Shown: piece by piece, positions 1 through 64,000 of the stretch | Layout: each line of letters opens with the position of its first letter | Position numbering within the stretch: position 1 is the stretch's first letter | DNA from: an uncultured Myxococcales bacterium | GTDB taxonomy: Bacteria > Myxococcota > B64-G9 | DNA length: 64,000 nt | Direction of reading: 5' to 3' | Assembly: GCA_964640665.1 (NCBI GenBank) | Contig: CAZXHT010000002.1 | Span: 38,567-102,566 of the forward strand | Translations under genes and position numbers: made by a program | The notes under the pieces: model-generated | What the model saw: only the letters and a program-made list of their open reading frames with translations | Databases searched by the model: none | Told to the model about the DNA's origin: nothing

Positions 1-1
1 G

Positions 2-946
2 GCATCACAGAACGTCTCCGAAAATCCAGCCAGTACCTACAACCCGCTTTTCATCTATGGCGGCGCCGGCCTCGGCAAGACTCACCTTTTGAACGCTATA
101 GGTCACAAGATATTTGAAGACCGTCCCAACTCACGCGTGATCTACACGTCTACCGAAACATTCGTGAACGAGATGATCAACTCCATCCGTTCCATGAAGA
201 TGGACAACTTCAGGAACAAGTACCGGACGCGATGCGACATATTATTGATCGACGACATACAATTTATTTCCGGCAAGGATCGCACCCAGGAGGAATTTTT
301 CCACACGTTCAATACTCTCTTCGAGTCTCACCGCCAAATCGTTCTCAGTTCTGACAGCTATCCGCAGGAGATTCCGAAACTTGAAGATCGTCTCAGGACG
401 CGTTTCCAGTGGGGACTGATCGCGGACATCCATGCCCCTGAAATCGAGACGAGAATCGCCATCTTGCAGAAAAAAGCCGATCAAGAAGGTTTGGATATCC
501 CTGATGATGTCTCCTTGTTCATTGCATCCAAGATTAAATCCAATATCCGCGAGATAGAGGGATCAATAAAGCGCCTTGGCGCCTTCTCCTCCCTGTACGG
601 TAAACCCATCACACTCGATTTTGCAAAGGATGCCTTGAAGGAAACCCTTGGCACAAGCATACGCCTTTCTATCGACGACGTTCTTAAAGCCGTTGCCGGA
701 CACTACAATGTCAAGGTTTCCGATCTCAAGGGCAGCAAGAGACTTCGCTCGATATCCAGGCCTCGCCAAATCGCCATGTACATTTGCAGAACCTATCTCG
801 ACGCGACCTACCCGGAAATTGGAAACCATCTCAACAAAGACCACTCGACCGCCATAAGTGCAGTAAGGAACGTCGAAAAGATGATCGCATCCGATCCATC
901 AGTTAGAGAAGCCATCGAAGCGATCAAGAGGCAACTCGGTTTTTGA
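2..946 (+). CDS. dnaA: Chromosomal replication initiator DnaA (5' partial, continues upstream of window)
   Basis: Frame 2 reads from nt 2 without stop: ...IYGGAGLGKTHLLNAIGHK (Walker A), AAA+ and C-terminal DNA-binding domain motifs; ORF track 89..946 is the same frame. Confidence 0.95.
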   Translation, partial: ASQNVSENPASTYNPLFIYGGAGLGKTHLLNAIGHKIFEDRPNSRVIYTSTETFVNEMINSIRSMKMDNFRNKYRTRCDILLIDDIQFISGKDRTQEEFFHTFNTLFESHRQIVLSSDSYPQEIPKLEDRLRTRFQWGLIADIHAPEIETRIAILQKKADQEGLDIPDDVSLFIASKIKSNIREIEGSIKRLGAFSSLYGKPITLDFAKDALKETLGTSIRLSIDDVLKAVAGHYNVKVSDLKGSKRLRSISRPRQIAMYICRTYLDATYPEIGNHLNKDHSTAISAVRNVEKMIASDPSVREAIEAIKRQLGF

Positions 947-1174
947 ATGAAAATTATTATGGAAAGCTTGTGGACTTCCATGTCAATAACCAGTGAATTA
1001 CTCGAAATCGGTGTTTTCCGACATTTTACGAACAGTCTTTCAAGAGACTTATGTCTTTATTTTCCCTTTACTATGGGTTATGTTACACGTAATTCACACG
1101 TTTCACAGGCCTTACTATGACTACTGTTTCTTTAATTAATTAATACCTGTAAAACAATAATGAGGAGACTTTAA

Positions 1175-2290
1175 ATGGAATTTTCCATAAACTCGGATGA
1201 TCTGTCCAAGGGCCTGTATCGAGCACAGGGAATCGTAGAAAAAAAGACAGCCATGCCGATTCTTTCAAATGTGCTTTTTACAGCTTCGCTTGATGGCAAG
1301 ATCTCAATTACGGCAACCGATCTTGAAGTAGGCATGACTTGCGAGCAGAACGGCGCCGTGAAAGAAGAGGGAAGTATTACCATCAGCGCACGTCACCTCT
1401 ACGACATAATAAGGTCTTTTAAAAAAAAAGAAGTTACTGTAAAAAAACTCGACAATAATTGGGCTGAGGTCAAGTGCGGAAATAACGAGTACCGCATGTT
1501 GGGAATGGCTGCCGAAGATTTTCAAGATCTACCCGATGTGAGCAAAGCAAAGTTATTTGAAATTGATCCCGGCGTTTTAAAGAACATGATTGACAAGACT
1601 ATCTATGCCGTCTCAAATGACGAGACAAGATACAACTTGAATGGCTCTTTTCTCGAAAAAACAAGCGATGGAGACTTCAGGATGGTTGCCACCGATGGGC
1701 ATAGATTATCAATGATCGATGCTAAATTATCGGTGGATAAGAATGCAGCCGGATTCGAGGAAGGAGTAATCATCCCCAAGAAAGGTTTACTGGAGATGAA
1801 AAGACTGATCGAGTCCGAGGAAGACGGCTGTAAGTTAGGTCTTGATGGAAGCAACCTGGTTTTCGGGATAAACGAGGTAACCGTCGTCATGAGGCTGCTC
1901 GATGGACAGTTTCCGGAATATAAACAAGTCGTTCCAACGGATCAAAAGATTACAATAGGCATCGACAGGAAGAAGTTGATGGAAAGTCTGAGGCGCGTCA
2001 GTATTTTGTCGAGTGACAGGACGCTTGGGGTGAAAATAGGTCTTACGAAGGGAATTCTCAGAATAAGCACGTCGAACCCTGATCTTGGCGAAGCGAAGGA
2101 GGAGATGGAAGTCGAATACGATGGCAAAGAGTTAACGATTGGATTCAACGCGCGCTACCTGATTGACGCAATGTCTTCCATGGAAACGGATACGGTCGAT
2201 ATATCTCTGGATGACGATCTTTCTCCAGGGGTAATAAGGCCTTCAGGTTCTGAAAATTACACCTGCGTAGTCATGCCGATGAGAATATAG
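1175..2290 (+). CDS. dnaN: DNA polymerase III beta sliding clamp
   Basis: 371 aa, three-domain beta-clamp pattern, canonical position after dnaA; AGGAG RBS upstream. Confidence 0.95.
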   Translation: MEFSINSDDLSKGLYRAQGIVEKKTAMPILSNVLFTASLDGKISITATDLEVGMTCEQNGAVKEEGSITISARHLYDIIRSFKKKEVTVKKLDNNWAEVKCGNNEYRMLGMAAEDFQDLPDVSKAKLFEIDPGVLKNMIDKTIYAVSNDETRYNLNGSFLEKTSDGDFRMVATDGHRLSMIDAKLSVDKNAAGFEEGVIIPKKGLLEMKRLIESEEDGCKLGLDGSNLVFGINEVTVVMRLLDGQFPEYKQVVPTDQKITIGIDRKKLMESLRRVSILSSDRTLGVKIGLTKGILRISTSNPDLGEAKEEMEVEYDGKELTIGFNARYLIDAMSSMETDTVDISLDDDLSPGVIRPSGSENYTCVVMPMRI

Positions 2291-2299
2291 GCCTGACTG

Positions 2300-3400
2300 T
2301 TGTTTGTCAGGCGAATAGAGGTATCTGGTTTCAGGAACCTTTCGCGACAAGTAATCGAACTGGCTCGGGGTGTTAATTTTTTTAAGGGCGGCAACGGCCA
2401 TGGCAAGACAAATACACTGGAGGCCGTGCATCTGCTGGCGACGTTGAAATCATTTCGCGGAGTTTCGGTAAGAGACGTAATTGCTCATGGCGAGGACAAG
2501 GCTGAAATTTCAGGTAGTCTGGAGCGCGACGGCATACCGATCGAAATAGGCCTGGTCATCGATCACAAGGGAAGAAGACTGAGAGTCGGGGGGCATAGTG
2601 TCTCTGTGGTGGACGACTACCTGGGCCGTTTGAAGGTGGCTACATTCACTCCTGACGACCTGTCGATGATAAAAGGATCCCCTTCGATAAGAAGGCGTTT
2701 CATGGATAGATCGGTGTTCCTGTTTCAGCCAATACACCTGGACCGCGTAAGAAGGTTCAAGGCAGCACTGAAATCACGTAATCGTCTGCTGCGAGATTCG
2801 GGTCGACTGGATAGGGCGGAAATAGATGCATTCGGCCAGTTGATGGCTTTGTATGGAACACAGGTTTCAAAGACGCGTGCGAATATCTTGAAACGCGTGA
2901 GGGATGCGGCCCGAAAGATATTTCACAGGCTGAGTGATGACAGGAACAACATCGACATCATCTTCAAGCCTGGTTGGAAAATGAAGAAAGACTCGGTTGC
3001 GGCGGATCTCGAAGCGCAGTTGCACGAGAAGGTAAGCACTGACATGCGCAGCGGTAAAACCGGCATCGGACCACAATATGACGACTTCGAGATTCTTATG
3101 GAAGAATCATCGGCGAGGCGATTCGCATCGCAGGGTCAACAGAGGAGTTGCGCTGTTTCTCTCTTACTGGGGGTGGTCGAGCACTTCATATTGGAAGAAA
3201 AAGAAAAGCCGATGATTATCCTGGACGATGTATCGAGTGAACTTGACAAGAGCCACCGCAAACGACTCTTCGAAAAGTTGACAGAGATTGGGGCGCAAGT
3301 GTTGTTAACGGCGACAGAAGAAGATCTGATCGCCGGGATAGCAGATCGCATCGAAAAGAGTTTTCTGGTGAACGAAGGAAAAATAACTCCTCTGGGGTAA
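2300..3400 (+). CDS. recF: DNA replication/repair protein RecF
   Basis: N-term RIEVSGFRNL + GGNGHGKTN Walker A, C-terminal ABC-type signature; canonical dnaN-recF adjacency. Confidence 0.9.
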   Translation: MFVRRIEVSGFRNLSRQVIELARGVNFFKGGNGHGKTNTLEAVHLLATLKSFRGVSVRDVIAHGEDKAEISGSLERDGIPIEIGLVIDHKGRRLRVGGHSVSVVDDYLGRLKVATFTPDDLSMIKGSPSIRRRFMDRSVFLFQPIHLDRVRRFKAALKSRNRLLRDSGRLDRAEIDAFGQLMALYGTQVSKTRANILKRVRDAARKIFHRLSDDRNNIDIIFKPGWKMKKDSVAADLEAQLHEKVSTDMRSGKTGIGPQYDDFEILMEESSARRFASQGQQRSCAVSLLLGVVEHFILEEKEKPMIILDDVSSELDKSHRKRLFEKLTEIGAQVLLTATEEDLIAGIADRIEKSFLVNEGKITPLG

Positions 3401-3403
3401 ATA

Positions 3404-5101
3404 TTGGGAGTCATCGACTGGTCGATCGTCGGCGGCTATATGGCCGTATCACTGGCCATCGGGCTGATATTCGCCAAAAAGGCCGGACGTAGCCTGAAGG
3501 ATTACTTTCTGTCCGGGCGCAGCCTGCCGTGGTGGGTAGTGGGCGGTTCGATGGTGGCTACTACTTTCGCCGCCGACACGCCGCTGGCGGTGACCGAGTA
3601 CGTTCGCGGTGATGGTATCTGGCGGAACTGGTTCTGGTGGACGCTGGCAATCAATCATGTACTGGCGGCCGTCGTTTTCTCCAAACTCTGGCGAAGGGCC
3701 GAGGTGCTTACCGACAATGAACTGATCGAGTTGCGCTACCACGGAAAACCGGCCGCCGTCTTGAGGGCGCTGAAGGCATGCTACTTCTCGACCATATACA
3801 ATTTCATCGTCATGGGTTGGGTAACGGCGGCGATGTCGACCGTGCTGAGCGAGTTCATCGACATTCCAATAATCTGGGCGGTTGTTGCCTGTATGGCCGT
3901 CGCATCGATCTATTCGTTGATGAGCGGATTCTGGGGTGTGGTGGTGACCGACCTCTTCCAGTTCGGCATGGCGATGATAGGCTCGGTGATATTCGCCGTG
4001 TTGGCCGCGAAAGCCGCGGGCGGCATGGATGCGATGTTGGCGAAGATAACGGAAATGGGCGCAGGATCGAAGCTGACATTCTTTCCCTCAATGAATTCGG
4101 GGCCCGAGGTGTGGGGAAAGTTCCTTGTGTTCGTCCTGGTCATGTGGTGGTCGACTCATAACGCTGACGGCGGGGGATACTTAATTCAGCGCATGATGGC
4201 GGCAAAGAACGAAAAACAAGCTCAGGCGGGAACGTTCTTTTTCGCCTTAATGCATTATATAGTCAGGGTCTGGCCATGGGTAGTAGTTGCCCTGGCATCG
4301 ATAGTCCTGCTTCCGGAAACGGTAGCCGGCAGGCAGGCCTATCCGCAACTGATGGCGAAAATTCTGCCGGTCGGCTTGAAGGGGGTTTTCGTCGCGGTGT
4401 TCCTGGCCGCTTACATGTCGACGATCGATACGCACCTTAACTGGGGATCGTCATACATCGTGAACGATATCTACAAGAGATTCATAAAGCCAAAGGCCGG
4501 GCCAAAACACTACGTGGCGGTATCCAAAATAGTGTCACTGGTCTTGATGATAGTTGCAGGTTTCGTGGCGCTCAGAATACACAGCATCACTTCGGCCTGG
4601 GAACTCGTCTGGGCCATGGGAGCAGGCGTGGGGGCGGTCTTGATCCTCAGGTGGTTCTGGTGGAGGATAAACGCCTACAGCGAGATCTCGGCCATGGCCA
4701 CATCCCTGGTCATCGCCATGGGCATGCAACTCTGGGAATTGACAACGGGTGAGAGCCTGGCACTGCATATAAAGGCGCTGGTTGTAGTTCTGGGATCGAT
4801 TGCAGTCTGGTTGCCTGTCACCTTGCTCACGAGGCCGGAGCCCGAGAAGGTGCTGAAAAGCTTCTGCGAACGGGTGAAGCCGGGAGGCAGATGGCCTTTC
4901 GAGGTTGCCGGCCGTGGTTATGGGCGGAGTATGATCGTAGCCTGGATAGGAGGGGTGGGTATCATATACGGCGGCATGTTCACTATTGGTGCGTTGGTGC
5001 TGAGACAGACCGATAGCCTGAGTTGGAGCATCCCGCTGGTTACGTCGGGCGGAGCGCTGGTGTGGCTGGGAATGAGAAAAATATTGCGTCAGGGTCAATA
5101 G
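3404..5101 (+). CDS. Sodium:solute symporter family (SSF) transporter
   Basis: 565 aa polytopic membrane protein, N-terminal GRSLPWWVVGGSMVATTFAADT motif typical of SSF/PutP/SglT-like carriers. Confidence 0.8.
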   Translation: MGVIDWSIVGGYMAVSLAIGLIFAKKAGRSLKDYFLSGRSLPWWVVGGSMVATTFAADTPLAVTEYVRGDGIWRNWFWWTLAINHVLAAVVFSKLWRRAEVLTDNELIELRYHGKPAAVLRALKACYFSTIYNFIVMGWVTAAMSTVLSEFIDIPIIWAVVACMAVASIYSLMSGFWGVVVTDLFQFGMAMIGSVIFAVLAAKAAGGMDAMLAKITEMGAGSKLTFFPSMNSGPEVWGKFLVFVLVMWWSTHNADGGGYLIQRMMAAKNEKQAQAGTFFFALMHYIVRVWPWVVVALASIVLLPETVAGRQAYPQLMAKILPVGLKGVFVAVFLAAYMSTIDTHLNWGSSYIVNDIYKRFIKPKAGPKHYVAVSKIVSLVLMIVAGFVALRIHSITSAWELVWAMGAGVGAVLILRWFWWRINAYSEISAMATSLVIAMGMQLWELTTGESLALHIKALVVVLGSIAVWLPVTLLTRPEPEKVLKSFCERVKPGGRWPFEVAGRGYGRSMIVAWIGGVGIIYGGMFTIGALVLRQTDSLSWSIPLVTSGGALVWLGMRKILRQGQ

Positions 5102-6261
5102 GCTGAGCGGAAAACTTTCTCTCCTGCAACATAGCTTTCCAGAACACGTAGATCGGATGGATCGAGAACAATCAGGTCGGCGTGCTTGCCGACGGCGATA
5201 CTGCCAAGCCGTTCGGAGATGCCCAGAACGCTGGCCGGTACGAGCGAGGCGCAACGAACGGCGGTAGGGATGTCGAGGTGGCAGAGATCGACGGCGTTCC
5301 TGACTGCGTCGGCCATTGTCAAGACACTCCCTGCGAGCAGGCCGCTCGCAGTCCGTGCTACGCCTGCGACCAGAGAGATTGGTGTGTCGCCCATGGAGCA
5401 GTTGTCTTCGGAGCAACCAAGAAGCGATGTTGCCGATGTGACGAGAGCGACGCGATCGGCACCAAGGGCACGGAAGGCCAACTTTGCGGCGCTGGGATGG
5501 ACATGAGAATCGCACAGGACGATCTCCGCGACGGCTTCGTCCGAAGTAAGAACAGCGCCCGCGGCGTTGGGATCGCGGTGGTGAAATGGCTTCATGCCGT
5601 TGAAGAGGTGGGTAACCAGTCGGCAACCGCGCCGTATTGCGTGTTCGGCCTGCTCGCAGGTTGAACTCGTGTGGCCGATAGCGGGTACTATACCCGCCCT
5701 GGAAAGCCAATCGACGAGGGAATCTGAACCGGGCAACTCCGGTGCGATGGTTACAATCCTCAACCAACCGGCCGCGGCGTTTGCGAAATCGGCGAGCAGG
5801 CCAAGATCGGGCTCGCGCAGAAAGTCGATGCCGTGGACACCGCAGCGGGACGGACTGATAAATGGTCCAATGAGGTAGGAGCCAAGCAGGCGGGTAGATC
5901 CATCGCCGGAAGAGGCAAGCGAGGAGATTGACGACAGGCAGCGCTTTGTTGTTTCGGGATCCGCAGGATAAAGAGCCAGGCACATGGACGTGGTGCCGTA
6001 AGCGGCATGAGTCTTCAGAATGGTATCGAGGCTTCCTGTCTCGGCAATGGTAGAGTCGACACCGCCGCCGCCATGGACGTGAAGATCGACGTATCCGGGC
6101 GCCAGCAGGAAACCACCCAGATCAATATCCTTGGAATTATGAGCGGGCATGCCGGAAGTCTCACCGATCCAGGCTATGACGCCGTTACGCACATCTACCG
6201 CACCGTCCCGAAGGATCTCGCGCTCGAGCACGACGGAACAATGTGTAAAGACGCAATCCAA
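5095..6261 (-). CDS. nagA: N-acetylglucosamine-6-phosphate deacetylase-like amidohydrolase
   Basis: PGYVDLHVHGGGGVD metal-binding motif and THLFNGM motif as in NagA; 388 aa. Confidence 0.75.
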   Translation of the reverse strand: MDCVFTHCSVVLEREILRDGAVDVRNGVIAWIGETSGMPAHNSKDIDLGGFLLAPGYVDLHVHGGGGVDSTIAETGSLDTILKTHAAYGTTSMCLALYPADPETTKRCLSSISSLASSGDGSTRLLGSYLIGPFISPSRCGVHGIDFLREPDLGLLADFANAAAGWLRIVTIAPELPGSDSLVDWLSRAGIVPAIGHTSSTCEQAEHAIRRGCRLVTHLFNGMKPFHHRDPNAAGAVLTSDEAVAEIVLCDSHVHPSAAKLAFRALGADRVALVTSATSLLGCSEDNCSMGDTPISLVAGVARTASGLLAGSVLTMADAVRNAVDLCHLDIPTAVRCASLVPASVLGISERLGSIAVGKHADLIVLDPSDLRVLESYVAGEKVFRSAY

Positions 6262-6441
6262 GAAAACCTCCGCAAGGCGGTGTTAGAGTTCTTGAAAAAA
6301 CGATGGAAGATTGTCGTACATCAAGGGCGGGGCTGTCAACAGGTACAAAAAACGTCCAGCGAGAAAAACAATAACAAAACAAGCGGTTATGGGAAATGGA
6401 GTCAATGGATTTTACTTTACTGGCATTAGCAATCGTGCTAA

Positions 6442-8940
<2,499 letters not shown>

Positions 8941-8950
8941 CGGCAGAACC

Positions 8951-9949
8951 ATGAAAAGAACAATTTTTCGCTCGGTCGGGGGATATGTTCCGGACAAGGT
9001 GGTGACCAACGACGATCTGTCTAGCATTATGGAGACAAGCGACGAATGGATAGTAGAGCGTACGGGAATCAGGCAAAGACACTGGGTGGAAGAAAGCACC
9101 GGATCGAGCGACTTGGCTGTTCCCGCTTCTTATGAAGCGCTGGAAAGGGCCGGTATAGACGTCGGTGATATCGACTGCATCGTGCTCGCGACCCTCTCTC
9201 CGGACCACACCTTTCCCGGAACGGCCTGTTTTTTACAGCACAAGCTTGGGCTCGGGGGCATCGCCGCGCTGGACGTCAGGAACCAGTGCTCGGGTTTCAT
9301 CTACGGCCTTAGTATCGCTGACGCCTGGGTGCGCTGTGGCCAGTACAAATGCGTCCTGTTGGTTGGAACGGAGGTTCATTCGACCGGCATCGACAAGACC
9401 ACGCGCGGTCGGGATATCGCCTGCCTCTTCGGAGACGGGGCCGGGGCCGTAATTCTCACTCCCACAGACGATCAGAAAAGGGGTATCCTGTCCACACATC
9501 TGCACGCCGACGGAAAGTACGCCCGCTCGCTGTGGATCGAGGCGCCGGGATCATGCTTTTATCCGTTGCGCATCAACGAGCAAATGCTGGAGGAAGGGCG
9601 GCACTTTCCAAAGATGAAGGGTCGGCACGTATTCACCCATGCAATCAAGCGCATGCCGGAAGTCATAGGCGAGGCCTTATCAGAAAACGGTTTCAAACCG
9701 AGTGACGTCGACCTGTTCGTTCCACATCAGGCAAATCAGAGGATTACCGAAGCAGTAGCAAAGGTAATGGGTTTCGGATCAGAGCAGGTGTACTCGAATA
9801 TCGAGAGATACGGAAACACAACCGCCGCCAGCATACCGCTGTGTCTCAAGGATGCCGAGAGAGAGGGTCGCCTGAAGAAGGGAGACCTGCTCCTGCTGGC
9901 ATCTTTCGGAGCGGGTTTCACCTGGGCCAGCGCCCTTGTCAAATGGTAA
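8951..9949 (+). CDS. fabH: 3-oxoacyl-ACP synthase III (KAS III)
   Basis: 332 aa; active-site Cys context NQCSGF, HQANQRI and GNTTAASIPL motifs. Confidence 0.9.
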   Translation: MKRTIFRSVGGYVPDKVVTNDDLSSIMETSDEWIVERTGIRQRHWVEESTGSSDLAVPASYEALERAGIDVGDIDCIVLATLSPDHTFPGTACFLQHKLGLGGIAALDVRNQCSGFIYGLSIADAWVRCGQYKCVLLVGTEVHSTGIDKTTRGRDIACLFGDGAGAVILTPTDDQKRGILSTHLHADGKYARSLWIEAPGSCFYPLRINEQMLEEGRHFPKMKGRHVFTHAIKRMPEVIGEALSENGFKPSDVDLFVPHQANQRITEAVAKVMGFGSEQVYSNIERYGNTTAASIPLCLKDAEREGRLKKGDLLLLASFGAGFTWASALVKW

Positions 9950-9983
9950 TTGCCAGAGAGAAACAGTTACGGGTATTGCAGAT

Positions 9984-11294
9984 TCAGGAAGCGCGGCCGT
10001 CTGGTTCGGTGGTCGGGCCGTCAAACTCGTCGTCGAGAGAATCTGAGCTTTTAGGCGAGACGTCTTGCCCGTCATCGGGCTTGGCTCTTACGAATGGCTG
10101 TGCCGGTTGCGGGTTGATGCCCAGGGGAGTGAAGAGCGCCTGGCGCGGACCCGGTAACTTGCCGATTTGACGGACGAGATCCTCCTTCTGGATATAGATC
10201 TCCTCGCGCCGGCCGCCGTCGTGCTCGATCTTCAGGCAGAGTTCTAAAGGCGCAGGGCTGCGGGCGTCGATTTCGAGAATTGTCGGTGCTAGGTAACGAA
10301 CCAGGCGCTGGACCAAGTCGCCAACCAGGCGGCCGCCGACCACCTCCGTCCCATCGATACTGACGGACGCAAGATCGCCGCGAGTGCGATAGAGTTCGAT
10401 GACGTGGTTTTTGAGCAACCTGTAGAACTCGAGAAGATTCTCGGAGTCGGATGGGTTTACCACCTCATCCGGCACGGACGTCTCCGGCGCGCCTTCACCG
10501 GCTCTGGTAATGGCGATGCCGCCGTTGCGGCCCTTTTTCACCTTGACCTGCAAACCATCGCTGCCATTGCCTGTGTGCTTGATCAGCCGGAAGCTGCAGG
10601 CATCGTCATCGTCCACCACTTCGGTAAGAACGGCATCGTCGATGCGTAGCGTGTCGACGACGGGCTCCTTCTTAAGCCACGCCTTTTTGGTGCCGACGGG
10701 AAAATCGAGCCGGCCGGGAAGGAGGTCGGAAAACTTTTTCGGTTCACAGAAGAAAACAGAGGCCGCCGTGTCGATGAAGTATGAACTGCGTACACCGGTG
10801 ACATCCAGAATCTCGGAGTAGGCCTGGTAGCGCTGGCCATCGAGAGCGCAGCGCAGCGTGTTACCGGCCAGCGGCACGACGCTGGGCGTGTAAAAAAGTT
10901 TGAGAAGATCCAGGATTCTTGCCGACAGGCGTGCAATTTCCCCCTGGGCGCGCTCGATCCGCTGTTCGATCTGATTTGCGAGCTTGGCCTTGCCGTCGGA
11001 GATAAACTGCTTGAGACTGCCGGCCGCGCCACTGGCTACCACGGCGACAATGTCATCAGAGGACAGGCCGGAAACAAATGCGTCGATGGTATCACGCAAA
11101 GAGCCATGGAAGCGGTTGATATTCTCGATGGACTCGACCAGGAACTGACGATCGGATTCAATGTTTGCGAGCAACTCGTTGATCTCGATATCGAGAAGGA
11201 TTACGTTGACGGCCATATCAATGAAGCGCTTGAGCAGATCGAGAGTATTTTCCTGGGGCGGGAAGTCGCTCAGATCGCCGAAAAGATAACGCAT
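9984..11294 (-). CDS. Conserved hypothetical protein with acidic C-terminal tail
   Basis: 436-aa ORF with coding-like composition in high-GC context, predicted coiled-coil N-terminal half, D/E/S-rich C-terminus; no recognisable catalytic motif. Confidence 0.5.
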   Translation of the reverse strand: MRYLFGDLSDFPPQENTLDLLKRFIDMAVNVILLDIEINELLANIESDRQFLVESIENINRFHGSLRDTIDAFVSGLSSDDIVAVVASGAAGSLKQFISDGKAKLANQIEQRIERAQGEIARLSARILDLLKLFYTPSVVPLAGNTLRCALDGQRYQAYSEILDVTGVRSSYFIDTAASVFFCEPKKFSDLLPGRLDFPVGTKKAWLKKEPVVDTLRIDDAVLTEVVDDDDACSFRLIKHTGNGSDGLQVKVKKGRNGGIAITRAGEGAPETSVPDEVVNPSDSENLLEFYRLLKNHVIELYRTRGDLASVSIDGTEVVGGRLVGDLVQRLVRYLAPTILEIDARSPAPLELCLKIEHDGGRREEIYIQKEDLVRQIGKLPGPRQALFTPLGINPQPAQPFVRAKPDDGQDVSPKSSDSLDDEFDGPTTEPDGRAS

Positions 11295-11401
11295 CGGTGA
11301 GAATTCTACACCGACCCGGGGCGGCCGTCAACGGGCACCGCAATTATTCATAATTGCTTGATAATAAAGGTTATATGCTGATTTAGGGGGCGTAAAATTC
11401 G

Positions 11402-11431
11402 TTGACACTCACGCTGGCGTGGTGGTAGAAA
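11402..11431 (+). promoter_or_regulatory. Putative promoter upstream of gyrA (TTGACA - 18 nt - TAGAAA)
   Basis: Perfect -35 hexamer, weak -10; located in 228-bp divergent intergenic region. Confidence 0.3.
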
Positions 11432-11522
11432 AACGATGTGAAAAAGTTAGGATAAACGTGACCTTGTAGTGAAATAGAATTGGTTTATTAGAACCGGGCG
11501 ACACGGAGAGGAAAACGGCAAC

Positions 11523-13979
11523 ATGACAGACTCGGCAATTCAGCAGAAGGTGAACATCGAAGATGAGATGCGGACATCGTATCTCGACTACGCCATGAGC
11601 GTGATAATCGGCCGGGCTCTTCCGGATGTCCGCGACGGTCTCAAGCCGGTGCACCGACGCATCCTGTACGCGATGTACTCCGAGGGGCTGATACACAGCC
11701 ACAAGTATTCCAAGTGTGCCGGAGTAGTCGGCGAAGTGTTGAAGAAATACCATCCGCACGGAGATGCCGCGGTCTACGACACGCTCGTGCGCCTGGCCCA
11801 GAGTTGGAACCTGCGCTACACGCTCGTGGACGGGCAGGGTAATTTCGGATCTATCGACGGCGATCCGCCCGCGGCCTACCGCTACACCGAGGCGCGACTG
11901 AAGAGGATCGCCGAGGAAATGCTGGCTGACATCGAGAGTGCAACGGTTAATTTCGTACCCAACTTCGACGGGTCGGCGCAGGAACCGACCATTCTGCCCT
12001 CGAGGATTCCAAACCTGTTGGTCAACGGCTCGACCGGCATCGCGGTCGGCATGGCCACCAACATTCCCCCTCACAACCTGCGCGAGGTAATCGATGCCTG
12101 CATCCACCTCATTCGCCACCCGGAGGCCGGCGTCGAAGACCTGATGAAATATATACCCGGGCCGGATTTTCCTACGGGCGGAATTATCTACGGTGTCGGG
12201 GGCATCGAGCAGGCTTACAGGACGGGCAGGGGTATCCTGGCCGTCAGAGCCAAAGCTGGCCAGGAGGTACATCCCAAGACCGGGCGCCTGAGCATCATCG
12301 TTGCCGAGATTCCATATCAGGTTAACAAGGCCAGGCTGATCGAGCGAATTGCCGACCTGGTGCGAAACAAGAAAATCAGCGGCATCGCCGACGTCAGGGA
12401 CGAGAGCGACCGGGAAGGAATGCGCATAGTCATCGATCTGAAGCGTGACGCCGTCTACGAGGTCGTCCTCAACCAGTTGTTCAAGCACACACCGATGCAA
12501 AGTTCGTTCGGCACCATCCTGCTGGCAATAGTCGGCGGCCAGCCGCGGGTGATGAACCTGCGCGAGATGATCAAGCACTACAATTCCCATCGACGCGAGG
12601 TGATCCGCAGGCGCTGCACTTACGAGTTACAACAGGCAAAAGCCAGGGCACACATTCTCGAAGGCTTGCAAATCGCGCTCGATCATCTTGACGAAGTGAT
12701 CAACCTGATCCGCTCGGCCAAGGATCCGGCCGAGGCAAAACAGGGCCTGATTAGCGGTTTCGAGCTAAGCGATAAACAGGCCCAGGCCATACTGGAGATG
12801 CGCCTCCAGCGCTTGACTGGTCTCGAGCGGGAGAAGATCGCCGCGGAGTTGGAAAAGATCAGGCAGGAAATCGCCCACTTGGATGCCATCCTGCAGGACG
12901 TTGAGAAACTGCTGCAGGTAGTAATCGACGAACTCGAGGAAGTGCGCGAACGATACAAGGACGAGCGCAGGACAGAGATATACAGAGAGACCAGGGAAAT
13001 CACGTTAAAAGACCTGCTGGCGGACGAAGATCACGTTGTTACCGTGAGCCACGCCGGGTACATAAAGCGCACCAAGCTCAACCAGTACAGGAGACAACGG
13101 CGCGGCGGCCGCGGCCGGAGCGGGATGCATACCAAGGAACAGGACTTCGTTGAAAATGTCTTCGTAGCCTCCACACACAGTAACATCCTGGTGATAACAC
13201 AGAAGGGACAGGCCCTGGTCCTGAAAGTTCACATGGTCCCCGAAGCCAACCCGGCGGCGCGTGGCGTGGCGCTGGTAAACCTGGCCCGTCTGCAGAAGGG
13301 CGAGCAGGTAGCGGCTATCATCCCGGTAAAGTCCTTTGACGAGAAGAAGGACGACTATCTCTGCCTGGCCAGCCGCAACGGCTACATCAAGAAAAGCCTC
13401 CTGGGCTTTTATTCCAACATCAACGTGGCTGGTATACGCGCGATGCGGGTCGAGGAGCATGACGAGGTAATCGCCGCCTGCATCACGAACGGCGAGCAGG
13501 AAATCATGATCAGCACACGCAAGGGCATGGCGGTGCGTTTCGGTGAAAGGGACGCCCGGGCCATGGGAAGGGTCGCCCGTGGTGTGCGCGGCATCAAGCT
13601 GCGCCGGGAGGACGACAAGGTCGTGTCGATGGAAGTGGTTGATCCGGGGGCCACGATCCTGACCGTCTCCGAAAACGGTTACGGCAAAAGATCGGAGCTT
13701 GATGAGTATCGGCTGACAGCGCGCGGGGGCGTTGGCGTGAAAACTTGCCAGGTGACGGAAAAAACGGGTCCGGTAGTTGGGGTGATGCAGGTGTCGAGCG
13801 ATGACGACCTGATGTTAATCACGGACGGTGGCATGGTGATTCGCACCGAGATAAATGGAATCTCAGTGATGGGTAGAGCCACACAAGGAGTGCGCCTGAT
13901 AGACCTGAAGGAAGGAGAGCGTGTCGTCGGCTTGGCACGGCTCGTAGAAAAAGAGAGAGTTGGGGAGAACGATAAATGA
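11523..13979 (+). CDS. gyrA: DNA gyrase subunit A
   Basis: 818 aa; [15 protein letters not shown], active-site Tyr region [11 protein letters not shown]-terminal beta-pinwheel repeats. Confidence 0.97.
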
Positions 13980-15016
13980 AGCGCGGGGCGATCACACTTT
14001 TGCTCACCTGTCTGATCCTCACGGGTTGTATGAAAGAGGACATCGAGGAAAATTTCGCCCGTGGGATGGAGATGCTCTATAACGGCAGCTACGAAGATGC
14101 CGAAAGCCATTTTCTCACACTGGCCAGGCGGATCGAGAGGGAAGAGAAAAAAGAAGACCGGATCTGGCAGGCCAAGTCGCTGTATAAGGCCGGTAGGATC
14201 GAACACCTCTACCTCGATCAGCCGCGACGGGCCGTGGCCCGTCTACGAGAAGCCGTAAAAATTTTCCCAGAAGCGAATTTTGCCTTCAAGGCCCAGAAAG
14301 AGATTGCCTTCATCTTCTACGACCGCCTAAGAGACTACCGCACAGCGGCCCTGGAATTTGAAAGACTGGTCAACGCCTTTCCCGGGCGAGACGACATCTG
14401 GAAGTACCAGTACCGCATCGCGCAAAGCTACTTCATGATCCGCGAGTTCGACCAGGCGCGAGCAGAGGTGCGGCTTCTGCTGGAAAAGCACAAGAAGGAC
14501 CGTATAGCGACCGAGGCGATGTTGCTGGTCGCAAATTCGTACTACGTGCAGGGCCGCTACCGTGAGGCGGCCGACTCGCACAAGGCGCTCCTGGATATAA
14601 GACCCGCTGAACAAATCGAAGCGCGCAGCCTATTCGAGATGGGAATGTGTTACCAGGAACTTGGTGACTATGCCCTTGCCCAAAAGAGCTACCTGGCTGC
14701 CTTGAAGAAACACCCGCGCCCGGATCTCGTAAAAATCCAGCTTAATTCCCTGCAAAAGCAGATGCTTGAAGAAGAGGTAGAAAAAAAGGAAAAATCTCCT
14801 CTTTCGCACGGGGCGAAGAAAATCACGAATACAGCGAAAGTTCTGAAGGCAGCGCCCAAGGCGGAAAATACAGAAGAAAATCGAACCAGAGATGCATTGG
14901 ATGATCGCGGAAAAATGGAGAAAAAACAAAGTCCACCGCCCCCAAAAGACAAGCCTGGTATACCACCTGCATCAGAATCATCCGTTAAGAAAGTTGAAGA
15001 GAAAGAGAAACCCTGA
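13976..15016 (+). CDS. TPR-repeat lipoprotein with K/E-rich low-complexity tail
   Basis: Lipobox LLTCLILTGC, multiple TPR-like repeats, C-terminal EEKEK-rich region; 4-bp overlap with gyrA stop. Confidence 0.65.
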   Translation: MKRGAITLLLTCLILTGCMKEDIEENFARGMEMLYNGSYEDAESHFLTLARRIEREEKKEDRIWQAKSLYKAGRIEHLYLDQPRRAVARLREAVKIFPEANFAFKAQKEIAFIFYDRLRDYRTAALEFERLVNAFPGRDDIWKYQYRIAQSYFMIREFDQARAEVRLLLEKHKKDRIATEAMLLVANSYYVQGRYREAADSHKALLDIRPAEQIEARSLFEMGMCYQELGDYALAQKSYLAALKKHPRPDLVKIQLNSLQKQMLEEEVEKKEKSPLSHGAKKITNTAKVLKAAPKAENTEENRTRDALDDRGKMEKKQSPPPPKDKPGIPPASESSVKKVEEKEKP

Positions 15017-15089
15017 TGCCGGTATAAAAAATGTTGATCCAGTTGTTGGGTCGTGATAAATCCCCGCGCGATGCGCGCCGGAGGAAATT

Positions 15090-15341
15090 TTGGAAAAGTT
15101 CTCCGAGTCGCTCAGGAAGATATCGCCGTACATGAATATCGGGGGTATCTTCCTCGGCTGCATGGTAATCGGAGTTTTTGGGGGGCACTGGTTGGACGAG
15201 AAATGGGGAACGGCTCCATGGATGTTGCTTACAGGCGCATTTGTAGGAATGGCGTCTGGCTTCTACCACTTTTTCAAGACAGTGCTGCGCCTCGACGGGA
15301 AGCGGGACGGAAAGAAGAACGATGACGATGCGCAACACTGA
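15090..15341 (+). CDS. AtpZ/AtpI-like small membrane protein preceding F0 genes
   Basis: 83 aa, two TM helices, position immediately upstream of atp F0 genes. Confidence 0.45.
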   Translation: MEKFSESLRKISPYMNIGGIFLGCMVIGVFGGHWLDEKWGTAPWMLLTGAFVGMASGFYHFFKTVLRLDGKRDGKKNDDDAQH

Positions 15342-15753
15342 TACACCGACCGTTTTCGGGCCACGTACCCTGATTGCCATGCTGGGTCTCGTGGTCCTGG
15401 TTGCGGCGCTGTTTATCTTGGCCGGAGGATGGGGTGAATGGAGCCAGGCTGCCCTGGCCGGTTTGCTGGGAGCCGGTTTACTGGGCCTTTTGGGGCTCTG
15501 GGGTACACGGCGGGCCATGCTGGCCGACGAGCGGATGTTCATGGTCTACGTGCTGGGCGGCCTGCTGGTGAGGCTAATCTGCTACGCAATATACGCAGGC
15601 GTCGTTTTAGGCAACCAGTGGCTTGACAAGAATGGGTTTGTCCTGGGATTGCTGGTAGGCGTTGCGCTGTTTATGTTAGTCGAGATTGCCGGAATAGATC
15701 GGGCCGCCAGGCGAAGAACACGGAAGACGGAAGGAGTGATGGGTCGTGGTTGA
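15322..15753 (+). CDS. atpI: ATP synthase protein I-like membrane protein
   Basis: 143 aa, four hydrophobic helices, classical position upstream of atpB. Confidence 0.45.
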   Translation: MTMRNTDTPTVFGPRTLIAMLGLVVLVAALFILAGGWGEWSQAALAGLLGAGLLGLLGLWGTRRAMLADERMFMVYVLGGLLVRLICYAIYAGVVLGNQWLDKNGFVLGLLVGVALFMLVEIAGIDRAARRRTRKTEGVMGRG

Positions 15754-16591
15754 ACATGCGGCACAAGCGGCTACGAGCATTGGTGAGCAGGTCAAGGAAG
15801 TCATCCTGCACCATATCAACAATGGATGGGAATGGGGCCTGCCCTCGACTCAATGGGAGACGCCGGTTCAGCTGAACCCTGACCTGTGGCGCTTTTCTGC
15901 CCTGGGGATCGACGTCAACCTCTCCATAAGCAGGCATGTGCTGATGATGTTGATAGCCGCGGGGTTGCTGATCTTGATGGGAATCCTGGTCAGGCGCAAG
16001 CTGGCCCTGATACCCAAGGGATTCGTGTCGGTTGTCGAGTCATTTGTCTTGTTCATCAGGGACGAGTTGGCCGTCCCGACCATGGGCCAGCCCGCATCGA
16101 AGATCTACACCCCCTTCCTGTGCACGACATTCTTCTTCATCCTGACAATGAACCTGATGGGATTGCTGCCGTACTGTGCCACCCCGACGGGAAACATCAG
16201 CGTCACGGCGGGCTTGGCCACTATGGCTTTCTTGGCCATCCAGTTCGCGGGCATGCGCAAGATGGGCGTCTTCGGCTACTTCGGCCACCTGGTTCCGCAC
16301 GGTGTGCCTTGGTGGCTCGCGCCGGTAATGATCGTGGTTGAGCTTATGGGAATCTTCGCCAAGCCCTTTGCCTTGTGCGTGCGACTCTTCGCCAACATGA
16401 TAGCCGGGCACGTCGTGATCCTGAGCCTGATCGGTTTGATTTTCGTCATCGGCATCTACGTGTTCCCGGTCGTACTGTGTTTCGCACTGTTTATGTACAT
16501 ACTGGAGATATTCGTGGCCTTCCTGCAGGCCTACATTTTCACTATCTTGACGTCGTTATTCATTGGATTGTTCGTGGCAGGAGAACACTGA
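15746..16591 (+). CDS. atpB: F0F1 ATP synthase subunit a
   Basis: Polytopic; conserved LCVRLFANMIAGH motif (essential Arg) near C-terminus; start uncertain. Confidence 0.85.
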   Translation: MVEHAAQAATSIGEQVKEVILHHINNGWEWGLPSTQWETPVQLNPDLWRFSALGIDVNLSISRHVLMMLIAAGLLILMGILVRRKLALIPKGFVSVVESFVLFIRDELAVPTMGQPASKIYTPFLCTTFFFILTMNLMGLLPYCATPTGNISVTAGLATMAFLAIQFAGMRKMGVFGYFGHLVPHGVPWWLAPVMIVVELMGIFAKPFALCVRLFANMIAGHVVILSLIGLIFVIGIYVFPVVLCFALFMYILEIFVAFLQAYIFTILTSLFIGLFVAGEH

Positions 16592-16626
16592 ACGAGGAAG
16601 TCTACCTATCCTAAGGAGGCACGGGC

Positions 16627-16842
16627 ATGCTGGCACATCTCGCGGCAGGAATCGGAGCAGGTCTGGCGGTTATCGGAGGCGGTTACGGCATCGGGCGCAT
16701 TGCCGAAGGAGCAATGCACGGAACGGCCCGGCAACCATCGGCATCGGGCGACATCAGGACATCGATGATCATCGCGGCCGCGCTGATCGAGGGCGTCACC
16801 CTTTTTGCCGAGGTTATTTGCATTCTAATGGCCCTCAAGTAA
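16627..16842 (+). CDS. atpE: F0F1 ATP synthase subunit c
   Basis: 71 aa hairpin proteolipid, GxGxGxG helix 1, conserved carboxylate helix 2 (IEGVTLFAEV). Confidence 0.9.
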   Translation: MLAHLAAGIGAGLAVIGGGYGIGRIAEGAMHGTARQPSASGDIRTSMIIAAALIEGVTLFAEVICILMALK

Positions 16843-16866
16843 AAGACGCTCGGCGGAAGGTGCGAT

Positions 16867-17445
16867 ATGGCGCTTTTAAACATCGATCCCCTTGTCTTGA
16901 TCAGGATCCTCGCCGGCACGGAGGTAGAGGGAGAGAAGTTCTCCCTGATGCAGATTCATCCAGGCACGATCATCTGGACTCTGATCATCTTCGCCGTGTT
17001 GTTGATCGTTTTAAGCAAGTTGCTCTGGAAGCCCATTCTCAAGGCGGTCGGCGAACGCGAAACCAGGATCCGCGAGGCGCTCGAAAAGGCGGATCAGGCA
17101 CAGGCGGATGCCCATAAGGCACTTGCCGGCCAGAAAGACATGGTCGAAAAGCAACGCAAGGAGGCTGCCGAGTTCATGACCCGGGCCAAGGATGACGCCC
17201 GGCGCTCGGGAGATGAAATCATCGATAAGGCCCGGCGGGAGGCGAGCGAGCAAACGGAGCGTGCAAGAAGACAGATTGAAGAAGAGAAAAACCGGGCAAT
17301 CGAAGAGGTTCGAACCCATGCCGTCGACCTGGCGCTGCAGGCGGCCGGTCACCTGCTTGGCAAGAGCCTGGACGAAGCCAGCCAGCGCGGCATCGTCAAG
17401 GACTACATCGACAATCTGCCTACTCAGCTCAACAGGCGTAACTGA
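16867..17445 (+). CDS. atpF: F0F1 ATP synthase subunit b
   Basis: 192 aa; single N-terminal TM then long charged coiled coil (EAxxxAExIxxARxEA). Confidence 0.8.
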   Translation: MALLNIDPLVLIRILAGTEVEGEKFSLMQIHPGTIIWTLIIFAVLLIVLSKLLWKPILKAVGERETRIREALEKADQAQADAHKALAGQKDMVEKQRKEAAEFMTRAKDDARRSGDEIIDKARREASEQTERARRQIEEEKNRAIEEVRTHAVDLALQAAGHLLGKSLDEASQRGIVKDYIDNLPTQLNRRN

Positions 17446-17495
17446 CAACATCTTGACTTGCGGGCAGCGCTTAAAGCAAATATCATCTCGCCTGC

Positions 17496-18422
17496 ATGTA
17501 CTCGGTTGCCATTAAAAAACCTCAAGCACTCCGGGCGGGAGATCGAATCCGCCTGGTAGCTCCGGCCAGCCCATTCGACCGGCGCAAGCTCGCTCGCGGT
17601 TGCCGGATCATCGAGCAAATGGGCTTCGTGCCCGTTATCGACAAGCAAGAGTTCTCGATGCGAGGCTTTCTGGCCGGCGACGACGAGGCGCGGGCGCGCA
17701 GGCTCCGGCGCGGACTGCTCGAAGACGACACCCGGGCGGTCTGGTGCATCCGCGGTGGATACGGCTCTGCGCGCTTGCTTGAGAGGCTCGATCTTGAGCG
17801 CATCAAGGCACGGCCGAAACTGCTGATCGGCTTCTCCGACGTAACCGCCCTGCTGTTGCCGCTTTCCGCCCCGGGGGGCTTCGTAACCATTCACGGGCCG
17901 GTGGTTACCCAACTGCCGGATTTGTCGCAAGGCTCACGCCGCTGGCTCAAAAAACTCATCAGCGGCAAACAGCCCGCGGGCCGCGTTCCCTTGGGCAGGT
18001 TGAAAACCCTGGTACGCGGCAGAACCAGGGGCTTTTTGCTGGGGGGCAACCTTTCCGTGCTGACCAGCTTGCTGGGAACTCCGCACCTGCCGCCGCTGGC
18101 CGGCGCCATACTCTACATCGAGGATGTCGCCGAACTCGCCTATCGTCTGGATCGGATGCTTGTACAACTGAGACAATCGGGCGCCGTCAAGAATGTCTTC
18201 GGAGTGCTGCTGGGGTCTTTGAAAAACTGCAAGCCTGCGGGCCGCAAGTGCTATTCTGCCCGCAGCGTCCTGGAGCGGGCAGTGACCGAACTGGGGGTGC
18301 CGGCCGTATCGGGAGCCGCCTTCGGACACCAGCGGAGCAACATGGCGCTTCCCAACGGTTTGCTGGTCAGCCTGGACGCCGACCAGGGACGACTTGAACT
18401 GCTCGAACCGGCGGTGCGCTGA
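17496..18422 (+). CDS. ldcA: LD-carboxypeptidase (muramoyltetrapeptide carboxypeptidase, S66)
   Basis: GDRIRLVAPASPFD N-terminal motif, 308 aa, S66 family pattern. Confidence 0.8.
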   Translation: MYSVAIKKPQALRAGDRIRLVAPASPFDRRKLARGCRIIEQMGFVPVIDKQEFSMRGFLAGDDEARARRLRRGLLEDDTRAVWCIRGGYGSARLLERLDLERIKARPKLLIGFSDVTALLLPLSAPGGFVTIHGPVVTQLPDLSQGSRRWLKKLISGKQPAGRVPLGRLKTLVRGRTRGFLLGGNLSVLTSLLGTPHLPPLAGAILYIEDVAELAYRLDRMLVQLRQSGAVKNVFGVLLGSLKNCKPAGRKCYSARSVLERAVTELGVPAVSGAAFGHQRSNMALPNGLLVSLDADQGRLELLEPAVR

Positions 18423-18427
18423 TCGAA

Positions 18428-19555
18428 ATGGCCGGAAGGAAAAGCCAGCCCAGGCTTTACACCCTGATGGACGAAGCCATCGAAGAGGGGGTTTTCCCCG
18501 GGGGGACGCTGCTGATACGTCGGGGTAAAGAGACGCTGCACGAGTCGGCCCATGGATTGACATCGTTGGTGCCTAAAGGCCAACGGGTGGAGATTGATAC
18601 GATCTATGACCTGGCATCGCTGACGAAAGTGCTGGTAGTGACACCGCTGATCGTCGATCTCGTAAAACGCGGCGTGATGAAGCTGGAAGATCCCGTCGCA
18701 CGTTTAGTGCCGCTCTTCGACGGCGCGGGCCGGGAGAAAATTACGATCGAGCATCTTCTTGAACACACCAGTGGTCTGGCCGGCTGGCGTGCCTATTTCG
18801 AGGAACTGGCCGCCTGTGGGGGAGGGAGACTTGTGTGTGAGTTTGCCGGGAGGGATGCCGTCAGGTCGATGCTGGCGGCCGAGGACCTGATTTCGAAGCC
18901 AGGCCTGCAAGCGCTATACAGCGATCTGGGTTTCATATTGCTCGACTGGGCCATTGAAAAGGCCACCGGCAAAACACTCGACCTGCTCTTCGAGCAAAGA
19001 GTCGCACGTAAACTGGGGCTCGACGATCTGTTCTTCGTCGACCTGAAGAACAAACGCAAGGCTCGCTTGGCCAGGAAGGGACGAAAAATTGCGGCAACCG
19101 AGCGGTGTCCGTGGCGGGGCCGGACACTGGTGGGCGAGGTTCACGACGATAACGCCTATGCCATGGGCGGCGTCAGTGGTCATGCGGGACTATTCGGCAC
19201 AGCTCGAGATGTGGCCCGACTGGCCGGAGTCTGGCTGGCGGCCTACCGCGGCGAATCAACAATCTTCGATAGTCGGCTCGTTCGCCGGTTCTCGCGACGC
19301 ACGAGCGTGCCTGACTCGACCCGCGCGCTGGGATTCGACACGCCCTCTGAGAAAAATTCCCAGGCCGGCAGGCTTCTGGGACGCGAGGCCATCGGGCACA
19401 CGGGTTTCACGGGCACGTCCCTTTGGATCGATCTGAGGCGTGAACTGATTATCGTTCTGCTGACCAACCGCGTGCACCCCAGTCGTGACAACGACGCTAT
19501 CCGGCGATTCAGGCCGCGCTTGCACGACGCGGCGGTGGAGGAATGCGTTCGATGA
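18428..19555 (+). CDS. Serine hydrolase, beta-lactamase/AmpH-like (class C fold)
   Basis: SxxK motif in IYDLASLTKVLV, 375 aa, beta-lactamase family signature; adjacent to ldcA and mpl. Confidence 0.75.
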   Translation: MAGRKSQPRLYTLMDEAIEEGVFPGGTLLIRRGKETLHESAHGLTSLVPKGQRVEIDTIYDLASLTKVLVVTPLIVDLVKRGVMKLEDPVARLVPLFDGAGREKITIEHLLEHTSGLAGWRAYFEELAACGGGRLVCEFAGRDAVRSMLAAEDLISKPGLQALYSDLGFILLDWAIEKATGKTLDLLFEQRVARKLGLDDLFFVDLKNKRKARLARKGRKIAATERCPWRGRTLVGEVHDDNAYAMGGVSGHAGLFGTARDVARLAGVWLAAYRGESTIFDSRLVRRFSRRTSVPDSTRALGFDTPSEKNSQAGRLLGREAIGHTGFTGTSLWIDLRRELIIVLLTNRVHPSRDNDAIRRFRPRLHDAAVEECVR

Positions 19556-20964
19556 AGGTACATCTGGTTGCAATCTGCGGAACAGGCATGGGGTCGCTGG
19601 CCGGGCTGATGCAAGCGGCGGGTTATCAGGTCAGCGGCTCCGACAAGGCGTTTTATCCCCCGATGTCCAGAAGCCTCAAGGCCTGGGGTATCCCGACGGT
19701 GCAGGGTTTTTCGGCAGAGCACATAGGGGCGGATCTCGACCTGGTGATAGTCGGCAACGCCTGCCACGGCGACAACCCGGAAGCTCGGGCGGCACTGGAC
19801 GAGGGTATCGAAGTCAAGAGCTTCCCCCAGGCCCTGAGCGAGCTTTTCATTAAAGGGCGGCGTTCCCTGGTGGTGGCCGGGACTCACGGCAAGACAACGA
19901 CCTCCGCCTTGCTCTCTTTCTTGCTCAGCGAGGCAGGCCGGGACCCTTCTTTCCTGGTCGGCGGTATCGTCGAAAACTACGGTCGCAGCTTCGGGCTCGG
20001 AGGGGGAGAAGAGTTCATCGTCGAAGGAGACGAGTACGATTCGGCCTTTTTCGACAAGCGACCGAAGTTTTTCCACTACCGGCCCGAGATCGCCGTCCTG
20101 ACGTCGGTGGAGTTCGATCATGCGGATATCTACGTGGATATGGATGCTTACCGGGCGGCCTTTCGGGGGTTCGTTCGACTGCTGCCGCGCACAGGCCTGC
20201 TCGTGGCCTGTGACGACGATCCGGAGGTGCGCGCCTTGATAACCGAGACGGAGTGCGAGGTGGTGTGCTACGGGCTTAGGGAAGGCAAGGGGTTCAGGGC
20301 GAGAGAGATTTCCACTACCAGCGGCGGAACAACATTCACCCTCGAAATCGACGGCGCCGGAAAGACCAGGTTGAAGACTCCTCTGTGCGGTGAACACAAC
20401 GTGGCCAACACTCTGGCGGTGTTGGCGGTAGCCGCGCGGCTGGGCCTGCCTCCCGTGCAAGCAGGCCAACTGCTGGCAGGATTCCGGGGTGTGGCTCGGC
20501 GCATGCAGGTCAGGGGCACGCGGGCCGGAGTGACCGTGATCGACGATTTCGCTCACCATCCCACCGAGGTTGCTAAGACCGTGCGGGCGGCCCGTGAGCG
20601 ATACCCCGCGGCGGATCTTGTGGCCGTCTTCGAGCCGCGTACCAATACCAGCCGCAGGACCTTTTTTCAGAAACGGTATCCCGATTCGTTCGACGGAGCG
20701 GACCGGGTAATCGTGGTTCCCCCGTACAACGTCGAACAAATAGCCGCGGATGAGCGCTTCGATTCGCAAGCGTTGGTGGAAGATTTGCGGCAGCGGGGAT
20801 TTCGGGCCGATTGCCTGCCGGATGCCGCCGCTGTCGTCTGTGACCTGGCAACCAGCGCGCCCCCGGGGGCGGTGATCCTGGTCATGTCCAACGGCGCCTT
20901 TGACGACATCCACGAGCGACTGCTAGTCTCCCTTGGGGCTCGCGAGGAAGGATCGCATGGGTGA
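19543..20964 (+). CDS. mpl: UDP-N-acetylmuramate:L-alanyl-gamma-D-glutamyl-meso-DAP ligase (murein peptide ligase)
   Basis: N-term HLVAICGTGMGSLAGLMQAAGYQVSGSD...YPPMS as in Mpl; Mur ligase ATP-binding GTHGKTTT. Confidence 0.85.
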   Translation: MRSMKVHLVAICGTGMGSLAGLMQAAGYQVSGSDKAFYPPMSRSLKAWGIPTVQGFSAEHIGADLDLVIVGNACHGDNPEARAALDEGIEVKSFPQALSELFIKGRRSLVVAGTHGKTTTSALLSFLLSEAGRDPSFLVGGIVENYGRSFGLGGGEEFIVEGDEYDSAFFDKRPKFFHYRPEIAVLTSVEFDHADIYVDMDAYRAAFRGFVRLLPRTGLLVACDDDPEVRALITETECEVVCYGLREGKGFRAREISTTSGGTTFTLEIDGAGKTRLKTPLCGEHNVANTLAVLAVAARLGLPPVQAGQLLAGFRGVARRMQVRGTRAGVTVIDDFAHHPTEVAKTVRAARERYPAADLVAVFEPRTNTSRRTFFQKRYPDSFDGADRVIVVPPYNVEQIAADERFDSQALVEDLRQRGFRADCLPDAAAVVCDLATSAPPGAVILVMSNGAFDDIHERLLVSLGAREEGSHG

Positions 20965-22108
20965 AGTGCTTCAGGTCGCTCTATGGATACTGGCCATTGG
21001 GGCGCTAGTCCGGCTGCACACGGCCTTTTGGTCGCGCTACTTCGAGGCCGGCCGCTACGCCGACATGGTTTATTTTGCCCGCACGCAGGACGGTTGGCGA
21101 CTGGCCCTGCATCGCTACCAACCGCCCGATCAGAAATTTGCCCAACCCGTGATTCTGTGCCACGGAATGGGCGCCAACCGCCATAACTTCGATATTTCGA
21201 CCGAGCGTTCCCTGGCGCGCGATCTGGCGGGGCGGGGCTTCGACGTCTGGTCGCTGGAGTTGCGCGGTGCAGGCATGAGCGACAGGCCCGGTTGGTTTAC
21301 AGGGCGCAAGGGCCGCTACTCATTCGATGATCACCTGAACCTCGACGTGCCGGCGGCACTGGAGCGTGTCGTGGCCGAGACGGGCAGGTCTGACGTCCTG
21401 TGGGTAGGGCACAGCATGGGCGGCATGCTGGGATACGCATGGCAGGGGCTGGAGCGTGAACCGCGCCTGGCGGGATTGGTGACCATTTCGGCGCCGGTGC
21501 TGCTGAACGTCTCGGGCAACGTCGGCTGGAGCCACCACTTGGTGCGGCCCATGTTTTTCGGCCGCACGATCGCCTTCAGGCCGCTGGCCCGTTTTTTCAG
21601 CCCAATGATGGGCTGGCCCCCGCGCTGGCTGTCGCGAATCGTGGTATTGAAAAACGGCATGGAAGGCACCGTCATGCGCCGCTGTCTGGTGAACTTGTGC
21701 GAGAACACCACGGGGGCATTGATGCGCCAGTTCTTCGACTGGATCAGGACCGGACACTTCGAATCCACCGACGGCCAGACAAATTACCTCGAAAACCTGG
21801 CACGCATCGAAGCGCCGGTTCTGATCATCGCAGCGGACGCCGACAAAATCGCCTCGCCGGAAGCGGTCTCACCGGCCTACGAGCGAGTTGCTTCGGAAGA
21901 CAGGCAGCTTAGAATTTTCGGGATCGATCGTGGCGACGATGCCGACTTCGGACACGGTGATATCCTCCTCGGGGTTCACTCCCGAGAACTGCTCTACCCG
22001 GAAATTTGCAACTGGCTGCAACAGCACGCAAGCCCGATCGCAGGCGGTGTTCAAGACGATTCGTCGAAGACGGACATTGGATCGGCCGAGAGGCCGCAGG
22101 CCGAGTAG
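20957..22108 (+). CDS. Alpha/beta-fold hydrolase
   Basis: HGMGANRHNF oxyanion region and GHSMGG nucleophile elbow; start set at in-frame ATG 20957 with GAGGAAGGA RBS (ORF track 20933 likely GTG/TTG extension overlapping mpl). Confidence 0.7.
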   Translation: MGEVLQVALWILAIGALVRLHTAFWSRYFEAGRYADMVYFARTQDGWRLALHRYQPPDQKFAQPVILCHGMGANRHNFDISTERSLARDLAGRGFDVWSLELRGAGMSDRPGWFTGRKGRYSFDDHLNLDVPAALERVVAETGRSDVLWVGHSMGGMLGYAWQGLEREPRLAGLVTISAPVLLNVSGNVGWSHHLVRPMFFGRTIAFRPLARFFSPMMGWPPRWLSRIVVLKNGMEGTVMRRCLVNLCENTTGALMRQFFDWIRTGHFESTDGQTNYLENLARIEAPVLIIAADADKIASPEAVSPAYERVASEDRQLRIFGIDRGDDADFGHGDILLGVHSRELLYPEICNWLQQHASPIAGGVQDDSSKTDIGSAERPQAE

Positions 22109-22368
22109 TCGCCGGCAGCGAGGGCTTCACAGGTGCAACGACCGCTGTCGAGAATGTTTTGGCAGCGGTCTTCTTCTCGGTCGGAAAGATCGAAGTTGCG
22201 GGCCACCGAGTCGATGCTCTGGTTGCAATGGTCCTTCTTGGCCCGCGTAGGTTGACAGTTGCAGATCTTGTGGGCCAAATCCTTGCAGGCGCTGCCGCAG
22301 CCCACAGAAAGCGCCAGCGCCAGCACGGAAGAAAGAATCGCAATCAGAGTCCTGCTTTTCATGGGCAC
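22051..22368 (-). CDS. Small Cys-rich secreted lipoprotein
   Basis: Signal peptide + lipobox LSVGCGS, 10 Cys in 105 aa; last gene of minus-strand operon after uvrD; 58-bp convergent overlap with hydrolase 3' end. Confidence 0.4.
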   Translation of the reverse strand: MPMKSRTLIAILSSVLALALSVGCGSACKDLAHKICNCQPTRAKKDHCNQSIDSVARNFDLSDREEDRCQNILDSGRCTCEALAAGDYSACGLSADPMSVFDESS

Positions 22369-22413
22369 CGATGCTAGGGCCTTATACGCAGGCTGTCAAC
22401 CACAATCGCCATC

Positions 22414-24606
22414 TTAGACAGGCTTCACGTACCTCGCGAGCACCGTTTTCGGCCCCACGTCTTCGAAATCGATAAGCAGCTTCAGCCCCAGGCGCGAGTG
22501 GCCGACATCACGCACGAGGCCGCGCCCGAAGATGGAATGTTGCACTCCCAAGCCGATCCATTCATCCAGAATCTGACGCGGGCGACCGTTGTCGACGGCA
22601 CTCTGATCGTACTGCGCATCGTAGTCGACGACGATTCCGTCACCGTCGTCGAGACATATTTCGGCATGGTCTGTCATCGTTTTTTCCCGTTGCCTACTTG
22701 TCGACTGCTCGACTAGTTGATCAAGAAATCTGGATGGCGGGTTTTCCTCGCTTCTCCCGAAGATGGTGCGCGATTGGACACAACTCATCTGCAGCATTTT
22801 CCGGGCCCGGGTCATACCCACGTAGCACAGACGGCGTTCTTCTTCTACCCCGCCGCTGACCTGATCCTCCTCCTCCTCGGGCCGTAAGACCCGGTAGTGG
22901 GGCAACAAGCCCTCCTCCAGGCCCACCATGAAAACCATATCGAATTCCAGGCCTTTTGCTGCGTGCAAAGTCATCAGGCTGATTGCTTCACTCCCGGCGT
23001 CAGCCAGATCGACGGCGGTCACCAGGGCCACGTGATCGAGGAAAGACACGAGCGAGCCGTCGCCGCTCATGTCGGAGAAATCACGGGCCGCGCCCACCAG
23101 TTCTTCGATGTTTTCCCGGCGTCCAAGAGCCGTCAGGGCATCTTCGTGTTCGAGTGTCTCGAGATAAGCGCTGCGCTCTATGACCAAACCGATGATCTCG
23201 GAAGCAGGCAGATCACGCGCCTCGTCGCGCAACTCGGAGATCAGGTTCTTGAAGCCGAGTACCTTCTCCCGCTTGGACTTGCGCAGGAAATCCATTGGTC
23301 CGGACCCGATCGCATCGAGCAGCGTAAGATTTTTCCGGGTGGCAAAATCCTGCAGCCGTTCGCGAGTCAGCTTGCCGATACCCCGCGCCGGTACGTTGAT
23401 GATCCTCCAGGCGTCCACGTCGCTGAGCGGATTTTGCACCAGGCGCAAATAGGCTACCAGATCGCGGATCTCCCGGCGGTCGAAAAAACGGGTGCCGCCC
23501 ACGATACGGTAAGGAATGCCGTACAGGCGCAGAGCATCTTCCATCGCGCGGCTCTGGGCGTTGACCCGATAAAAAACCGCCACCCGGTTCAGGTTTTGCC
23601 CGTCGGCGTCGGCAGTGTATATCCTGCGAGCCACCTGTTCGGCCTCGGCGTGCTCGTTGTCCAAGAGCTTGACGTCTACCGGGGCCCCGCTTTCTCCCTC
23701 GGTCCACAGTTTCTTGACGTGCCTTCGGCTGTTTGCGGATATTACTTTTGAGGCTGCCTCGAGAATTTCCGGGGTCGAACGGTAGTTTCGTTCGAGCCGG
23801 ATCACCTTGGCAGTCGGATAATCCCGCTTGAATCCCAGGATGTGCCCGACATCGGCGTCCCGCCACATGTAGATCGATTGGTCGTCATCGCCCACGACGC
23901 ACAGGTTGGCATCCGCCTTGCACACAAGCCGCAACAAGCCATACTGCGCGCGGTCGGTATCTTGAAACTCGTCCACCAGCACGTATCGAAAGCGTTCACG
24001 GTAGTCGCGCAAGACCTCGGGCTGCTCGGCAAAAAGCCGGTGGGTCTGAAAGATGAGATCGGCGAAGTCGAAGGCATTGGTCGCCTGCAGCCGATCCTGA
24101 TAACGGGCGTAGAAATTTCTCTCGAGGCGGTCGGGCAGGTCGCTCTGGCCGGGACCCTTCAGGCGATGTTTAGCGGACTCGATCTTTCTGAGCAATCTCT
24201 CGGCGCGCCGTCGCTCGGGGTCGAGCCGCAACTCCCGCAGTACGTCGATGCCCAGGCGGCGCGAGTCGTCCTCGTCGTAAATAACGAAATCGCGGCTACG
24301 ACCAATCAGATCGGCGTGCCGCCTGAGGATTCGCGCACCCAGGGAATGAAAAGTCGATATCCACACACCAGCGTTGCGGCCGGAAAGCCCCTCGACGCGT
24401 TCACGCATCTCTCCGGCGGCCTTGTTGGTGAAGGTGACGGCCAGAATGCGGTGTGGCGCAACGTCCCGCTTCCCGATCAGATGGGCGATACGGTAGGTGA
24501 TCGCCCTGGTCTTACCGCTTCCCGCACCGGCCAGGATCAGAAGCGGACCATCACCGTGCAGCACGGCCGCTTTTTGCTCGGGGTTCAGGTCACGGTCGAG
24601 ATCCAT
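22414..24606 (-). CDS. uvrD: ATP-dependent DNA helicase UvrD/PcrA/Rep family
   Basis: 730 aa; GAGSGKTR Walker A, helicase motifs I-VI of SF1 UvrD family. Confidence 0.9.
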   Translation of the reverse strand: MDLDRDLNPEQKAAVLHGDGPLLILAGAGSGKTRAITYRIAHLIGKRDVAPHRILAVTFTNKAAGEMRERVEGLSGRNAGVWISTFHSLGARILRRHADLIGRSRDFVIYDEDDSRRLGIDVLRELRLDPERRRAERLLRKIESAKHRLKGPGQSDLPDRLERNFYARYQDRLQATNAFDFADLIFQTHRLFAEQPEVLRDYRERFRYVLVDEFQDTDRAQYGLLRLVCKADANLCVVGDDDQSIYMWRDADVGHILGFKRDYPTAKVIRLERNYRSTPEILEAASKVISANSRRHVKKLWTEGESGAPVDVKLLDNEHAEAEQVARRIYTADADGQNLNRVAVFYRVNAQSRAMEDALRLYGIPYRIVGGTRFFDRREIRDLVAYLRLVQNPLSDVDAWRIINVPARGIGKLTRERLQDFATRKNLTLLDAIGSGPMDFLRKSKREKVLGFKNLISELRDEARDLPASEIIGLVIERSAYLETLEHEDALTALGRRENIEELVGAARDFSDMSGDGSLVSFLDHVALVTAVDLADAGSEAISLMTLHAAKGLEFDMVFMVGLEEGLLPHYRVLRPEEEEDQVSGGVEEERRLCYVGMTRARKMLQMSCVQSRTIFGRSEENPPSRFLDQLVEQSTSRQREKTMTDHAEICLDDGDGIVVDYDAQYDQSAVDNGRPRQILDEWIGLGVQHSIFGRGLVRDVGHSRLGLKLLIDFEDVGPKTVLARYVKPV

Positions 24607-24647
24607 TTGAAATCCGGGATTTTTTCGCCTACCGGGTTATGGCTGAA

Positions 24648-27290
24648 TCACGGTTGGTCCGGGCCCTGCCGCTTGACCCATGTATCCAGCATTGCCCCGG
24701 TGGTCGCTTTTTGGCGGCCCTCTTCAACAGCCTTTATTCTCTTGCGCATTTCGTCGGGCCTGAAGCGGGCGGCCATGAGTTCTGTGTAGATTCTCTCGGC
24801 GTCGTCCCAGTCGCCCATGCGTTCGTCCATGCGGGCGACTTTGAGCAAATATCCGGGCCGTCCGGGAACCATGCGGATCGCCATGCGGTAGAACCCCCGT
24901 GCCTCGTACAACATCCCCTTGGCTTCGTTGATACGGCCCAGCAAAAACTGCAGCCGGGCCTGGTTCTCGTCGTTTGACGGGGCGTATGTTTGCAGCCGGC
25001 CGGCGATTCCTTCCGCCTCGTCGAAACGCTCCTCGGACAACAGCAATTCCACCAGGTTGTAGGCTAGCAGCGAGGACTCAGGCACCTGTTCGAGCCCGTT
25101 CCTCCAAACCTTTTCCGCGCGCTGCGGATCTCCCTGTTTCTTGTACACCCGGCCCTCGATAAAGTATGCCCGATCATGAAGCGGGTTGAGCTCCAGTTCC
25201 CGGCGAGCCAATCCGGCGGCCTCTTCATAGCGCCCGCCGGCGAAGGCTAGATCCGCCAGCAGGTCCATTGCCGCGATGAGTGACGAATCTTTGTCTAGTG
25301 CCAGCTGGGACGCCTTTGCCGCGGCGGCGTTTTTTCCCAAAGCGCGCAGGTTGCGCGCAACTCTCAAGTAAGATTCGCCATCGGTCGGTGTAGCCTGGAT
25401 TACCTTGTCACTGTCTCCCGTCAGCCGGAGCACCTCGGTTGTCGTGGCCGTCAGAATGCGCGGGTCCCAGTGTGCGGCCAGGCGATACTCGGTCAGGGCC
25501 TGTTCGCCGAACCCGGCCATGAATAGAGCCCGGCCCAGCAGACGATGGATGACGGCCGAGGTCGGATTGAGGTACATCGCCCGCGACAGCCAGTGCGCCG
25601 CTCGTCCGAGATCGCGGCCGGGGCCTTTTTCCAGGTAGGCCTTGCCGGTGACCAGGGGGGCCAGGAAATCGGACGGGTGATAACGCAGCATCTCACAGGC
25701 CGCCTGTCCCAGCGTTCCCGGGCCGCAGGGCTCTTCGGCCGGGGCATCCCCGGCCTCGAGCAGGTCGGCGCTCCGCGCGGAGATCCCGTGAAAAGCGGCG
25801 TAAGGAACGGCAATAGCCGCGATGATTAGCGAGGCAACAGCCAGCAGTTGAGCCGCCCGGCCGGGAAGCCGCAGGCGCAACTCGCCCTTTCGTGGCTTTC
25901 CGGCATGCGAGAATGGGGCCGCCGACAGAATTCCCAGCACCACGACGAAAGGCAGCGCCACCCCGCCGACCTCGAGGTTGAAATCAACGAGATTCTGCAC
26001 CGCGACCGTAAAGACCCCGGCCAGGCAACCCGCCATGGTGAGAGATTTCCTCGTCCGAGACAGAAACAGGAAAAAGGACAGCGCGAACATGCCGGCGAAG
26101 AGCAGGCCGAAAAGCGGGCCCCATTCGACCATGACCTGCAATAATTGGTTCTCTGCGTGGGTGAAGGTATTTTCGTAAGACACCGTCTTGTAGTGTGGGT
26201 AGATTGTCTCGTAAGCGCCCTTGCCGACACCCAGCACCGGGTAGTCGGCCATCATCGGCAAGGTTCCGGCCCATGAGCGGATTTTGACTTCCTCCTCGAC
26301 GGCACTCAGGTCACCCAGTGTCTGGAGCTCCTTGACGATGGTGTCGTAGGCCAGGTAGCCGGCCAGGAGAAGCACGCCCACCATGGCCGCCTGCACCGCC
26401 GTCGTATGCCTAAGACGCCGCGCCCGGCGGGTGGCAGCGATGAAAAATAAAAGGATCATGCCCGCCGAGAAAGCCACTATGCCACCCCGGCTGAGGCTCA
26501 TGAAGACAGCTACTCCCGTGATTATCCCCATGAAGCCGTATAGCGCCCGATCGTTACGCTCGCGGGCCGACAAGGAGATGCCCAGCGTCACCGGGGCGCA
26601 CAACCCCAAAAAGCCGGCCAGGTGATTGGAATTGACGAAGGTCGAGAAGAAAAAAGAGCCCGCCGGGATCGGATAAACTCCCCAGATTGCCTTGGCCACG
26701 AACAGCTTGGAGAAAAACCCCACCAGCGCGACAGCGAAGCCGCTCCAGGCGACCGCTTTCAACAGCCGTCGGGCGCGGTGGCGATCATTGAAATAATTGA
26801 CCACCACCACGAAAACCAGGGCATAGGCCAGGTAACGCACTAATTCTCCCGCACTGGCCGGGGAATCGAGACTGAGCGAGTGGAGTCCTCCCGATCCCCA
26901 GAGACCCGTGCCGTCGAGGACGAAGTCATAAAGCTCTGCCGCCCCGGGATTCAACAGCCGCACGAGAAAGGCAGGCAGCGGCACGAACTGCAGCAGTGTC
27001 ACGAAGAAGGCGGCGAGCAAGGCCAGGCCCATGGGAAACAGAAGAAAAGACCTCTGGTTACGTCGTCTGCGCAGGGAAAGGGCTGCGAAAGCTACCAGGC
27101 ACAGCCCCAACATGATGGCAGAAGACCATAGGTGCGCCGTGCCGATGGCCATGGGGGTGAAAAACAGGAGCACGAACACCGGCAGTTCAACGATCCAGCT
27201 CGATCGGTGAGGCGCGTGAGGCCGGTCGGCCCGATCTTCCAAGCTAGCCGATTCCGACTCGAGGTTTTTCGTGCGCCGCTTGTAGGGCAT
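24648..27290 (-). CDS. O-antigen ligase (Wzy_C)-like polytopic membrane protein fused to C-terminal TPR repeats
   Basis: About 12 TM helices with Wzy_C-like core, then ~350 aa of TPR repeats; start refined to ATG at 27290 with GGAGAG RBS (ORF track extends to 27362). Confidence 0.7.
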   Translation of the reverse strand: MPYKRRTKNLESESASLEDRADRPHAPHRSSWIVELPVFVLLFFTPMAIGTAHLWSSAIMLGLCLVAFAALSLRRRRNQRSFLLFPMGLALLAAFFVTLLQFVPLPAFLVRLLNPGAAELYDFVLDGTGLWGSGGLHSLSLDSPASAGELVRYLAYALVFVVVVNYFNDRHRARRLLKAVAWSGFAVALVGFFSKLFVAKAIWGVYPIPAGSFFFSTFVNSNHLAGFLGLCAPVTLGISLSARERNDRALYGFMGIITGVAVFMSLSRGGIVAFSAGMILLFFIAATRRARRLRHTTAVQAAMVGVLLLAGYLAYDTIVKELQTLGDLSAVEEEVKIRSWAGTLPMMADYPVLGVGKGAYETIYPHYKTVSYENTFTHAENQLLQVMVEWGPLFGLLFAGMFALSFFLFLSRTRKSLTMAGCLAGVFTVAVQNLVDFNLEVGGVALPFVVVLGILSAAPFSHAGKPRKGELRLRLPGRAAQLLAVASLIIAAIAVPYAAFHGISARSADLLEAGDAPAEEPCGPGTLGQAACEMLRYHPSDFLAPLVTGKAYLEKGPGRDLGRAAHWLSRAMYLNPTSAVIHRLLGRALFMAGFGEQALTEYRLAAHWDPRILTATTTEVLRLTGDSDKVIQATPTDGESYLRVARNLRALGKNAAAAKASQLALDKDSSLIAAMDLLADLAFAGGRYEEAAGLARRELELNPLHDRAYFIEGRVYKKQGDPQRAEKVWRNGLEQVPESSLLAYNLVELLLSEERFDEAEGIAGRLQTYAPSNDENQARLQFLLGRINEAKGMLYEARGFYRMAIRMVPGRPGYLLKVARMDERMGDWDDAERIYTELMAARFRPDEMRKRIKAVEEGRQKATTGAMLDTWVKRQGPDQP

Positions 27291-27346
27291 TGTCTCTCCA
27301 GGAAGGTTGACATAGCAGGAAAAGAGGAGATTTGCACGGATTTTTC

Positions 27347-27375
27347 TTGTATCCAATTTCAACGAAAAATAGTAT
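27347..27375 (+). promoter_or_regulatory. Putative promoter for Cys-rich lipoprotein (TTGTAT - 17 nt - TAGTAT)
   Basis: AT-rich divergent intergenic region; hexamers with 17-nt spacer ~60 nt upstream of ATG 27434. Confidence 0.35.
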
Positions 27376-27433
27376 TCTGTAAACTGTAGGAAAAATTGTT
27401 ATAACTTATCGCCCTTTTCTTCCCGGGGGAGAT

Positions 27434-28939
27434 GTGATGAAAAAAGTCTCTTTTTTGTTTGTAGCCTGCATGCTGGCCGTAGGGTGTGGTGGAACTGATG
27501 GAGGAGGCGCATGCACAAACACGATACCCTGCCCGGAAGGATTCGCCTGCGACGCCTCCGGCGCCTGTGTAGAGGCAGCACCGTTTATCGTGGCCACAGA
27601 AGAACTCGACGCGGCCACAGTGGGTGTTGCCTATCAGTTTACCGTCACTGCCAGCGGGGGTATTCCTGCTTATTCGTCCTGGGCGATCGAAACAACACAG
27701 GTATGGCTGACTATCGATCCCGATTCAGGCACCCTCGGCGGAACGCCGGATAAGTCTTCGTTCGGCACCGAGGTCACGGTTTCCGTCCGCGACTCTTCCT
27801 TTGGCGATGGAGCGAGCGCCTCGAAAAGCTTTCTGCTCAAGGTGACCGACTGTGAACAAGAAGGCCAACAGACCAGTTGCTACCGTGACGAGGGCGGCAT
27901 TTGCAAGATCGGTGTCCAGACCTGTCACGAGAAAACATGGACCGGCTGCACGGACCTGGATGTGTCAACAAGCGCTCAACATTGCGGCCCGGGATGTGCA
28001 ACCTGCGATCCCGTAAAGGCCGATCGCTGCAACGGCGTGTGCGCCTGCGGAACCGAGCTTCCCTGTACGGAATCCGATTCTTGTTGTACGGGCGCGTGTG
28101 TCAATACGCTGAGCAGTAACGTCAACTGCGGATCTTGCGGGCAGGATTGCAATTTGCTCATCCAAAACGCGGCCGGCTCCCATTGCGACGCGGGTAAGTG
28201 CGATTTCACGTCTTGCCTGTCGGGATTTCTCGATTGCAACGCTGATCGTAGCGATGGTTGCGAGACGGCCATCGACAGCGCTCATTGTGGTACCTGCGAG
28301 AGGGATTGTACGAGCAATGTGCAAAACGCCGATGGTGTGATCTGCGATTCCGGCGGTGGTAGCGGTTACCACTGCGAGTATTCCGCCTGCAGCGAGCCCT
28401 ATGGAGATTGCGACGGCAACCGCCAGAACGGCTGCGAGATCGATCTGTCCGATCCGCTGCACTGCGGAGCATGCAACTCGAACTGCCCGGCCGGCGGCAA
28501 CAACACGGCCTGCGTCTATATCGACGGGGTCGGCTTCAGCTGCGGTTGCCTGGCGGCCGGCGATTGCGAATCCGATCCCGCCCAGCAATGCTGCGACAAC
28601 CGCTGCTACGAGTTTGCAGATGTCGCCCACTGTGGCAATTGCATAACCGACTGTACAAACAGTCCCATCGGTCCCATATGCGCTGACCCGGACAATGCCT
28701 CCTGCGGCTGTTTTTATCGCACGGATTGCGGTGGCCATGATCTTTGTTGCAATCACGTCTGCACGCCGGTCGATGATTTCCACTGCGGCGACTGCGCTAT
28801 CGTCTGCGAAGCCGTCTACGGCGGCCCGCTCTGCGATATAGACAGTGAGTCCTGCTACTGCACGGACAATACCGAATGTGCGGGTTATGGCTCCGAGAGT
28901 TGTGTAGGCTCGGGCACGGCGGCACGCTGTGCAGACTAG
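27434..28939 (+). CDS. Secreted Cys-rich repeat lipoprotein with N-terminal He_PIG/Ig-like domain
   Basis: Lipobox LAVGCGG; cadherin-like putative Ig domain (VGVAYQFTVTASGGIPAYSSW...LTIDPDSGTLGGTP); >6 tandem repeats of DC(N/D)x5GCEx6HCGxCxxxC; about 60 Cys. Confidence 0.7.
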   Translation: MMKKVSFLFVACMLAVGCGGTDGGGACTNTIPCPEGFACDASGACVEAAPFIVATEELDAATVGVAYQFTVTASGGIPAYSSWAIETTQVWLTIDPDSGTLGGTPDKSSFGTEVTVSVRDSSFGDGASASKSFLLKVTDCEQEGQQTSCYRDEGGICKIGVQTCHEKTWTGCTDLDVSTSAQHCGPGCATCDPVKADRCNGVCACGTELPCTESDSCCTGACVNTLSSNVNCGSCGQDCNLLIQNAAGSHCDAGKCDFTSCLSGFLDCNADRSDGCETAIDSAHCGTCERDCTSNVQNADGVICDSGGGSGYHCEYSACSEPYGDCDGNRQNGCEIDLSDPLHCGACNSNCPAGGNNTACVYIDGVGFSCGCLAAGDCESDPAQQCCDNRCYEFADVAHCGNCITDCTNSPIGPICADPDNASCGCFYRTDCGGHDLCCNHVCTPVDDFHCGDCAIVCEAVYGGPLCDIDSESCYCTDNTECAGYGSESCVGSGTAARCAD

Positions 28940-29295
28940 CGCATCGTGATGACGCTGAGGATCTTGCTATTGTTTGCGTTGATCTTGATGGTGTAGTCAC
29001 ATCCCCGGACATCGCCCTGATCTTTTTCGAAGACCACGGTGTAAACGTTGTCACAGAAGGAAACGGACATGTTACGGTTCTCGTAGGTCATGCCCTTGTC
29101 GCGAAGCGCGAGTTCCGCAAGGTAGATGGCGATGGAGGTCGAGTAAATAGGCTCGCCGCTGGTGGCGGCAGCGACCCTGGTTTGCGTTTCCGGCGTTACA
29201 TGGACCTTACTATCGCCGGCGGCACAACCGGCGGTCAAACCCGCCAGCCCAAGCGCAAACAAAAGGCAAGAAATTTTCTTTCCCCGATTTTCCAT
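28936..29295 (-). CDS. Hypothetical lipoprotein
   Basis: Signal peptide LGLAGLTAGCAAG lipobox, 119 aa. Confidence 0.45.
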   Translation of the reverse strand: MENRGKKISCLLFALGLAGLTAGCAAGDSKVHVTPETQTRVAAATSGEPIYSTSIAIYLAELALRDKGMTYENRNMSVSFCDNVYTVVFEKDQGDVRGCDYTIKINANNSKILSVITMR

Positions 29296-29381
29296 CGCCT
29301 CTCTCGAAAAGTCCTATAAAGCTACCACGCAACTGAGTACCGTGGCAACAAATTGAGCACTTACATTAGACATTTGGTCGC

Positions 29382-30365
29382 TCAGTCCTTCACCGACAGG
29401 ATCGTCTGTCGCAGGTTGTAGCGCGGGCGGAATCCGAGGACGTCGCGAGCCAGTTTGCCGTCCACCATGCACTGGTACTGCAGGTGCGTAACCTCCCCAG
29501 GGGGGAAGCCGGACAGGCCGAGTCTCCAGAGCCTTTTCAAAAGAGGCCGGGCGACGACATGCGGCAGGGGAAGGGGCTTTTTTCCCAATTCTTTGAGAAT
29601 GGAGGAGAGGGGGACCTCACCTGGTCCGACCACGTTGAAAATTCCGCTGATGCCCGGTTCGAGGCTGAGCATGATGGCCTGGATCAGGTCGTCCTCGTGG
29701 AGCATCTGAAGCATGGGATCGAAACCCAGTAAAGTGGGTGGCTTCGCCAGTCGCAGGTAGTTGGTAGGGGCATTGCGCACACTAGGCCCGATAACGTGAA
29801 CAGGGCGCAGGATGACAGTCTCAATATCCGGGTACTTCCAGAAGAAACTCTGGGCGTACATATCCCACTCGATCAAGGCTTGCATCTCTGGGTAGTCGGC
29901 CACGCCGGCCAGCGGGGTGTCTTCGGGCAGGAAATTCGAATTGGCCGGGTCCGGCCCGTAGACCGATGCGGTCGAGATCAACACGACCTTGGGAATGCCG
30001 TAGCGCTGACAATAATCCAAAAGCTTGACCGTGCCGCGGACGTTCATCTCCCGATATATAGGCTCACCTGGCTGCGGACGATGCAACAGGCCCAGGTGAA
30101 TCAGTGCCCGAATTTCCTTGCGGCGAAAAATATTCTCTGCCCTGCGGCGCCGGGCATCAACCTGGTAGTGGGTAACGTCCTTGGGCTTGCCCTCGAATGG
30201 TCTCTTATCGATGCCGATTATCGGGTATTCCGTGTGCAGCCTGCGCGTCAACAGGCGGCCGAGGTTGCCCGATATACCGGCGATGACAACCGACTCGGAT
30301 GCCTTTTTGCGCCGCGGGCCCGATTGCCCGGAAGAGGTGATCTTTTTTCTTTTACCAGAAGACAT
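29382..30365 (-). CDS. NAD-dependent epimerase/dehydratase (SDR family)
   Basis: N-terminal Rossmann GISGNLG motif, 327 aa, extended SDR pattern. Confidence 0.7.
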   Translation of the reverse strand: MSSGKRKKITSSGQSGPRRKKASESVVIAGISGNLGRLLTRRLHTEYPIIGIDKRPFEGKPKDVTHYQVDARRRRAENIFRRKEIRALIHLGLLHRPQPGEPIYREMNVRGTVKLLDYCQRYGIPKVVLISTASVYGPDPANSNFLPEDTPLAGVADYPEMQALIEWDMYAQSFFWKYPDIETVILRPVHVIGPSVRNAPTNYLRLAKPPTLLGFDPMLQMLHEDDLIQAIMLSLEPGISGIFNVVGPGEVPLSSILKELGKKPLPLPHVVARPLLKRLWRLGLSGFPPGEVTHLQYQCMVDGKLARDVLGFRPRYNLRQTILSVKD

Positions 30366-31212
30366 TTTTACGAGCCTTCAGACCGTCTCGGAGCATTCGC
30401 TGGATCGTGCGGCGAACCCTCTGTACCTTTGGGTCGAGTACCTCGTCCTCGTCGTCGGGATCGCCCGAAAAGTGCATCGGCTTGCCGAAGTAGATATGAT
30501 ACTTGACAGGCAGCGGCAATAGGCCCAGCGGTCCCAGCCAGGGAAAAGTCGGCGTCACCGGAAAGGCCGGAAACCCCAACAGGCGAGCAACGGGCTTGAA
30601 GTCCAGAAGCGAGGGGATTTGCTCCTCTGCCCCGACCACCGCTACGGGCACGATCGGAGTGTCGGTCATCAGGGCCAGGCGCATGAAACCCGGCCCGAAT
30701 TGCTGCAACTGGTAGCGCTTGGCGAACGTCTTGGATATTCCGCGCATCCCCTCCGGAAAGGCCAGGATGGCTTCATCGCGCCGCAGAAGCCGCAAGCAGT
30801 TGTCGCGGGTGCCCACTATTTGCCCGGTGCGCGGGAAGAAGAAGCTGACCAGCGGCAGCGTGGGTACCCAGGTTTCCACCATCGAACGCACCATTCGGGG
30901 AGGATCCGCCTCGATGAACATCGACAGCACAATCATCATCCCGTCGATGGGTATTTGTCCCGAGTGATTGGAAATCAGCAGTACCCTCCCGCGGGGAACG
31001 TTTGCCAAACCGGTTGTCTGCACCCGGAAGTAATTGCGGTAGATCGAGACTACAATTGGCAGGGCGTACTTGATGTAGTCAGGGTCGAATCCCCAGGGAT
31101 CGACACCGTACTCATTGAGGCGGATGTCCAAGCGTTCGATGCGCTCGATGATGTCAGGATCGATAAGATCGTCGATTTTTACCCGCAGTTTTTCAAGCAG
31201 ACCCGCCAACAT
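30352..31212 (-). CDS. Lysophospholipid/1-acyl-sn-glycerol-3-phosphate acyltransferase family protein
   Basis: NHSGQIPIDG (HX4D-like) and PEGMRG (PEGTR-like) acyltransferase motifs; start taken at internal Met MLAGLLEKL. Confidence 0.65.
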   Translation of the reverse strand: MLAGLLEKLRVKIDDLIDPDIIERIERLDIRLNEYGVDPWGFDPDYIKYALPIVVSIYRNYFRVQTTGLANVPRGRVLLISNHSGQIPIDGMMIVLSMFIEADPPRMVRSMVETWVPTLPLVSFFFPRTGQIVGTRDNCLRLLRRDEAILAFPEGMRGISKTFAKRYQLQQFGPGFMRLALMTDTPIVPVAVVGAEEQIPSLLDFKPVARLLGFPAFPVTPTFPWLGPLGLLPLPVKYHIYFGKPMHFSGDPDDEDEVLDPKVQRVRRTIQRMLRDGLKARKNVFW

Positions 31213-31234
31213 CCCTAACCCGCGGCTCGATGTG

Positions 31235-31549
31235 TCAATCTGGATATTCGTTGCAATAGACCGCCCTGAGCAGACGCGGACGGGGTGGGCTGAAGTTGAC
31301 GGCAAAACCCTTGAATCGGCCGGGGTTGTGACGCACGACCATTACCTGCAAGTCGTAGTCCAGAAGCGGAGGCTCAGAGAACTCGATAGCCAACCGAGTT
31401 CCAACGGGAGGCGGGGACGAATGCTGGAAGAAAGCGCCGCCCATCGAAACGTCCTTGAGCATGCAAACGCCGTTGCGGCGCGGGAGAGTCTTGCACAAGA
31501 TGGGTTGCACCGGAAAGCGGGAGAACTCACGCCGTTCTGATCCACTCAT
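31235..31549 (-). CDS. PilZ-domain protein (putative c-di-GMP receptor)
   Basis: RxxxR (RREFSR) and DxSxGG (DVSMGGAFF) PilZ signature motifs; ~105 aa from internal ATG (ORF-track start at 31597 is a TTG). Confidence 0.6.
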   Translation of the reverse strand: MSGSERREFSRFPVQPILCKTLPRRNGVCMLKDVSMGGAFFQHSSPPPVGTRLAIEFSEPPLLDYDLQVMVVRHNPGRFKGFAVNFSPPRPRLLRAVYCNEYPD

Positions 31550-31653
31550 GGCAAAATCCTCCCTCTCTTGACCACCTTGTACGACAAGGTACCCCAAACA
31601 ACTACATTTGTCAACTTATAGTGTTACACAATGCATAGTTATTAACCGATTGC

Positions 31654-32559
31654 TCATCCAAACATGTTTGCTGCATCGGCCATTGTCGTGGCCTTGTGAG
31701 TCGAAAGCATCCGCTCGCAGAAGTTCCGTATTGCCTCGGCCTTGCGTTGCCAGGCGATAGACAGATCCGGCTGAACGGCCAGGGCGGGATCGAGACCGTC
31801 CGCCTGGACGTCCAAGAGATCCATCGCGTGCAACTCCAGGCATACAAACCCCTTGCGGGATGCTAGCGCGGCCAGCCAGGCCGCCCGGGGGGGACCCGCC
31901 AGGGCCAATAAACTGCCCGTGAGCGGCAGACCCAGAATCGTACTGATGGGAAGCTCAATCAACCCGCCCGTTCCTCGGCGCCAGGGAATGGAGAGATCGG
32001 GCCGATAAGGGCCGTGCGGACCGAGCGTCTCGCGGGGATCGGCTAAAAACGCCCCGCTATTTCTACCCCGTAGCTTCAGCCAGCCATAGACCGCCGCCTT
32101 GACTCCCTGGTAGGCGGGCGAGGGCAAGATCGAGCTGTCGTACACCGCACCGGCCCTGTCCACGGCCGGCAACACCCCGGCGCCCAGCGAATAGCCGGGC
32201 GCCCGGAAGCCGCACGGCCTGCTGCCGGTGACGCGCTCGATGTCCGCAGCGCCTTTCTCAACCTCAAGCGTGATGCGCTCGCCGCCGAGCCTGGAAAGAT
32301 CGTAAGGATGTGAATGAGTGTGATTGGAAATCTCGTGCCCGCCCGCGCTAGCCTGTGCGATTGCCGCGGCGACGCCCGTGTCGGACAACGTCTCGCCGAC
32401 CACGAACAGACTGCCGGGGATCCCGAGATCGCCGGCCAAATCGAGAAAACGCGAAATAGAGCTTTCCAGGCCGTCGCAGGTGCGTTCTCCCTGGCCGAGC
32501 CCGTATAGGCTGCGGTAGCACCAGACGGGATCCAGATCGATGGTCAGAGCGAAAAACAT
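31654..32559 (-). CDS. Polysaccharide deacetylase (CE4/NodB family)
   Basis: NodB motifs TIDLD (motif 1), HTHSHP (motif 2), RAPGY (motif 3). Confidence 0.75.
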   Translation of the reverse strand: MFFALTIDLDPVWCYRSLYGLGQGERTCDGLESSISRFLDLAGDLGIPGSLFVVGETLSDTGVAAAIAQASAGGHEISNHTHSHPYDLSRLGGERITLEVEKGAADIERVTGSRPCGFRAPGYSLGAGVLPAVDRAGAVYDSSILPSPAYQGVKAAVYGWLKLRGRNSGAFLADPRETLGPHGPYRPDLSIPWRRGTGGLIELPISTILGLPLTGSLLALAGPPRAAWLAALASRKGFVCLELHAMDLLDVQADGLDPALAVQPDLSIAWQRKAEAIRNFCERMLSTHKATTMADAANMFG

Positions 32560-32568
32560 GGTGTCGAC

Positions 32569-33288
32569 TCAGAGCCGGTCACGTAGCCTGAAGATCCAGA
32601 TCAGGCGGCCGACGTTATACAAGGCCCGCGGCACCCTGCGTACCAGGTTTATGGTTGGATCGCGTTTTTCGCGCAGGGTCAACGGCAGTTCGACCAAGTC
32701 CAGGCCGGCCCGTTCGGCGCGGATGACGAGTTCCGAGGCGAACAGGTTCTGCCCCACTACACAGCGCTTGACCACATCGACGACATCCGCCCACAAGAAG
32801 GCCTTGGGCCCGTGCGTGTCCGTCCCGCGAAACCCGGCCCCGATGCTGAGCATGCCGCTCAGCACCCGCGAGGCCAGGTTGCGCACGAACGGGCGTTCGT
32901 CGCGAGCGCCGGGGGCCAACTTCGAGCCGACTACCATCCGGGCCCGGCCGGAGCGCAGAAGTCCCAGCGCCGAGCGATAAAAATCGGTGTCGCACAAATC
33001 GATTTCGTCGCAGATGCAGTATTTCCCGCGAGCATCGAGGATACCGGCCTTGAGAGCCCGGCCGTAATCGGGGTTTTCCAGGTGAATGCACCTGACGGCA
33101 GGATAACGCATCTGAAGCGCCCGCGCCTCTTCCCGGGTACCGTCATTGCTTCCATTCTCTGCCAGAATGATTTCGAATGATGCGGCAATGTCCGGCAAGC
33201 GCATAAGCAGGCCGGCCACCGAGTCAGTCACTATGGGCCGCTCATTGTAGACCGGGATGACTATGGAAACCTCTGGCGCGGCTGGCAT
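32569..33288 (-). CDS. Family 2 glycosyltransferase (DPM1-like)
   Basis: N-terminal SIVIPVYNE, DxD-type motif region, 239 aa. Confidence 0.8.
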   Translation of the reverse strand: MPAAPEVSIVIPVYNERPIVTDSVAGLLMRLPDIAASFEIILAENGSNDGTREEARALQMRYPAVRCIHLENPDYGRALKAGILDARGKYCICDEIDLCDTDFYRSALGLLRSGRARMVVGSKLAPGARDERPFVRNLASRVLSGMLSIGAGFRGTDTHGPKAFLWADVVDVVKRCVVGQNLFASELVIRAERAGLDLVELPLTLREKRDPTINLVRRVPRALYNVGRLIWIFRLRDRL

Positions 33289-33379
33289 GCCGAGAAAGCT
33301 AGCATTAATCAGCCGCGGGTTCCAACAGCGAGTTAAGGAGTTGTTGAGAAGTTACACTGAAACAGACTAACATTGAGCC

Positions 33380-35836
33380 ATGTCGGGGAAAATACACGTC
33401 ATCGTTCACGGTCACTTCTACCAGCCGCCCAGGGAAAATCCCTGGAGCGGGAGAATCGAGCGCCAGCCGTCGGCCGCGCCATTCCATGACTGGAACGAGC
33501 GCGTCACCAAAGAATGTTACGCACCCAACACGCACAGCCGGATCCAGGACAATCGGGGCCGCTTGGTCGAGGTGGTCAACAACTTCGAGCACATCAGTTT
33601 CAACTTCGGCCCGACGTTGCTGTCCTACCTGGAGAGCGAGCACCCGGATACCTATCGGCGCATCATCCAGGCGGACGAGATCAGCGCGAACGCTCGCGGA
33701 TACGGCAACGCCATGGCCCAGTGTTACAACCACATGATCATGCCCCTGGCGTCGGCACGGGACCGCTGGACCCAGATCCAGTGGGGGCTTGCCGATTTCC
33801 GGACTCGCTTCAGGCGCGAGCCGTCCGGCATGTGGTTGCCGGAGACGGCCGTCAACGAGGAGACCCTGTGCGACCTGGTGCGGGCGGGGATCGAGTTCAT
33901 CCTGCTTTCTCCGTCCCAGGTCGAGGCCTACCGCCGGCTGGACGGCGGATCCTGGCGGGACGGCCCCCCGCCGACCGATCGCCCCTATCTTTGTCGCACT
34001 CCGGCCGGGGATATCGACATCTTGTTCTACCATGCCGGCCTGAGTTCGGCCGTGGCCTTCGAACACCTGCTGCGCAACGCCGCCATCTTCGCAGATCGTA
34101 TCGCCGGGGCGGCGCGGGAAAGCGATCTCGAAGGAGACCGGTTGGTCTTCGTCTGCTCGGACGGCGAGAGTTACGGACATCACGAGAAACTCGGGGACAT
34201 GTGTCTGGCCTACCTGGCCACGCAGGAATTGCCGGCCAGGAACATGCTGATGACGAGTCCCCGGTGCTATCTCGCCGGGCACCGGCCGGCGTTCGAGGTC
34301 CGCCTCAAGCCGGGGCGGGACGGCCAGGGCACCGCCTGGAGCTGTGCCCACGGGGTTGACCGCTGGCAGGCTGACTGTGGTTGTTCGGACGGCGGCCGGC
34401 CCGGGTGGAACCAGGCCTGGCGCGGGCCACTCAGGCGTGCCTTCGATGAACTGCGGGACGAGATCGATCCCCTTTTCGAACGCCGGGGACTTGCCTATCT
34501 GAACGATCCATGGGCGGCCAGGGATGACTACATCAAGGTTGTTCTGGGAAAACCCCTCGGGTCTGCCCAGGCATTCTTCACCGAGCACCTGTGTGCCGAT
34601 GCGCCCGGCGATGCACATACGGCCGTCTTTCGCCTGATGGAAATGCAGCGCCACGCCATGTTGATGTACACGTCTTGCGGCTGGTTCTTTGCCGACTTGG
34701 CCGGGCTGGAAGCGGTGCAGAACATGCGCTACGCCGCGCGAGCGGCCGAACTGGGCAAGCTCATTGCGGGAACGGCACAGGACTCCGAAATGCGCCGCTG
34801 GCTGGAAGAGGCCGGAAGCAACCTTCCCGAGGAGGACAGCGGCCTTTCCATTCTGAATCGCAGGGTGCTACCCGAGGCCCTGCCGCCCGCTAAAGCTGCT
34901 GCACAATACGCCGTGCTCTCGATGCTGCGTGCCGGAGAGGAGAATGACCGTTCGTGCGGATACAGGATCGAGGTACACGAAAGAAAAATTGCCGCGCGCA
35001 GCGGGTTCGAGGCCGGCGTTTACAAACTCACCGTGGTGGCCGAAAGAACACACGAGGGAGGCACATTCGGCGCGGTGGTGCTGGTCGGCAGCGGCTTGCG
35101 CCTGGCGGCCTTCATCGGCCGGGCAAGGCCCGAGGCAAATCCGCAAGACCCGGAACGGATCCTTTCCGAGTTGGAGCGTGAAGGTTTCGATCAGGCTTGC
35201 AGGAACCTTACGGAAAAAACCGGGCACTACTTCGGGTTGGGTGATCTGTCACCGCAAACCCGCGAACTCGTGGTGGGGGCGCTGCTTGACCCGTTGCTTG
35301 CCGAGCTTGGTCGTACCTATGAAGAAGTTTTCACGGGCAACGAGTGGCTGGTCGACGCGCTCGTGCCCCTGGGAATAGCCCTGCCGGCGCCCTTGCGCCC
35401 GGCGATAGGCTGGGCCGGCTCGGCGCGCTTCAACGCGCTGGTCGAGCGATCGCTGGACGACGCCAACCTGGAGCGGGCGGCCGAGTTGGCGGCAAGGCTT
35501 TCGGTCCTGAACGTTCCGCTCGACATGCAGTCCGCGACCAGACGCGTGTCGCACAGATTGATGGAGCTTCTCGAAGACATCCTGGTCGATCCGCGAGCGG
35601 AGCGAGTTAGCGCGTTCATGGGCTTGCTACGTGACGGCAGGCGAATCGGTCTGGACATCGATGAGGCGACCCTGCAGGTCAGGCTGGGTCTCGCGCTGGG
35701 CGGACTGGTCTCCGGATTGCTCGATCCGCGCAAGCCGGGTGGTGCGGCGCCGGATACGGCCCGGGCAATAGTCGAACTGGCAGATTTACTCAGGCTGGAA
35801 ACGCAAGGGGCAAGGCTGATGATGGATGGTGACTGA
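33380..35836 (+). CDS. Glycoside hydrolase family 57-like protein with C-terminal DUF3536-type domain
   Basis: N-terminal HVIVHGHFYQPPRENPW signature of GH57; 818 aa. Confidence 0.8.
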   Translation: MSGKIHVIVHGHFYQPPRENPWSGRIERQPSAAPFHDWNERVTKECYAPNTHSRIQDNRGRLVEVVNNFEHISFNFGPTLLSYLESEHPDTYRRIIQADEISANARGYGNAMAQCYNHMIMPLASARDRWTQIQWGLADFRTRFRREPSGMWLPETAVNEETLCDLVRAGIEFILLSPSQVEAYRRLDGGSWRDGPPPTDRPYLCRTPAGDIDILFYHAGLSSAVAFEHLLRNAAIFADRIAGAARESDLEGDRLVFVCSDGESYGHHEKLGDMCLAYLATQELPARNMLMTSPRCYLAGHRPAFEVRLKPGRDGQGTAWSCAHGVDRWQADCGCSDGGRPGWNQAWRGPLRRAFDELRDEIDPLFERRGLAYLNDPWAARDDYIKVVLGKPLGSAQAFFTEHLCADAPGDAHTAVFRLMEMQRHAMLMYTSCGWFFADLAGLEAVQNMRYAARAAELGKLIAGTAQDSEMRRWLEEAGSNLPEEDSGLSILNRRVLPEALPPAKAAAQYAVLSMLRAGEENDRSCGYRIEVHERKIAARSGFEAGVYKLTVVAERTHEGGTFGAVVLVGSGLRLAAFIGRARPEANPQDPERILSELEREGFDQACRNLTEKTGHYFGLGDLSPQTRELVVGALLDPLLAELGRTYEEVFTGNEWLVDALVPLGIALPAPLRPAIGWAGSARFNALVERSLDDANLERAAELAARLSVLNVPLDMQSATRRVSHRLMELLEDILVDPRAERVSAFMGLLRDGRRIGLDIDEATLQVRLGLALGGLVSGLLDPRKPGGAAPDTARAIVELADLLRLETQGARLMMDGD

Positions 35837-35839
35837 TCC

Positions 35840-36850
35840 TCATTCCCATGCCTCGAGCACCCGCAAAAAATTCCCTCCCAGGATCCCGGTGAGTTCCTCT
35901 TCGGAAAACCCCCGTTCGAGCAGCTTGGCCGTCAGGAGCGGCAGATCCGAAGCGTCTTTCATGCCGCGCGGAAGCCAGGTGAAACCGTCCATATCGGTGC
36001 CGATCATAAGGTGTTGCGGTCCTACCAACTCGGCGATGTGGCAATAGACATCGGCGGCCCTATCGAGGCTGCCAAGGATCCCGAAGCGCGACTGGTACCA
36101 TGGGCACATCAAGACGCCGACGCCACCGCCGGCGGCAGCCAGGGCCTTGATCTGATCGTCGGTCAGGTAGCGATCCGAGCGGCCATGACGACGCAGGCCG
36201 GTGTGGGTGACCACGGGGGGCCGATCGAGTCTCTCGATGATCTGGTAAAAGGCTGGTTCACTGGTATGAGCCAGATCACACACGATGCCGTGAACCACGC
36301 AGGCATCCAATACCTCGCGTCCAAAATCGCTCAATCCTCCGTGGACTCGCGGGCCGAAGTGGGCGTCACAAATGCGGTTGGCAATGAAATGCGTCAAGGT
36401 CAGCAGGCGCAGACCACGCTCGCGCAGCCAGGCGATGCGCTCGATCTTGCGTCCGATTACATGCCCGCCCTCGACGGCAAGCAGCGCGGCAAGCTTTTCC
36501 TGGCCGAAGGCCGCCCGGATTCCTCGTGACGAACGGACGCGGACAACCTGTTCGGCATTGCGCTCGAGAAGCTTCTCAAAGCTTGCGACGATGCGCCGGC
36601 AGGCTTCCCAGGCGCGCAGGCGCAGGGGCGGGGGCGGCACATAGACGGTAAAGGCCGCGCAGGATATTCGTCCCTCTCTGAGACGAGGCAGGTCGATTAC
36701 ATTGCGCAGAGGGTTCCATAGCAGGGGCGGGCGGTGGCGCTTGTCGAAGCGCTTCGACAGGTAGTGGCCGGCAAGCAGGAAGTGGCTGTGTGTGTCGATA
36801 ACCGGCACACGGTTGTGCAATTCAAGAGCGCGTGTCAGGTAGTCATTCAT
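35840..36850 (-). CDS. M19-family (membrane dipeptidase-like) metallopeptidase
   Basis: LTDDQIKALAAAGGGVGV and HLMIGTDMDGF regions resemble M19 dipeptidase motifs; N-terminal VIDTHSHF metal-binding motif. Confidence 0.55.
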   Translation of the reverse strand: MNDYLTRALELHNRVPVIDTHSHFLLAGHYLSKRFDKRHRPPLLWNPLRNVIDLPRLREGRISCAAFTVYVPPPPLRLRAWEACRRIVASFEKLLERNAEQVVRVRSSRGIRAAFGQEKLAALLAVEGGHVIGRKIERIAWLRERGLRLLTLTHFIANRICDAHFGPRVHGGLSDFGREVLDACVVHGIVCDLAHTSEPAFYQIIERLDRPPVVTHTGLRRHGRSDRYLTDDQIKALAAAGGGVGVLMCPWYQSRFGILGSLDRAADVYCHIAELVGPQHLMIGTDMDGFTWLPRGMKDASDLPLLTAKLLERGFSEEELTGILGGNFLRVLEAWE

Positions 36851-36914
36851 TTTATCGAGCCGAGCTTATCTGGTAATTCTGACCTTAGAGCATCTAAATA
36901 CACTGCGGGACACA

Positions 36915-38192
36915 ATGTGTCAACGACCTCGATTTGACCCGGGATGGGGTATTGGCTATGTTTTCGCCAGGGAGCGTAGCCATATCGTGGATGAGCGGCA
37001 ACCAGGACCAGAGCGCGGCGGCGGGGTGTTTACTCCGATCGAGATCGGTCCGCTCAAGCTTCGCAATCGGGTGATCAAGGCGGCAACCTTCGAGGGTATG
37101 ACTCCGGGAGGTTTACCGTCGGATGATCTAGTCGAACACCATCGGCGGGTGGCGGCCGGGGGCGCCGGCATGACCACCGTGGCATATTGCTCCGTATCGC
37201 CCGAGGGTTTAACGTTTCCCGACCAGATGCACATGCGCCCGGAGATCGTGCCCGGCCTTAGCAGGCTTACGGCGGCTGTTCATCACGAGGGCGCCACGGC
37301 CGCCCTGCAACTGGGGCACGCCGGTTACTTCGCCTCGCGTAAGGCCGCCGGCTGTCGTCCGGTCGGGGCGTCGCGGGTACTCAATCTGTATACTCTGACC
37401 CGCCCGCGAGTCATGAACCCGGCCGACATGGAGAGAATTCGCGACGATTTCGCCAAGGCCACGACGTTGGCCGCCGAGGCAGGGTTCGACGCCGTCGAGG
37501 TCCACCTTGGCCACGGCTACCTTCTGAGCCAGTTCCTGTCTCCCTACACCAACCGGCGCCGTGACATGTTCGGCGGGGATATCGAGGCGCGCCTGCGCTT
37601 TCCGATCGAGGTTGTCAAGGCCGTCCGTGGGGCCGCCGGCAGCAAGATGGCGGTGCTGGTCAAGGCCAACCTCGAAGACGGGTTCAAAGGCGGGTTGGGG
37701 ATCGAAGAAGCGATTGAAGTGGCCCGGGCGCTCGAAGCGAACGCCGTTGACGCAATCGTGCTCAGCGGCGGGTTCGTCAGCCGGACACCCTTTTACATGC
37801 TGCGCGGCGACCTGCCGGTGGCCGAGATGGTTCGCAACGAGAAGAAGAGACTGCGCCGAATCGGCCTCAGGCTTTTCGGACGAATCTTCGTCAAGGTCTA
37901 TCCTTTCGAGGAAATGTTCTTCTTCGAACAGGCGCAGAAGGTGCGCCGGGCTGTGAAGGTTCCTCTGTGTCTGCTCGGCGGAATACGTTCGTTGGCCAAC
38001 ATCGAAAAGGCCATGAGCGCCGGTTTCGATCTGATCTCGATGGGCCGCCCGCTGATTCTAGATCCGGACCTGGTTTTGCACATGAAGGCCGGGAAGTGCG
38101 ACGCCTCGGTCTGCGAGCCCTGCAACCTGTGCGTGGCGCGCATGGAGGCCGGAGGAATAATCTGCGCCCATCCGCGCCTGGGCGCCTCGTGA
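36915..38192 (+). CDS. NADH:flavin oxidoreductase (Old Yellow Enzyme family)
   Basis: FTPIEIGPLKLRNRVIKAA...GAGMTTVAY OYE N-terminal motifs; true start probably GTG near 37026 (ORF track start 36915 uncertain). Confidence 0.8.
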   Translation: MCQRPRFDPGWGIGYVFARERSHIVDERQPGPERGGGVFTPIEIGPLKLRNRVIKAATFEGMTPGGLPSDDLVEHHRRVAAGGAGMTTVAYCSVSPEGLTFPDQMHMRPEIVPGLSRLTAAVHHEGATAALQLGHAGYFASRKAAGCRPVGASRVLNLYTLTRPRVMNPADMERIRDDFAKATTLAAEAGFDAVEVHLGHGYLLSQFLSPYTNRRRDMFGGDIEARLRFPIEVVKAVRGAAGSKMAVLVKANLEDGFKGGLGIEEAIEVARALEANAVDAIVLSGGFVSRTPFYMLRGDLPVAEMVRNEKKRLRRIGLRLFGRIFVKVYPFEEMFFFEQAQKVRRAVKVPLCLLGGIRSLANIEKAMSAGFDLISMGRPLILDPDLVLHMKAGKCDASVCEPCNLCVARMEAGGIICAHPRLGAS

Positions 38193-38298
38193 AGCTTCTA
38201 CCTCTGGAATACGCTGACTCCAGCCTTGCGGGCGGAGTTCGGCTTCTCGTCGGGGATGGTCCAGGCAAAGGCCAAAGAGCAGTCGAGCACCAATTTCA

Positions 38299-38553
38299 TC
38301 AGAAGCGGCGTCCTTCATCAATCAACTTACTAATACTCAGGCCGGGTCCCACCCTTTTCCTGATCTCGCGGAACTTTTCCAGGATTTCGGCGAAGTCCGG
38401 TTCATGGTCATCTTCATTATAAGGAACCAGGCGGGCCACGACCTTGCCGCGACGGCGGATGACGAAGGAACGTCCCTTCTCGGTTTCGCGGAGAAGCTCG
38501 GCCAGGCGGGTCTTGGCTTCGAAGGAACCAATTTCATCTTCATGGACAACCAA
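38299..38553 (-). CDS. Phd/YefM-family type II antitoxin (orphan, C-terminally extended)
   Basis: N-terminal IGSFEAKTRLAELLRETEKGRSFVIRRRGKVVARLVP matches Phd/YefM fold consensus; no cognate toxin ORF adjacent. Confidence 0.6.
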   Translation of the reverse strand: MVVHEDEIGSFEAKTRLAELLRETEKGRSFVIRRRGKVVARLVPYNEDDHEPDFAEILEKFREIRKRVGPGLSISKLIDEGRRF

Positions 38554-38781
38554 CTGGAATACCTCCTTGTTGTCTTCTGTAAACCAGTTTATTAAATCAG
38601 TAGAATAACGTCAAGGGAAGAAGGGGACGGCGGAGAAGATCATCACGTGGAAAAGCACCTCGACTCAGATGATTTATTGCCATTTCCTGAAATAGTATCG
38701 GATCTTCTTAATCGACATGTTTCTTGAAGGTCGATGTAGATATTGGTACACTGTTCTTGTAAAAAGATATATTAGCTCTCA

Positions 38782-39426
38782 TTGACACCTCATGGGCTGG
38801 TATTCACGATGAACGACACGCAGATTCGGGAAGGCCTCCATAAAAAATTACTGAAGAGGCATCATATTTGTAAGGATACACTCGTTGTCAACGAGTTGGG
38901 CCTGAGACATGGTACTAACCGGGCTGACATTGTTGTAATAAATGGGAACCTTGTCGGATACGAGATCAAGAGTGACAAAGACTCATTGCACCGACTCAAA
39001 GAACAAGTACCCGCGTATACCTCGGTTTTTGACTGGTCTTCGGTGGTGGTTGGCACTCGACACAAGACGGTGATTGAATCGTTGGTGCCTGACAACTGGG
39101 GAGTAATAGTGTCATACCAAGGTCCCAGAGGCGGTGTCCACTTTGAAACGCTACGTGTGGCTCGCAGGAACCAAGCAGTGGATCCTTTCGCGATTGCACA
39201 ACTACTCTGGCGAGATGAAGCCGTGGCTATCCTTGCGGAGAAAGATGTGCCAGCGCGAGTACTGCGACAGTGCCGTTCTGTGCTCTACAAGCATCTCGTG
39301 GAAATGCTCAGTCTATCGGAATTGCAGAGTCGGGTCAGGGCTTTCCTGAAGAACCGTAGAAACTGGCGACATCCCGCACAACCTTTTCAAGATGGTGGTT
39401 TGTGCCGACCCACCGCCAAGTTGTAA
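38782..39426 (+). CDS. PD-(D/E)xK-type nuclease-fold protein (MmcB/sce7726-like)
   Basis: Core RADIVVINGNLVGYEIKSDKDS gives D...E-x-K arrangement typical of restriction-endonuclease-like fold; 214 aa. Confidence 0.5.
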   Translation: MTPHGLVFTMNDTQIREGLHKKLLKRHHICKDTLVVNELGLRHGTNRADIVVINGNLVGYEIKSDKDSLHRLKEQVPAYTSVFDWSSVVVGTRHKTVIESLVPDNWGVIVSYQGPRGGVHFETLRVARRNQAVDPFAIAQLLWRDEAVAILAEKDVPARVLRQCRSVLYKHLVEMLSLSELQSRVRAFLKNRRNWRHPAQPFQDGGLCRPTAKL

Positions 39427-40453
39427 GGTTGCCCGTTGTTTCAGTGCCGCCTGCGCAGCCTTTAATGTACTCGTCCCCTTTTGAGAAACTGTCCCCACAG
39501 TAGCCTTGTGAATCCATGACTGTTCGGCAATGGCCTTTGTACTGCCCGAATTTATGGTCTCGGACATTCGGTCCTTTGACCACAAACCAGGCATCATCGA
39601 TTGCGTACCTGATGCTTGCCGATGGCTTCACCTTTCGCATGTCCACCAACAGAACCTGCGGGTGGCTGATTGTATAGTCTCCAAAGGTGGGGATTCGAGA
39701 ACTACCAAGCCTGCTGGCTACTTTCTTGTAAAGAAGCCATTCATAGCGTTCAATAACTGAAGGACTATGCTTCACTTCTGCCATTGACTGTGGAAACGAG
39801 GCACCTAGAAGGATGAATGTTCTCCACTTCTTCAGGTATGGTATTCGTTCGATGATCGCTTGCACGAGTTTGCTGAAGCCTTCAAGAGGGAGGAAATTGG
39901 GTGACCCCAAGTCGAGGACGAGGTCACACTCATTTGCCCTCATCTCCATGAGCTTCAATAACTTATTGAGGTTGACCTCAAGGCTTGATCTGTTGGCTAG
40001 TTCAATTCCTATACGTAGACAGAGACCTTTTTTATCCTTGCTGATAGCACGCTTGACTGAACTCTGGTAGCGATGATCTCTCTCCAGCCCAGTTACAGGT
40101 ACCGCATGACATTTCTCAGCTCGGAGTTCATTGAAAACATAGTCGACCGGGTGCCTTCGGCTCTTCATCATTGTCTTCGAATCCAACAGATTGAGATCTA
40201 CAAAGCAAGGCTGTTGTCCCCACTTTGTACTGACTCGCTTGGCGAAGGGTTCCAGGTGCTCATCGACTGTCCTCTTGTCAGACTGTGCCTCAAAATCGAA
40301 ACCGATTTCCGGAACCTCTATGAACGGAGTAAGTGAACGCTTTGCTGACTTGGATAGCCGCAGCACGGCCTGATACTCCCCCTGTTTCCATCGGAGGCAC
40401 GGAACATAATGTTCATGGTCGAATCTCATCGTAAACCTCCTTTCACTGTCCAA
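39335..40453 (-). CDS. Uncharacterised 372-aa protein (last gene of HTH/ImmA operon), C-terminal Cys cluster
   Basis: Long ORF with 11-bp overlap with upstream XRE/ImmA gene; C-terminal HCx9CGDx9C pattern; no recognisable catalytic motif. Confidence 0.5.
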   Translation of the reverse strand: MDSERRFTMRFDHEHYVPCLRWKQGEYQAVLRLSKSAKRSLTPFIEVPEIGFDFEAQSDKRTVDEHLEPFAKRVSTKWGQQPCFVDLNLLDSKTMMKSRRHPVDYVFNELRAEKCHAVPVTGLERDHRYQSSVKRAISKDKKGLCLRIGIELANRSSLEVNLNKLLKLMEMRANECDLVLDLGSPNFLPLEGFSKLVQAIIERIPYLKKWRTFILLGASFPQSMAEVKHSPSVIERYEWLLYKKVASRLGSSRIPTFGDYTISHPQVLLVDMRKVKPSASIRYAIDDAWFVVKGPNVRDHKFGQYKGHCRTVMDSQGYCGDSFSKGDEYIKGCAGGTETTGNLTTWRWVGTNHHLEKVVRDVASFYGSSGKP

Positions 40454-41735
40454 ATCGGACCTCGGTGAATTGCTTCCTCACCTCGCCTAGTCCCACCATG
40501 TCTTTGAGGATTACGTAATTGTTCGCCTCTTTTCTTATCCTCCCTGCGATGATAGCGGTGCCTATCTTGAGCTTAATCGCTGCTTCCCTGATGGCCTCCT
40601 CGGTTCTAACATATCGAGCCAGAGCTGTTTCCCACATGTCATCAGGGATAAGCATATTCCCAGCGAAGTCATTGGCCTCCCGCTCCACGTCATCACCCTC
40701 TATGTCGAGGTCATCGAAGATGTCTTCAATCTTCCCTTTGCGTAGATGCTTGACCACATGGGCCAACTCGTGAAAAAGGACAAACCAAAAATTATCAAGT
40801 CTATCATACCGCAACGTCATACCGATAACTGGGTGTCCGTCTCTAAGAAGAAAAGTAGCTCCATCCAGATATGTCCTTGGAAGATGAGGTTCAAAAACAA
40901 GAGAGATGCCAGATTTTGCCAAGTACTCCTTGGCCAATTGTGGCCCATTAGTTTGTTGACTCATCTGCGCCAGCTCACGAAACCACCTAACTGACAGTCC
41001 CTTGCGTTCAAAATCGCCTACGTCTTTCTCCATGCCAGAGAGCAGGAGAATCCGACATTGCCAAGCGATGAGAGCATAGGTGTCCATATTTCTGCCCATA
41101 CGGGCTCGCTGTCGGAGAAGGGCTGGCTGTCGCAAGGGCATTGCCTTCTCGATGAAATCCTTCACAAGTTCATCTGCACATGACATGGCCGTCGACAGTG
41201 AGCCTTTGAAGTCCTCAAACCAGTTCCGACGATACATTTCTTTTACTGGGAACAAACTCCAATCCAGTTCTTTGGGATCGCCTTTGTATGCCCTGGTAGG
41301 AGTCCCAACAATTTCGGCAACTTCACTGATGTTTAGGTTAAGGGTCCTCGCCACTTGTGTGATCCTCTGCAAGCTTGCTGAGGAATAATATTCAGCCTCA
41401 TACCTTTGGACTTGCTGCTCCTTCACGCCGAGCATTTCAGCCAGTTCTCGTTGGGATAGACCCTTGGCAATCCTCGCTTGGATGAGTACCGTTGGCATTT
41501 GTTCTAGAGACGCCGCACTTAATACCGTGATCGCACCGGATTCCAGTGCTTCATATTCACGAATTTGATCGGAGAGGCTCAAGACTTCACTTTCCAATGC
41601 GCTAAATTCGGCCTTTGCTAGAACTGCTGAACCCGTGCGTTGTGCAGCTTCCTTGATGTCAAAGGCCTCTACCGCATCTTTGAGTTTCCGATACTGAGCC
41701 CTTGTTATTCTATACTGCCGGTCATTAGTAATCAT
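40443..41735 (-). CDS. XRE-family HTH domain fused to ImmA/IrrE-family zinc metallopeptidase
   Basis: HTH_XRE (IAKGLSQRELAEMLGVKEQQVQRYE) at aa ~95-150; HEXXH (FHELAHVV) plus EREANDFAGNMLIP downstream, diagnostic of COG2856 ImmA/IrrE. Confidence 0.8.
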   Translation of the reverse strand: MITNDRQYRITRAQYRKLKDAVEAFDIKEAAQRTGSAVLAKAEFSALESEVLSLSDQIREYEALESGAITVLSAASLEQMPTVLIQARIAKGLSQRELAEMLGVKEQQVQRYEAEYYSSASLQRITQVARTLNLNISEVAEIVGTPTRAYKGDPKELDWSLFPVKEMYRRNWFEDFKGSLSTAMSCADELVKDFIEKAMPLRQPALLRQRARMGRNMDTYALIAWQCRILLLSGMEKDVGDFERKGLSVRWFRELAQMSQQTNGPQLAKEYLAKSGISLVFEPHLPRTYLDGATFLLRDGHPVIGMTLRYDRLDNFWFVLFHELAHVVKHLRKGKIEDIFDDLDIEGDDVEREANDFAGNMLIPDDMWETALARYVRTEEAIREAAIKLKIGTAIIAGRIRKEANNYVILKDMVGLGEVRKQFTEVRFGQ

Positions 41736-41749
41736 TCAGTCCTCCATCC

Positions 41750-42229
41750 TCACATGAGTCGGACACGGACAATGCCTTTCTGCTTGCCCGTGTGCCTGTC
41801 CTTCTGGAAATACTCCACGAAGGTTCTTCGTCCATTCGCAAATGCGCTCGATGGGAATAACTCACCCTCGAATTTGTCCTTCTGGTTTTTTCGGCTGTCG
41901 CTGAAATCTAGTAGGACCGGGTCTAACTTCTTGGCGTTGACACCTACGGGGTCCCAGCAGGCATCGTAATCACCCGGTTCCGGCTTCCCGGTAACAAAAC
42001 TTCCGTCGATGTAGACCGTTTTACACCCAGCTCTCTGAAGGGCCTCTATACTTGCTTTCAATCCTGTAAAAAGCATTTGGCGTCGTGGCGTCGTGGCAAA
42101 TACCTTCTTAACCTCATCAAGTGTTGCATCGTGTACCCCAGGAGGCAGGACCGGCCAAGGACTCTTGATGTCAACCAGCTCAGGAATCATGACACAATTA
42201 TATTGTTGTGTTGATAAATGATCCAGCAA
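41750..42229 (-). CDS. Putative minimal nucleotidyltransferase (pol-beta superfamily)-like protein
   Basis: IDGSFVTGKPEPGDYD fits hG[GS]x9-13DhD NTase motif; 159 aa; first gene of operon, 14 bp upstream of XRE/ImmA gene. Confidence 0.4.
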   Translation of the reverse strand: MLDHLSTQQYNCVMIPELVDIKSPWPVLPPGVHDATLDEVKKVFATTPRRQMLFTGLKASIEALQRAGCKTVYIDGSFVTGKPEPGDYDACWDPVGVNAKKLDPVLLDFSDSRKNQKDKFEGELFPSSAFANGRRTFVEYFQKDRHTGKQKGIVRVRLM

Positions 42230-42487
42230 AATGTCATAAAAAAATCAAAATGCCATGAGGCGGGAGTTGTTCTTCGAACGAGGCGTGTCAATAAACATAT
42301 TTGTATTCGATCAAGCCAGCGATCGGGCGCGTCGAATTCACCGTTGTCGTCGGGTCGGGCCGCAATCTGCACACCGGGGACACTCCCGATAGCCACCGGC
42401 ACATCGGAAGTCGGCAAGCCACAGACACGCACCGCGACCCAGTGCCGCCCGTGCCACCACCGCCACAGAACGATGGGGTGTTTGGTC

Positions 42488-44107
42488 TTACGTTGTCAAT
42501 CGCTTCAAATTGTCAACTGCTTGGACAACGAGCTCATCTGGAAAAGCGCCACGACTCAGCAATTCAATTGCATTTGTTGTCTTGCACAGTCCGGGTTTCA
42601 GGCGATAGTCGAAAAGGATGTCACTGCCCTGATAATGCTCTGAGAAATGGTACCTTTCAAAATTGTGATCAACCAACGTGCCAATCGCAAGGTCATGGGT
42701 GGCAACAATAACAAGGTTGCTCTTTGCCAAGTATTGGATGACTGCCGCAGCAGCCGCGACTCGCTCCACGGGATTTGTCCCCCTGAACAATTCGTCAACA
42801 ATGAAAAGGCAGTTGTTTCGGCTTGTGCTATACCCAACCAGTTTCTGGATGACATCAACCTCTACCGCAAACAAGCTCTTGCCGTTTTCAATGTCATCTG
42901 CAATGTCGATTGAAGTTTTAATGTAAAACAGACAGGCTTCGTACTTGCGTGCCACAGACGTATTGATGGTTTGAGCAAGAATCGCGTTCAATGCGACAGT
43001 TTTCAAAAACGTGGTCTTCCCGGACATATTGGAACCGGTAATCAACATGCTTGATCCATGGATTTCGAATGAATTGCCGATCGCCCGGTCTAGCCTCGGA
43101 TGAAGAAGGTTCTCGGCCTTGATCAGGCAAGGTGTATCGACAAATTCTGGTTTGCACCAGACGGGCTGGCTTCTGCGGTATGATGCAATTGAAATGCAGG
43201 CATCGATCAAGCCGATGGATCGAAAGAGAATGCGAAGATGCTTCTGGCTGTTTTCAATTTGTTCCCGGAGGGAGCCATAAGCGAGAACTTTTCTGAGTGT
43301 CAGGATGTTGAGATAGTCCAGCAGTTGTGTCGGATCTCTGAGCTGTATATACCTGCATTTTCTGGCGAGCGGGAGACACTGGTTGATGCTGGCGGAAAAT
43401 TCGACTTCGGAGGGAAAGTTTTTCCCGATAAGTTCGTGCAGATTTGCGCTCGATTGTATGAGTCTACCGAGACAGGAGAGGACATCGATTTCGTAGCCAA
43501 AAACCTCTTCGTACTTGTAGTGAACCATTAAGTTTATTAAAAACATCACAAGGGCGGCAGCCCAAAACAGAGGCTTGAAGACGGCCACAACAACGAACAC
43601 AATCAGGGCGATTGTACAAAGCCTGACCACTGTAATTGACAACGGAGGCTTGGGGAGGTTCTTCCAGATAAGCCTCGGTAGAGAAAATGAAGTATCATCG
43701 TCAAGGGAGAGAAGCTCAACTTGTGCTTTCTCGCGCAATTCAGCGTCGGTTTCAAACAACTCGACAAGTGGCTCCGGGACAGTTATCGCCTCTGAGTTGA
43801 GGCATGGCGTGACGAGAGTCTGATAGAGGTACTGCGATCCAGGGCTCGAGGTTGCGTGGTCGATAGATCCAAACACAAAATTGATATCAAGATCAGACCT
43901 TGTCCTACTGTCCAGCGAGAATCTGTTGAAGTCATCCGGGTTCTCTGAATCGATCTGTTCATAGAATTTGCACTTCTCGATTGGCCGCGGCGAACTCCGG
44001 CGATTTCCCCATTCCCGGCGCAGCCTCTTGAGTTGTTCCGCCTTTTTCGAAAAGATGCAGATTCGAGAGAGAACCGATCTGAAATGAGCCGCCGCGTTGG
44101 TGAGCAT
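42488..44107 (-). CDS. Membrane-anchored MutS-domain-V-like ABC ATPase
   Basis: Walker A ITGSNMSGKTTFLK, Walker B LFIVDELFRGTN, VIVATHD; two predicted TM helices (aa ~165-215); no mismatch-binding N-domain. Confidence 0.7.
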   Translation of the reverse strand: MLTNAAAHFRSVLSRICIFSKKAEQLKRLRREWGNRRSSPRPIEKCKFYEQIDSENPDDFNRFSLDSRTRSDLDINFVFGSIDHATSSPGSQYLYQTLVTPCLNSEAITVPEPLVELFETDAELREKAQVELLSLDDDTSFSLPRLIWKNLPKPPLSITVVRLCTIALIVFVVVAVFKPLFWAAALVMFLINLMVHYKYEEVFGYEIDVLSCLGRLIQSSANLHELIGKNFPSEVEFSASINQCLPLARKCRYIQLRDPTQLLDYLNILTLRKVLAYGSLREQIENSQKHLRILFRSIGLIDACISIASYRRSQPVWCKPEFVDTPCLIKAENLLHPRLDRAIGNSFEIHGSSMLITGSNMSGKTTFLKTVALNAILAQTINTSVARKYEACLFYIKTSIDIADDIENGKSLFAVEVDVIQKLVGYSTSRNNCLFIVDELFRGTNPVERVAAAAAVIQYLAKSNLVIVATHDLAIGTLVDHNFERYHFSEHYQGSDILFDYRLKPGLCKTTNAIELLSRGAFPDELVVQAVDNLKRLTT

Positions 44108-44119
44108 TGTTTTCCCCTT

Positions 44120-45559
44120 TCAGTGCCAGAAGCCTATCCCGGCTCCGATATCGAGGTAGCCCGGTGCCCCGTCCACCGTGAGCGAGGCTCGCAGGTCGAA
44201 GGGATCCGTGTAGCCGAAGAGGTCCCACCTGAAAAGGCGCAGCTCCAGGCCGCCCGTGCCATGGGGTCGTAATGGTACGCCGGCGTAGCGGGGTGGCTCG
44301 AGGTAGAAGCCGGCTCTCAACTTGAGGCGATCGGGCCAGATTTCTGTTTCGGCTCCGAGCCTGAAGCCGAAAGAAAGGCCGTCACCGGACGCCCGCCTCT
44401 TCTGCTCGACGAATGAGTCGATGCCGACGCCGTCTGTGGTGCCGCCGATGATGAAAACATCCGCGCTCATAAGCAAATATGATTTGGGAAGAGACTCGTA
44501 CTCCTTGCGTCGCTCGTGCTCGATCACCGCTTCCCGTACATCCAACGCCTTTTCGAGCAAGAGCTCCTCCGCCTCGCGAAGCTTCTTCTCCCGAGCCCAC
44601 CAGATCTCGTCACGAGGCATGTCTAAAAGGTTGGGGCACTCGTCCGACGTAGTGATCCCTTCACGATCCGGTTTCTCCAGGGCCTGCTGGGCCACCGCGC
44701 GTTTGCAGCGCGCGCTTTCGATATGCTTGCGCAGATCCTGCTGCGGATCTGGTGGAGCCGACCAGACACGGTTCATCGGCCGCGGGCCGAACTGCCAGGC
44801 GAAACCCAACTGGACTTCCCAGGGCATGTGAACTCCGCGCGGCAGCACAAAGTTTTTGACGTAGCTCGTGCCGTCGCGCACCTCGACCCCCGGGGTCTTG
44901 TCCGGCCCGGACTCGACCGGCCCGCGGCCGGAAACTCCCAGCCGCCAGGGCATGTCGGCCAACTTCAAGAGCACGCCTCCTTCGACGCCGGCTCCGGTGA
45001 AATGCACCAAAGTGGTGTCGTCGGCCAGTTTGAGATCCAGGTCGGCGACCCGCGTTCCCAGCCCCACGATCAACTGCCCGCTAAAGAAGGCATAGGCCAC
45101 ACCGGCATGGCTTTCTATCAGGAAGATGTTAATCGGTTCTCCCGCCGAGCCGGTATTGTAGATCTGCAGTCGGGTGTCTGCCCCGATTCCCAAACTGCCG
45201 AACTGCAGGCGCAAACCCAGGCCGAGAAATGAGAACTTCTCAACTCCGATGCCCGAACCGTTGTTGAAGAAATCATCGAGCCCGAAGATGCCGGGCGCGC
45301 AGTAAGACAACGACAGACCGTACGAGAACCAGGAGAACTCGTAGGGCGGTCGCGAACCAAAAGATGCCGGATTGAAGTGTGCCCCATCGATATCCTCGGC
45401 CAGGGCGGTGTAGGCCCCGCCCATTCCCACAACGCGGCTCGAACCCAGCACCGGCCCGGTCACGGCGTCTATCTCGAAGTCGTTATGCGCGAAGATATCC
45501 TGGGCGGTCACCGGGCACGATAGTGCCACAATGAGCAAGATGGAGGACATGACGCGCAT
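44120..45559 (-). CDS. Putative outer-membrane beta-barrel protein
   Basis: Signal peptide LLIVALSCPVTAQD, alternating amphipathic beta-strand pattern, Gly/aromatic-rich, C-terminal GIGFWH. Confidence 0.45.
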   Translation of the reverse strand: MRVMSSILLIVALSCPVTAQDIFAHNDFEIDAVTGPVLGSSRVVGMGGAYTALAEDIDGAHFNPASFGSRPPYEFSWFSYGLSLSYCAPGIFGLDDFFNNGSGIGVEKFSFLGLGLRLQFGSLGIGADTRLQIYNTGSAGEPINIFLIESHAGVAYAFFSGQLIVGLGTRVADLDLKLADDTTLVHFTGAGVEGGVLLKLADMPWRLGVSGRGPVESGPDKTPGVEVRDGTSYVKNFVLPRGVHMPWEVQLGFAWQFGPRPMNRVWSAPPDPQQDLRKHIESARCKRAVAQQALEKPDREGITTSDECPNLLDMPRDEIWWAREKKLREAEELLLEKALDVREAVIEHERRKEYESLPKSYLLMSADVFIIGGTTDGVGIDSFVEQKRRASGDGLSFGFRLGAETEIWPDRLKLRAGFYLEPPRYAGVPLRPHGTGGLELRLFRWDLFGYTDPFDLRASLTVDGAPGYLDIGAGIGFWH

Positions 45560-45569
45560 CGGCCTCTCC

Positions 45570-46496
45570 TCAGCAGAGGAAATCGAGAATCCAGCGCAAG
45601 ACTCCCAGCATGATCAATGCCAGGCCCTCGCGGCGCGAGATTTTCCAGCCGGTGCGCATGAAAAAAACCACCAGCAGGCACATCCCCAAAAGCATGTAAA
45701 CCGAAGAAAGCGAGTGGGTGTCGACCTTGAGGTTGCGAATCAACCCGGCCAGACCCAGCACTCCCAACAGGTTGAACAGGTCGCTGCCGATCAGGTTGCC
45801 CAGCGACATTCCATGCATTCCCTTGGCTGCGGCCGTCAAGGAAGTTGCCAGTTCGGGCGCCGAGGTGCCGGCTGCGACTATGGTGACCGCGATCAGCCAC
45901 TCGGATAGCCCCAGTAAGCGAGCCAGTTCGGAGGCCGATTCCACCAACGAAGCGCCGCCGCCCACCACGGTGGCGATTCCCAGAAGCAGCAGGAAGGGAT
46001 CCTTCCAGGTCGCCGTGCCCTTGGGAACTTCAGTTGTCGATCCCTTTTTCTGGAAGAAAAGCAAGGCGATGTAACCGATCAAGCCGCAAAAAAGAATGGC
46101 ACCTTCCAGGTGTGACAGGTGATAGTCCGAAAGCATCAAGACGATCGCCAGAGAGGTTGCCACCAGCAAGCTGCCGTCGCGAAATACCGAGATGCGTTGC
46201 ACCGGGAGAGCCTTAAACAGGGCGCAGCCGCCGAGGATGAATCCCAGGTTGAAGATGTTGGAACCGACTATGTTACCGACCGAGATGTCGGCCTTGCCGG
46301 TTACGGCCGCCGAAATGGTCACCGCGAACTCGGGGGCCGAGGTGCCGAAGGCGACAATGGTCAACCCGATCACAAGATCCGATATGTTAAAGTGACGACC
46401 TATGCGCGCGGCACTTTCGACCAGCCAGTCGGCGCCCTTCCACAGGAGCAGGATCGAGGCGACAAGCAGCGCCAGGTTTAGGATGAAGTGTCCCAT
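45570..46496 (-). CDS. Ca2+/cation antiporter (CaCA/YrbG family)
   Basis: Two alpha-repeat GTSAPE motifs (GTSAPEFAVT, GTSAPELATS), 308 aa polytopic. Confidence 0.85.
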   Translation of the reverse strand: MGHFILNLALLVASILLLWKGADWLVESAARIGRHFNISDLVIGLTIVAFGTSAPEFAVTISAAVTGKADISVGNIVGSNIFNLGFILGGCALFKALPVQRISVFRDGSLLVATSLAIVLMLSDYHLSHLEGAILFCGLIGYIALLFFQKKGSTTEVPKGTATWKDPFLLLLGIATVVGGGASLVESASELARLLGLSEWLIAVTIVAAGTSAPELATSLTAAAKGMHGMSLGNLIGSDLFNLLGVLGLAGLIRNLKVDTHSLSSVYMLLGMCLLVVFFMRTGWKISRREGLALIMLGVLRWILDFLC

Positions 46497-46542
46497 TGAG
46501 TTCTGTTCGCGCGCCGCTTGCGGAACGGCAGCCGGCCGGGCC

Positions 46543-47670
46543 TCACTCGGGCTTTCCTAAAACAGCCTCGAAGAGATTCTCGTCCATCAAGGCACCCTTG
46601 GCTATACGCCTGCGATACTCGATGAAATCGATCGTGTCCCGGCCGGTCTGTTTGCGGGTGGCGAAGGCGTTGAAGCCCAGGAAGGCCTCCCCCATCATGT
46701 TGGCATCCAGCCAGTGTCGGTTGAAAACCTTGGCCTGGTCCCAGAAGAACCTCTTCTTGGCGCGCACCGAATCGATTGACATCTGCAGGCATCCGGGGAA
46801 GAGGTTGGTCAGGTGCCAGATCATGCCGTCCACCGCCTCGTCCAATAGTGAAAAATCAAACTGACAACTTTTGGCAAGCTCACGGGCCGCCTTGGCCTCG
46901 GCCCCGCTCTTCATCTCGCCGTAGACGATCTCTCCGTCATTGATGTAGTTGTCGGTCATAACGGCCGGGTTACGGATGAAGCGGCCGTCCTTTTTGAGCA
47001 CCGGCGCCACCTTGGTGACCAGCCCCTTGACCTTCATCTTGTATGCAGACCACAGCTCGCACGAGATGCAGTTCCACATGGCGTCTTCCATGGTCAAGAA
47101 CCAGGGTAAAAAGTCGCTCGAACCGCCCACGGGAGCCGATCCGTGCCGGGTACCGGCCTGTCCGAAGATTGCCGTATCAGCGGCCACCGCCAGATCGCAG
47201 GCCATCCCGATCTCCTGGCCGCCTGCCACTCGCATCCCGTTGACCCTGCAGATGACCGGCTTCTTGCAATCGAGAATGGAATCGACCATGCCGTTGAACA
47301 GGTCCATGTACTCGCCGTACTCATGGGGTCGCTTGGAGTAGTATTGCGCGTACTCTACTGTGTTGCCGCCGGAGCAAAAGGCCCGCTCTCCCGCCCCGGT
47401 GAAGACGACCGCCACCACGCTCCGATCACACGAGGCTTCCTTGAAACCGGCGATGACGCCCTTAACCATCTCGGTGGTGTAAGAGTTGTATTGCTCGGGG
47501 TTGTTGAGAGTGATCCGGGCGACGAAGAGATCGGCCTGTTTTTGCCCCTGCGGATCCGCCAGCGGAATCTTCTCGTACATGGTGCAGGGCGGTTCCTTGC
47601 CCCAGTATTCGCCCTTGAACAAACCGTGGTCTTTCAACTCGTCATCCCTGGTCAACCAATCGAGCGCCAT
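46543..47670 (-). CDS. Crotonase-fold enoyl-CoA hydratase/hydrolase (BamA/Oah-like)
   Basis: FTGAGERAFCSGGN crotonase oxyanion motif; 376 aa from ATG 47670 with AAGGAGGAAAC RBS; ORF track N-terminal 251 aa Arg/Ser-rich extension judged spurious. Confidence 0.75.
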   Translation of the reverse strand: MALDWLTRDDELKDHGLFKGEYWGKEPPCTMYEKIPLADPQGQKQADLFVARITLNNPEQYNSYTTEMVKGVIAGFKEASCDRSVVAVVFTGAGERAFCSGGNTVEYAQYYSKRPHEYGEYMDLFNGMVDSILDCKKPVICRVNGMRVAGGQEIGMACDLAVAADTAIFGQAGTRHGSAPVGGSSDFLPWFLTMEDAMWNCISCELWSAYKMKVKGLVTKVAPVLKKDGRFIRNPAVMTDNYINDGEIVYGEMKSGAEAKAARELAKSCQFDFSLLDEAVDGMIWHLTNLFPGCLQMSIDSVRAKKRFFWDQAKVFNRHWLDANMMGEAFLGFNAFATRKQTGRDTIDFIEYRRRIAKGALMDENLFEAVLGKPE

Positions 47671-47818
47671 GTTTCCTCCTTCGTAAGAGACACCATCATG
47701 TAGCCCAAAGAGCCGATCATTGCAAGAGCGGGAGCCGTCCAAAATTTTCCAAGCGAAAATCACGCTTGGCCTAAATCTTTTCTTTTTAACCCCGCCGATT
47801 GGTGATAAGCTCTCGGAC

Positions 47819-50800
47819 ATGCTGCGAGGATGTGGGTGTTTACATCCGGTCCGATGGACCGGTTGCAGAACGTTACTGTTCTTGCACCTGGTGTCTTGCG
47901 CGAATCCGGTCTTGGCCGGGACGCGGGAGGCGGGGCCGCTTATCGATTTGCCCGGCAAATTGACTTCGGCGGCCATGGAGATCATCGACGGAGAACTCGA
48001 AGAACTTGGCAAGGATCCCGACTGGGATGCCCTGCACGCCTTCCTGGCCTCGCAGCCCGCTTCGCCCGTGGCCCGGTACGCGCGGGCCTCCGCTGATTTG
48101 AAACGCTGCGCCGTTTGGGACGGGGAACGCGGCCTCGAGACGCTCGCGGCCTTGCGCAAGGAAGCCGCCCAGCGGGGTGATCGGGTGCTGGCCGCACGGC
48201 TGCTTCTGGCCATCGGCCGCGGGCAACTCGCCCTGCGACACAACGCCCGGGCGCTGTCCTCCCTCGAGACCGCGGCAGCCGAGCTGCGCAGGTTGGGAGA
48301 TTCCCGGGGGCTGGTAGAGGCGCTTTTCCAACTCAGCAGCGGTCTGATCAACAATTCCCGCCGGCCGCGGGACGCCTTGAAATACATCAACGAGTTGCAG
48401 GTGCGGGCCGCGCGCCTCGACATGCGCGATTATGAACAGTTAGCCGCGCGTCTCTACGATGAATGGCGCAAGGGAATAGACGAAGTTGACGACTACTTCG
48501 GCCGGGCCCGTAACCGCTTGCAGTACTTCCCGCCGGCCCTCGGCATTTCCGAAGACGCGGACCTGGTGGCTTTTACTAACGGTGTGCTGGTCATGAACGG
48601 AGACACCGACGATCAGGTAGTGTCCGCCCGTCCCGAATTCGTGTCCTTCGACGGCCTGTTTACCCGCAAGTTGAAGCTGCCGGGCGACTCGCTGCAAATA
48701 CGCGGATCGCTGGTGGACGATCGCGGCCGGCTGTGGGCCGCAACCAACCGTGGCCTGTACCGCTACGACGGGGAGGGTTTCGTACACCTGTACAATCCCG
48801 CTCTTGCAGACGAGGAGGGCAACGATCTCGCAAGACAGGTAGCACGCGAGCGCGGCCGGATCTCGACTATGGAAGTTGCCTTATCTTCAAATATCGTAAA
48901 CGAGATAAAACAGGGCCCGGATGGTCGTTTCTATCTGGCAACAGCATCCGGGGCGTCTGTTTGTGATCGTGGCTTCAAGAAATTTCAGTATTTCACGCCG
49001 AAAAACGCTCCGCTGCCCGCGTCTGTCGAACGCATCGCCAAGGCTGCGGACGGATCGTTAGTGATTGCCTGGAGAGACGCCTACGCAGTGCGCCTGCCCG
49101 GGGGCGCCTGGAAAAGACGCGCCTTCGAGTTTCCCAAGGCCGCCGGCCGCCCGCACGGTAAGCTTTTTGGTCTTCTGGTCGACTCATCCGGGCACCCCTG
49201 GGTGCACGGTCTGGGGGGCGGACAGGAACTCTCCGGAACACGAGTTGTGCGCTATGTTGATCGACGCTTTTCGGCCATGACCCGCAACGTCAACCACGTG
49301 CTCAAGGCGAGTGATGGCGCCTATTGGTTCGCTTCAACCGATGGTCTCTGTCGCCAATCGGGTGCGCATTGCGACACGCTCAACGCCGGCCGCTGGATGC
49401 CGGCCGAGTGGTCGCTGGATCTGTTCGAGGGGCCGCCAGGAAACGTGTGGGTTTCTGTCTACCAGGGGGGGCTGATTCGCATCATGCCTCCCAACTACCG
49501 GCACTACGGGCTTGCCGAGGGTTTTCGCCAGCCGGTCAACGAAACAATCCGCGAACTTGCGGGTTACCTGTATTTCACAAACGGAGAGGGGTTGACGCGA
49601 CTGGATCCCGCCAGCGGCCGCATAGACAACTTCGCCTCCGAGGCAGAGGGCATACCCTTAGGAGAGCTGAAGATATCGGAGAAGTTGAGTGATGGGCGGC
49701 TGGCCCTGGCCGGTCCGGACATACTGGCGCAAAAGGCGATCGTCCTCTTCGATGGGCGGCATGGCCGCCTGGTGGACGAACACAATGGATTGCCGGCCGA
49801 AAGCCTGATCTCCTTTTGCCAGGACGAGGCCGGCAAGCTCGAGGTCGCCTACGGCACGGGTTTGTGGCAACTCGACCTGCAGACGCTGCGTGCTCGGCCG
49901 GACCCCGACTGGCGAGCGATCGAGGGCATACAGATTGTGGATCTTGCCTGCGCCGCCGACGGATCCGCCTGGGTGTTGACCCCTGATGCCGTCTATCGAC
50001 GGGATAGCAACGGCGTGCGACACATCGATCTCGGGGGTATTGGTTTGCACGGCAAGCCGCGCCAACTGATTGCGTCGGTGCGGGCCGGGGTCTTCGTTTT
50101 CGGACAGCGCCAGATATTGAACCGCCGAAATGACGCCTGGAAACAGATACCGGTCGATGCCGACAAATTCGACTTCCGCGTCCGCGACGTGGTCGAAGAC
50201 GATCGCGGCCTGCTCTACTTCGCCACCGAAAGCGGCGTTTTCGCCTTCAACGGTGAGAACTGGACCCGCCTGAGCGCGCGTGACGGATTGGTTTCCAGGA
50301 CAGCTTTCCAAATGTTGGCGCGCGGGGACGGGTTGTGGATATCCGGAGACGGAGGCGTCACTTGCTGGAACTGGCCTGAACAGCAACCGCCGGAGACGTT
50401 TCTGTTGTTCAGAGGCGATGCTTTCTTCGCCGATCCCGACGGGAGAGCGCTTCGCTTCCGGGCTTCAAACGGAATAGAAAAGGAAGGTTGGGTGCAGCTA
50501 CGCGGGACGGCCGGCCTGTTCGAGCTGCCCGAAAAGCAGGCCGGCTCGTTTTTAACGCCTGCCAGACGAACGGGTCTCCTGTTGACTGATAACGCAGGTG
50601 CAGGCGATTCGACGGCCTCCGGGATGAAGGTAGTAAGGTCGAACAGGCTTGAGTTTTTCGCTTCGGCCGGTGTGCCTTTCATGGACGATACACCCGATGA
50701 GTTCTCGTACCACTACCGGGTCGACGCGGGTGCCTGGTTTCCCGCCCGGGGAAGGAAGATTGTTGTCGGCGACCTGAAAGATGGAGTGCACCGGGTGGAG

Positions 50801-53800
50801 ATCCGCGCCACGGATCCACGCCTGGTTTCGGATCCCACACCGGCTCGATGGTCCTTCATGGTCGAGACGCCGATGTCCCCCTGGCTGCCGGCCGCCTTCG
50901 GTCTTTCGGCCGGCTTGCTTTTGTTCTTTGCGCGCCGACGCTGGATGTGGTTGCTGCAACGCTTGATGCACAGGCACTTCCATCCTCTCGACCCGGCATC
51001 ATTCGCCCCGCAGCGGCCGGCCAGCGGGCCCGATTTCATTGGTCGTGGGGAGCAGTTGGAAACTCTTTTGCGCGTGGCCGCGGATACCGGGGGGGTGGCC
51101 GTGGCATGGGGGGAGAGAGGAACAGGAAAACACTCGTTCATGCTGCGGCTCGCCGCGCAGCTGCGCCAGCGACACGTACATGTCGTCGAGATGGATCTGG
51201 CCGTTACGACTGCCGGCGGCGACGTCGCCAACCTGGTTGGCAGCCTGGGCCGCACCTTGCTGGACGTTTTAGAGTCAGACGGAGTTCGGATCGATTTGGC
51301 GCCGGCCATGGCAGGGGAATCGCTGTTATCCTTGCCGGGCAGCCTTGGCGGGGAGTCACCCGCCAAGGACATGCCGTCTCCACCCGGATCGTCGGCCTCG
51401 GGTGATAATCCGTTTGAGGTATTGAGTCGGACATTGCGGCATCTTGATCAGCAGGCGCCGGGTGAACGAGTGGCCTTCCTGATTGACAATGCCGAGGTGC
51501 TCGGCGTGGCCCTCGATTCGGACGCCGGCTATGGCTCTTACTTGTTTCCCTTTATGCGCTCGCTGGTTCAGGAACGTTCCTGTGTAACCATGGTGCTGGC
51601 CATCGAGGGCCGCTGGTTCAACCTTTCGCGGATTTACAGGCAGCTGTTTGCCTTCGCATCTCCGCTGGCCATCGATCGTCTCTCGCGGGAAGAAAGCAGC
51701 CGCCTGCTTACGGGCAGGCTCAAGAATCAGGCAATCGTATCCGAGCGGGATCTCGGGCGGCTTGTGGATCTGGCCGGCGGACATCCTTTCTTGCTGCAGC
51801 AAATTGGCAAACATCTGGTTGATGAAATGAACCGCCGGCGGACCAACGTGTGCTCGGGCAAGCTCGTCAAGGGGATATCGACCGTCCTGGTCGATGAAGT
51901 CGACAGCCAGCTGCAACGGATGTTTTTCGATCTTTCGCGCGAGGAAAAACTCGTGGTGACGGCCTTGTGCACAGGCGACCGTCGCGCAAGCAAGCTGGAC
52001 ACGATTGCGGCCCGTCTCGCGGAGGCCGGCGGCAAGTTGCTGTACGAGGAAATCCGCCGGGCCGTTTTGTCGCTCGCCAAGGACGGCACGCTCTTGAAAG
52101 ACGAGGATTACTTCTCCCTGCAAGGTGACCTGTATCGCAGCTGGGTGCATGCGCACCACTCTTTAGCCTCTGTGTTGGAGGAGTCGCATGACTACGTGGG
52201 CCACTACCAGCTCGTCGAAAAGCTGGGCTCCGGCGGCATGGGAGTAGTTTACAAGGCACGCAATCTGGTAACCGGTGCCACGGTGGCACTCAAACTGCTG
52301 CGGGCCGAGCTGTCGGAAAAGAAGCGTTCCCGGCGCCGTTTTCTGCGCGAAGCCAGACTGGGAAAGAGCATTCGGCACCCCAATATAGTGCGCATTCTCG
52401 ATTACGGAGAGCAGGCCGGACGACTTTACCTGGCCATGGAGTTCGTGGACGGCAAGACCTTGACCCTCTGGACTCGCAAGGCCGGCGGCCTGTCGGCACA
52501 GACAGTGTTGGAAATAGGCCGCCACCTGTTGTCGGCGCTGGTTGCCGTCCACGAGGTGGGGATCGTGCACCGTGACGTGAAAAGCGACAATGTCATGGTG
52601 ATAAGCGCGAAGGGCAACTCTATAAAGTTGATGGACTTCGGCCTGGCGGTGGGCAAGGACGTCTCTCGCATGACCCGCGCCGGCTCGTTGCTGGGCACCG
52701 TCGCCTACATGTCGCCGGAGCAGGCGAGGGGCAAGGTGGTTGACGCCCGTTCGGATCTCTATTCACTGGGGGTGGTACTGTATGAACTTTGTGCCGGCGC
52801 ACCGCCTTTTGCCGGCCCCGATGCCGCGGTGCTGCATTCTGTGATATACGATCTGCTCCCGCCGCTTGATGAGCGGGTTAAAAATATTCCTGCTGAGCTT
52901 TCGGCCTTCATCGGCAGGCTGCTCGCCAAGAATACCGACCAGCGTCCATCCAGTGCCCGCGAAGCTCTCGAGCAGCTCAACGGTCTAGCCGAACGACTTG
53001 GATCTTCCGGAGAAAACCTGTTCATGGGCGAGGCGGCGGCTGATGGCCGAACCGATCGGGGCACGACAAGTGGCATTACATCCGGGACAGAAGTGACCTC
53101 ACACGCACTGGAAACGCTCAAGTCACAGAGCATCTTGTTGTCTTCGCTGTCGACGGCCACAAAGGAATCTATCTCCTCGCTGGCGGACGCCACCCACGAT
53201 GCCGCCCGGCTGTTGCTATATCGCATCTCGGCCGATGTGGCTCGTGGCTCGATCGAAGGCGGCGTCTTGAGAGATTGCCTCGAACAGGTTTGCGACACGC
53301 TCGAGGCGAACCGCGGCCTGGTGGCCCTGGGGAGCGATGATGGAAAGTTCGAATGTGTAGCGTCCTTCAACCGTGATGTAGAACAGATTGAGAAGCTTCC
53401 GGTCTTGTTCTCATTGTTTCACCAGTGTGTAGGCAAGCAGAGCGGTCTCCTGTACACGGCCCCGCATGGTTCTGTCGAGGATGGAATGGGCACCGCCGTT
53501 TTCGCACCGCTCTGGGCCGCGGACAAGATCCTTGGCGCTTTCATGGTTGAACGTAGCGGAGCCGAGGCGCGTCCATTCGATTTTCATAGCCTGGAGTTGA
53601 TGGCAGGCGTCGGCTACCTGTTGGGACTCGGACTGGAACGCGAGAGGCTGTACAAACAGGTGCTGAATCAGGAACGCCTGGCCGCGGTGGGACACATGCT
53701 GGCCGGGGTGGCGCATGATATGCGTTCTCCAATGGCTGTCATTTCCGGCTACGCAGAGTTAATTACGTTTGAAAAAGACTCTTCCAATCGGGAGAAGAAC

Positions 53801-54340
53801 TGCGCCGTTATCGTGCGCCAGGTGGGAGAGATGAACCACATGATCGGCAATCTGCTGGCTTACGTTCGCGGGGACACGCAACTCAATCCCGCCCAAATCC
53901 GGGCAGAAGAACTCGCCGTGGAGATCGAGGAAACCTTCCGGCCGCAATGCGAGCCGCGGGGCATCGAGTTGAACATCAGCGCCGGGGAGGGGCCGGCGCG
54001 GGTCGATGTCTCCCGAACCAAGCGCATCATCTACAACCTGGGCAAAAACGCCGTGGAGGCCCTCGGTGAATCCGGCAAATTGGAGATACGCCTTGAGAGC
54101 CGGGACAACGGACTCGAAATCAGGATCCGCGACAACGGGCCTGGAATCCCAACCGAGGTGCGTGAGCATATGTTCGACCCGTTCTTTACAAGCGGCAAGA
54201 AAGGAGGAACCGGTCTTGGCCTGGCGATCGTGAGTCGCTTCATACACGACCAGGCCGGGTCGATATCCACACACTGTGGGGAAGGTGGCGGCACGACCAT
54301 GATTGTCCACATCCCCGATGTAACCAGCCGTAAAAGCTAA
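47819..54340 (+). CDS. Multidomain sensor kinase: TPR-like + beta-propeller/Y_Y_Y - TM - P-loop ATPase - Ser/Thr protein kinase - GAF - histidine kinase (HisKA+HATPase_c)
   Basis: Reg_prop/Y_Y_Y repeats (~48.7-50.86 kb), TM helix (~50.87-50.94 kb), Walker A GERGTGKHS (~51.11 kb), STK motifs GSGGMGVVYKA / HRDVKSDN / DFGLA / SPE (~52.2-53.0 kb), GAF (~53.2-53.65 kb), H-box AHDMRSP and G2 box GTGLGLAIV (~53.7-54.3 kb); start set at ATG 47819 (track start 47720 is upstream extension). Confidence 0.85.
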   Translation: MLRGCGCLHPVRWTGCRTLLFLHLVSCANPVLAGTREAGPLIDLPGKLTSAAMEIIDGELEELGKDPDWDALHAFLASQPASPVARYARASADLKRCAVWDGERGLETLAALRKEAAQRGDRVLAARLLLAIGRGQLALRHNARALSSLETAAAELRRLGDSRGLVEALFQLSSGLINNSRRPRDALKYINELQVRAARLDMRDYEQLAARLYDEWRKGIDEVDDYFGRARNRLQYFPPALGISEDADLVAFTNGVLVMNGDTDDQVVSARPEFVSFDGLFTRKLKLPGDSLQIRGSLVDDRGRLWAATNRGLYRYDGEGFVHLYNPALADEEGNDLARQVARERGRISTMEVALSSNIVNEIKQGPDGRFYLATASGASVCDRGFKKFQYFTPKNAPLPASVERIAKAADGSLVIAWRDAYAVRLPGGAWKRRAFEFPKAAGRPHGKLFGLLVDSSGHPWVHGLGGGQELSGTRVVRYVDRRFSAMTRNVNHVLKASDGAYWFASTDGLCRQSGAHCDTLNAGRWMPAEWSLDLFEGPPGNVWVSVYQGGLIRIMPPNYRHYGLAEGFRQPVNETIRELAGYLYFTNGEGLTRLDPASGRIDNFASEAEGIPLGELKISEKLSDGRLALAGPDILAQKAIVLFDGRHGRLVDEHNGLPAESLISFCQDEAGKLEVAYGTGLWQLDLQTLRARPDPDWRAIEGIQIVDLACAADGSAWVLTPDAVYRRDSNGVRHIDLGGIGLHGKPRQLIASVRAGVFVFGQRQILNRRNDAWKQIPVDADKFDFRVRDVVEDDRGLLYFATESGVFAFNGENWTRLSARDGLVSRTAFQMLARGDGLWISGDGGVTCWNWPEQQPPETFLLFRGDAFFADPDGRALRFRASNGIEKEGWVQLRGTAGLFELPEKQAGSFLTPARRTGLLLTDNAGAGDSTASGMKVVRSNRLEFFASAGVPFMDDTPDEFSYHYRVDAGAWFPARGRKIVVGDLKDGVHRVEIRATDPRLVSDPTPARWSFMVETPMSPWLPAAFGLSAGLLLFFARRRWMWLLQRLMHRHFHPLDPASFAPQRPASGPDFIGRGEQLETLLRVAADTGGVAVAWGERGTGKHSFMLRLAAQLRQRHVHVVEMDLAVTTAGGDVANLVGSLGRTLLDVLESDGVRIDLAPAMAGESLLSLPGSLGGESPAKDMPSPPGSSASGDNPFEVLSRTLRHLDQQAPGERVAFLIDNAEVLGVALDSDAGYGSYLFPFMRSLVQERSCVTMVLAIEGRWFNLSRIYRQLFAFASPLAIDRLSREESSRLLTGRLKNQAIVSERDLGRLVDLAGGHPFLLQQIGKHLVDEMNRRRTNVCSGKLVKGISTVLVDEVDSQLQRMFFDLSREEKLVVTALCTGDRRASKLDTIAARLAEAGGKLLYEEIRRAVLSLAKDGTLLKDEDYFSLQGDLYRSWVHAHHSLASVLEESHDYVGHYQLVEKLGSGGMGVVYKARNLVTGATVALKLLRAELSEKKRSRRRFLREARLGKSIRHPNIVRILDYGEQAGRLYLAMEFVDGKTLTLWTRKAGGLSAQTVLEIGRHLLSALVAVHEVGIVHRDVKSDNVMVISAKGNSIKLMDFGLAVGKDVSRMTRAGSLLGTVAYMSPEQARGKVVDARSDLYSLGVVLYELCAGAPPFAGPDAAVLHSVIYDLLPPLDERVKNIPAELSAFIGRLLAKNTDQRPSSAREALEQLNGLAERLGSSGENLFMGEAAADGRTDRGTTSGITSGTEVTSHALETLKSQSILLSSLSTATKESISSLADATHDAARLLLYRISADVARGSIEGGVLRDCLEQVCDTLEANRGLVALGSDDGKFECVASFNRDVEQIEKLPVLFSLFHQCVGKQSGLLYTAPHGSVEDGMGTAVFAPLWAADKILGAFMVERSGAEARPFDFHSLELMAGVGYLLGLGLERERLYKQVLNQERLAAVGHMLAGVAHDMRSPMAVISGYAELITFEKDSSNREKNCAVIVRQVGEMNHMIGNLLAYVRGDTQLNPAQIRAEELAVEIEETFRPQCEPRGIELNISAGEGPARVDVSRTKRIIYNLGKNAVEALGESGKLEIRLESRDNGLEIRIRDNGPGIPTEVREHMFDPFFTSGKKGGTGLGLAIVSRFIHDQAGSISTHCGEGGGTTMIVHIPDVTSRKS

Positions 54341-54448
54341 AGGTTCCAAGTACAGGCCTCGAGATTTTGACAAGTCGGCCATGCTGTGCTAAACAGCTTG
54401 CGCTCGGGTTTGTAAGCGGCCATCGGTGCAGTATGGCCGGATACTACC

Positions 54449-55225
54449 TTGAAAGAACAAGGTATTGCCAATATGCGCAACGTATATTTCGACATCGACG
54501 ACATGACCAAGGAAATCGAGGCGCTGCAGACCAAGAAAAAGAAGGACTCACACGCGTTCCAGGAAAAGTTCGAAGTTTCCTGGATCTATCATGAAAATGC
54601 GCTCGAGGGCACCGTGTTGGACATCTTCGACTTGAAGGCGGCGCTCGATCACGCCGCGTTGGAGGACGGTGTGCTGATTCCCGTCTACCAGCGCATCCGC
54701 AACCACAAGAATACCATAGAAAAGATCAAAAACAGCGCCACTGGCAACTCGCGCATGCCGACACTCTCGTTCATCAAGGAAGTGCACCAAGTGCTGAGCT
54801 ACGGACTTGACGAGCGGCCGGGGGGGCAGTACCGTAAAGATGTTCCCATCCATCGTAGTTATTACCATGAGATCATGGCTCCCTCGCGCATCTCATATGC
54901 CATGAACAAGCTTGTCAGGGATCTCAAGACCAAGGAATTCAAGCAACTCCATCCACTTCAGCAGGCGGCCGAGGTGCATTTTCGCCTGATGCACATCTTT
55001 CCTTTCTCCCGGGAATGCGGCAAGCTGGCGCGCCTGATCATGAACTTTTTCGTAATTCGCGCGGGCTACCTGCCGATCATAATCCCCGCCGTGGAAAGGC
55101 AACATTACTACGAAGCCTTACGCGTGGGTCCCAAGGTGGTTCACGATCTGATCGTCAGCTGCATGGAACAGACGATCAATCTCTCGCTGCGCTTCTTCGA
55201 TGGCGGCACCAAAGAGATCTGGTAA
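54449..55225 (+). CDS. Fic/DOC-family protein with degenerate active-site motif
   Basis: Fic fold-like region AAEVHFRLMHIFPFSRECGKLARLIMNFFVIRAGY aligns to HPFx(D/E)GNGRxxR but with His->Phe, Asp->Arg, Asn->Cys substitutions. Confidence 0.6.
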   Translation: MKEQGIANMRNVYFDIDDMTKEIEALQTKKKKDSHAFQEKFEVSWIYHENALEGTVLDIFDLKAALDHAALEDGVLIPVYQRIRNHKNTIEKIKNSATGNSRMPTLSFIKEVHQVLSYGLDERPGGQYRKDVPIHRSYYHEIMAPSRISYAMNKLVRDLKTKEFKQLHPLQQAAEVHFRLMHIFPFSRECGKLARLIMNFFVIRAGYLPIIIPAVERQHYYEALRVGPKVVHDLIVSCMEQTINLSLRFFDGGTKEIW

Positions 55226-55228
55226 GGC

Positions 55229-57046
55229 TCAAGGTCCTCCGGAGAATTGTCGAACGGCCTGTTGAAACATCTTCATGACGGCCGGATCGAGGCGGCCGTC
55301 GAACTTGATGTTGTGAAATCCTTTCATTTTCTTGAGCATTGCCAGAAGGTTGTTCAAGTCCATCAGCTTGAGCTTGCCGAGATCCTCGTCGGCGTGACTA
55401 TCCTGCAGCCAGCGCTTGAACATCTTCTTGACTTTTACGGGCTTTCCCGAACCACGCACGAAAGCAGCTTGCAGATCGCCCGGGGTGGCTTGCTTGAATG
55501 ACAATTTGCGGGTGTAGGCCCGCATGCACTTGAGAAAGGTCTTTTGACCCAACGCTCGGCGCAGGAAGTGCAGAAACAGGGCCCCCTTGCCGTAAACCAA
55601 TCCCGCATACTGCAATTGGTTATCGAAGTCCTTGACCTGACGGTCGACCGCGCCGTCACTGCCGCCGAAAGCCCGATGAAGCTGGTAGGGCAAGGCCAGC
55701 TCCATCTGGAGCTGACGCGTGGCCGCCTGGCTGCCATGTTTTTTCTCGAAGTACAGCACCGCAGCATAGTTAGCCGGCGACTCGTCCAGAAAAGGGTGAC
55801 GGATCGAGTCGGAACCCACCAGGGCATGAAACCACTGGTGGGCGATCTCGTGGGCCAGGACGAACTCCTCGATGCCGGTTTTCTTCATCAGGCCGGCCAT
55901 CATGTCCCCCATGGGTCCCGCGGCACGCGGACCGGCCACGGCGATCGCTATTGTCACCAGTCCGGGATACTCCATTCCTCCGGCCCCGCCGACCAGTGGC
56001 GCGTAGGCGACGTCGAGTTCGGCGTAGGGGTAGGGGCCGAACATACGAGAATAGATTTTCACGGCGCTAACGGCGCGCGCGAGAAGCACCTCTGCCTCGC
56101 TCTCCTTCTCTTGCAGAACGAAGGCGCGCAGGCGCAACCCACCGGACATCTTCTCCCGGACGACATAGCGGGTCGAGACCTGCAGGGCAAAGTCGCGCAC
56201 AGCCGTGCCCATTAGAAAGACGTCTTTCTTGGCGGCGGCACCGGGGCCCAGGGGCTGCTCCCCGATTTGGATGCCCGAGGAGGCCACTCGCGCCGTTTTG
56301 GACAGGCGCAGCTTCACCAGGTAGTTGGCCACTTCGAAGTTTGCCAGGTCCCCCATTCCGGGCGGCGCCTCGGCGTCCCAGCCCGAATCCAGCCGCGCGG
56401 GCAAGATGGGATAGAAGTAGCCCAGGTTGAAGACACCACGACTACGGCCGTAAGTGCCGTACCCCTCCCGACCCTGCTTTCCCATCAACTCGGCCAGGAC
56501 ATTGCCTATCTGTGCGCCGGCATCCGCATGTATGCTGGGGACCACTGCCTTGCAGGTGATTCCCAGAAGCACACGGGAATTCGCGGGCAGGGGTATGGCC
56601 AGGGAGATGCGCATGGCGGTCGGGTTGATCCACTCGAATTCGGCCGGGGCCCCGTTGATGGTGACCGCCGAGATCTCGAGATTGCGCGCCTTGCCCTTTG
56701 TGAGCCAGGCGACGTTGGGGTAGGTGCGGAAAACCAGGTCGGGCAAGGGCTCGCCGGTGGTGTTCTTGTAGTTGACCTGCTCGTGGATATCGATTGTTCC
56801 CAGCACGGTGTTGAGTTCCATGTCGATCTGGTAAAGCGGCAAGTCGGATAGCGAGGCCACCCCGACCCTGGCCGCGGTATTCTTGCGGTACGCCCGTGAC
56901 AGTCCGCGCAGGAAGGGCTTCGAGTCATAGTCGCCGGGCGCGTTTTCGGCACCGCTTGCGGCCGATGCGCACAGCAAGCAGGCGACGACGATACAGCCAA
57001 TGCGAGCGTGCGGCTTTATGAAGATCCTGCCCGATTGAGAGACCAT
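55229..57046 (-). CDS. Secreted M1-family (gluzincin) metallopeptidase
   Basis: Signal peptide; HEIAHQWFH zincin motif with Glu ~18 residues downstream (LDESPANY); 605 aa. Confidence 0.7.
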   Translation of the reverse strand: MVSQSGRIFIKPHARIGCIVVACLLCASAASGAENAPGDYDSKPFLRGLSRAYRKNTAARVGVASLSDLPLYQIDMELNTVLGTIDIHEQVNYKNTTGEPLPDLVFRTYPNVAWLTKGKARNLEISAVTINGAPAEFEWINPTAMRISLAIPLPANSRVLLGITCKAVVPSIHADAGAQIGNVLAELMGKQGREGYGTYGRSRGVFNLGYFYPILPARLDSGWDAEAPPGMGDLANFEVANYLVKLRLSKTARVASSGIQIGEQPLGPGAAAKKDVFLMGTAVRDFALQVSTRYVVREKMSGGLRLRAFVLQEKESEAEVLLARAVSAVKIYSRMFGPYPYAELDVAYAPLVGGAGGMEYPGLVTIAIAVAGPRAAGPMGDMMAGLMKKTGIEEFVLAHEIAHQWFHALVGSDSIRHPFLDESPANYAAVLYFEKKHGSQAATRQLQMELALPYQLHRAFGGSDGAVDRQVKDFDNQLQYAGLVYGKGALFLHFLRRALGQKTFLKCMRAYTRKLSFKQATPGDLQAAFVRGSGKPVKVKKMFKRWLQDSHADEDLGKLKLMDLNNLLAMLKKMKGFHNIKFDGRLDPAVMKMFQQAVRQFSGGP

Positions 57047-57149
57047 GAATCTTACTCTAGGCCAAGCAAAAGGCCGGCGTCAACGTCCTCTCGTTGACGC
57101 CGCGGTGTAGCAATGATATTTGCGTAAAAAAACAAAGGGGATCAAGATC

Positions 57150-58898
57150 ATGGAAGAGAAACTCTGGCATCAACACAACTGGCCCGAGGGCGTGGCTCAT
57201 GAAATCTCGGGCTTCGAAAAGCCGGTCTTCTCACTCCTCGACACGGCGGCCGAGAAGTGGCCCGAAAACACCTACACCATCTTCGAGGGTTCCGGCAGGA
57301 CCTATGCCCAGGTCAAGCAGACAGCCGACCGGTTGGCCAACTTCTTGGTCTCGCGCGGCGTAGGCAAGGGAGACCGGGTGGCTATTTTTCTGCCCAACCT
57401 GCCGCATTTCCCGGCCATCTTTTTCGGCATACTCAAGGCGGGGGCGGTCTGCGTCACCTGCAATCCACTCTACAAGGCCACGGAACTCAACTATCAGCTC
57501 AAAGACTGCGGGGCCAAGGTCGTGTTCGTCATGGATCATCCCCAGTTCTACCCCACGGCCCAGAAGGCCGTCGAGGACACCGATGTCGAGACCGTTGTGG
57601 TCTGCGGGATAAAATCATATCTGCCTCCGCTCAAGGGCTTTATCGGCGGGGTGCTCGGAAAAATTCCCCATGCCGCCTCCCATGATCCCGGACACTTCTT
57701 CTTCGATGAAGTTGTATCATCGGCAGACGGCGCCACGCCCAAGGTCAACATCGATCCCGAGCGGGATCTGGCATTGGTTATCTACACCGGGGGAACCACC
57801 GGCTTGCCCAAGGGCGCGGCCCTGACGCACGCGAACTTCGTCTACAATGTTATGGCCGTCCACGAATATGTTCGCTATCCGCACACCGAAGGGGCCCCTC
57901 CTGAAAAAGTTCGCGTGGGTGGATTTCATTCCTTCCTGGGCGTGTTGCCTTGGTATCACTCCTTCGGCATGTCGCTGTGTATGCTCTGGGCGTGTCACAC
58001 CGGCAGCCGCCTGGTCTGCATACCCGACCCCCGGGCAGGCAAGCCGCCTTTCACGGAAGTGCTCCGGGCGGTCGAGAAATACCAGACCACTGTGATTGCC
58101 GGGGTGCCCACAATCTACGTGGCCTTCACCAACCATCCGCTGCTTAGCAAGTTCAACCTGAAATCGGTTCAGGCCTGCGGCTCTGGAGGGGCGCCGCTGC
58201 CGGTCGAGGTAGCCAAGCGCTTCGAGGCGGCCACGGGAGCGGTGCTCTTCGAGGGCTACGGCCTGAGCGAGACATCTCCGGTAGCGAGCCTCAACCCTAC
58301 CAACGTCAAGCAACGCCGCTTCGGCTCGGTGGGTTTTCCCCTGCCGGGCACAGACATCAAAATCGTCGACGCGGAAAGCGGACAAACCGAGCTTACCCGT
58401 GGCGAGGACGGTGAGATAGCCATCTGCGGTCCGCAGGTGATGCAGGGCTACTGGCAACGCCCCGAAGAGAACGAGGCGGTCTTTCGCGAGGTTGACGGCA
58501 GGCGCTTTTTCCTGACGGGCGACATCGGGCATTTCGACGAACAGGGCTACCTGGTGATCACCGATCGCAAGAAAGATCTCATCCTGGTGGGCGGCTTCAA
58601 TGTCTATCCGCGCGAAGTGGAGGAGATCCTCTACCAGCATCCCAAGGTGGCCATGGCTGCCGTAGTGGGTATCCCGCACGAGAAGAGCGGCGAGATGGTC
58701 AAGGCCTTCATCCAACTCAAACCGGGCCAGAATGCCAGCGAGCGGGAGATGCTCGACTTCTGCCGGGAAAACATGGCCGGTTACAAACGACCCCACTCGA
58801 TAGAGTTCCGCGATGCCCTGCCCCAGTCGGCCGTGGGCAAGGTCCTCAGGCGCGAGCTGCGCGACGAGGCGCTGGCGCCTCATCCTACTCAAGTGTAA
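57150..58898 (+). CDS. fadD: Long-chain-fatty-acid--CoA ligase (AMP-binding enzyme)
   Basis: YTGGTTGLPKGA AMP-binding motif I, GYGLSET, C-terminal PQSAVGKVLRREL; start at ATG 57150 with AAAGGGG RBS. Confidence 0.9.
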   Translation: MEEKLWHQHNWPEGVAHEISGFEKPVFSLLDTAAEKWPENTYTIFEGSGRTYAQVKQTADRLANFLVSRGVGKGDRVAIFLPNLPHFPAIFFGILKAGAVCVTCNPLYKATELNYQLKDCGAKVVFVMDHPQFYPTAQKAVEDTDVETVVVCGIKSYLPPLKGFIGGVLGKIPHAASHDPGHFFFDEVVSSADGATPKVNIDPERDLALVIYTGGTTGLPKGAALTHANFVYNVMAVHEYVRYPHTEGAPPEKVRVGGFHSFLGVLPWYHSFGMSLCMLWACHTGSRLVCIPDPRAGKPPFTEVLRAVEKYQTTVIAGVPTIYVAFTNHPLLSKFNLKSVQACGSGGAPLPVEVAKRFEAATGAVLFEGYGLSETSPVASLNPTNVKQRRFGSVGFPLPGTDIKIVDAESGQTELTRGEDGEIAICGPQVMQGYWQRPEENEAVFREVDGRRFFLTGDIGHFDEQGYLVITDRKKDLILVGGFNVYPREVEEILYQHPKVAMAAVVGIPHEKSGEMVKAFIQLKPGQNASEREMLDFCRENMAGYKRPHSIEFRDALPQSAVGKVLRRELRDEALAPHPTQV

Positions 58899-58996
58899 AG
58901 ATCTCGGCTCGGTAAGTGTGGACGGTGTTGTTACGGTCACCAAGCATGCCCAGCCAAGTAACGAAATTAATACCTATCGGGTGTTTCCATTCGGGG

Positions 58997-59440
58997 CTAG
59001 ACCACTTGAGATGGCAATATCTTTACTGTACGGAAGCCCTCGCGCTTGGCCGCGTCGACAAGCCTGTGATCGAGGCAGACCAGCGGTAGATTGGGCGGGT
59101 GATCCTGGGATGCAACGATAGCTGCCGCCAGCTGCAGGGCGTCCGCCGCGCGAAGGGAATGAACTCGTAGCAGGCGGCGCGCAAGGCCGCGCACTTTCGA
59201 AGTCGGCTGGACCTCGTGCCACGAACGGGCCAACTTGTCCAGTCGATCGAGAGCCCGATCTATCGCCGATGCCGCCGCTGGCGTCTCGCGCTCGAGGCGA
59301 GAAAGGGCCGAGACACACTCGATCTCCGTGCCCCACCAGACAATAAGATCAGGATCGCTTTTGACAAGCTTGCGCAGCGCCGGGCTGCTCGATTCGCGCA
59401 CCAGCAACGGAACCACCGCAGAGCTGTCCCAGAACCTCAC
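58997..59440 (-). CDS. vapC: PIN-domain ribonuclease toxin VapC
   Basis: N-terminal FWDSSAVVPLL and downstream acidic residues of PIN fold; 147 aa; 4-bp overlap with upstream antitoxin. Confidence 0.75.
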   Translation of the reverse strand: MRFWDSSAVVPLLVRESSSPALRKLVKSDPDLIVWWGTEIECVSALSRLERETPAAASAIDRALDRLDKLARSWHEVQPTSKVRGLARRLLRVHSLRAADALQLAAAIVASQDHPPNLPLVCLDHRLVDAAKREGFRTVKILPSQVV

Positions 59441-59739
59441 CGGCCCCTCTCGCGCTCTTCGAGCAAGATAGTCAATGCACTTGCGCGCTTCGGGAGTGAT
59501 GGCGGCTGTTCATCGAACAGGACTGGATCGAGAGGCTCCTCGGCGCGGCGGATCAGACCGCTGCGTTCCAGCTTGTCGAGCAGTCCGCTGGCCTCACCGC
59601 CGTCGACCGCGCCGCCCACCGTAATCATCCGGGCCACGGGCTTGCCTCGATCCAGGATCAGGATGGTCTCGCCTCGTTTGACCCGATCGATCAGAGCGCT
59701 CAGCTGGTTCTTTGTTTGAGTAATAGAGGCCGTCTTCAT
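59437..59739 (-). CDS. vapB: Phd/YefM-type antitoxin (VapB partner)
   Basis: ITQTKNQLSALIDRVKRGETILILDRGKPVARMI matches Phd/YefM consensus; 100 aa. Confidence 0.7.
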   Translation of the reverse strand: MKTASITQTKNQLSALIDRVKRGETILILDRGKPVARMITVGGAVDGGEASGLLDKLERSGLIRRAEEPLDPVLFDEQPPSLPKRASALTILLEERERGR

Positions 59740-59830
59740 ATGGCTATTATGGCTCTTTTGTTAAGACCTGTCAAGCCCTATAGCCCCATTTTCTAACAAT
59801 GTATGACTTGTTAGAAAAAGTGGATTTCCG

Positions 59831-60658
59831 TCAAGAGCTTGATTTTTCGGAAACGTATGGAGACTGCTTGAGCGTTTTTTCAGGGGTCTTCCATGGGCGC
59901 GCTACGTCCCGGTGCATGACTCGCCAAAATGCCCAGGCTGCGCCTATGAACATTGCTATGCATAGCCACTGGGCGGCGGTCAGGTCGAGGTAACGCAGGT
60001 CGACGTTGCCGTAGTGGCGCGAACGCAGGAAGTCGAAGAAGAAACGCACCGGGGCATAGAGAAACGGCACCAGGGCCAGGAAAAACCCGTCGGGCCGCGG
60101 CTTGCGGCCCAGCCAACGGGTTACTGGGTAGAGAACAAACAAAGTGTAGAGAAACTCGTAGAAACCCAGGTCGTGGCGCGACCCGCCGGGGAATTTCACC
60201 GCCAGGAAGAAATCACTATGTATCCCGGGATGGTCATGGGCCAGGCTGCAGCCCAGCCGCCCGAAGACCCAGGCCAGCACGATGCCCCAGACGAAGATGT
60301 CGGCGTAGGCCAGAAACGGGATCTTGCGCTTGCGGGTGTAGATTAGTGCCGTGATCAGCGCACCCAAGAAGCCACCCATGGACGAGATCGGCGCCCAGAT
60401 GAAGAAGATCTCCCAGGGCCTTTCTGCCAGCCGTTCGGGAAAGTAGAAGACCATCGAAACCACATGAGCCATGGTGAAAGCGCCCAAGATGATCCAGATG
60501 GCCATTGTGTGGGCCTCCTCGGGGTCGAGACCCACTCTTGCGGCTCGCCGCTTGGTCGAGAAGAACCCCACCAGGATGGCGCAGGCTACGCAGACGCCGA
60601 AGGGATCGATGACCAGGAACCCGAGATCGGCCGTCGGAATGTGTATGTAAGGGATCAT
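59831..60658 (-). CDS. lgt: Prolipoprotein diacylglyceryl transferase
   Basis: 275 aa polytopic; Lgt signature-like FGRLGCSLAHDHPG region and conserved N-terminal Y/H residues. Confidence 0.8.
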   Translation of the reverse strand: MIPYIHIPTADLGFLVIDPFGVCVACAILVGFFSTKRRAARVGLDPEEAHTMAIWIILGAFTMAHVVSMVFYFPERLAERPWEIFFIWAPISSMGGFLGALITALIYTRKRKIPFLAYADIFVWGIVLAWVFGRLGCSLAHDHPGIHSDFFLAVKFPGGSRHDLGFYEFLYTLFVLYPVTRWLGRKPRPDGFFLALVPFLYAPVRFFFDFLRSRHYGNVDLRYLDLTAAQWLCIAMFIGAAWAFWRVMHRDVARPWKTPEKTLKQSPYVSEKSSS

Positions 60659-60668
60659 TGCAGGCGGA

Positions 60669-61049
60669 TCAGTTCAGCGGAGATTTCTTGACCTCTTCCT
60701 CGGCTATCTTCCGGTGTACCTCTTCCATGTCAAGTTCGCGGGTTTTCTGGATGATCTCCTCCAGCGCGGATTCCGGCAGGGAGCCTGCCTGCTGAAAAAT
60801 CATGATCTGCTCCTTGAACACGGCCAGGGTTGGAATCGATCGGATGCCGAACATCATCGCCACCTCTTGCTGGGCCTCGGTGTCGCAACTGGCGAAGGCA
60901 ATGTCGTTATGCTTCTCGGAAGCTTTCTCGAAAACCGGTCCGAACATCTTGCAAGGGCCGCACCATTCGGCCCAGAAGTCGATCAGCACGATAGCGTTGT
61001 TCTTGATTGTTTCGTCCAGGTTTTCCTTGGATAAATCGAAATGCGACAT
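60669..61049 (-). CDS. trxA: Thioredoxin
   Basis: WAEWCGPCK active site; start at ATG 61049 with GGAGAA RBS (track start 61127 is extension). Confidence 0.9.
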   Translation of the reverse strand: MSHFDLSKENLDETIKNNAIVLIDFWAEWCGPCKMFGPVFEKASEKHNDIAFASCDTEAQQEVAMMFGIRSIPTLAVFKEQIMIFQQAGSLPESALEEIIQKTRELDMEEVHRKIAEEEVKKSPLN

Positions 61050-61175
61050 GGGATTCTCCTCGTGTTGTTGGATCCGACGCAGACCGCGGCCAGACCCGTT
61101 TTTCAATCGATTGTCCAGTATAATCACATCTGAGCCCGAGGCAAGTAGACGAATGTTTTTTGCTTCGACCGGCTA

Positions 61176-64000
61176 CTATTTCGCGGGCTTGATCGTCATG
61201 CTGGTCCCGGACGAGTAGGCGCTGAACTCGGGGGCGTACATGGGCTGGACTGTGGCCGGGCCTATTCTGAAGCTGCCGGCGATGGCCGCCCGCATGCGGT
61301 AGCTGAAAGGGTACTCGCCCTGGGGCAGGTTTTCGAAGAAGAAGTTCATGCCGCTGTCGCGCACCTCTTCGTACCAGTAGATGCCCAGCGCCCAGCGGTG
61401 TCGACTGGTGATGCTGACCGGCTCGCAGCCGGCCGGGCGCGGATCGCGCAAGTGAACGTACTGAACCGGGTGCTTGGAGGTCAGCATAAGATGCACCTCG
61501 ATCTCGTCGCCCGGCTCCAGCCGGGCGCCCTCGGCCAACGGCTGAAGGACCGTCTCGCGTCCGGATTTTACACGCTTGAAGTATTTACGCGTGACTTTCA
61601 GGAAATCGCCGCTCGCTTCGGCCGGCAGCTTCTCGGTCGAGAAGTGCCAGGTGGCCGAGGCGAACATGTAGCCCGGGGTGTGTTTCTCGACCACGACGGT
61701 GGAAGTCGTTACAGGATCCACCTCGGGGCCGGGAATGACGATCTGGTTCTTCTTGCCTGTGTACTCGTCGGGCTCGAAGACGAAAGACTTTTTCAAATCT
61801 CCGATGGTGACGGTCGCAGCCTCGCGCACACCGAGTTGGTTGGTCTGCTTCAGGTATTTGGCCAGCGAGTAGATTACCTCGGCCGTGGCCCGGGTGGACT
61901 TCCAGTGGTTGAGCTTCTTGTTCAGAAACAACCATAGCACCAGCCCGTCGAGTTTTTCGTTGTTGGGCATCAACTCGAGCAGGGTGCGCACGGCGAAGGC
62001 GTGCGTTTCGATTGTGTCGTTGTACCACAGCCAGCCGCGATCCTCCGGGGCCCAGAAGGTGCCCATGTCCTTTTCCGTCCTGGCCGAGTCCATGACGCTC
62101 TCCCACACGAGGCGGGCCTTTTTATCGCGATCCATGCGGTGCAGCGTTAAAGCCAGGTAACCCTTGAGATAGGGAGAATGCTTACGCCAGTGCTCGAATG
62201 AGAAATCGAGCATGCGCCGGCGGTCTGTGTCCGAAAAGACCGAGTTGGTCCAGCTCACGTCCGGGTAGTTCGATAGCACGTAGTTCAGGAAAGTAATGAA
62301 CTCCCAACAGCTGTAGTGGGTCATGCACTCTTCGACAATATGATCCACATAGTGTTGCTTCATGTAAGACCAGGCGCGCTGGACCATATCTTTGGGAACA
62401 TCCACGCCGAACTCGAGCGCCTTGGAGAATCCGTAGAGTATGTAAAGAGTCATGTAGGGCGAAGGCGGTCCGCCCGGAAACCAGGGGAAGGCGCCGATAG
62501 AGGTCTGGGCTTTTTTCAACTTGGCCAGCGAGGCGTCGCGCTGAGCGCGGGTTATCCTCGGATCGAGCACGTTGATTAGCGGATACTCGCTCTTGCGCCC
62601 GCCCTGGGCCTGCTGCAACCAGGGAGTTTCCTCCAAGGCCATCTTGCGGTTGGGATCGTCCGCGTCCCAGCGCTCTAAGCGCGTTTTGCGCGCGGCGAAT
62701 TTCTTGGCCATGCGCTCGATGGCGGGAAAGTCTTTGTACATCGAGGCAAGGATCCCGGTCGAGATGAAACGGTTCAGGGTCTGCTCGGTGCACTCGTAGG
62801 GATAGTTGACAAGATAAGGCAAGGCCGAGAGGACCGAGTAAAAGAGCTGCGCATCTAAAGTGACCACCATCTGCTCGTTGATCAGTGTCGGGTCGTCGTT
62901 CCTGGCGAGATCCGGAAACTTCATCACCCGGCGAGCATCGCCCTTGAGACTCACGAAACGCGATTGGGACAGGTGAAGTCGCGAGGGAAGGATGGGAAGC
63001 GGCCTCAGCTCTCCGTCAGAGAACGCTCCCGACCTGGCCGCCACCTTGAAGGCCACCATTCCGACCCTGGGAGGGGTCTTGACGGCGAAGGTCAAATTTG
63101 TGCCGGAGCCGGCCTTGACCGAGAAGCTCTTCTTGACATCGTTCGGGGCGAGTCCGAAGTCTGCAAGCAGGCTCTTCTTGCTGTCCGCGTCGACGATGTC
63201 GAATGTCAGCGTGCCTTGCATGGGCTTATCGGATGCATTGTTGACAACCACCTTGAGCTGCGCCTGATCGCCCTCTCGCAGGAAGCGCGGCAGGTAGGGG
63301 CGCACCATCAGATCCTTGACACTGCGGGCCTCTTTCTTGAGAGACCCCGAGGAAAGGTCGCGGGTAATTGCGTGCACCCAGACGTTCCACGAGGTGACCG
63401 AGTCGGGCACCTCGTATTCGAAAGTCACCGAGCCGTCGGTGCCGGTGAGCAGTTGCGGCTGGAAGAAGGCCGTCTCCGAGAAATTGCTGCGCAACGCGAC
63501 CGGCGCGGCTGGCTTGCTTTCACCACCGATAGCATTTTTGCCGGCCTTGTCTCTCGATCGGTCCTCACTGTCCGAGATCTCCCCGGCCTCTTCGGCCGGG
63601 GCCTCGTCCAGTGAGGCAGTCACCTCGGCCGATTTCTGCTTCTCGGATTTGCAGGGGGCCGCCATTGGGGCCTTGGTCGCGAGTGACCGCCGCAGCTTGC
63701 CGCGGTGCCCCCGGCGCCTTCCCGGTCCGCCGATGCCGTAGCCCGAGTAGAAATAGAGACGGTCGACCTGAAGAGAAGGGTAGCCCGGCGGCGGCGCGAA
63801 TCCGTCGCAGCGCACCCATGAACTGCGCGCCTGGCCGAGGCTGGTGCGCACCGAAGCGCATCCGGTGCGCGAGGGAAACAGCGAAAGCGGCACCGGAGGA
63901 TTGTGGGGCGCGAAAGAATCCAGGCTGCGATCATACATGTAGGCCAACACCTCGGCGGCGGCCACCGCGGTGTCCTTGCCGGCCGGGCCTGTCACCTTGA
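61176..64000 (-). CDS. Alpha-2-macroglobulin-family protein (C-terminal ~940 aa; N-terminus beyond window end)
   Basis: A2M bait/MG region ETAFFQPQLLTGTDGSVTFEYEVPDSVTSWNVW, thioester-domain motif YPYECTEQT (CxEQ), A2M receptor-binding-type C-terminus. Confidence 0.8.
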   Translation of the reverse strand, partial: KVTGPAGKDTAVAAAEVLAYMYDRSLDSFAPHNPPVPLSLFPSRTGCASVRTSLGQARSSWVRCDGFAPPPGYPSLQVDRLYFYSGYGIGGPGRRRGHRGKLRRSLATKAPMAAPCKSEKQKSAEVTASLDEAPAEEAGEISDSEDRSRDKAGKNAIGGESKPAAPVALRSNFSETAFFQPQLLTGTDGSVTFEYEVPDSVTSWNVWVHAITRDLSSGSLKKEARSVKDLMVRPYLPRFLREGDQAQLKVVVNNASDKPMQGTLTFDIVDADSKKSLLADFGLAPNDVKKSFSVKAGSGTNLTFAVKTPPRVGMVAFKVAARSGAFSDGELRPLPILPSRLHLSQSRFVSLKGDARRVMKFPDLARNDDPTLINEQMVVTLDAQLFYSVLSALPYLVNYPYECTEQTLNRFISTGILASMYKDFPAIERMAKKFAARKTRLERWDADDPNRKMALEETPWLQQAQGGRKSEYPLINVLDPRITRAQRDASLAKLKKAQTSIGAFPWFPGGPPSPYMTLYILYGFSKALEFGVDVPKDMVQRAWSYMKQHYVDHIVEECMTHYSCWEFITFLNYVLSNYPDVSWTNSVFSDTDRRRMLDFSFEHWRKHSPYLKGYLALTLHRMDRDKKARLVWESVMDSARTEKDMGTFWAPEDRGWLWYNDTIETHAFAVRTLLELMPNNEKLDGLVLWLFLNKKLNHWKSTRATAEVIYSLAKYLKQTNQLGVREAATVTIGDLKKSFVFEPDEYTGKKNQIVIPGPEVDPVTTSTVVVEKHTPGYMFASATWHFSTEKLPAEASGDFLKVTRKYFKRVKSGRETVLQPLAEGARLEPGDEIEVHLMLTSKHPVQYVHLRDPRPAGCEPVSITSRHRWALGIYWYEEVRDSGMNFFFENLPQGEYPFSYRMRAAIAGSFRIGPATVQPMYAPEFSAYSSGTSMTIKPAK

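Follow-up and report, generated by a model that had tools for sequence, protein, structure and literature searches.

MutS is a textbook protein family, yet one entire bacterial branch of it, comprising more than 1,200 clusters at 50% identity, is without known function. A related branch, MutS2, has recently been reassigned from DNA to ribosome rescue. The MutS scaffold is therefore clearly reusable, and a membrane-tethered version of it poses a clear question. The bacterial MutS3 subfamily was defined by Lin, Nei and Ma (2007; PMC2190696) as proteins that contain the MutSd and MutSac domains only. In that study, MutS3 was described as unlinked A and B paralogues with a patchy taxonomic distribution, including Staphylococcus aureus, Myxococcus xanthus, and Polaribacter, whose function was "not studied"; membrane helices go unmentioned.

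Literature searches for membrane-bound MutS, transmembrane (TM)-bearing paralogues, plasmid-borne MutS, and MutS3 function returned nothing relevant beyond this paper. Neither a functional or structural study of the family nor a report of a membrane-anchored MutS was found in the searchable literature, in agreement with a first reading of the locus (hereafter the sequence-only reading) that had called such proteins poorly characterized. The most striking feature of the branch, a conserved TM hairpin inside the lever domain, likewise had no description in the searchable literature. A "mutS3" gene of Leptospira is mentioned in passing in a transcriptome study.

Here, we analyzed a MutS-related gene in a 64,000-nucleotide stretch of DNA (the window) from an uncultured Myxococcales bacterium. 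The sequence-only reading was unaware that the family is large and already named; it is nevertheless uncharacterized, and the window protein adds one member to it. What the window contributes is one instance and its insertion history, not a function. Our main reading, to which we assign a probability of roughly 0.6, is that this is a MutS-related (most likely MutS3) stand-alone mobile gene with coincidental neighbors, which encodes an ATP-gated, membrane-tethered dimeric clamp or switch.

Domain architecture and membrane hairpin

Features of the gene, its protein and the surrounding region are listed in table 1. The C-terminal MutS/ABC-type ATPase that the sequence-only reading had proposed from Walker A, Walker B, and ATHD motifs was clearly recovered. 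Pfam MutS_V (PF00488) matches aa 354–537 with an E-value of 3.3e-26 (92.9 bits versus a cut-off of 30.2), and profile matches to PDB structures reach E 1e-53 for this domain. All motifs are present and invariant in an alignment of 40 homologs: G358–K364 of Walker A, D438/E439 of Walker B, S411-x4-E416, and His471 of ATHD. Besides the signature residues S411/E416 and His471, domain V has the C-terminal helix pair, and the protein ends two residues past the domain.

Table 1. Coordinates of the MutS-related gene, its predicted domains and its genomic surroundings in the window
Feature	Position	Strand	Basis
MutS-related protein gene, most likely MutS3-type, intact, 539 aa	42488..44107	(-)	ORF
12-nt leader with AAGGGG ribosome-binding site	44108..44119	(-)	Sequence
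N-terminal helix, aa 2-32	44012..44104	(-)	AF2 secondary structure and homolog hydropathy
MutS domain III (core), first part, aa ~62-152	43652..43924	(-)	Family-profile match to Taq MutS and invariant columns
Predicted transmembrane helical hairpin, aa 156-197	43517..43642	(-)	Kyte-Doolittle, AF2 helices, homolog hydropathy
Domain III remainder (lever helices), aa 198-325: H181-230, H234-254, H262-313	43133..43516	(-)	
Short loop, aa 255-261, at the clamp (domain IV) position of MutS1/MutS2	43325..43345	(-)	Low pLDDT, length range
MutS domain V ABC-type ATPase, aa 354-537	42497..43048	(-)	Pfam, invariant residues, PDB profile matches
Walker A	43013-43039	(-)	Within domain V
Walker B	42791-42808	(-)	Within domain V
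DUF6932 minimal NTase	41750-42229	(-)	Pfam; GS...DxD motif visible in sequence
HTH + ImmA/M78	40443-41735	(-)	PADLOC PD-Lambda-2_B, E 4.6e-93
Beta_protein	39335-40453	(-)	PADLOC PD-Lambda-2_C, E 2.4e-57
sce7726/P4-cII-like, convergent	38782-39426	(+)	Pfam/NCBIfam/PADLOC
Four-gene module DUF6932-ImmA-Beta-cII-like (context, outside the feature)	38782..42229		
Spacer between MutS-like cassette and module	42254..42468		Homology-block ends, GC profile, blastn
5,493-bp low-GC insertion versus syntenic sister genome (MutS-like gene and four-gene module)	38623..44115		blastn versus L089/L091, gene maps, GC3

The domain search returned more than MutS_V alone: a sub-threshold match to MutS_III (E 1e-3) was detected at aa 79–308. 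The family profile also pairs residues 270–334 of Taq MutS with aa ~75–140 of the query (E 8e-6, and 1e-6 in a second comparison) and residues 497–761 with aa ~270–537. The first part of domain III includes two conserved motifs, D66/T69/D72/L73 and G90/L94/L98/P101, which form invariant columns in the alignment. The N-terminal half had been described as a soluble lead followed by TM helices; that description overlooked domain III. With a core/lever domain III preceding an ATPase that scores above the curated threshold and has all its motifs, the protein belongs to the MutS superfamily.

On the other hand, no Pfam match to MutS_I, MutS_II, MutS_IV, or Smr was found in the protein (PF01624, PF05188, and PF05190 are absent). 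This agrees with the proposed lack of mismatch-recognition and connector domains, and the complete MutS2 domain set (Smr, connector, and clamp), which would have made the protein an ordinary MutS2, was looked for by profiles and was absent. The protein thus retains MutS domains III and V only. It has neither of the MutS domains known to contact DNA (I and IV) and recognizes no mismatches, and a mismatch-repair annotation of the gene should be avoided.

Within domain III, Kyte–Doolittle analysis revealed a single strongly hydrophobic block (19-residue means up to 2.8) that resolves into two helices: TM1 (aa ~156–176), a K-P turn, and TM2 (aa ~179–197), which carries an Asn (Asn192) that is 95% conserved. 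A confident AlphaFold2 (AF2) model built from the 40-sequence alignment (pLDDT 88, pTM 0.87) places TM1 as a helix at 158–175 and runs TM2 unbroken into a 50-residue helix (181–230); helices 234–254 and 262–313 come next, and then the ATPase. The sequence-only reading had placed the two TM helices somewhat further downstream, at aa ~165–215.

The proposed membrane anchoring is further supported by conservation. Among 122 full-length representatives from the best 150 matches, 120 have the mid-protein hairpin, and the segment is hydrophobic in 40 of 40 aligned homologs. An extra N-terminal TM helix was observed in 85 of the 122 representatives, whereas the window protein and its close relatives lack it. 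In the window protein, the equivalent segment, a helix at aa 2–32, is basic and of too low hydrophobicity for a TM helix. The external turn of the hairpin has only two residues, which implies that all soluble parts face the cytoplasm at the inner membrane.

The position that the clamp domain occupies in MutS1 and MutS2 was located by counting back from sequence anchors in Taq and Escherichia coli MutS. Here, only a loop of 5–17 residues is present in each of the 40 homologs, which indicates that the clamp domain is absent. The idea that the TM hairpin replaces the clamp domain was rejected in the strict sense, because the anchors put the clamp position at aa 255–261, about 60 residues downstream. 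Based on these anchors, the hairpin appears to be a separate insertion within domain III, about 60 residues upstream of the clamp position. When a domain-III-only profile without the hairpin was compared with PDB MutS structures, the first and last helices were aligned and the middle was not mapped by sequence. Judging from helix lengths in the model, the lever tips probably point toward the membrane. The lever helices are mildly basic (mean net charge +0.9 to +2.8).

Family identity, distribution, and conservation

A homolog search with the complete protein retrieved more than 3,000 proteins, nearly all of 530–600 aa and most with precomputed MutS_III and MutS_V assignments, from Ignavibacteriales, Bacteroidota, KSB1, Aminicenantes, Clostridia, and others. 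Named homologs are called either "MutS-related protein" or "DNA mismatch repair ATPase MutS", and "MutS family DNA mismatch repair protein" is a further name used in NCBI annotation. When the N-terminal half (aa 1–330) was used as query against 1.84 billion cluster representatives, 1,221 proteins were detected at E ≤ 1e-3 and 432 at E ≤ 1e-10 (50%-identity clusters), all of them colinear with the query and ~500–620 aa long. The family ranges over Bacteroidota, Clostridia, Staphylococcus plasmids, Myxococcota, Gemmatimonadota, Acidobacteriota, and Xanthomonadales.

We matched this family to MutS3 by its published description. As in MutS3, the window protein contains only MutSd (domain III) and MutSac (domain V). 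The genes stand alone and unlinked, with no conserved neighbor, and sometimes two paralogues occur per genome, for example, two unlinked copies in Clostridium tarantellae (L049 and L050). The patchy occurrence in Staphylococcus, Myxococcota, and Flavobacteriia is also the same. Considering the shared architecture, stand-alone organization, and occurrence, MutS3 is the most likely identity of the family.

Other assignments were also considered. MutS4 consists of adjacent MutS4A and MutS4B genes with overlapping stop and start codons, and was ruled out because a single gene is present here. Across the 84 family loci, only one (L010) has a true tandem pair, whose genes are 348 bp apart; two further loci with double ORFs appear to contain a single gene split in two. 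KamC, the reactivase ATPase of lysine 5,6-aminomutase, was ruled out as well: the NCBIfam KamC model (NF052383) gave 107.8 bits versus a cut-off of 300, covering positions 229–427 of 508 only, and the surroundings of the gene contain no kam genes.

The gene is under purifying selection in the window clade, with dN/dS of 0.17–0.22 and every ATPase motif intact, and its start codon is conserved within the clade. Members of the family were found on 50 plasmids, including 14 Staphylococcus plasmids (S. epidermidis among them), where the gene stands alone amid Fst toxins and IS6 elements; only 1 of 50,697 phage records contains one. The MutS-like gene is functional, accessory, and horizontally mobile.

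Genomic context and insertion history

The ATG of the MutS-like gene lies 12 nt past the stop codon (44120–44122) of an upstream 479-aa host gene and is preceded, 6 nt 5′, by the ribosome-binding site. Downstream on the same strand and 258 bp away is the DUF6932 gene, the first of a four-gene module that resembles PD-Lambda-2 and also contains a PADLOC PDC-M63A match (E 1.1e-14). The gene had been placed directly upstream of the NTase/ImmA operon at the head of a low-GC island, and both observations hold: GC3 is 0.50–0.61 in the six island genes (0.56 in the MutS-like gene) versus 0.75–0.76 in the flanking genes.

A sister genome (L089) is syntenic with the window on both sides, with a flanking protein that is 91% identical and DNA that is 88–95% identical. 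There, a Phd-PIN toxin-antitoxin pair and, beyond it, an OYE reductase gene come after a 486-aa gene, and in a more distant relative (L091) the OYE gene directly follows the counterpart of the 486-aa gene. Relative to L089, the window carries a clean insertion that starts a few bases past the host-gene stop codon and runs until just short of the Phd promoter. The left junction lies within 44108..44119, and the blastn alignment with L089 resumes at 44116; the PIN gene is mostly deleted in the window. The site is a variable hotspot, empty in one relative and occupied by the Phd-PIN pair only in another.

The insertion comprises two units that circulate separately and that may have arrived either together or successively. 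Homology of the MutS cassette ends at 42469 (versus L001) and that of the module at about 42253 (versus L087/L088), with 215 bp between them. The intergenic region between the MutS-like gene and the DUF6932 gene (42230–42487) is GC-rich (57% overall, 62% over 42300–42499), and blastn detected no match to this spacer in the window or in any compared locus.

Four close homologs (75–88% amino acid identity; L001, L004, L005, and L006) lie in four unrelated neighborhoods, from all of which the module is absent. Nucleotide identity to the window (80–90% by blastn) is confined to the coding sequence, ending 0–19 bp from its ends. In all five contexts, the gene has a GC content of 0.46–0.49, whereas the flanking GC is 0.57–0.62 in four of them and 0.50–0.56 in L006, and the gene always follows a same-strand gene by 12–89 nt. 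An integron-like cassette was rejected, as the window and L001 cease to be homologous 19 bp past the stop codon and share no attC-like 3′ element. No tRNA, target-site duplication, or long terminal repeat was found at the island boundaries, Rfam gave no match over 37.5–45 kb, and a distant blastn search of the whole insert against plasmids also gave none. Match counts in a promoter/terminator scan were at or below shuffle expectation. A 6-bp inverted match (AAGGGG/CCCCTT) is present at both junctions and could be due to chance.

The wider family context was examined in samples of 59–84 loci. All-against-all ORF clustering of 84 loci detected no conserved neighbor; the clusters that recurred consisted of shadow ORFs or of generic genes (ABC ATPases, kinases, and response regulators) whose positions varied. 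The 106 immediate neighbors of the gene in 59 loci matched 170 Pfam families, none of which occurred in more than four neighbors. Most of these neighbors are housekeeping genes (Mqo, histidinol dehydrogenase, pyruvate kinase, glutamine synthetase, and TonB receptors), and few have specific PADLOC matches. Comparison of homolog neighborhoods, which the sequence-only reading had suggested as a check, yielded no shared partner gene.

Possible function and comparison with known systems

The following mechanism is suggested by analogy with MutS1, MSH, and MutS2. Like all MutS proteins characterized so far, it would work as a dimer, joined through domain V and forming composite ATP sites from Walker A/B of one subunit and the S-x-F-x-x-E signature of the other. 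ATP would close the two ATPase heads, and the lever helices would relay this movement. The levers would end at the membrane, where the two hairpins might pack into a four-helix bundle, with the conserved Asn192 holding it together; members that have the additional N-terminal TM helix may form a six-helix bundle instead. Closure of the ring would then fall to the membrane and not to clamp domains, and the protein would act alone as an ATP-gated, membrane-tethered clamp or switch.

MutS1 acts on DNA, and MutS2 on DNA junctions and collided ribosomes; by this analogy, our best guess for the substrate of the window protein is a complex that contains nucleic acid and lies at the membrane surface. 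Against such a substrate, the levers are only mildly basic and the domains by which MutS proteins contact DNA are absent.

Another hypothesis assigns the protein a stand-alone role in anti-phage defense or abortive infection, as a membrane-anchored ATPase that senses infection and perturbs the membrane. A membrane hairpin combined with an NTPase is a common effector layout. The clade's gene occurs in variable hotspots with toxin-antitoxin, restriction-modification, or defense genes: Phd and the PD-Lambda-2-like module in the window, and HigB-HigA directly upstream with a type I restriction-modification system and Fic nearby in L001/L002. It is also horizontally mobile and is plasmid-borne beside Fst toxins in S. 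epidermidis. However, the housekeeping character of most neighbors across the family and the ordinary contexts of L004 and L005 argue against a role in defense, and the PADLOC matches of the protein were confined to weak P-loop ones (PtuA and mad3, at E 5e-4 or weaker). We regard this hypothesis as rather unlikely.

A bolder extension would be that the family is an unrecognized class of membrane-embedded MutS machines, in which the membrane replaces the clamp to capture nucleic acid or ribosomes (e.g., foreign DNA entering the cell). In this and similar clades, the gene would spread as a promoterless single-gene cassette behind host genes in defense and toxin-antitoxin hotspots, as a stand-alone immunity or surveillance gene. 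We offer this as speculation whose odds are low.

It might also be supposed that the MutS ATPase dimer drives the 4–6 TM helices directly, as a mechanotransducer similar to ABC transporters and with no nucleic-acid substrate. This seems doubtful, since each subunit has only 2–3 TM helices with a two-residue external loop, so that a periplasmic domain is lacking and a conduit would have little space, and no substrate-binding or partner gene is conserved; moreover, to our knowledge, all characterized MutS proteins act on nucleic-acid complexes. An actual ABC transporter, with an ABC_tran nucleotide-binding domain and a permease of at least four TM helices per half, was not found here.

The sequence-only reading had favored a role for the protein as a sensor or effector partner of the neighboring system, that is, a functional component of the DUF6932-ImmA-Beta (PD-Lambda-2-like) system. 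The position of the gene immediately upstream on the same strand, 258 bp from DUF6932, and the presence of both units in the same 5.5-kb low-GC insertion missing from the sister genome are consistent with this role. The module is near none of the four close homologs of the MutS-like gene. Conversely, the closest relatives of the ImmA protein with contigs (68–70% identity; L086–L088) have the same four-gene module with unrelated genes upstream, and no MutS-like gene is near the module in any of these three loci. Furthermore, no neighbor is conserved across the 59 family loci, no PADLOC PD-Lambda-2 or PDC-M63 model matches the MutS-like protein, and the unrelated GC-rich spacer parts the two homology blocks.

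A functional partnership with the adjoining operon is thus not supported, and we consider it very unlikely. As far as the comparative data can show, the adjacency appears to be coincidental, a by-product of two units landing in the same variable hotspot. In the comparison with the sister genome, one contiguous indel spans both the gene and the module; the two may therefore have been acquired jointly in a single event, and some local cooperation may accordingly exist. The MutS-like gene should not be counted in the adjacent PD-Lambda-2-like system, which is itself a self-contained four-gene module.

Finally, the possibility of a truncated or mis-called but otherwise ordinary MutS1 or MutS2, with a role in mismatch repair, anti-recombination, or ribosome rescue, was refuted by domain and score tests and can practically be discarded: domains I, II, and IV, KOW, and Smr are absent, more than 1,200 clusters share a uniform length and architecture, the clade has a conserved start codon, and NCBIfam scores are far below the equivalog cut-offs for MutS1 (NF003810, 117 versus 480 bits; TIGR01070, 99.8 versus 641.7 bits) and MutS2 (TIGR01069, 81.5 versus 400 bits). 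As the KamC score is also far under its cut-off, the protein is not MutS1, MutS2, or KamC.

Returning to the reading of a stand-alone, membrane-tethered clamp or switch, several differences from known systems can be noted. In contrast to MutS1 and MSH2-MSH3-MSH6, the window protein lacks the mismatch-binding domain I, connector II, and clamp IV and is membrane-anchored instead. MutS2 (PDB 7qv3, 9kce, and 7vuf) is soluble and has a clamp together with C-terminal KOW and Smr nuclease domains, whereas the window protein has none of these and contains a TM hairpin. ABC exporters and MacB/FtsX-type mechanotransmission offer a functional analogy only: their ATPases are of another lineage than MutS domain V, and the window family, with only 2–3 TM helices in each subunit, has neither a periplasmic domain nor a partner permease. 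The PD-Lambda-2 and PDC-M63 candidate defense systems adjoin the MutS-like gene in the window and are matched by the neighbors' proteins, whereas no model of either system fits the MutS-like protein, which is also missing from the relatives of the module. The closest likeness is to MutS3; within the family described here, the window clade has lost the N-terminal TM helix that most members possess.

Boundaries of the clade's gene

In sequence comparison across five genomes, the clade's gene, whose product is 539 aa long in the window, behaves like a gene-sized cassette. Its nucleotide homology ends 0-19 bp from the CDS ends in all five, and its GC content (0.46-0.49) differs from that of the flanks, which is 0.57-0.62 in four contexts and 0.50-0.56 in L006, one of the loci with a close homologue. 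A same-strand gene was found 12-89 nt ahead of it in every context, and no promoter belonging to the clade's gene could be recognised in any of the five.

Coordinates of the features discussed
Feature	Locus	Position	Strand	Remark
Cassette	window	42469-44113
Cassette	L001	7317-8961
Cassette	L004	10001-11621
Cassette	L005	3217-4832
Cassette	L006	7000-8614
Hotspot	window	38623-44115
Hotspot	L089	11461-11540
Hotspot	L091	2184-2203
Phd/YefM antitoxin gene	window	38299-38553	-	kept in window
PIN toxin segment absent from window	L089	11860-12169
Orphan Phd/YefM antitoxin and PIN deletion	window	38231-38553
4.25-kb segment	L089	5822-10073
Site without 4.25-kb segment	window	45508-45548
Four-gene module	window	38782-42229		also in L086, L087, L088
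3'-end overlap in module	window	39335-39426
Spacer between two low-GC units	window	42254-42468		215 bp, ~62% GC
Putative origin region	window	89-13979
Putative gyrB	window	6496-8940
Putative gyrA	window	11523-13979
2,206-aa ORF	window	47720-54340
Plasmid-borne member	L092	6574-8184		S. epidermidis PM221 plasmid 2
Plasmid-borne member	L093	6944-8554
Phage-collection member	MT835495.1	41724-42656
Tandem paralogues	L010	7001-8584 and 8932-10533		Clostridium oceanicum, 348 bp between

The variable hotspot and its four-gene module

The site flanked by the genes for a 479-aa secreted protein and the OYE reductase is a variable hotspot, for which three states were seen. Nothing is inserted in the more distant relative L091, a Phd-PIN toxin-antitoxin pair is present in the syntenic sister genome L089 and in L090, and the window has Phd together with a 5.5-kb composite insertion. 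No target-site duplication was found at the hotspot junctions, whose sole feature is a 6-bp inverted match (AAGGGG/CCCCTT). In the window, a deletion of approximately 310 bp has removed most of the PIN toxin gene, leaving an orphan Phd/YefM antitoxin which abuts the OYE gene. In the sister genome, a segment of 4.25 kb separates the Na/Ca-exchanger gene from the 486-aa gene and carries genes for a diacylglycerol-kinase-like protein and a 1,059-aa S8 peptidase; the absence of this segment from the window indicates a second indel directly adjoining the hotspot.

Three genes of the conserved module encode DUF6932 (a minimal NTase), HTH-ImmA/M78, and Beta_protein; the fourth, P4-cII-like/sce7726, is convergent, and its 3' end shares 92 bp with that of the Beta_protein gene. 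Comparison with PADLOC matched PD-Lambda-2 B and C, whereas the first gene (DUF6932) matched PDC-M63A rather than PD-Lambda-2_A. Thus, the module resembles a variant of the candidate systems PD-Lambda-2 and PDC-M63, or a hybrid of them. The spacer had no match in the window, in any of the compared loci, or in Rfam.

Other parts of the window

On the basis of sequence motifs, we take the beginning of the window to be a replication-origin region, which opens with a putative dnaA end followed by presumed dnaN, recF, gyrB, and gyrA. The GC content of the first 3 kb is unusually low (0.42-0.49). A very long ORF (2,206 aa) was also observed. From its sequence, it presumably contains beta-propeller-like repeats, a TM segment, a P-loop NTPase region, a Ser/Thr kinase domain (HRDVKSDN), a GAF-like region, and a histidine kinase core, and on these features it appears to be a multi-sensor kinase of unusual size.

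Plasmid, phage-collection, and paired family members

Members of the family are carried by Staphylococcus epidermidis plasmids of 26-64 kb and by a 256-kb S. aureus plasmid record. These proteins show 27-28% identity, have both the N-terminal TM helix and the hairpin, and adjoin Fst type I toxins and IS6 transposases. Their database label, "DNA mismatch repair protein MutS", is probably misleading. Among 50,697 phage records, a single one (H16, MT835495.1), a human faecal contig of 70 kb that carries no annotation, contains a member, matching over aa 20-324 at 24% identity; this copy could be genuinely phage-borne, or the contig could be misassigned.

Two paralogues per genome were detected in Clostridium, in tandem in C. 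oceanicum and on separate contigs in Clostridium tarantellae (L049 and L050). Such pairs recall the paired MutS3A and MutS3B genes described by Lin et al., a likeness which raises the possibility that heterodimers may form in genomes with two paralogues.

Follow-up and report, generated by a model that had tools for sequence, protein, structure and literature searches.

The receptor Ser/Thr kinase PknD of M. tuberculosis carries an extracellular beta-propeller, and its kinase is N-terminal and its sensor C-terminal. In the Bacteroides hybrid two-component (HTCS) proteins BT4663, BT3049 and BT4673 (sensors in PDB 4a2l/4a2m, 3v9f and 3ott/3va6), tandem Reg_prop propellers, an Ig-like domain and a TM helix precede a cytoplasmic HK, receiver and AraC HTH. 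The cyanobacterial dual protein kinases of the cbSTKIII type (HstK/Alr2258, Pkn40/Pkn41) have an N-terminal kinase (PMC2176072). STAND NTPases without catalytic residues persist as scaffolds in the iSTAND components of MoxR-vWA ternary systems, whose hosts are multicellular or social bacteria (Kaur et al. 2020, PMC7159879).

The gene analysed here lies in a 64-kb window, the whole stretch of DNA examined, and its product is an intact single-pass membrane receptor with two kinases from an uncultured myxobacterium. The N-terminal signal peptide is followed by a helical-repeat domain, tandem Reg_prop beta-propellers, an Ig-like domain and one TM helix; behind the helix, a STAND-like P-loop module precedes an RD-type Hanks kinase, which an S/T-rich linker connects to a GAF domain and HisKA-HATPase_c (Table 1). 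The open frame spans 47720-54340 (+) with no stop or frameshift that would split it. Translation from the ATG at 47819 gives 2,173 aa, and from the alternative TTG at 47720 it gives 2,206 aa, which is the start chosen in the NCBI copy of the identical protein (P0290). We favour the start at 47819 because six more distant homologues begin just before their own signal peptides. Eight proteins align collinearly from end to end at 46-83% identity and, together with the continuous frame, confirm the single polypeptide of ~2,170 aa proposed by a sequence-only reading. Pfam detected Reg_prop, Pkinase, HisKA and HATPase_c, with AAA_16 and GAF_3 below their cut-offs. The domain list of that reading was thus broadly right, except that TPR and Y_Y_Y lacked Pfam support and the Walker motifs of the P-loop are non-canonical. 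The best overall explanation, held with middling confidence, is a single-pass receptor-type dual kinase in which an eroded STAND-like module couples the sensor to the kinases.

Table 1. Features of the receptor gene (positions in the window)
Feature	Residues (aa)	Position	Strand	Evidence
Whole gene, receptor-type dual kinase, 2,173 aa, stop codon included		47819..54340	+	uninterrupted open frame
N-terminal signal peptide or anchor, hydrophobic core RTLLFLHLVSCANPVLAG	1-34	47819..47920	+	hydropathy
Periplasmic all-helical repeat domain, nine helices, TPR-like look	50-224	47966..48490	+	AF2, pLDDT 75-92
Tandem Reg_prop-type beta-propeller sensor	248-905	48560..50533	+	Pfam, AF2, Foldseek, phmmer
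Membrane-proximal Ig-like beta-sandwich at Y_Y_Y position, motif FSYHYRVDAGAW	940-1015	50636..50863	+	AF2, Foldseek
Single transmembrane helix	1022-1044	50882..50950	+	hydropathy, AF2
STAND-like P-loop module with deviant motifs	1073-1455	51035..52183	+	Pfam AAA_16, AAA_22, ATPase_2; phmmer
Hanks-type (RD) Ser/Thr protein kinase domain	1463-1718	52205..52972	+	Pfam 1e-52, motifs
Disordered Ser/Thr-rich linker, kinase to GAF	1722-1803	52982..53227	+	composition, low pLDDT
GAF domain	1816-1941	53264..53641	+	Pfam GAF_3, AF2 secondary structure
Histidine-kinase transmitter: HisKA/DHp (His1966) and HATPase_c	1958-2020; 2063-2167	53690..54319	+	Pfam, motifs

The first ~1,000 residues are predicted to be exported. 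An N-terminal hydrophobic stretch ending in small residues was present in all homologues, and the AF2 model of aa 1-34 had a pLDDT below 50. The single TM helix, which had been noticed earlier and was supported by hydropathy, has a conserved SPW junction on its N-terminal side and RRRW..R..HRH on its C-terminal side. Two Cys pairs, C511/C518 and C667/C711, are invariant, and invariant Cys pairs are confined to the exported part. The signal-like N-terminus, the one TM helix, its positive cytoplasmic flank and these Cys pairs agree with the periplasmic location that had been suggested for the propeller. The propeller region contained 61 predicted strands, fitting ~14 blades in the AF2 model, and its Reg_prop match scored 34 bits in Pfam against a cut-off of 20.4. 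Foldseek aligned it with the periplasmic domains of BT4663, BT3049 and BT4673 (E about 1e-28 to 4e-24) over ~850 columns, against HTCS sensor chains of ~745 residues, and phmmer gave weak sequence matches to 3v9f and 4a2l. As modelled, the sensor shares the fold of the Bacteroides hybrid two-component periplasmic sensors. At the sequence level its distant relatives are Reg_prop/Y_Y_Y sensors, coupled to a wide variety of outputs. Two of the domains named earlier held in fold but not in Pfam. The TPR-like repeats correspond to nine AF2 helices at aa 50-224, whereas Pfam TPR had no match in the protein even at E<=10. Likewise, the propeller with Y_Y_Y was upheld by Reg_prop and by an Ig-like fold in AF2 and Foldseek (beta-sandwich modelled at aa 944-1015, where an F.YHYR.D.G.W motif is visible), whereas the Pfam Y_Y_Y model was also unmatched at E<=10.

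AF2 modelled the cytoplasmic half poorly (pLDDT 60): the P-loop core was not resolved, Walker B was drawn as a helix, and within the module only aa 1289-1454 were confident. It is thus sequence homology that supports the fold assigned to the module. Its AAA_16 match (residues 1073-1226) reached 27.6 bits, under the cut-off of 32.6. Exhaustive phmmer searches gave 685 module relatives, which match nSTAND1, nSTAND2, AAA_22 and ATPase_2. Walker A reads GERGTGK-H-S (1098-1106) and Walker B reads FLID-N-AE (1220-1226); a S-rich insertion with NPF at its end lies at 1150-1199, and the GxP motif is kept as AGGHP (1319-1323) with a part of helical and winged-helix-like character behind it. Canonical GKTS and DE[FY][DE] occur in most of the 147 relatives aligned, and in the motif census Walker A and B were both canonical in 77 and Walker B was deviant in 23. 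It could be argued that the module is a functional STAND switch, in which ligand drives ADP/ATP exchange and oligomerisation and hydrolysis resets the receptor. Canonical ATPases are among the homologues of the module, Lys1104 of Walker A, Asp1223 of Walker B (in 7/8 members) and GxP are retained, and a conserved Glu lies two residues past the Asn (DNAE). However, in 8/8 family members His, Asn or Gln replaces the Mg-coordinating Ser/Thr of Walker A and Asn replaces the second acidic residue of Walker B, the nearest sister groups have replaced the Lys by V, L, T or R, and the 77 more distant relatives, unlike this family, keep GK[ST] and D[DE]. This is a pattern of relaxed selection on catalysis, and we consider the switch unlikely. 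Judged from these motifs, it is very improbable that the module is a working ATPase, although the retained Lys1104, Asp1223 and GxP may still allow ATP binding or even slow hydrolysis. Of the STAND/AAA-like ATPase proposed earlier, the homologous P-loop module remains, and hydrolysis has very probably been lost. In the proteins examined, the deviant module lies directly behind a TM helix, in most cases with a Reg_prop sensor upstream, and leads into a kinase or PP2C output. All 15 deviant-Walker-B relatives scanned with Pfam have a kinase or GAF-SpoIIE output and 12 of the 15 have Reg_prop. Among these, all with a long N-terminal region except P0154 had a hydrophobic TM-like segment ~25 residues upstream of the module.

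Both kinase domains are predicted from their motifs to be catalytically complete. The Ser/Thr kinase contains GSGGMGVV (1470), VALK (1489), HRDVKSDN (1584), DFG (1606) and SPE (1632), which bears out the complete Hanks-type kinase noted before; K1492, D1586, N1591 and D1606 are invariant across 46-83% identity, and the family shows hardly any variation in the activation loop DFGLAVGKDVSRMTRAGSLLGTVAYMSPE. Among the kinase domains compared with it, those of other module-plus-kinase receptors come nearest (44-64%, vs 38-43% for generic kinases). In the linker behind it, S+T amounts to 28%, vs 11% for the whole protein, an enrichment seen in 8/8 homologues. The GAF assignment was sustained: GAF_3 matched 1817-1941 at 25.8 bits, just under the cut-off of 27, the relatives P0143 and P0144 scored 36-37 bits with it, and AF2 agreed. 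One long continuous helix joins the GAF domain to DHp (AF2, pLDDT 70-88). The expected HisKA and HATPase_c transmitter was found by Pfam and motifs. It has the H-box HDMRSP (1966), and its HATPase_c carries N, G1, F and G2 boxes (N NLGKNA 2073, G1 DNGPG 2105, G2 GTGLG 2130); H1966, N2077, D2105, G2107/G2109 and G2130/G2132/G2134 are invariant across the same identity range. Thus neither kinase lacks a catalytic motif, and at most key positions all eight members have the same residue. This conservation weighs against only one output being functional, with the other a regulatory pseudo-enzyme (an HK phosphatase or scaffold, or an STK dimerisation domain). Such a division of labour would fit the lack of an adjacent response regulator in any member, as well as P0149, which has the same sensor and module without the HK half, and P0148, P0152 and P0160, which have GAF-SpoIIE instead of a kinase; we regard it as quite improbable.

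The 64-kb window as a whole yielded no receiver domain, and no response regulator adjoins the gene in any family member examined, in line with the earlier remark that none is adjacent. The next gene (54449-55225) encodes a Fic-family protein, which is degenerate, as had been stated, because its motif IFPFSRECGKLAR departs from HPFx[D/E]GNGRxxR. This neighbour is common only to the receptor gene and its 83%-identical relative, so Fic was ruled out as a conserved partner, and no conserved neighbours were found among the family members compared. Defence systems often contain STAND modules and Ser/Thr kinases, and the receptor could be an anti-phage or conflict-system protein, with a STAND/NLR-like sensor, a kinase effector and possibly the adjacent Fic. 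PADLOC models PD-T4-6, mad6 and MkoA matched the receptor, PDC-S04 and SoFic matched the Fic neighbour, and NCBIfam gave partial matches to MADS6 and PglW. However, all PADLOC/NCBIfam matches to the receptor are confined to the generic kinase domain (aa ~1455-1760), far under family cut-offs, the members share no neighbourhood, and the flanking genes in the window are housekeeping genes. The extracytoplasmic sensor is not hypervariable, since its conservation (46-51%) matches that of the cytoplasmic half (46-52%). A role in defence is thus highly improbable. An artefact of assembly or fusion that made one long ORF out of two or more genes, for which nothing more than the unusual length and metagenome-assembled origin of the ORF speaks, can practically be dismissed, since the identical collinear architecture occurs on independent contigs from at least eight samples or MAGs, without stops and with conserved junctions.

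The architecture is as uncommon as had been supposed. A search of 5.8 billion protein clusters returned seven full-length relatives, and in a search of 1.84 billion ten representatives, two of them fragments, reached E<1e-30. About ten relatives are collinear over the full length, all from uncultured Myxococcota/"Deltaproteobacteria" MAGs, and the dual-kinase architecture is present in six GTDB species.

In the preferred reading, the dual kinase with an eroded STAND-like module, an extracytoplasmic ligand would alter how the subunits of a receptor dimer or oligomer are arranged. If BT4663 is a guide, the ligand would most likely be a glycan or a polymer derived from the envelope, and the rearrangement a scissor-type closing, as in the scissor model of that protein that is cited in PMC8534201. 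The inactivated module would serve, next to the membrane, as a scaffold for oligomerisation and coupling that gathers the kinase domains; it may still bind nucleotide, yet would not be an ATP-hydrolysing timer. The RD kinase would trans-autophosphorylate its activation loop at S1616, T1619 and T1627 and then phosphorylate cytoplasmic targets, probably including its own linker, as the S/T composition suggests. This phosphorylation and any GAF ligand would set the HK activity through the continuous GAF-DHp helix, and the HK would pass the signal on to an orphan response regulator whose gene lies elsewhere. DegS appears to offer a precedent for an STK regulating the input domain of an HK (PMC3033389). 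A multi-input signalling hub, as first proposed, would be a plausible reading.

The receptor differs from PknD-type and Pkinase+Reg_prop proteins (P0092, P0113), with which it shares a beta-propeller ectodomain, one TM helix and a Hanks kinase: they have the kinase N-terminal and the sensor C-terminal, and lack the STAND-like module and the histidine kinase. It resembles the Bacteroides HTCS sensors in its tandem propellers, Ig-like domain and TM helix, whereas identity is only 12-14%, Pfam Y_Y_Y is unmatched, a helical-repeat domain is added at the N-terminus, the host belongs to Myxococcota rather than Bacteroidota, and STAND-like module, STK, GAF and HK take the place of the HTCS cytoplasmic part. 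The iSTANDs, a possible parallel to the module, are stand-alone proteins, encoded next to MoxR and vWA partners in conflict systems of three genes that are conserved, whereas the module forms part of a receptor kinase without MoxR/vWA neighbours. Closer to it are P0142, P0149, P0150 and P0154 with STK output and P0148, P0152 and P0160 with GAF-SpoIIE/PP2C output, which share the sensor type, the SPW-TM junction and the deviant module (~25 residues past the TM); unlike this receptor, they lack either the GAF-HK transmitter or the kinase. The kinase domains of the Reg_prop-TM-module-STK receptors are 38-47% identical to that of this receptor, and no description of Reg_prop-TM-deviant-module receptors was found in the literature searched. 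The HstK-type proteins likewise combine a Hanks Ser/Thr kinase, at least one GAF and C-terminal HisKA/HATPase_c in one polypeptide, and those listed by Pfam also carry an AAA_16-type module. It is placed after the kinase, whereas the P-loop module here precedes it, and no extracytoplasmic sensor domain is listed for HstK-type proteins, whereas this protein is a membrane receptor. With this inverted order and with identities of 24-29% in the GAF-HK half and 29% in the kinase, the receptor is not an elaborated HstK-type kinase; the low identity and differing layout point to an independent fusion, and the STK-HK fusion looks to have arisen separately from that of the HstK type. The receptor is made of parts each of a known kind, and the family that combines them is rare and unstudied.

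The forward strand is open without interruption from 47720 to 54340, and the ATG at 47819 gives a predicted dual-kinase receptor of 2,173 aa, from which all residue numbers are counted. With the TTG at 47720 as its called start, the NCBI copy of the protein (P0290, from a contig of 174 kb) reaches 2,206 aa. Since six more distant homologues start directly ahead of the signal peptide, and since the 150 bp before 47819, although conserved versus the closest relative, show no obvious codon periodicity, 47819 was kept as the start and is marked as uncertain. The sequence-only reading, whose overall description proved essentially right, had called the architecture uncommon. It is indeed rare: a search of 5.8 billion protein clusters returned seven full-length relatives, one with 83% identity (P0001) and six with 46–51% identity (P0002–P0007), and all remaining matches were limited to the kinase domain. 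The receptor and these seven relatives, referred to together as the family of eight proteins, aligned collinearly with a mean column identity of 61% and zero breaks. The uninterrupted frame and the collinear alignment agree with the single polypeptide proposed earlier, and the ORF can be regarded as real, intact and under selection over its entire length. The scan of GTDB species genomes revealed six carriers, all of them MAGs labelled Myxococcales, Myxococcota or Deltaproteobacteria. The existing annotation of the protein reads just "protein kinase" or generic JGI terms, and the domain map in the table would improve on it.

The region that separates the divergent ECH and kinase genes (47671–47818) was conserved versus the locus of the 83%-identical relative (L001) about equally to coding sequence, or more highly, and its long invariant runs include CCATGTTTCCTCCTTCG and TCATGTAGCCCAAAGAGC. 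The region suggests a conserved shared promoter or leader, and its conservation also bears on the choice between TTG 47720 and ATG 47819. A promoter and terminator scan of the kinase gene gave counts not above those of shuffled controls. An overlapping minus-strand ORF of 626 aa was dismissed as mostly spurious, the real divergent gene of the ECH family beginning at 47670.

Features of the predicted receptor (residues counted from ATG 47819)
Feature	Residues	Basis
Nine helices	50–224	AF2 model
61 β-strands	248–905	AF2 model
β-sandwich	944–1015	AF2 model
TM helix	1022–1044	AF2 model
AAA_16	1073–1226	Pfam, below threshold
Pkinase	1463–1718	Pfam, 1e-52
GAF_3	1817–1941	Pfam, marginal
HisKA	1958–2020	Pfam, 43.4 bits
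HATPase_c	2063–2167	Pfam, 85.6 bits

Hydropathy analysis revealed that the N-terminal segment is signal-like and that a single strong TM segment, followed by RRRW..R..HRH, spans approximately residues 1019–1044. Within the exported half, two Cys pairs (C511/C518 and C667/C711) do not vary among the family members, which fits an oxidising compartment. The signal-like segment, the single TM helix with its positive cytoplasmic flank and the invariant Cys pairs predict that the sensor half is extracytoplasmic, in agreement with the periplasmic propeller that had been claimed. A lipoprotein was rejected: the LVSC at residues 24–27 (47888–47899) in the signal peptide is lipobox-like, but its Cys is not conserved in the homologues.

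The AF2 model of residues 1–1045 had a mean pLDDT of 74, and Pfam detected Reg_prop with 34 bits versus a cut-off of 20.4. When the PDB was searched with Foldseek, the best 15 matches were all periplasmic sensors of HTCS, the hybrid two-component systems of Bacteroides, namely the sensor domains of Bacteroides thetaiotaomicron BT4663, BT3049 and BT4673 (E 7e-28 to 1e-23 over about 850 aligned columns). 3v9f and 4a2l were also reached directly by phmmer from the exported half. Its distant relatives (21–26% identity) were Reg_prop proteins, most of them with Y_Y_Y, and had many different outputs. For the earlier labels "TPR" and "Y_Y_Y", helices and a β-sandwich were modelled, but at E ≤ 10 Pfam gave zero matches, TPR included, on the isolated N-terminal helical domain and no PF07495 (Y_Y_Y) match on the isolated Ig-like domain, and Y_Y_Y was absent from the Pfam lists of seven homologues. 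An F.YHYR.D.G.W motif, which is conserved in the family near the β-sandwich, lends some support to the Y_Y_Y reading. Since Pfam matched neither, both labels remain structural impressions.

Residues 1045–1460, which span the juxtamembrane P-loop module, were searched exhaustively with phmmer against 1.84 billion representatives. This gave 685 matches at E ≤ 1e-3, and 147 of these were aligned to a family HMM for a motif census. Canonical Walker A (G.RR.GK[ST]S) and Walker B (D-E-[FY]-[DE]) were present together in 77 of the 147 relatives, and 40 more had a canonical Walker B with Walker A lying outside the alignment. Walker B was D-[DE] in 117 of the 140 relatives aligned at that motif and deviant, mostly D-N, in 23 sequences including the receptor and its family. 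Neither the consensus Walker A GxxxxGK[ST] nor the consensus Walker B hhhhD[DE] is matched by the receptor. Its Walker A is GERGTGK-H-S, the [ST] position being H, N or Q in all eight members where the relatives have GKTS, and its Walker B is FLID-N, the Asn being invariant in the family. The Walker A Lys is retained in the family and is V, L, T or R in sister groups. The GxP motif (AGGHP, with G1320, G1321 and P1323 invariant in the family) is conserved throughout the module relatives, the column reading G/A-G-H/Q-P.

AAA_16 scored 27.6–31 bits on the module versus a cut-off of 32.6, and AAA_22 scored 28.7 bits versus 27 on the isolated module; against PDB sequences, phmmer with the module as query gave noise only. 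The module is linked to canonical nSTAND relatives at phmmer E of 1e-8 to 1e-13, and the relative P0191 passes nSTAND1 (39.7 versus 27.1) and nSTAND2. Since short canonical relatives exceed the Pfam cut-offs of nSTAND1, nSTAND2 and AAA_22, the module can be assigned by homology as a probable STAND-type NOD. Its helical part and β-hairpin were modelled at pLDDT 70–90, and a winged helix behind the GxP-bearing helical domain is predicted from secondary structure alone. The graded erosion of the Walker motifs has the appearance of relaxed selection on hydrolysis. Since the Walker residues are lost in this graded manner, we conclude that the module probably acts as a scaffold, or at most binds nucleotides; the working ATPase assumed at first does not agree with the replacements in both motifs throughout the family. 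There is a precedent in another context, the inactive STAND (iSTAND) (PMC7159879). A Ser/Gly/Pro-rich low-complexity insertion lies between Walker A and Walker B at residues 1150–1199 (51266–51415); it measures 35–55 aa among the homologues and always ends with an invariant NPF.

The catalytic residues of both kinases, for which a check had been proposed, are intact. The Hanks motifs are complete (G-loop, VAIK Lys, HRDxKxxN, DFG and APE/SPE), with K1492, D1586, N1591, D1606 and E1634 invariant in the family, and the Ser/Thr kinase is an RD kinase whose activation loop is almost invariant. The H, N, G1, F and G2 boxes are all present in the transmitter, and H1966, N2077, D2105/G2107/G2109, F2119/F2122 and G2130/G2132/G2134 are invariant. 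The AF2 model of the cytoplasmic half (residues 1045–2173, eight-sequence alignment) had a pLDDT of 60 and did not resolve the P-loop core; its usable parts were the helical and β-hairpin part of the module (residues 1289–1454), the GAF domain, and a continuous GAF–DHp helix with the CA domain. The linker between the kinase and the GAF domain, modelled at low confidence, contains 13–28% Ser plus Thr in all eight proteins versus 7–12% overall.

We scanned 15 of the 23 sequences with a deviant Walker B by Pfam, the family being covered by precomputed Pfam lists. A kinase or GAF–SpoIIE output was found in all 15. The STK–GAF–HK output of the family recurs in P0143, P0144, P0145 and P0146, whereas P0142, P0149, P0150 and P0154 have STK only and P0148, P0152 and P0160 have GAF–SpoIIE (PP2C). 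Reg_prop was detected in 12 of the 15, the exceptions being P0144, P0145 and P0146. A hydrophobic segment about 25 residues before the module was present in all deviant sequences with a sufficiently long N-terminus except P0154, and was usually preceded by an SPW or PPW junction. These sequences point to a wider and apparently undescribed set of receptors that combine an eroded STAND module, right behind the TM helix, with interchangeable phospho-signalling outputs; literature searches on the architecture of the receptor did not find a description. It is conceivable, if rather doubtful, that the eroded STAND/NOD defines a bacterial class of single-pass receptors not described so far, with an HTCS-type propeller, an SPW–TM–module junction and STK, STK plus GAF–HK or GAF–PP2C outputs, in which a nucleotide-independent NOD drives ligand-induced clustering. 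If so, the class would be a bacterial analogue of receptor-kinase activation made of NLR parts, and the family would be the version in which a single extracellular signal is converted into Ser/Thr as well as His-Asp phosphorylation.

P0144 (2,217 aa) carries the module, Pkinase, GAF, HisKA and HATPase_c behind a different N-terminal region of about 640 aa, and additionally bears a C-terminal NTP_transf_5 nucleotidyltransferase domain. A strong hydrophobic segment just before the module and a long N-terminus were also observed in many fully canonical relatives (P0206, P0227, P0236, P0183, P0186, P0215, P0226, P0253 and P0180). Thus, STAND ATPases that are tethered to the membrane and carry extracytoplasmic domains seem to be a wider group.

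The neighbours of the receptor gene encode an enoyl-CoA hydratase, a Na/Ca exchanger, an M1 peptidase, an acyl-CoA ligase-type enzyme and a Fic protein, and are common only to the locus of the 83%-identical relative. Beyond this relative, no conserved gene neighbourhood was found in five contexts (L001–L008), the four more distant members being located in unrelated neighbourhoods. The downstream gene (54449–55225, + strand) encodes a Fic-family protein (Pfam 47.6 bits) with weak matches to the PADLOC PDC-S04 and SoFic models. Its motif, IFPFSRECGKLAR, replaces the catalytic His and the GNGR core, so that the description as a degenerate Fic protein holds. A Fic gene lies beside the kinase gene elsewhere only in the same 83%-identical relative, and the Fic protein is an incidental neighbour and not a conserved partner. 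A role in defence or conflict was rejected. PADLOC and NCBIfam defence models matched only the generic kinase domain of the receptor, its neighbours are housekeeping genes and not conserved, and conservation is equal in the sensor and cytoplasmic halves; it is the confined matches and the equal conservation of the sensor that argue against a defence reading.

From 38001 to 44000, the G+C content is 0.49–0.51 versus about 0.58–0.62 on both flanks, and the first 2 kb of the window also have a low value, 0.45. The stretch from 38001 to 44000 includes an ORF (42488–44107) with MutS domain V only and may be an acquired island. At 61176–63995 (− strand) lies a large bacterial α-2-macroglobulin-like protein with A2M and bMG10, which extends past the listed start of the ORF, close to the end of the window.

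An adjacent response regulator had been reported as absent, and none was found here. A jackhmmer search from an approximate CheY sequence found no receiver among the window ORFs of at least 70 aa, and recovered the receivers of L004 and L014, two loci of relatives, as controls; no adjacent response regulator was present in the five contexts (L001–L008). The L014 locus of the Guaymas MAG B64_G9 has, some 3.6 kb upstream of its family member, an ORF (2289–4400, + strand) that encodes two receiver domains, and nothing alike was seen in the other loci. The best scores of the transmitter, although under the cut-offs, were obtained with the AtoS and ZraS models, which gives a weak hint of an NtrC-type partner.

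A signalling route may be proposed from the predicted topology and the modelled folds, given that both kinases keep their catalytic motifs and that those of the ATPase are eroded. According to Lowe et al. (2012), as cited in PMC8534201, BT4663 signals via a scissor-like closing of the sensor dimer. By analogy, a similar ligand-induced change of the sensor would travel through the single TM helix and reach the NOD-like module, which would bring the RD kinases together for trans-phosphorylation of their activation loops. The Ser/Thr kinase would then act on cytoplasmic targets and probably on its own Ser/Thr-rich linker. Such phosphorylation, together with any GAF ligand, could set the histidine kinase via the GAF–DHp helix, and the response regulator of the latter would be encoded elsewhere.

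No new principle is involved, every part being a known domain. Most of what is known about the interplay of Hanks-type kinases and two-component systems in bacteria comes from separate proteins that act on one another. In the family, a single chain combines the two kinases with a GAF gate and an extracellular sensor of defined fold, and thus offers a compact system in which the control of a histidine kinase by Ser/Thr phosphorylation in cis can be studied. The sequences also suggest that STAND/NOD modules can sit membrane-tethered directly behind an extracytoplasmic sensor and can persist after the loss of hydrolysis motifs, which bears on the reuse of NLR-like oligomerisation modules outside immunity.

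Tandem Reg_prop propellers and an extracytoplasmic placement, predicted in the present case, are common to the receptor and to BT4663-like HTCS sensors. In HTCS, the histidine kinase is followed by a receiver and an AraC-type HTH, whereas Pfam finds no Response_reg or HTH domain in the receptor. The cyanobacterial dual kinases of the cbSTKIII/HstK type have the order N-terminal STK, GAF and C-terminal HK (PMC2176072). The receptor shares the STK–GAF–HK order, but its STK starts only at residue 1463, behind the sensor, the TM helix and the P-loop module. AAA_16 is present also in the HstK-type proteins retrieved (Pfam lists of P0038, P0057 and P0060), where it presumably follows the kinase, an order read from the Pfam lists and checked in P0057 only (kinase at residues 5–263); in the receptor, it precedes the kinase. 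The kinase is 29% identical to that of P0057, and the GAF–HK half is 24–29% identical to HstK-type proteins. The inverted order of module and kinase and the low identity of the GAF–HK half argue against an HstK-type kinase with additions, as had been implied. Kinase-domain identity was 55–64% within the cassette family, 38–47% to Reg_prop–module–STK receptors and 38–43% to generic kinases, which places the kinase closest to other module-linked kinases. Giant mosaic kinases and large-scale domain shuffling are typical of Myxococcota. The most economical history would be that a Reg_prop–TM–module–STK receptor gained a GAF–HK transmitter, independently of the cyanobacterial family.

Follow-up and report, generated by a model that had tools for sequence, protein, structure and literature searches.

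The locus and its genes

The window, i.e. the whole stretch of 64 kb that was analysed, carries on its forward strand a gene encoding a Fic protein, which is preceded by the gene of a giant multidomain kinase and followed by a convergent gene encoding an M1-family peptidase (Table 1). The open reading frame of the Fic gene, as listed mechanically, begins with a TTG codon. An ATG codon further downstream is probably the true start, because the close homologues all begin with MRTVYFDIDD, and residues are numbered here according to the resulting 250-residue form. The stop codon of the kinase gene (54340) lies 108 nt from the TTG codon and 132 nt from the likely ATG, so that the distance of 109 bp given in an earlier reading of this DNA from its letters alone (hereafter the sequence-only reading) was essentially right. 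According to Pfam, the kinase combines regulator-propeller repeats with AAA_16, Ser/Thr kinase, GAF, HisKA and HATPase domains. A second Fic gene, either canonical or degenerate, was looked for in the 64-kb window and was not found.

Table 1. Features of the Fic locus, in coordinates of the window
Feature	Coordinates	Strand	Remarks
Giant multidomain kinase	47720..54340	+	up to 2206 aa; Pfam domains; context only
Intergenic region, kinase stop to Fic ATG	54341..54472	+	sequence; three-way alignment with L001 and L002
Mechanical ORF of the Fic gene	54449-55225	+	TTG start, 258 aa (ORF list)
Degenerate FICD-like (class II type) Fic CDS	54473..55225	+	ATG start, 250 aa
Inhibitory-helix-like HENALEG	54590..54610	+	residues 40-46; aligns to FICD HTVAIEG
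Remodelled flap YRKDVPIHRSYYHEI	54830..54874	+	residues 120-134; family signature YR(K/R)(D/E)xP(I/L/V)HRxY(F/Y)H(E/D)I
Degenerate active-site loop FPFSRECGKLAR	54998..55033	+	residues 176-187; aligns to FICD HPFIDGNGRTSR
M1-family peptidase gene (Pfam Peptidase_M1)	55229..57046	-	convergent with Fic; 3 nt between stops

The Fic protein matches the Pfam Fic family PF02661 with 47.6 bits (gathering cut-off 24), its residues 105–201 corresponding to positions 3–92 of the 93 positions in the profile. Among the sequences of the PDB its best match is human FICD (phmmer, E=1e-18). An AlphaFold2 model calculated from an input of 48 sequences has a mean pLDDT of 87.9 and a pTM of 0.87, and in Foldseek it superimposes on FICD structures with TM values of 0.82–0.89, an rmsd of 2.0–3.4 Å and a probability of 1.00; the next matches after FICD are BT_2513 of Bacteroides and Fic-1 of C. 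elegans. The gene product is thus predicted by the model to be a well-folded Fic-type protein, with the all-helical Fic fold and a flap.

The active-site loop

By the definition used in the literature, Fic proteins have an invariant catalytic histidine. In FICD, His363 acts as the general base, Asp367 binds Mg and Glu234 pairs with Arg374 (PMC6826200). Positions 54992–55033 of the forward strand translate to HIFPFSRECGKLAR, and the stretch quoted in the sequence-only reading represents the last 12 codons of this segment (54998–55033). A HMMER alignment pairs the active-site regions of the two proteins without gaps (IHPFIDGNGRTSRLLMN in FICD versus IFPFSRECGKLARLIMN in the Fic protein), and the signature HxFx(D/E)GN(G/K)RxxR with its invariant His is absent at the aligned segment. 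His363 is replaced by Phe, Asp367 by Arg, the Gly-Asn pair by Glu-Cys and the first Arg of the motif (R1) by Lys; the second Gly and the second Arg (R2) of the FICD motif are retained. The gap-free alignment confirms the degeneration described earlier (Phe for His, Arg for the acidic residue, Cys for Asn), which had even been slightly understated, since the replacements of Gly by Glu and of R1 by Lys come in addition.

An intact His-bearing segment elsewhere in the protein would have spoken against a degenerate active site, and none was identified in the FICD alignment, the Pfam match or the structural match. The His residue located two positions before the motif (HIFPF) was considered as a substitute catalytic His and ruled out, as this position is unconserved and varies freely among the relatives, where it is occupied by T, N, R, S, Q, A or E. 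With both the general base and the Mg-binding acidic residue gone, canonical AMPylation or phosphocholination activity appears very unlikely, as judged from the alignment with FICD, and this supports the probable loss of these activities suggested by the sequence-only reading. The proteins of the window and of its two closest relatives have a loop that is further from the consensus of the family, with Cys in place of the Ser/Thr of the family, and with Ser-Arg-Glu at positions that are variable in the family (D-x-x in the consensus of the close homologues).

A large family in the Myxococcota

A first search yielded 45 close homologues which, where the source is named, originate from Myxococcota or from metagenome bins labelled 'Deltaproteobacteria', and which have the consensus IFPFDxxTGKVARL over the loop. 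In the databases, relatives are named only as 'Fic family protein' or as 'hypothetical protein'. When one genome of each species was scanned, a relative of the Fic protein was found to be encoded in at least 568 species genomes. The best 80 of these relatives all belong to the Myxococcota, being derived from Myxococcales and Polyangiales bins and from some bins labelled Bdellovibrionales, and the cultivated species among these 80 are Anaeromyxobacter oryzae and A. oryzisoli. Phe or Tyr occupies the position of the catalytic His in 80 out of the 80 best related loci, and the loop motif of the family can be described as (F/Y)P(F/Y/W)xxx(S/T)G(K/R)xxR. Besides the loop, the segments (I/L)(Y/F)H(E/D)xALEG and YR(K/R)(D/E)xP(I/L/V)HRxY(F/Y)H(E/D)I are conserved in the best 80 loci.

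An exhaustive search with a profile against 1.84 billion cluster representatives retrieved 527 clusters (50% identity) at E<1e-30, a number that takes in canonical Fic proteins, which are already present in the top 150. Among these top 150 representatives, the His position is occupied by Phe (75), Tyr (35), Trp (3) or His (28), i.e. the His is replaced by an aromatic residue of this kind (F/Y/W) in 113 of the 150. Canonical proteins with the motif HPF(I/V)DGNGRT(A/S)R enter the list only from about 1e-49 downward. The separation is also seen in a neighbour-joining tree, which was midpoint-rooted, was built with the columns of the motif, the inhibitory helix and the flap masked, and, having no bootstrap, is indicative only: all 26 canonical sequences are grouped in one clade, apart from the Myxococcota family. 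The only exceptions are two Bacteroidota HTH-Fic proteins (YPFTNANGKVSR) that group with the canonical clade, and their sequences look like an independent loss.

The dN/dS ratio of the Fic gene (Nei-Gojobori) is 0.033 and 0.094 in comparison with its two closest relatives, and the family is under strong purifying selection. Long members of the family have N-terminal extensions, which are Lys/Ala/Pro-rich low-complexity tails in which no Pfam domains were found.

Lost, retained and gained residues

Group-specific conservation was compared between the degenerate family and its canonical relatives. Conserved only in the canonical relatives are S41 (the S/T position of the inhibitory motif), N47, H176, D180, G181, N182 and R184. 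Residues conserved in both groups are E45-G46, R121, A165, H169, P177-F178, G183, R187 (R2), L188, N191, G198, R209 and Y212. Finally, S36, H40, L44, V48, P125, H127, R128, Y130, P137, I140 and Q210 are conserved only in the degenerate family, and these residues cluster in the flap and beside the inhibitory helix. In Fic structures both of these elements border the active site, and the flap is the hairpin that docks target peptides.

The inhibitory motif of class II Fic proteins, (S/T)xxxE(G/N), is partly preserved, as its Glu-Gly is kept (ENALEG versus TVAIEG in FICD) and its S/T position is occupied by E/D. Within the family the conservation of E45 is 0.85 and that of G46 is 0.99; H40, with 0.95, is conserved in the degenerate family only. 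Both E45 and R187, which by alignment appear to be the equivalents of the inhibitory Glu-R2 pair of FICD, are present and conserved. The flap contains a two-residue insertion relative to FICD in the HMMER alignment, and the confidence of the model is lower here (pLDDT of about 69 for residues 131–140 in the 258-aa numbering).

Gene neighbourhoods and the adjacent kinase

All-against-all clustering of the flanking ORFs revealed no universal conserved neighbour of the family. The largest cluster of non-Fic ORFs represents antisense noise of the Fic gene itself, and the other clusters are clade-specific. The usual order in the clade of the window is a sugar ABC transporter, an AAA+ ATPase of 446 residues, Fic and the convergent M1 peptidase. 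This peptidase is the sole clade-conserved neighbour of the Fic gene of the window, with tblastn matches in 10 loci (L001–L005, L007, L009, L010, L012 and L013). The AAA+ gene is absent from the 64-kb window; it immediately precedes Fic in 12 of 81 loci, which span two divergent clades with Fic proteins that are about 40% identical between them, and in L017 it lies between an IlvE-like gene and Fic. It resembles generic Cdc48/proteasome-type AAA proteins only. We infer that this ATPase gene is the best candidate for the ancestral neighbour of Fic. In a Polyangiales-type clade of about 20 loci the order is HAMP histidine kinase, redoxin, Fic and convergent ThiE, and in the Anaeromyxobacter clade it is IlvE-like aminotransferase, Fic, endonuclease IV and a DHH-type protein. 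These contexts represent stable chromosomal housekeeping synteny, and not islands, toxin-antitoxin pairs or defence loci.

The sequence-only reading had proposed a functional link between the Fic protein and the giant STK/HK hybrid, and had asked whether their co-occurrence is conserved. When four segments of the kinase were compared with the 80 related loci by tblastn, full-length kinase homology beside Fic was found in L001 only, a locus that is 84% identical to the window at the DNA level. The kinase thus adjoins Fic in two of 81 loci, and the neighbours are other than the giant kinase in 78 of them (all but the window, L001 and L002). Other matches to Ser/Thr kinases among the 80 loci proved to be unrelated genes at a distance of 4–8 kb, mostly on the opposite strand.

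Locus L002 is particularly informative with respect to the proposed link. Its Fic protein is 94% identical to that of the window, its flanking DNA is 94–96% identical, and the gene order on either side matches (crotonase gene, Fic, M1 peptidase, AMP-dependent ligase), but the locus is without the approximately 6.5 kb that hold the kinase. The window aligns to L002 over 46001–47771 and 54285–56000, and the missing part corresponds approximately to window positions 47802–54286. The junction sits at a GGTG/GTGG microhomology and keeps the last 18 or so codons of the kinase as well as the entire 132-nt intergenic region. In this close relative the kinase has been deleted, and the Fic gene has afterwards stayed intact and under selection (dN/dS 0.09).

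Reading the intergenic region by eye, a candidate promoter can be recognized, consisting of TTGACA (54367–54372), a 17-nt spacer and TGc-TAAACA (54390–54395), which is kept in the window, L001 and L002. A consensus scan called neither a promoter nor a terminator in 54341..54472, so that Fic may be transcribed either from a promoter of its own or by read-through out of the kinase gene. A separate promoter is probable, and so is a function of the Fic gene that does not depend on the giant kinase.

Functional interpretation

We propose, with a probability of roughly 0.5, that the gene product belongs to a large branch of FICD-like (class II) Fic proteins specific to the Myxococcota, and that it is a pseudoenzyme acting by binding. 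Canonical AMP transfer would have been lost, and the protein would work as a binding protein in which the remodelled flap engages a partner, together with the remaining phosphate-binding loop (G183-K184, and R187 paired with E45). As partner, either a protein or a ligand that is nucleotidylated or phosphorylated is conceivable; the adjacent giant kinase is probably not the one. A role as scaffold or regulator for some partner is plausible. A precedent is the FIC domain of Bartonella BepC, whose motif departs from the canonical one; no enzymatic activity has been detected for it, and it functions through its binding to GEF-H1 (PMC8401265).

The newly conserved residues H127, R128, H132 and H40 could equally mark a new catalytic site as a binding surface. 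A repurposed enzyme, with a new catalytic site assembled from these four residues and the retained E45, K184 and R187, is the main alternative, to be taken seriously even though we regard it as rather unlikely; hydrolysis of phosphodiester-linked modifications or other phosphoryl-transfer chemistry would be among its possible reactions. It would account for the near-invariant His and Arg residues that only this family has in the flap and beside the inhibitory helix, and for the very strong purifying selection. It would also fit the retention of E45 and R187, since Glu234 of FICD, the equivalent of E45, is required for deAMPylation. This reaction of FICD also requires His363, however, which is missing in the Fic protein; moreover, the family shows no conservation at the Mg-binding acidic position, the anion hole has lost its Gly-Asn, and the model confidence of the flap is only about 69. 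The kept inhibitory Glu is hard to explain when there is nothing to inhibit, and it may have a structural role, or a catalytic one as in deAMPylation by FICD. Fic families with an altered motif do perform other reactions, e.g. phosphocholination and phosphorylation (PMC8401265), and some degenerate Fic proteins are active, such as the toxic Fic2 of Campylobacter fetus, although its His is kept (PMC5651007). We likewise regard as possible, if rather unlikely, a functional site rebuilt around the flap, H40 and the Glu-Arg pair, providing either new enzymatic chemistry on the Fic fold or a dedicated 'reader' that recognizes or regulates proteins carrying nucleotidyl or phosphoryl groups. Its target might belong to proteostasis, a suggestion prompted by the classical AAA+ ATPase as probable older neighbour and by FICD, the closest active relative, which regulates an Hsp70.

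The remaining explanations are harder to reconcile with the comparative data, which largely refute the reading that the pseudo-Fic protein is an accessory of the adjacent giant Ser/Thr-histidine kinase, either as a modulator or as a substrate trap. The two genes are on the same strand, with a short gap and no terminator-like site between them, and the same arrangement is found in L001; the HAMP histidine kinase located two genes upstream of Fic in the clade of about 20 loci means that proximity to a sensor kinase has been seen twice. The two kinases are of unrelated architecture, though, and since kinases are very abundant in Myxococcota, occasional proximity to Fic is to be expected. Given also the rarity of the adjacency, the loss of the kinase from L002 with retention of a selected Fic gene and its intergenic region, and an ATPase rather than a kinase as the probable older upstream neighbour in the clade of the window, we consider this association improbable. 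Of the interpretation in the sequence-only reading, the degenerate and probably non-AMPylating Fic protein therefore stands, and the tie to the kinase does not. A toxin-antitoxin or anti-phage defence module is less probable again. Many bacterial Fic proteins do belong to FicTA modules (PMC8401265), and the PADLOC models PDC-S04 and SoFic match the protein with E-values of about 6e-17 to 6e-10, but these matches reflect generic similarity of Fic domains and are no better than the match with FICD. There is no small antitoxin ORF adjacent to the gene, its neighbours being the 2206-aa kinase and the convergent M1 peptidase; the inhibitory helix is present in cis, and the catalytic His needed for toxicity is missing. 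Nor is the context mobile or island-like: within a clade, practically every genome has the gene at the same syntenic position, in stable, clade-wide synteny with IlvE-like aminotransferase, endonuclease IV, ThiE or M1 peptidase genes. The loss of several catalytic residues could in principle indicate a decaying, non-functional relic, but this is excluded for practical purposes by the intact ORF with its dN/dS of 0.03–0.09, by the confidently modelled fold, and by the replacement motif and new conserved motifs that are common to hundreds of species.

The Myxococcota branch is phylum-wide and strongly selected, and has replaced the His along with the greater part of the loop that binds nucleotide and Mg in hundreds of species, while keeping the auto-inhibitory Glu-Arg residues and evolving a new conserved flap. 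It offers a natural test case for what the Fic fold can do without catalysis, and for the purpose of the inhibitory Glu and the flap in the absence of any AMPylation to control. These questions are open to experiment, since hosts are available in culture (Anaeromyxobacter oryzae, Polyangium jinanense). For annotation, members of this family named 'Fic family protein' should not be taken for AMPylases, and the Fic gene of the window should not be placed in the pathway of the neighbouring kinase.

Comparison with known Fic proteins

In the literature that could be searched on degenerate or pseudo-Fic proteins and on Fic in Myxococcus, no account of this family was found, and it appears to be undescribed so far. 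Its motif (F/Y)PFxxx(S/T)GKxxR corresponds to none of the five motif groups distinguished in the genome-wide 2015 survey of Fic/Doc motifs (PMC4454073). The closest known system is human FICD/HYPE with its class II relatives (PDB 4U04 and 6I7G-L; C. elegans Fic-1, 5JJ6; BT_2513, 3CUC). The likeness includes the same order of helices with an N-terminal inhibitory helix containing Glu-Gly, a loop with P-F, the second Gly and R2 in common, and the core residues N191, R209 and Y212. In contrast to FICD, the Myxococcota family has Phe/Tyr in place of His363, an unconserved residue at the position of Asp367, Lys in place of R1, x-(Ser/Thr) in place of Gly-Asn (Glu-Cys in the gene of the window), and Glu/Asp in place of the S/T of the inhibitory motif. 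Its flap is two residues longer than that of FICD and has a signature of its own, PxHRxY(F/Y)H(E/D)I, and TPR domains and a membrane anchor are lacking.

BepC and other Bartonella Beps with non-canonical motifs likewise show the Fic fold, and the signature motif in them is degenerate. Beps originate from a FicTA module, carry OB and BID domains and are secreted as effectors that target the host, and all of them keep PFxxGN; the crystallised BepC retains the catalytic H146 (PMC8401265). The Myxococcota proteins, on the other hand, are single-domain, chromosomal and phylum-wide, and are without both the His and the Gly-Asn. Systematic replacement of the His also characterizes another Fido clade, the Doc clade D2 with the motif Qx[F/Y]x[D/E][G/V]NKR, which Khater and Mohanty (2015) argue to be functional and not dead (PMC4454073). 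Clade D2, however, is a branch of Doc without a flap, in which Gln replaces His and the other motif residues ([D/E], N, K and R) are kept. The motif of the Doc toxins, HxFx(D/N)(A/G)NKRxxR, is absent from the Fic protein described here, whose flap segment is present and conserved. Finally, AvrB of Pseudomonas syringae has the Fic/Fido fold and a flap, lacks the signature motif and binds peptides in a Fic-like manner (PMC4454073). AvrB is a type III effector without detectable sequence similarity to the Fic protein, whereas the Myxococcota family is clearly homologous to FICD.

Genes flanking the Fic gene

The gene directly upstream of the Fic gene encodes a giant kinase in which regulator-propeller repeats and an AAA_16/STAND-like NTPase are combined with Ser/Thr kinase, GAF and HisKA-HATPase domains. 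It is present in both the window and the related locus L001, and is cleanly deleted in locus L002 (about 95% DNA identity to the window), where approximately 47802-54286 of the window is missing and only the last ~18 codons of the kinase gene remain. The deletion junction shows a GGTG/GTGG microhomology, and 247 nt separate the Fic gene of L002 from the end of the crotonase-family ORF upstream of it. Translation of the giant kinase probably starts at ATG 47819 or later, rather than at TTG 47720. The mechanically called crotonase-family ORF is too long, running to 48423; the conserved start of this gene (MALDWL) is at window 47670. On the other side, the Fic gene and a convergent M1-peptidase gene end 3 nt apart (window 55226-55231), and therefore a transcription terminator of either gene, if any, must lie inside the other gene.

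Coordinates of genes near pseudo-Fic genes, in the window and in related loci
Feature	Location	Coordinates	Strand	Remarks
Enoyl-CoA hydratase/crotonase-family gene	window	46543-47670	-	divergent from giant kinase
Giant multidomain kinase gene	window	47720-54340	+	Ser/Thr kinase + HisKA-HATPase
AAA+ gene	L003-L005, L007, L008, L010, L012, L013, L017, L018, L021, L054	8548-9888 (L004)		
Polyangiales-type gene order	L033	7433-9268, 9052-9810		Fic from about 9908

Gene order in related loci

In 12 loci, which come from two divergent clades, the next gene upstream of pseudo-Fic encodes a 446-residue AAA+ protein and ends 100-580 nt before Fic. This highly conserved protein (58-96% identity between clades) combines a winged-helix-like N-terminus with a classical AAA+ domain, and is a candidate for the ancestral partner of pseudo-Fic. 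Its gene is absent from the 64-kb window.

About 20 Polyangiales-type loci (a subset of L030-L079) share another order, in which genes for a BamA-like protein, a small protein, a HAMP-HisKA-HATPase sensor kinase, a TlpA/redoxin-like protein and pseudo-Fic follow each other on a single strand with short gaps, followed by a convergent ThiE gene.

Variant architectures and an apparently separate loss of the catalytic His

The Bacteroidota HTH (PF01381/PF13560)-Fic proteins P0046 and P0047 (Flavobacterium sp. and relatives, 349 residues) carry YPFTNANGKVSR, also lacking the catalytic His. The tree places them among the canonical Fic proteins, and they have apparently lost this residue independently.

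In one representative, P0106 (788 residues), the NAD(P)HX repair domains YjeF_N and Carb_kinase are joined to a C-terminal pseudo-Fic domain, an arrangement that could be a true fusion or a gene-calling artefact. The pseudo-Fic members P0089 (Polyangium jinanense WP_272423020), P0091, P0103, P0110, P0090 and P0077, from Polyangiales-type genomes, have N-terminal extensions of 120-440 residues without Pfam domains. These include some charged coiled-coil stretches. Their Lys/Ala/Pro-rich composition, which may point to association with nucleic acids or polyanions, resembles that of histone H1 tails.
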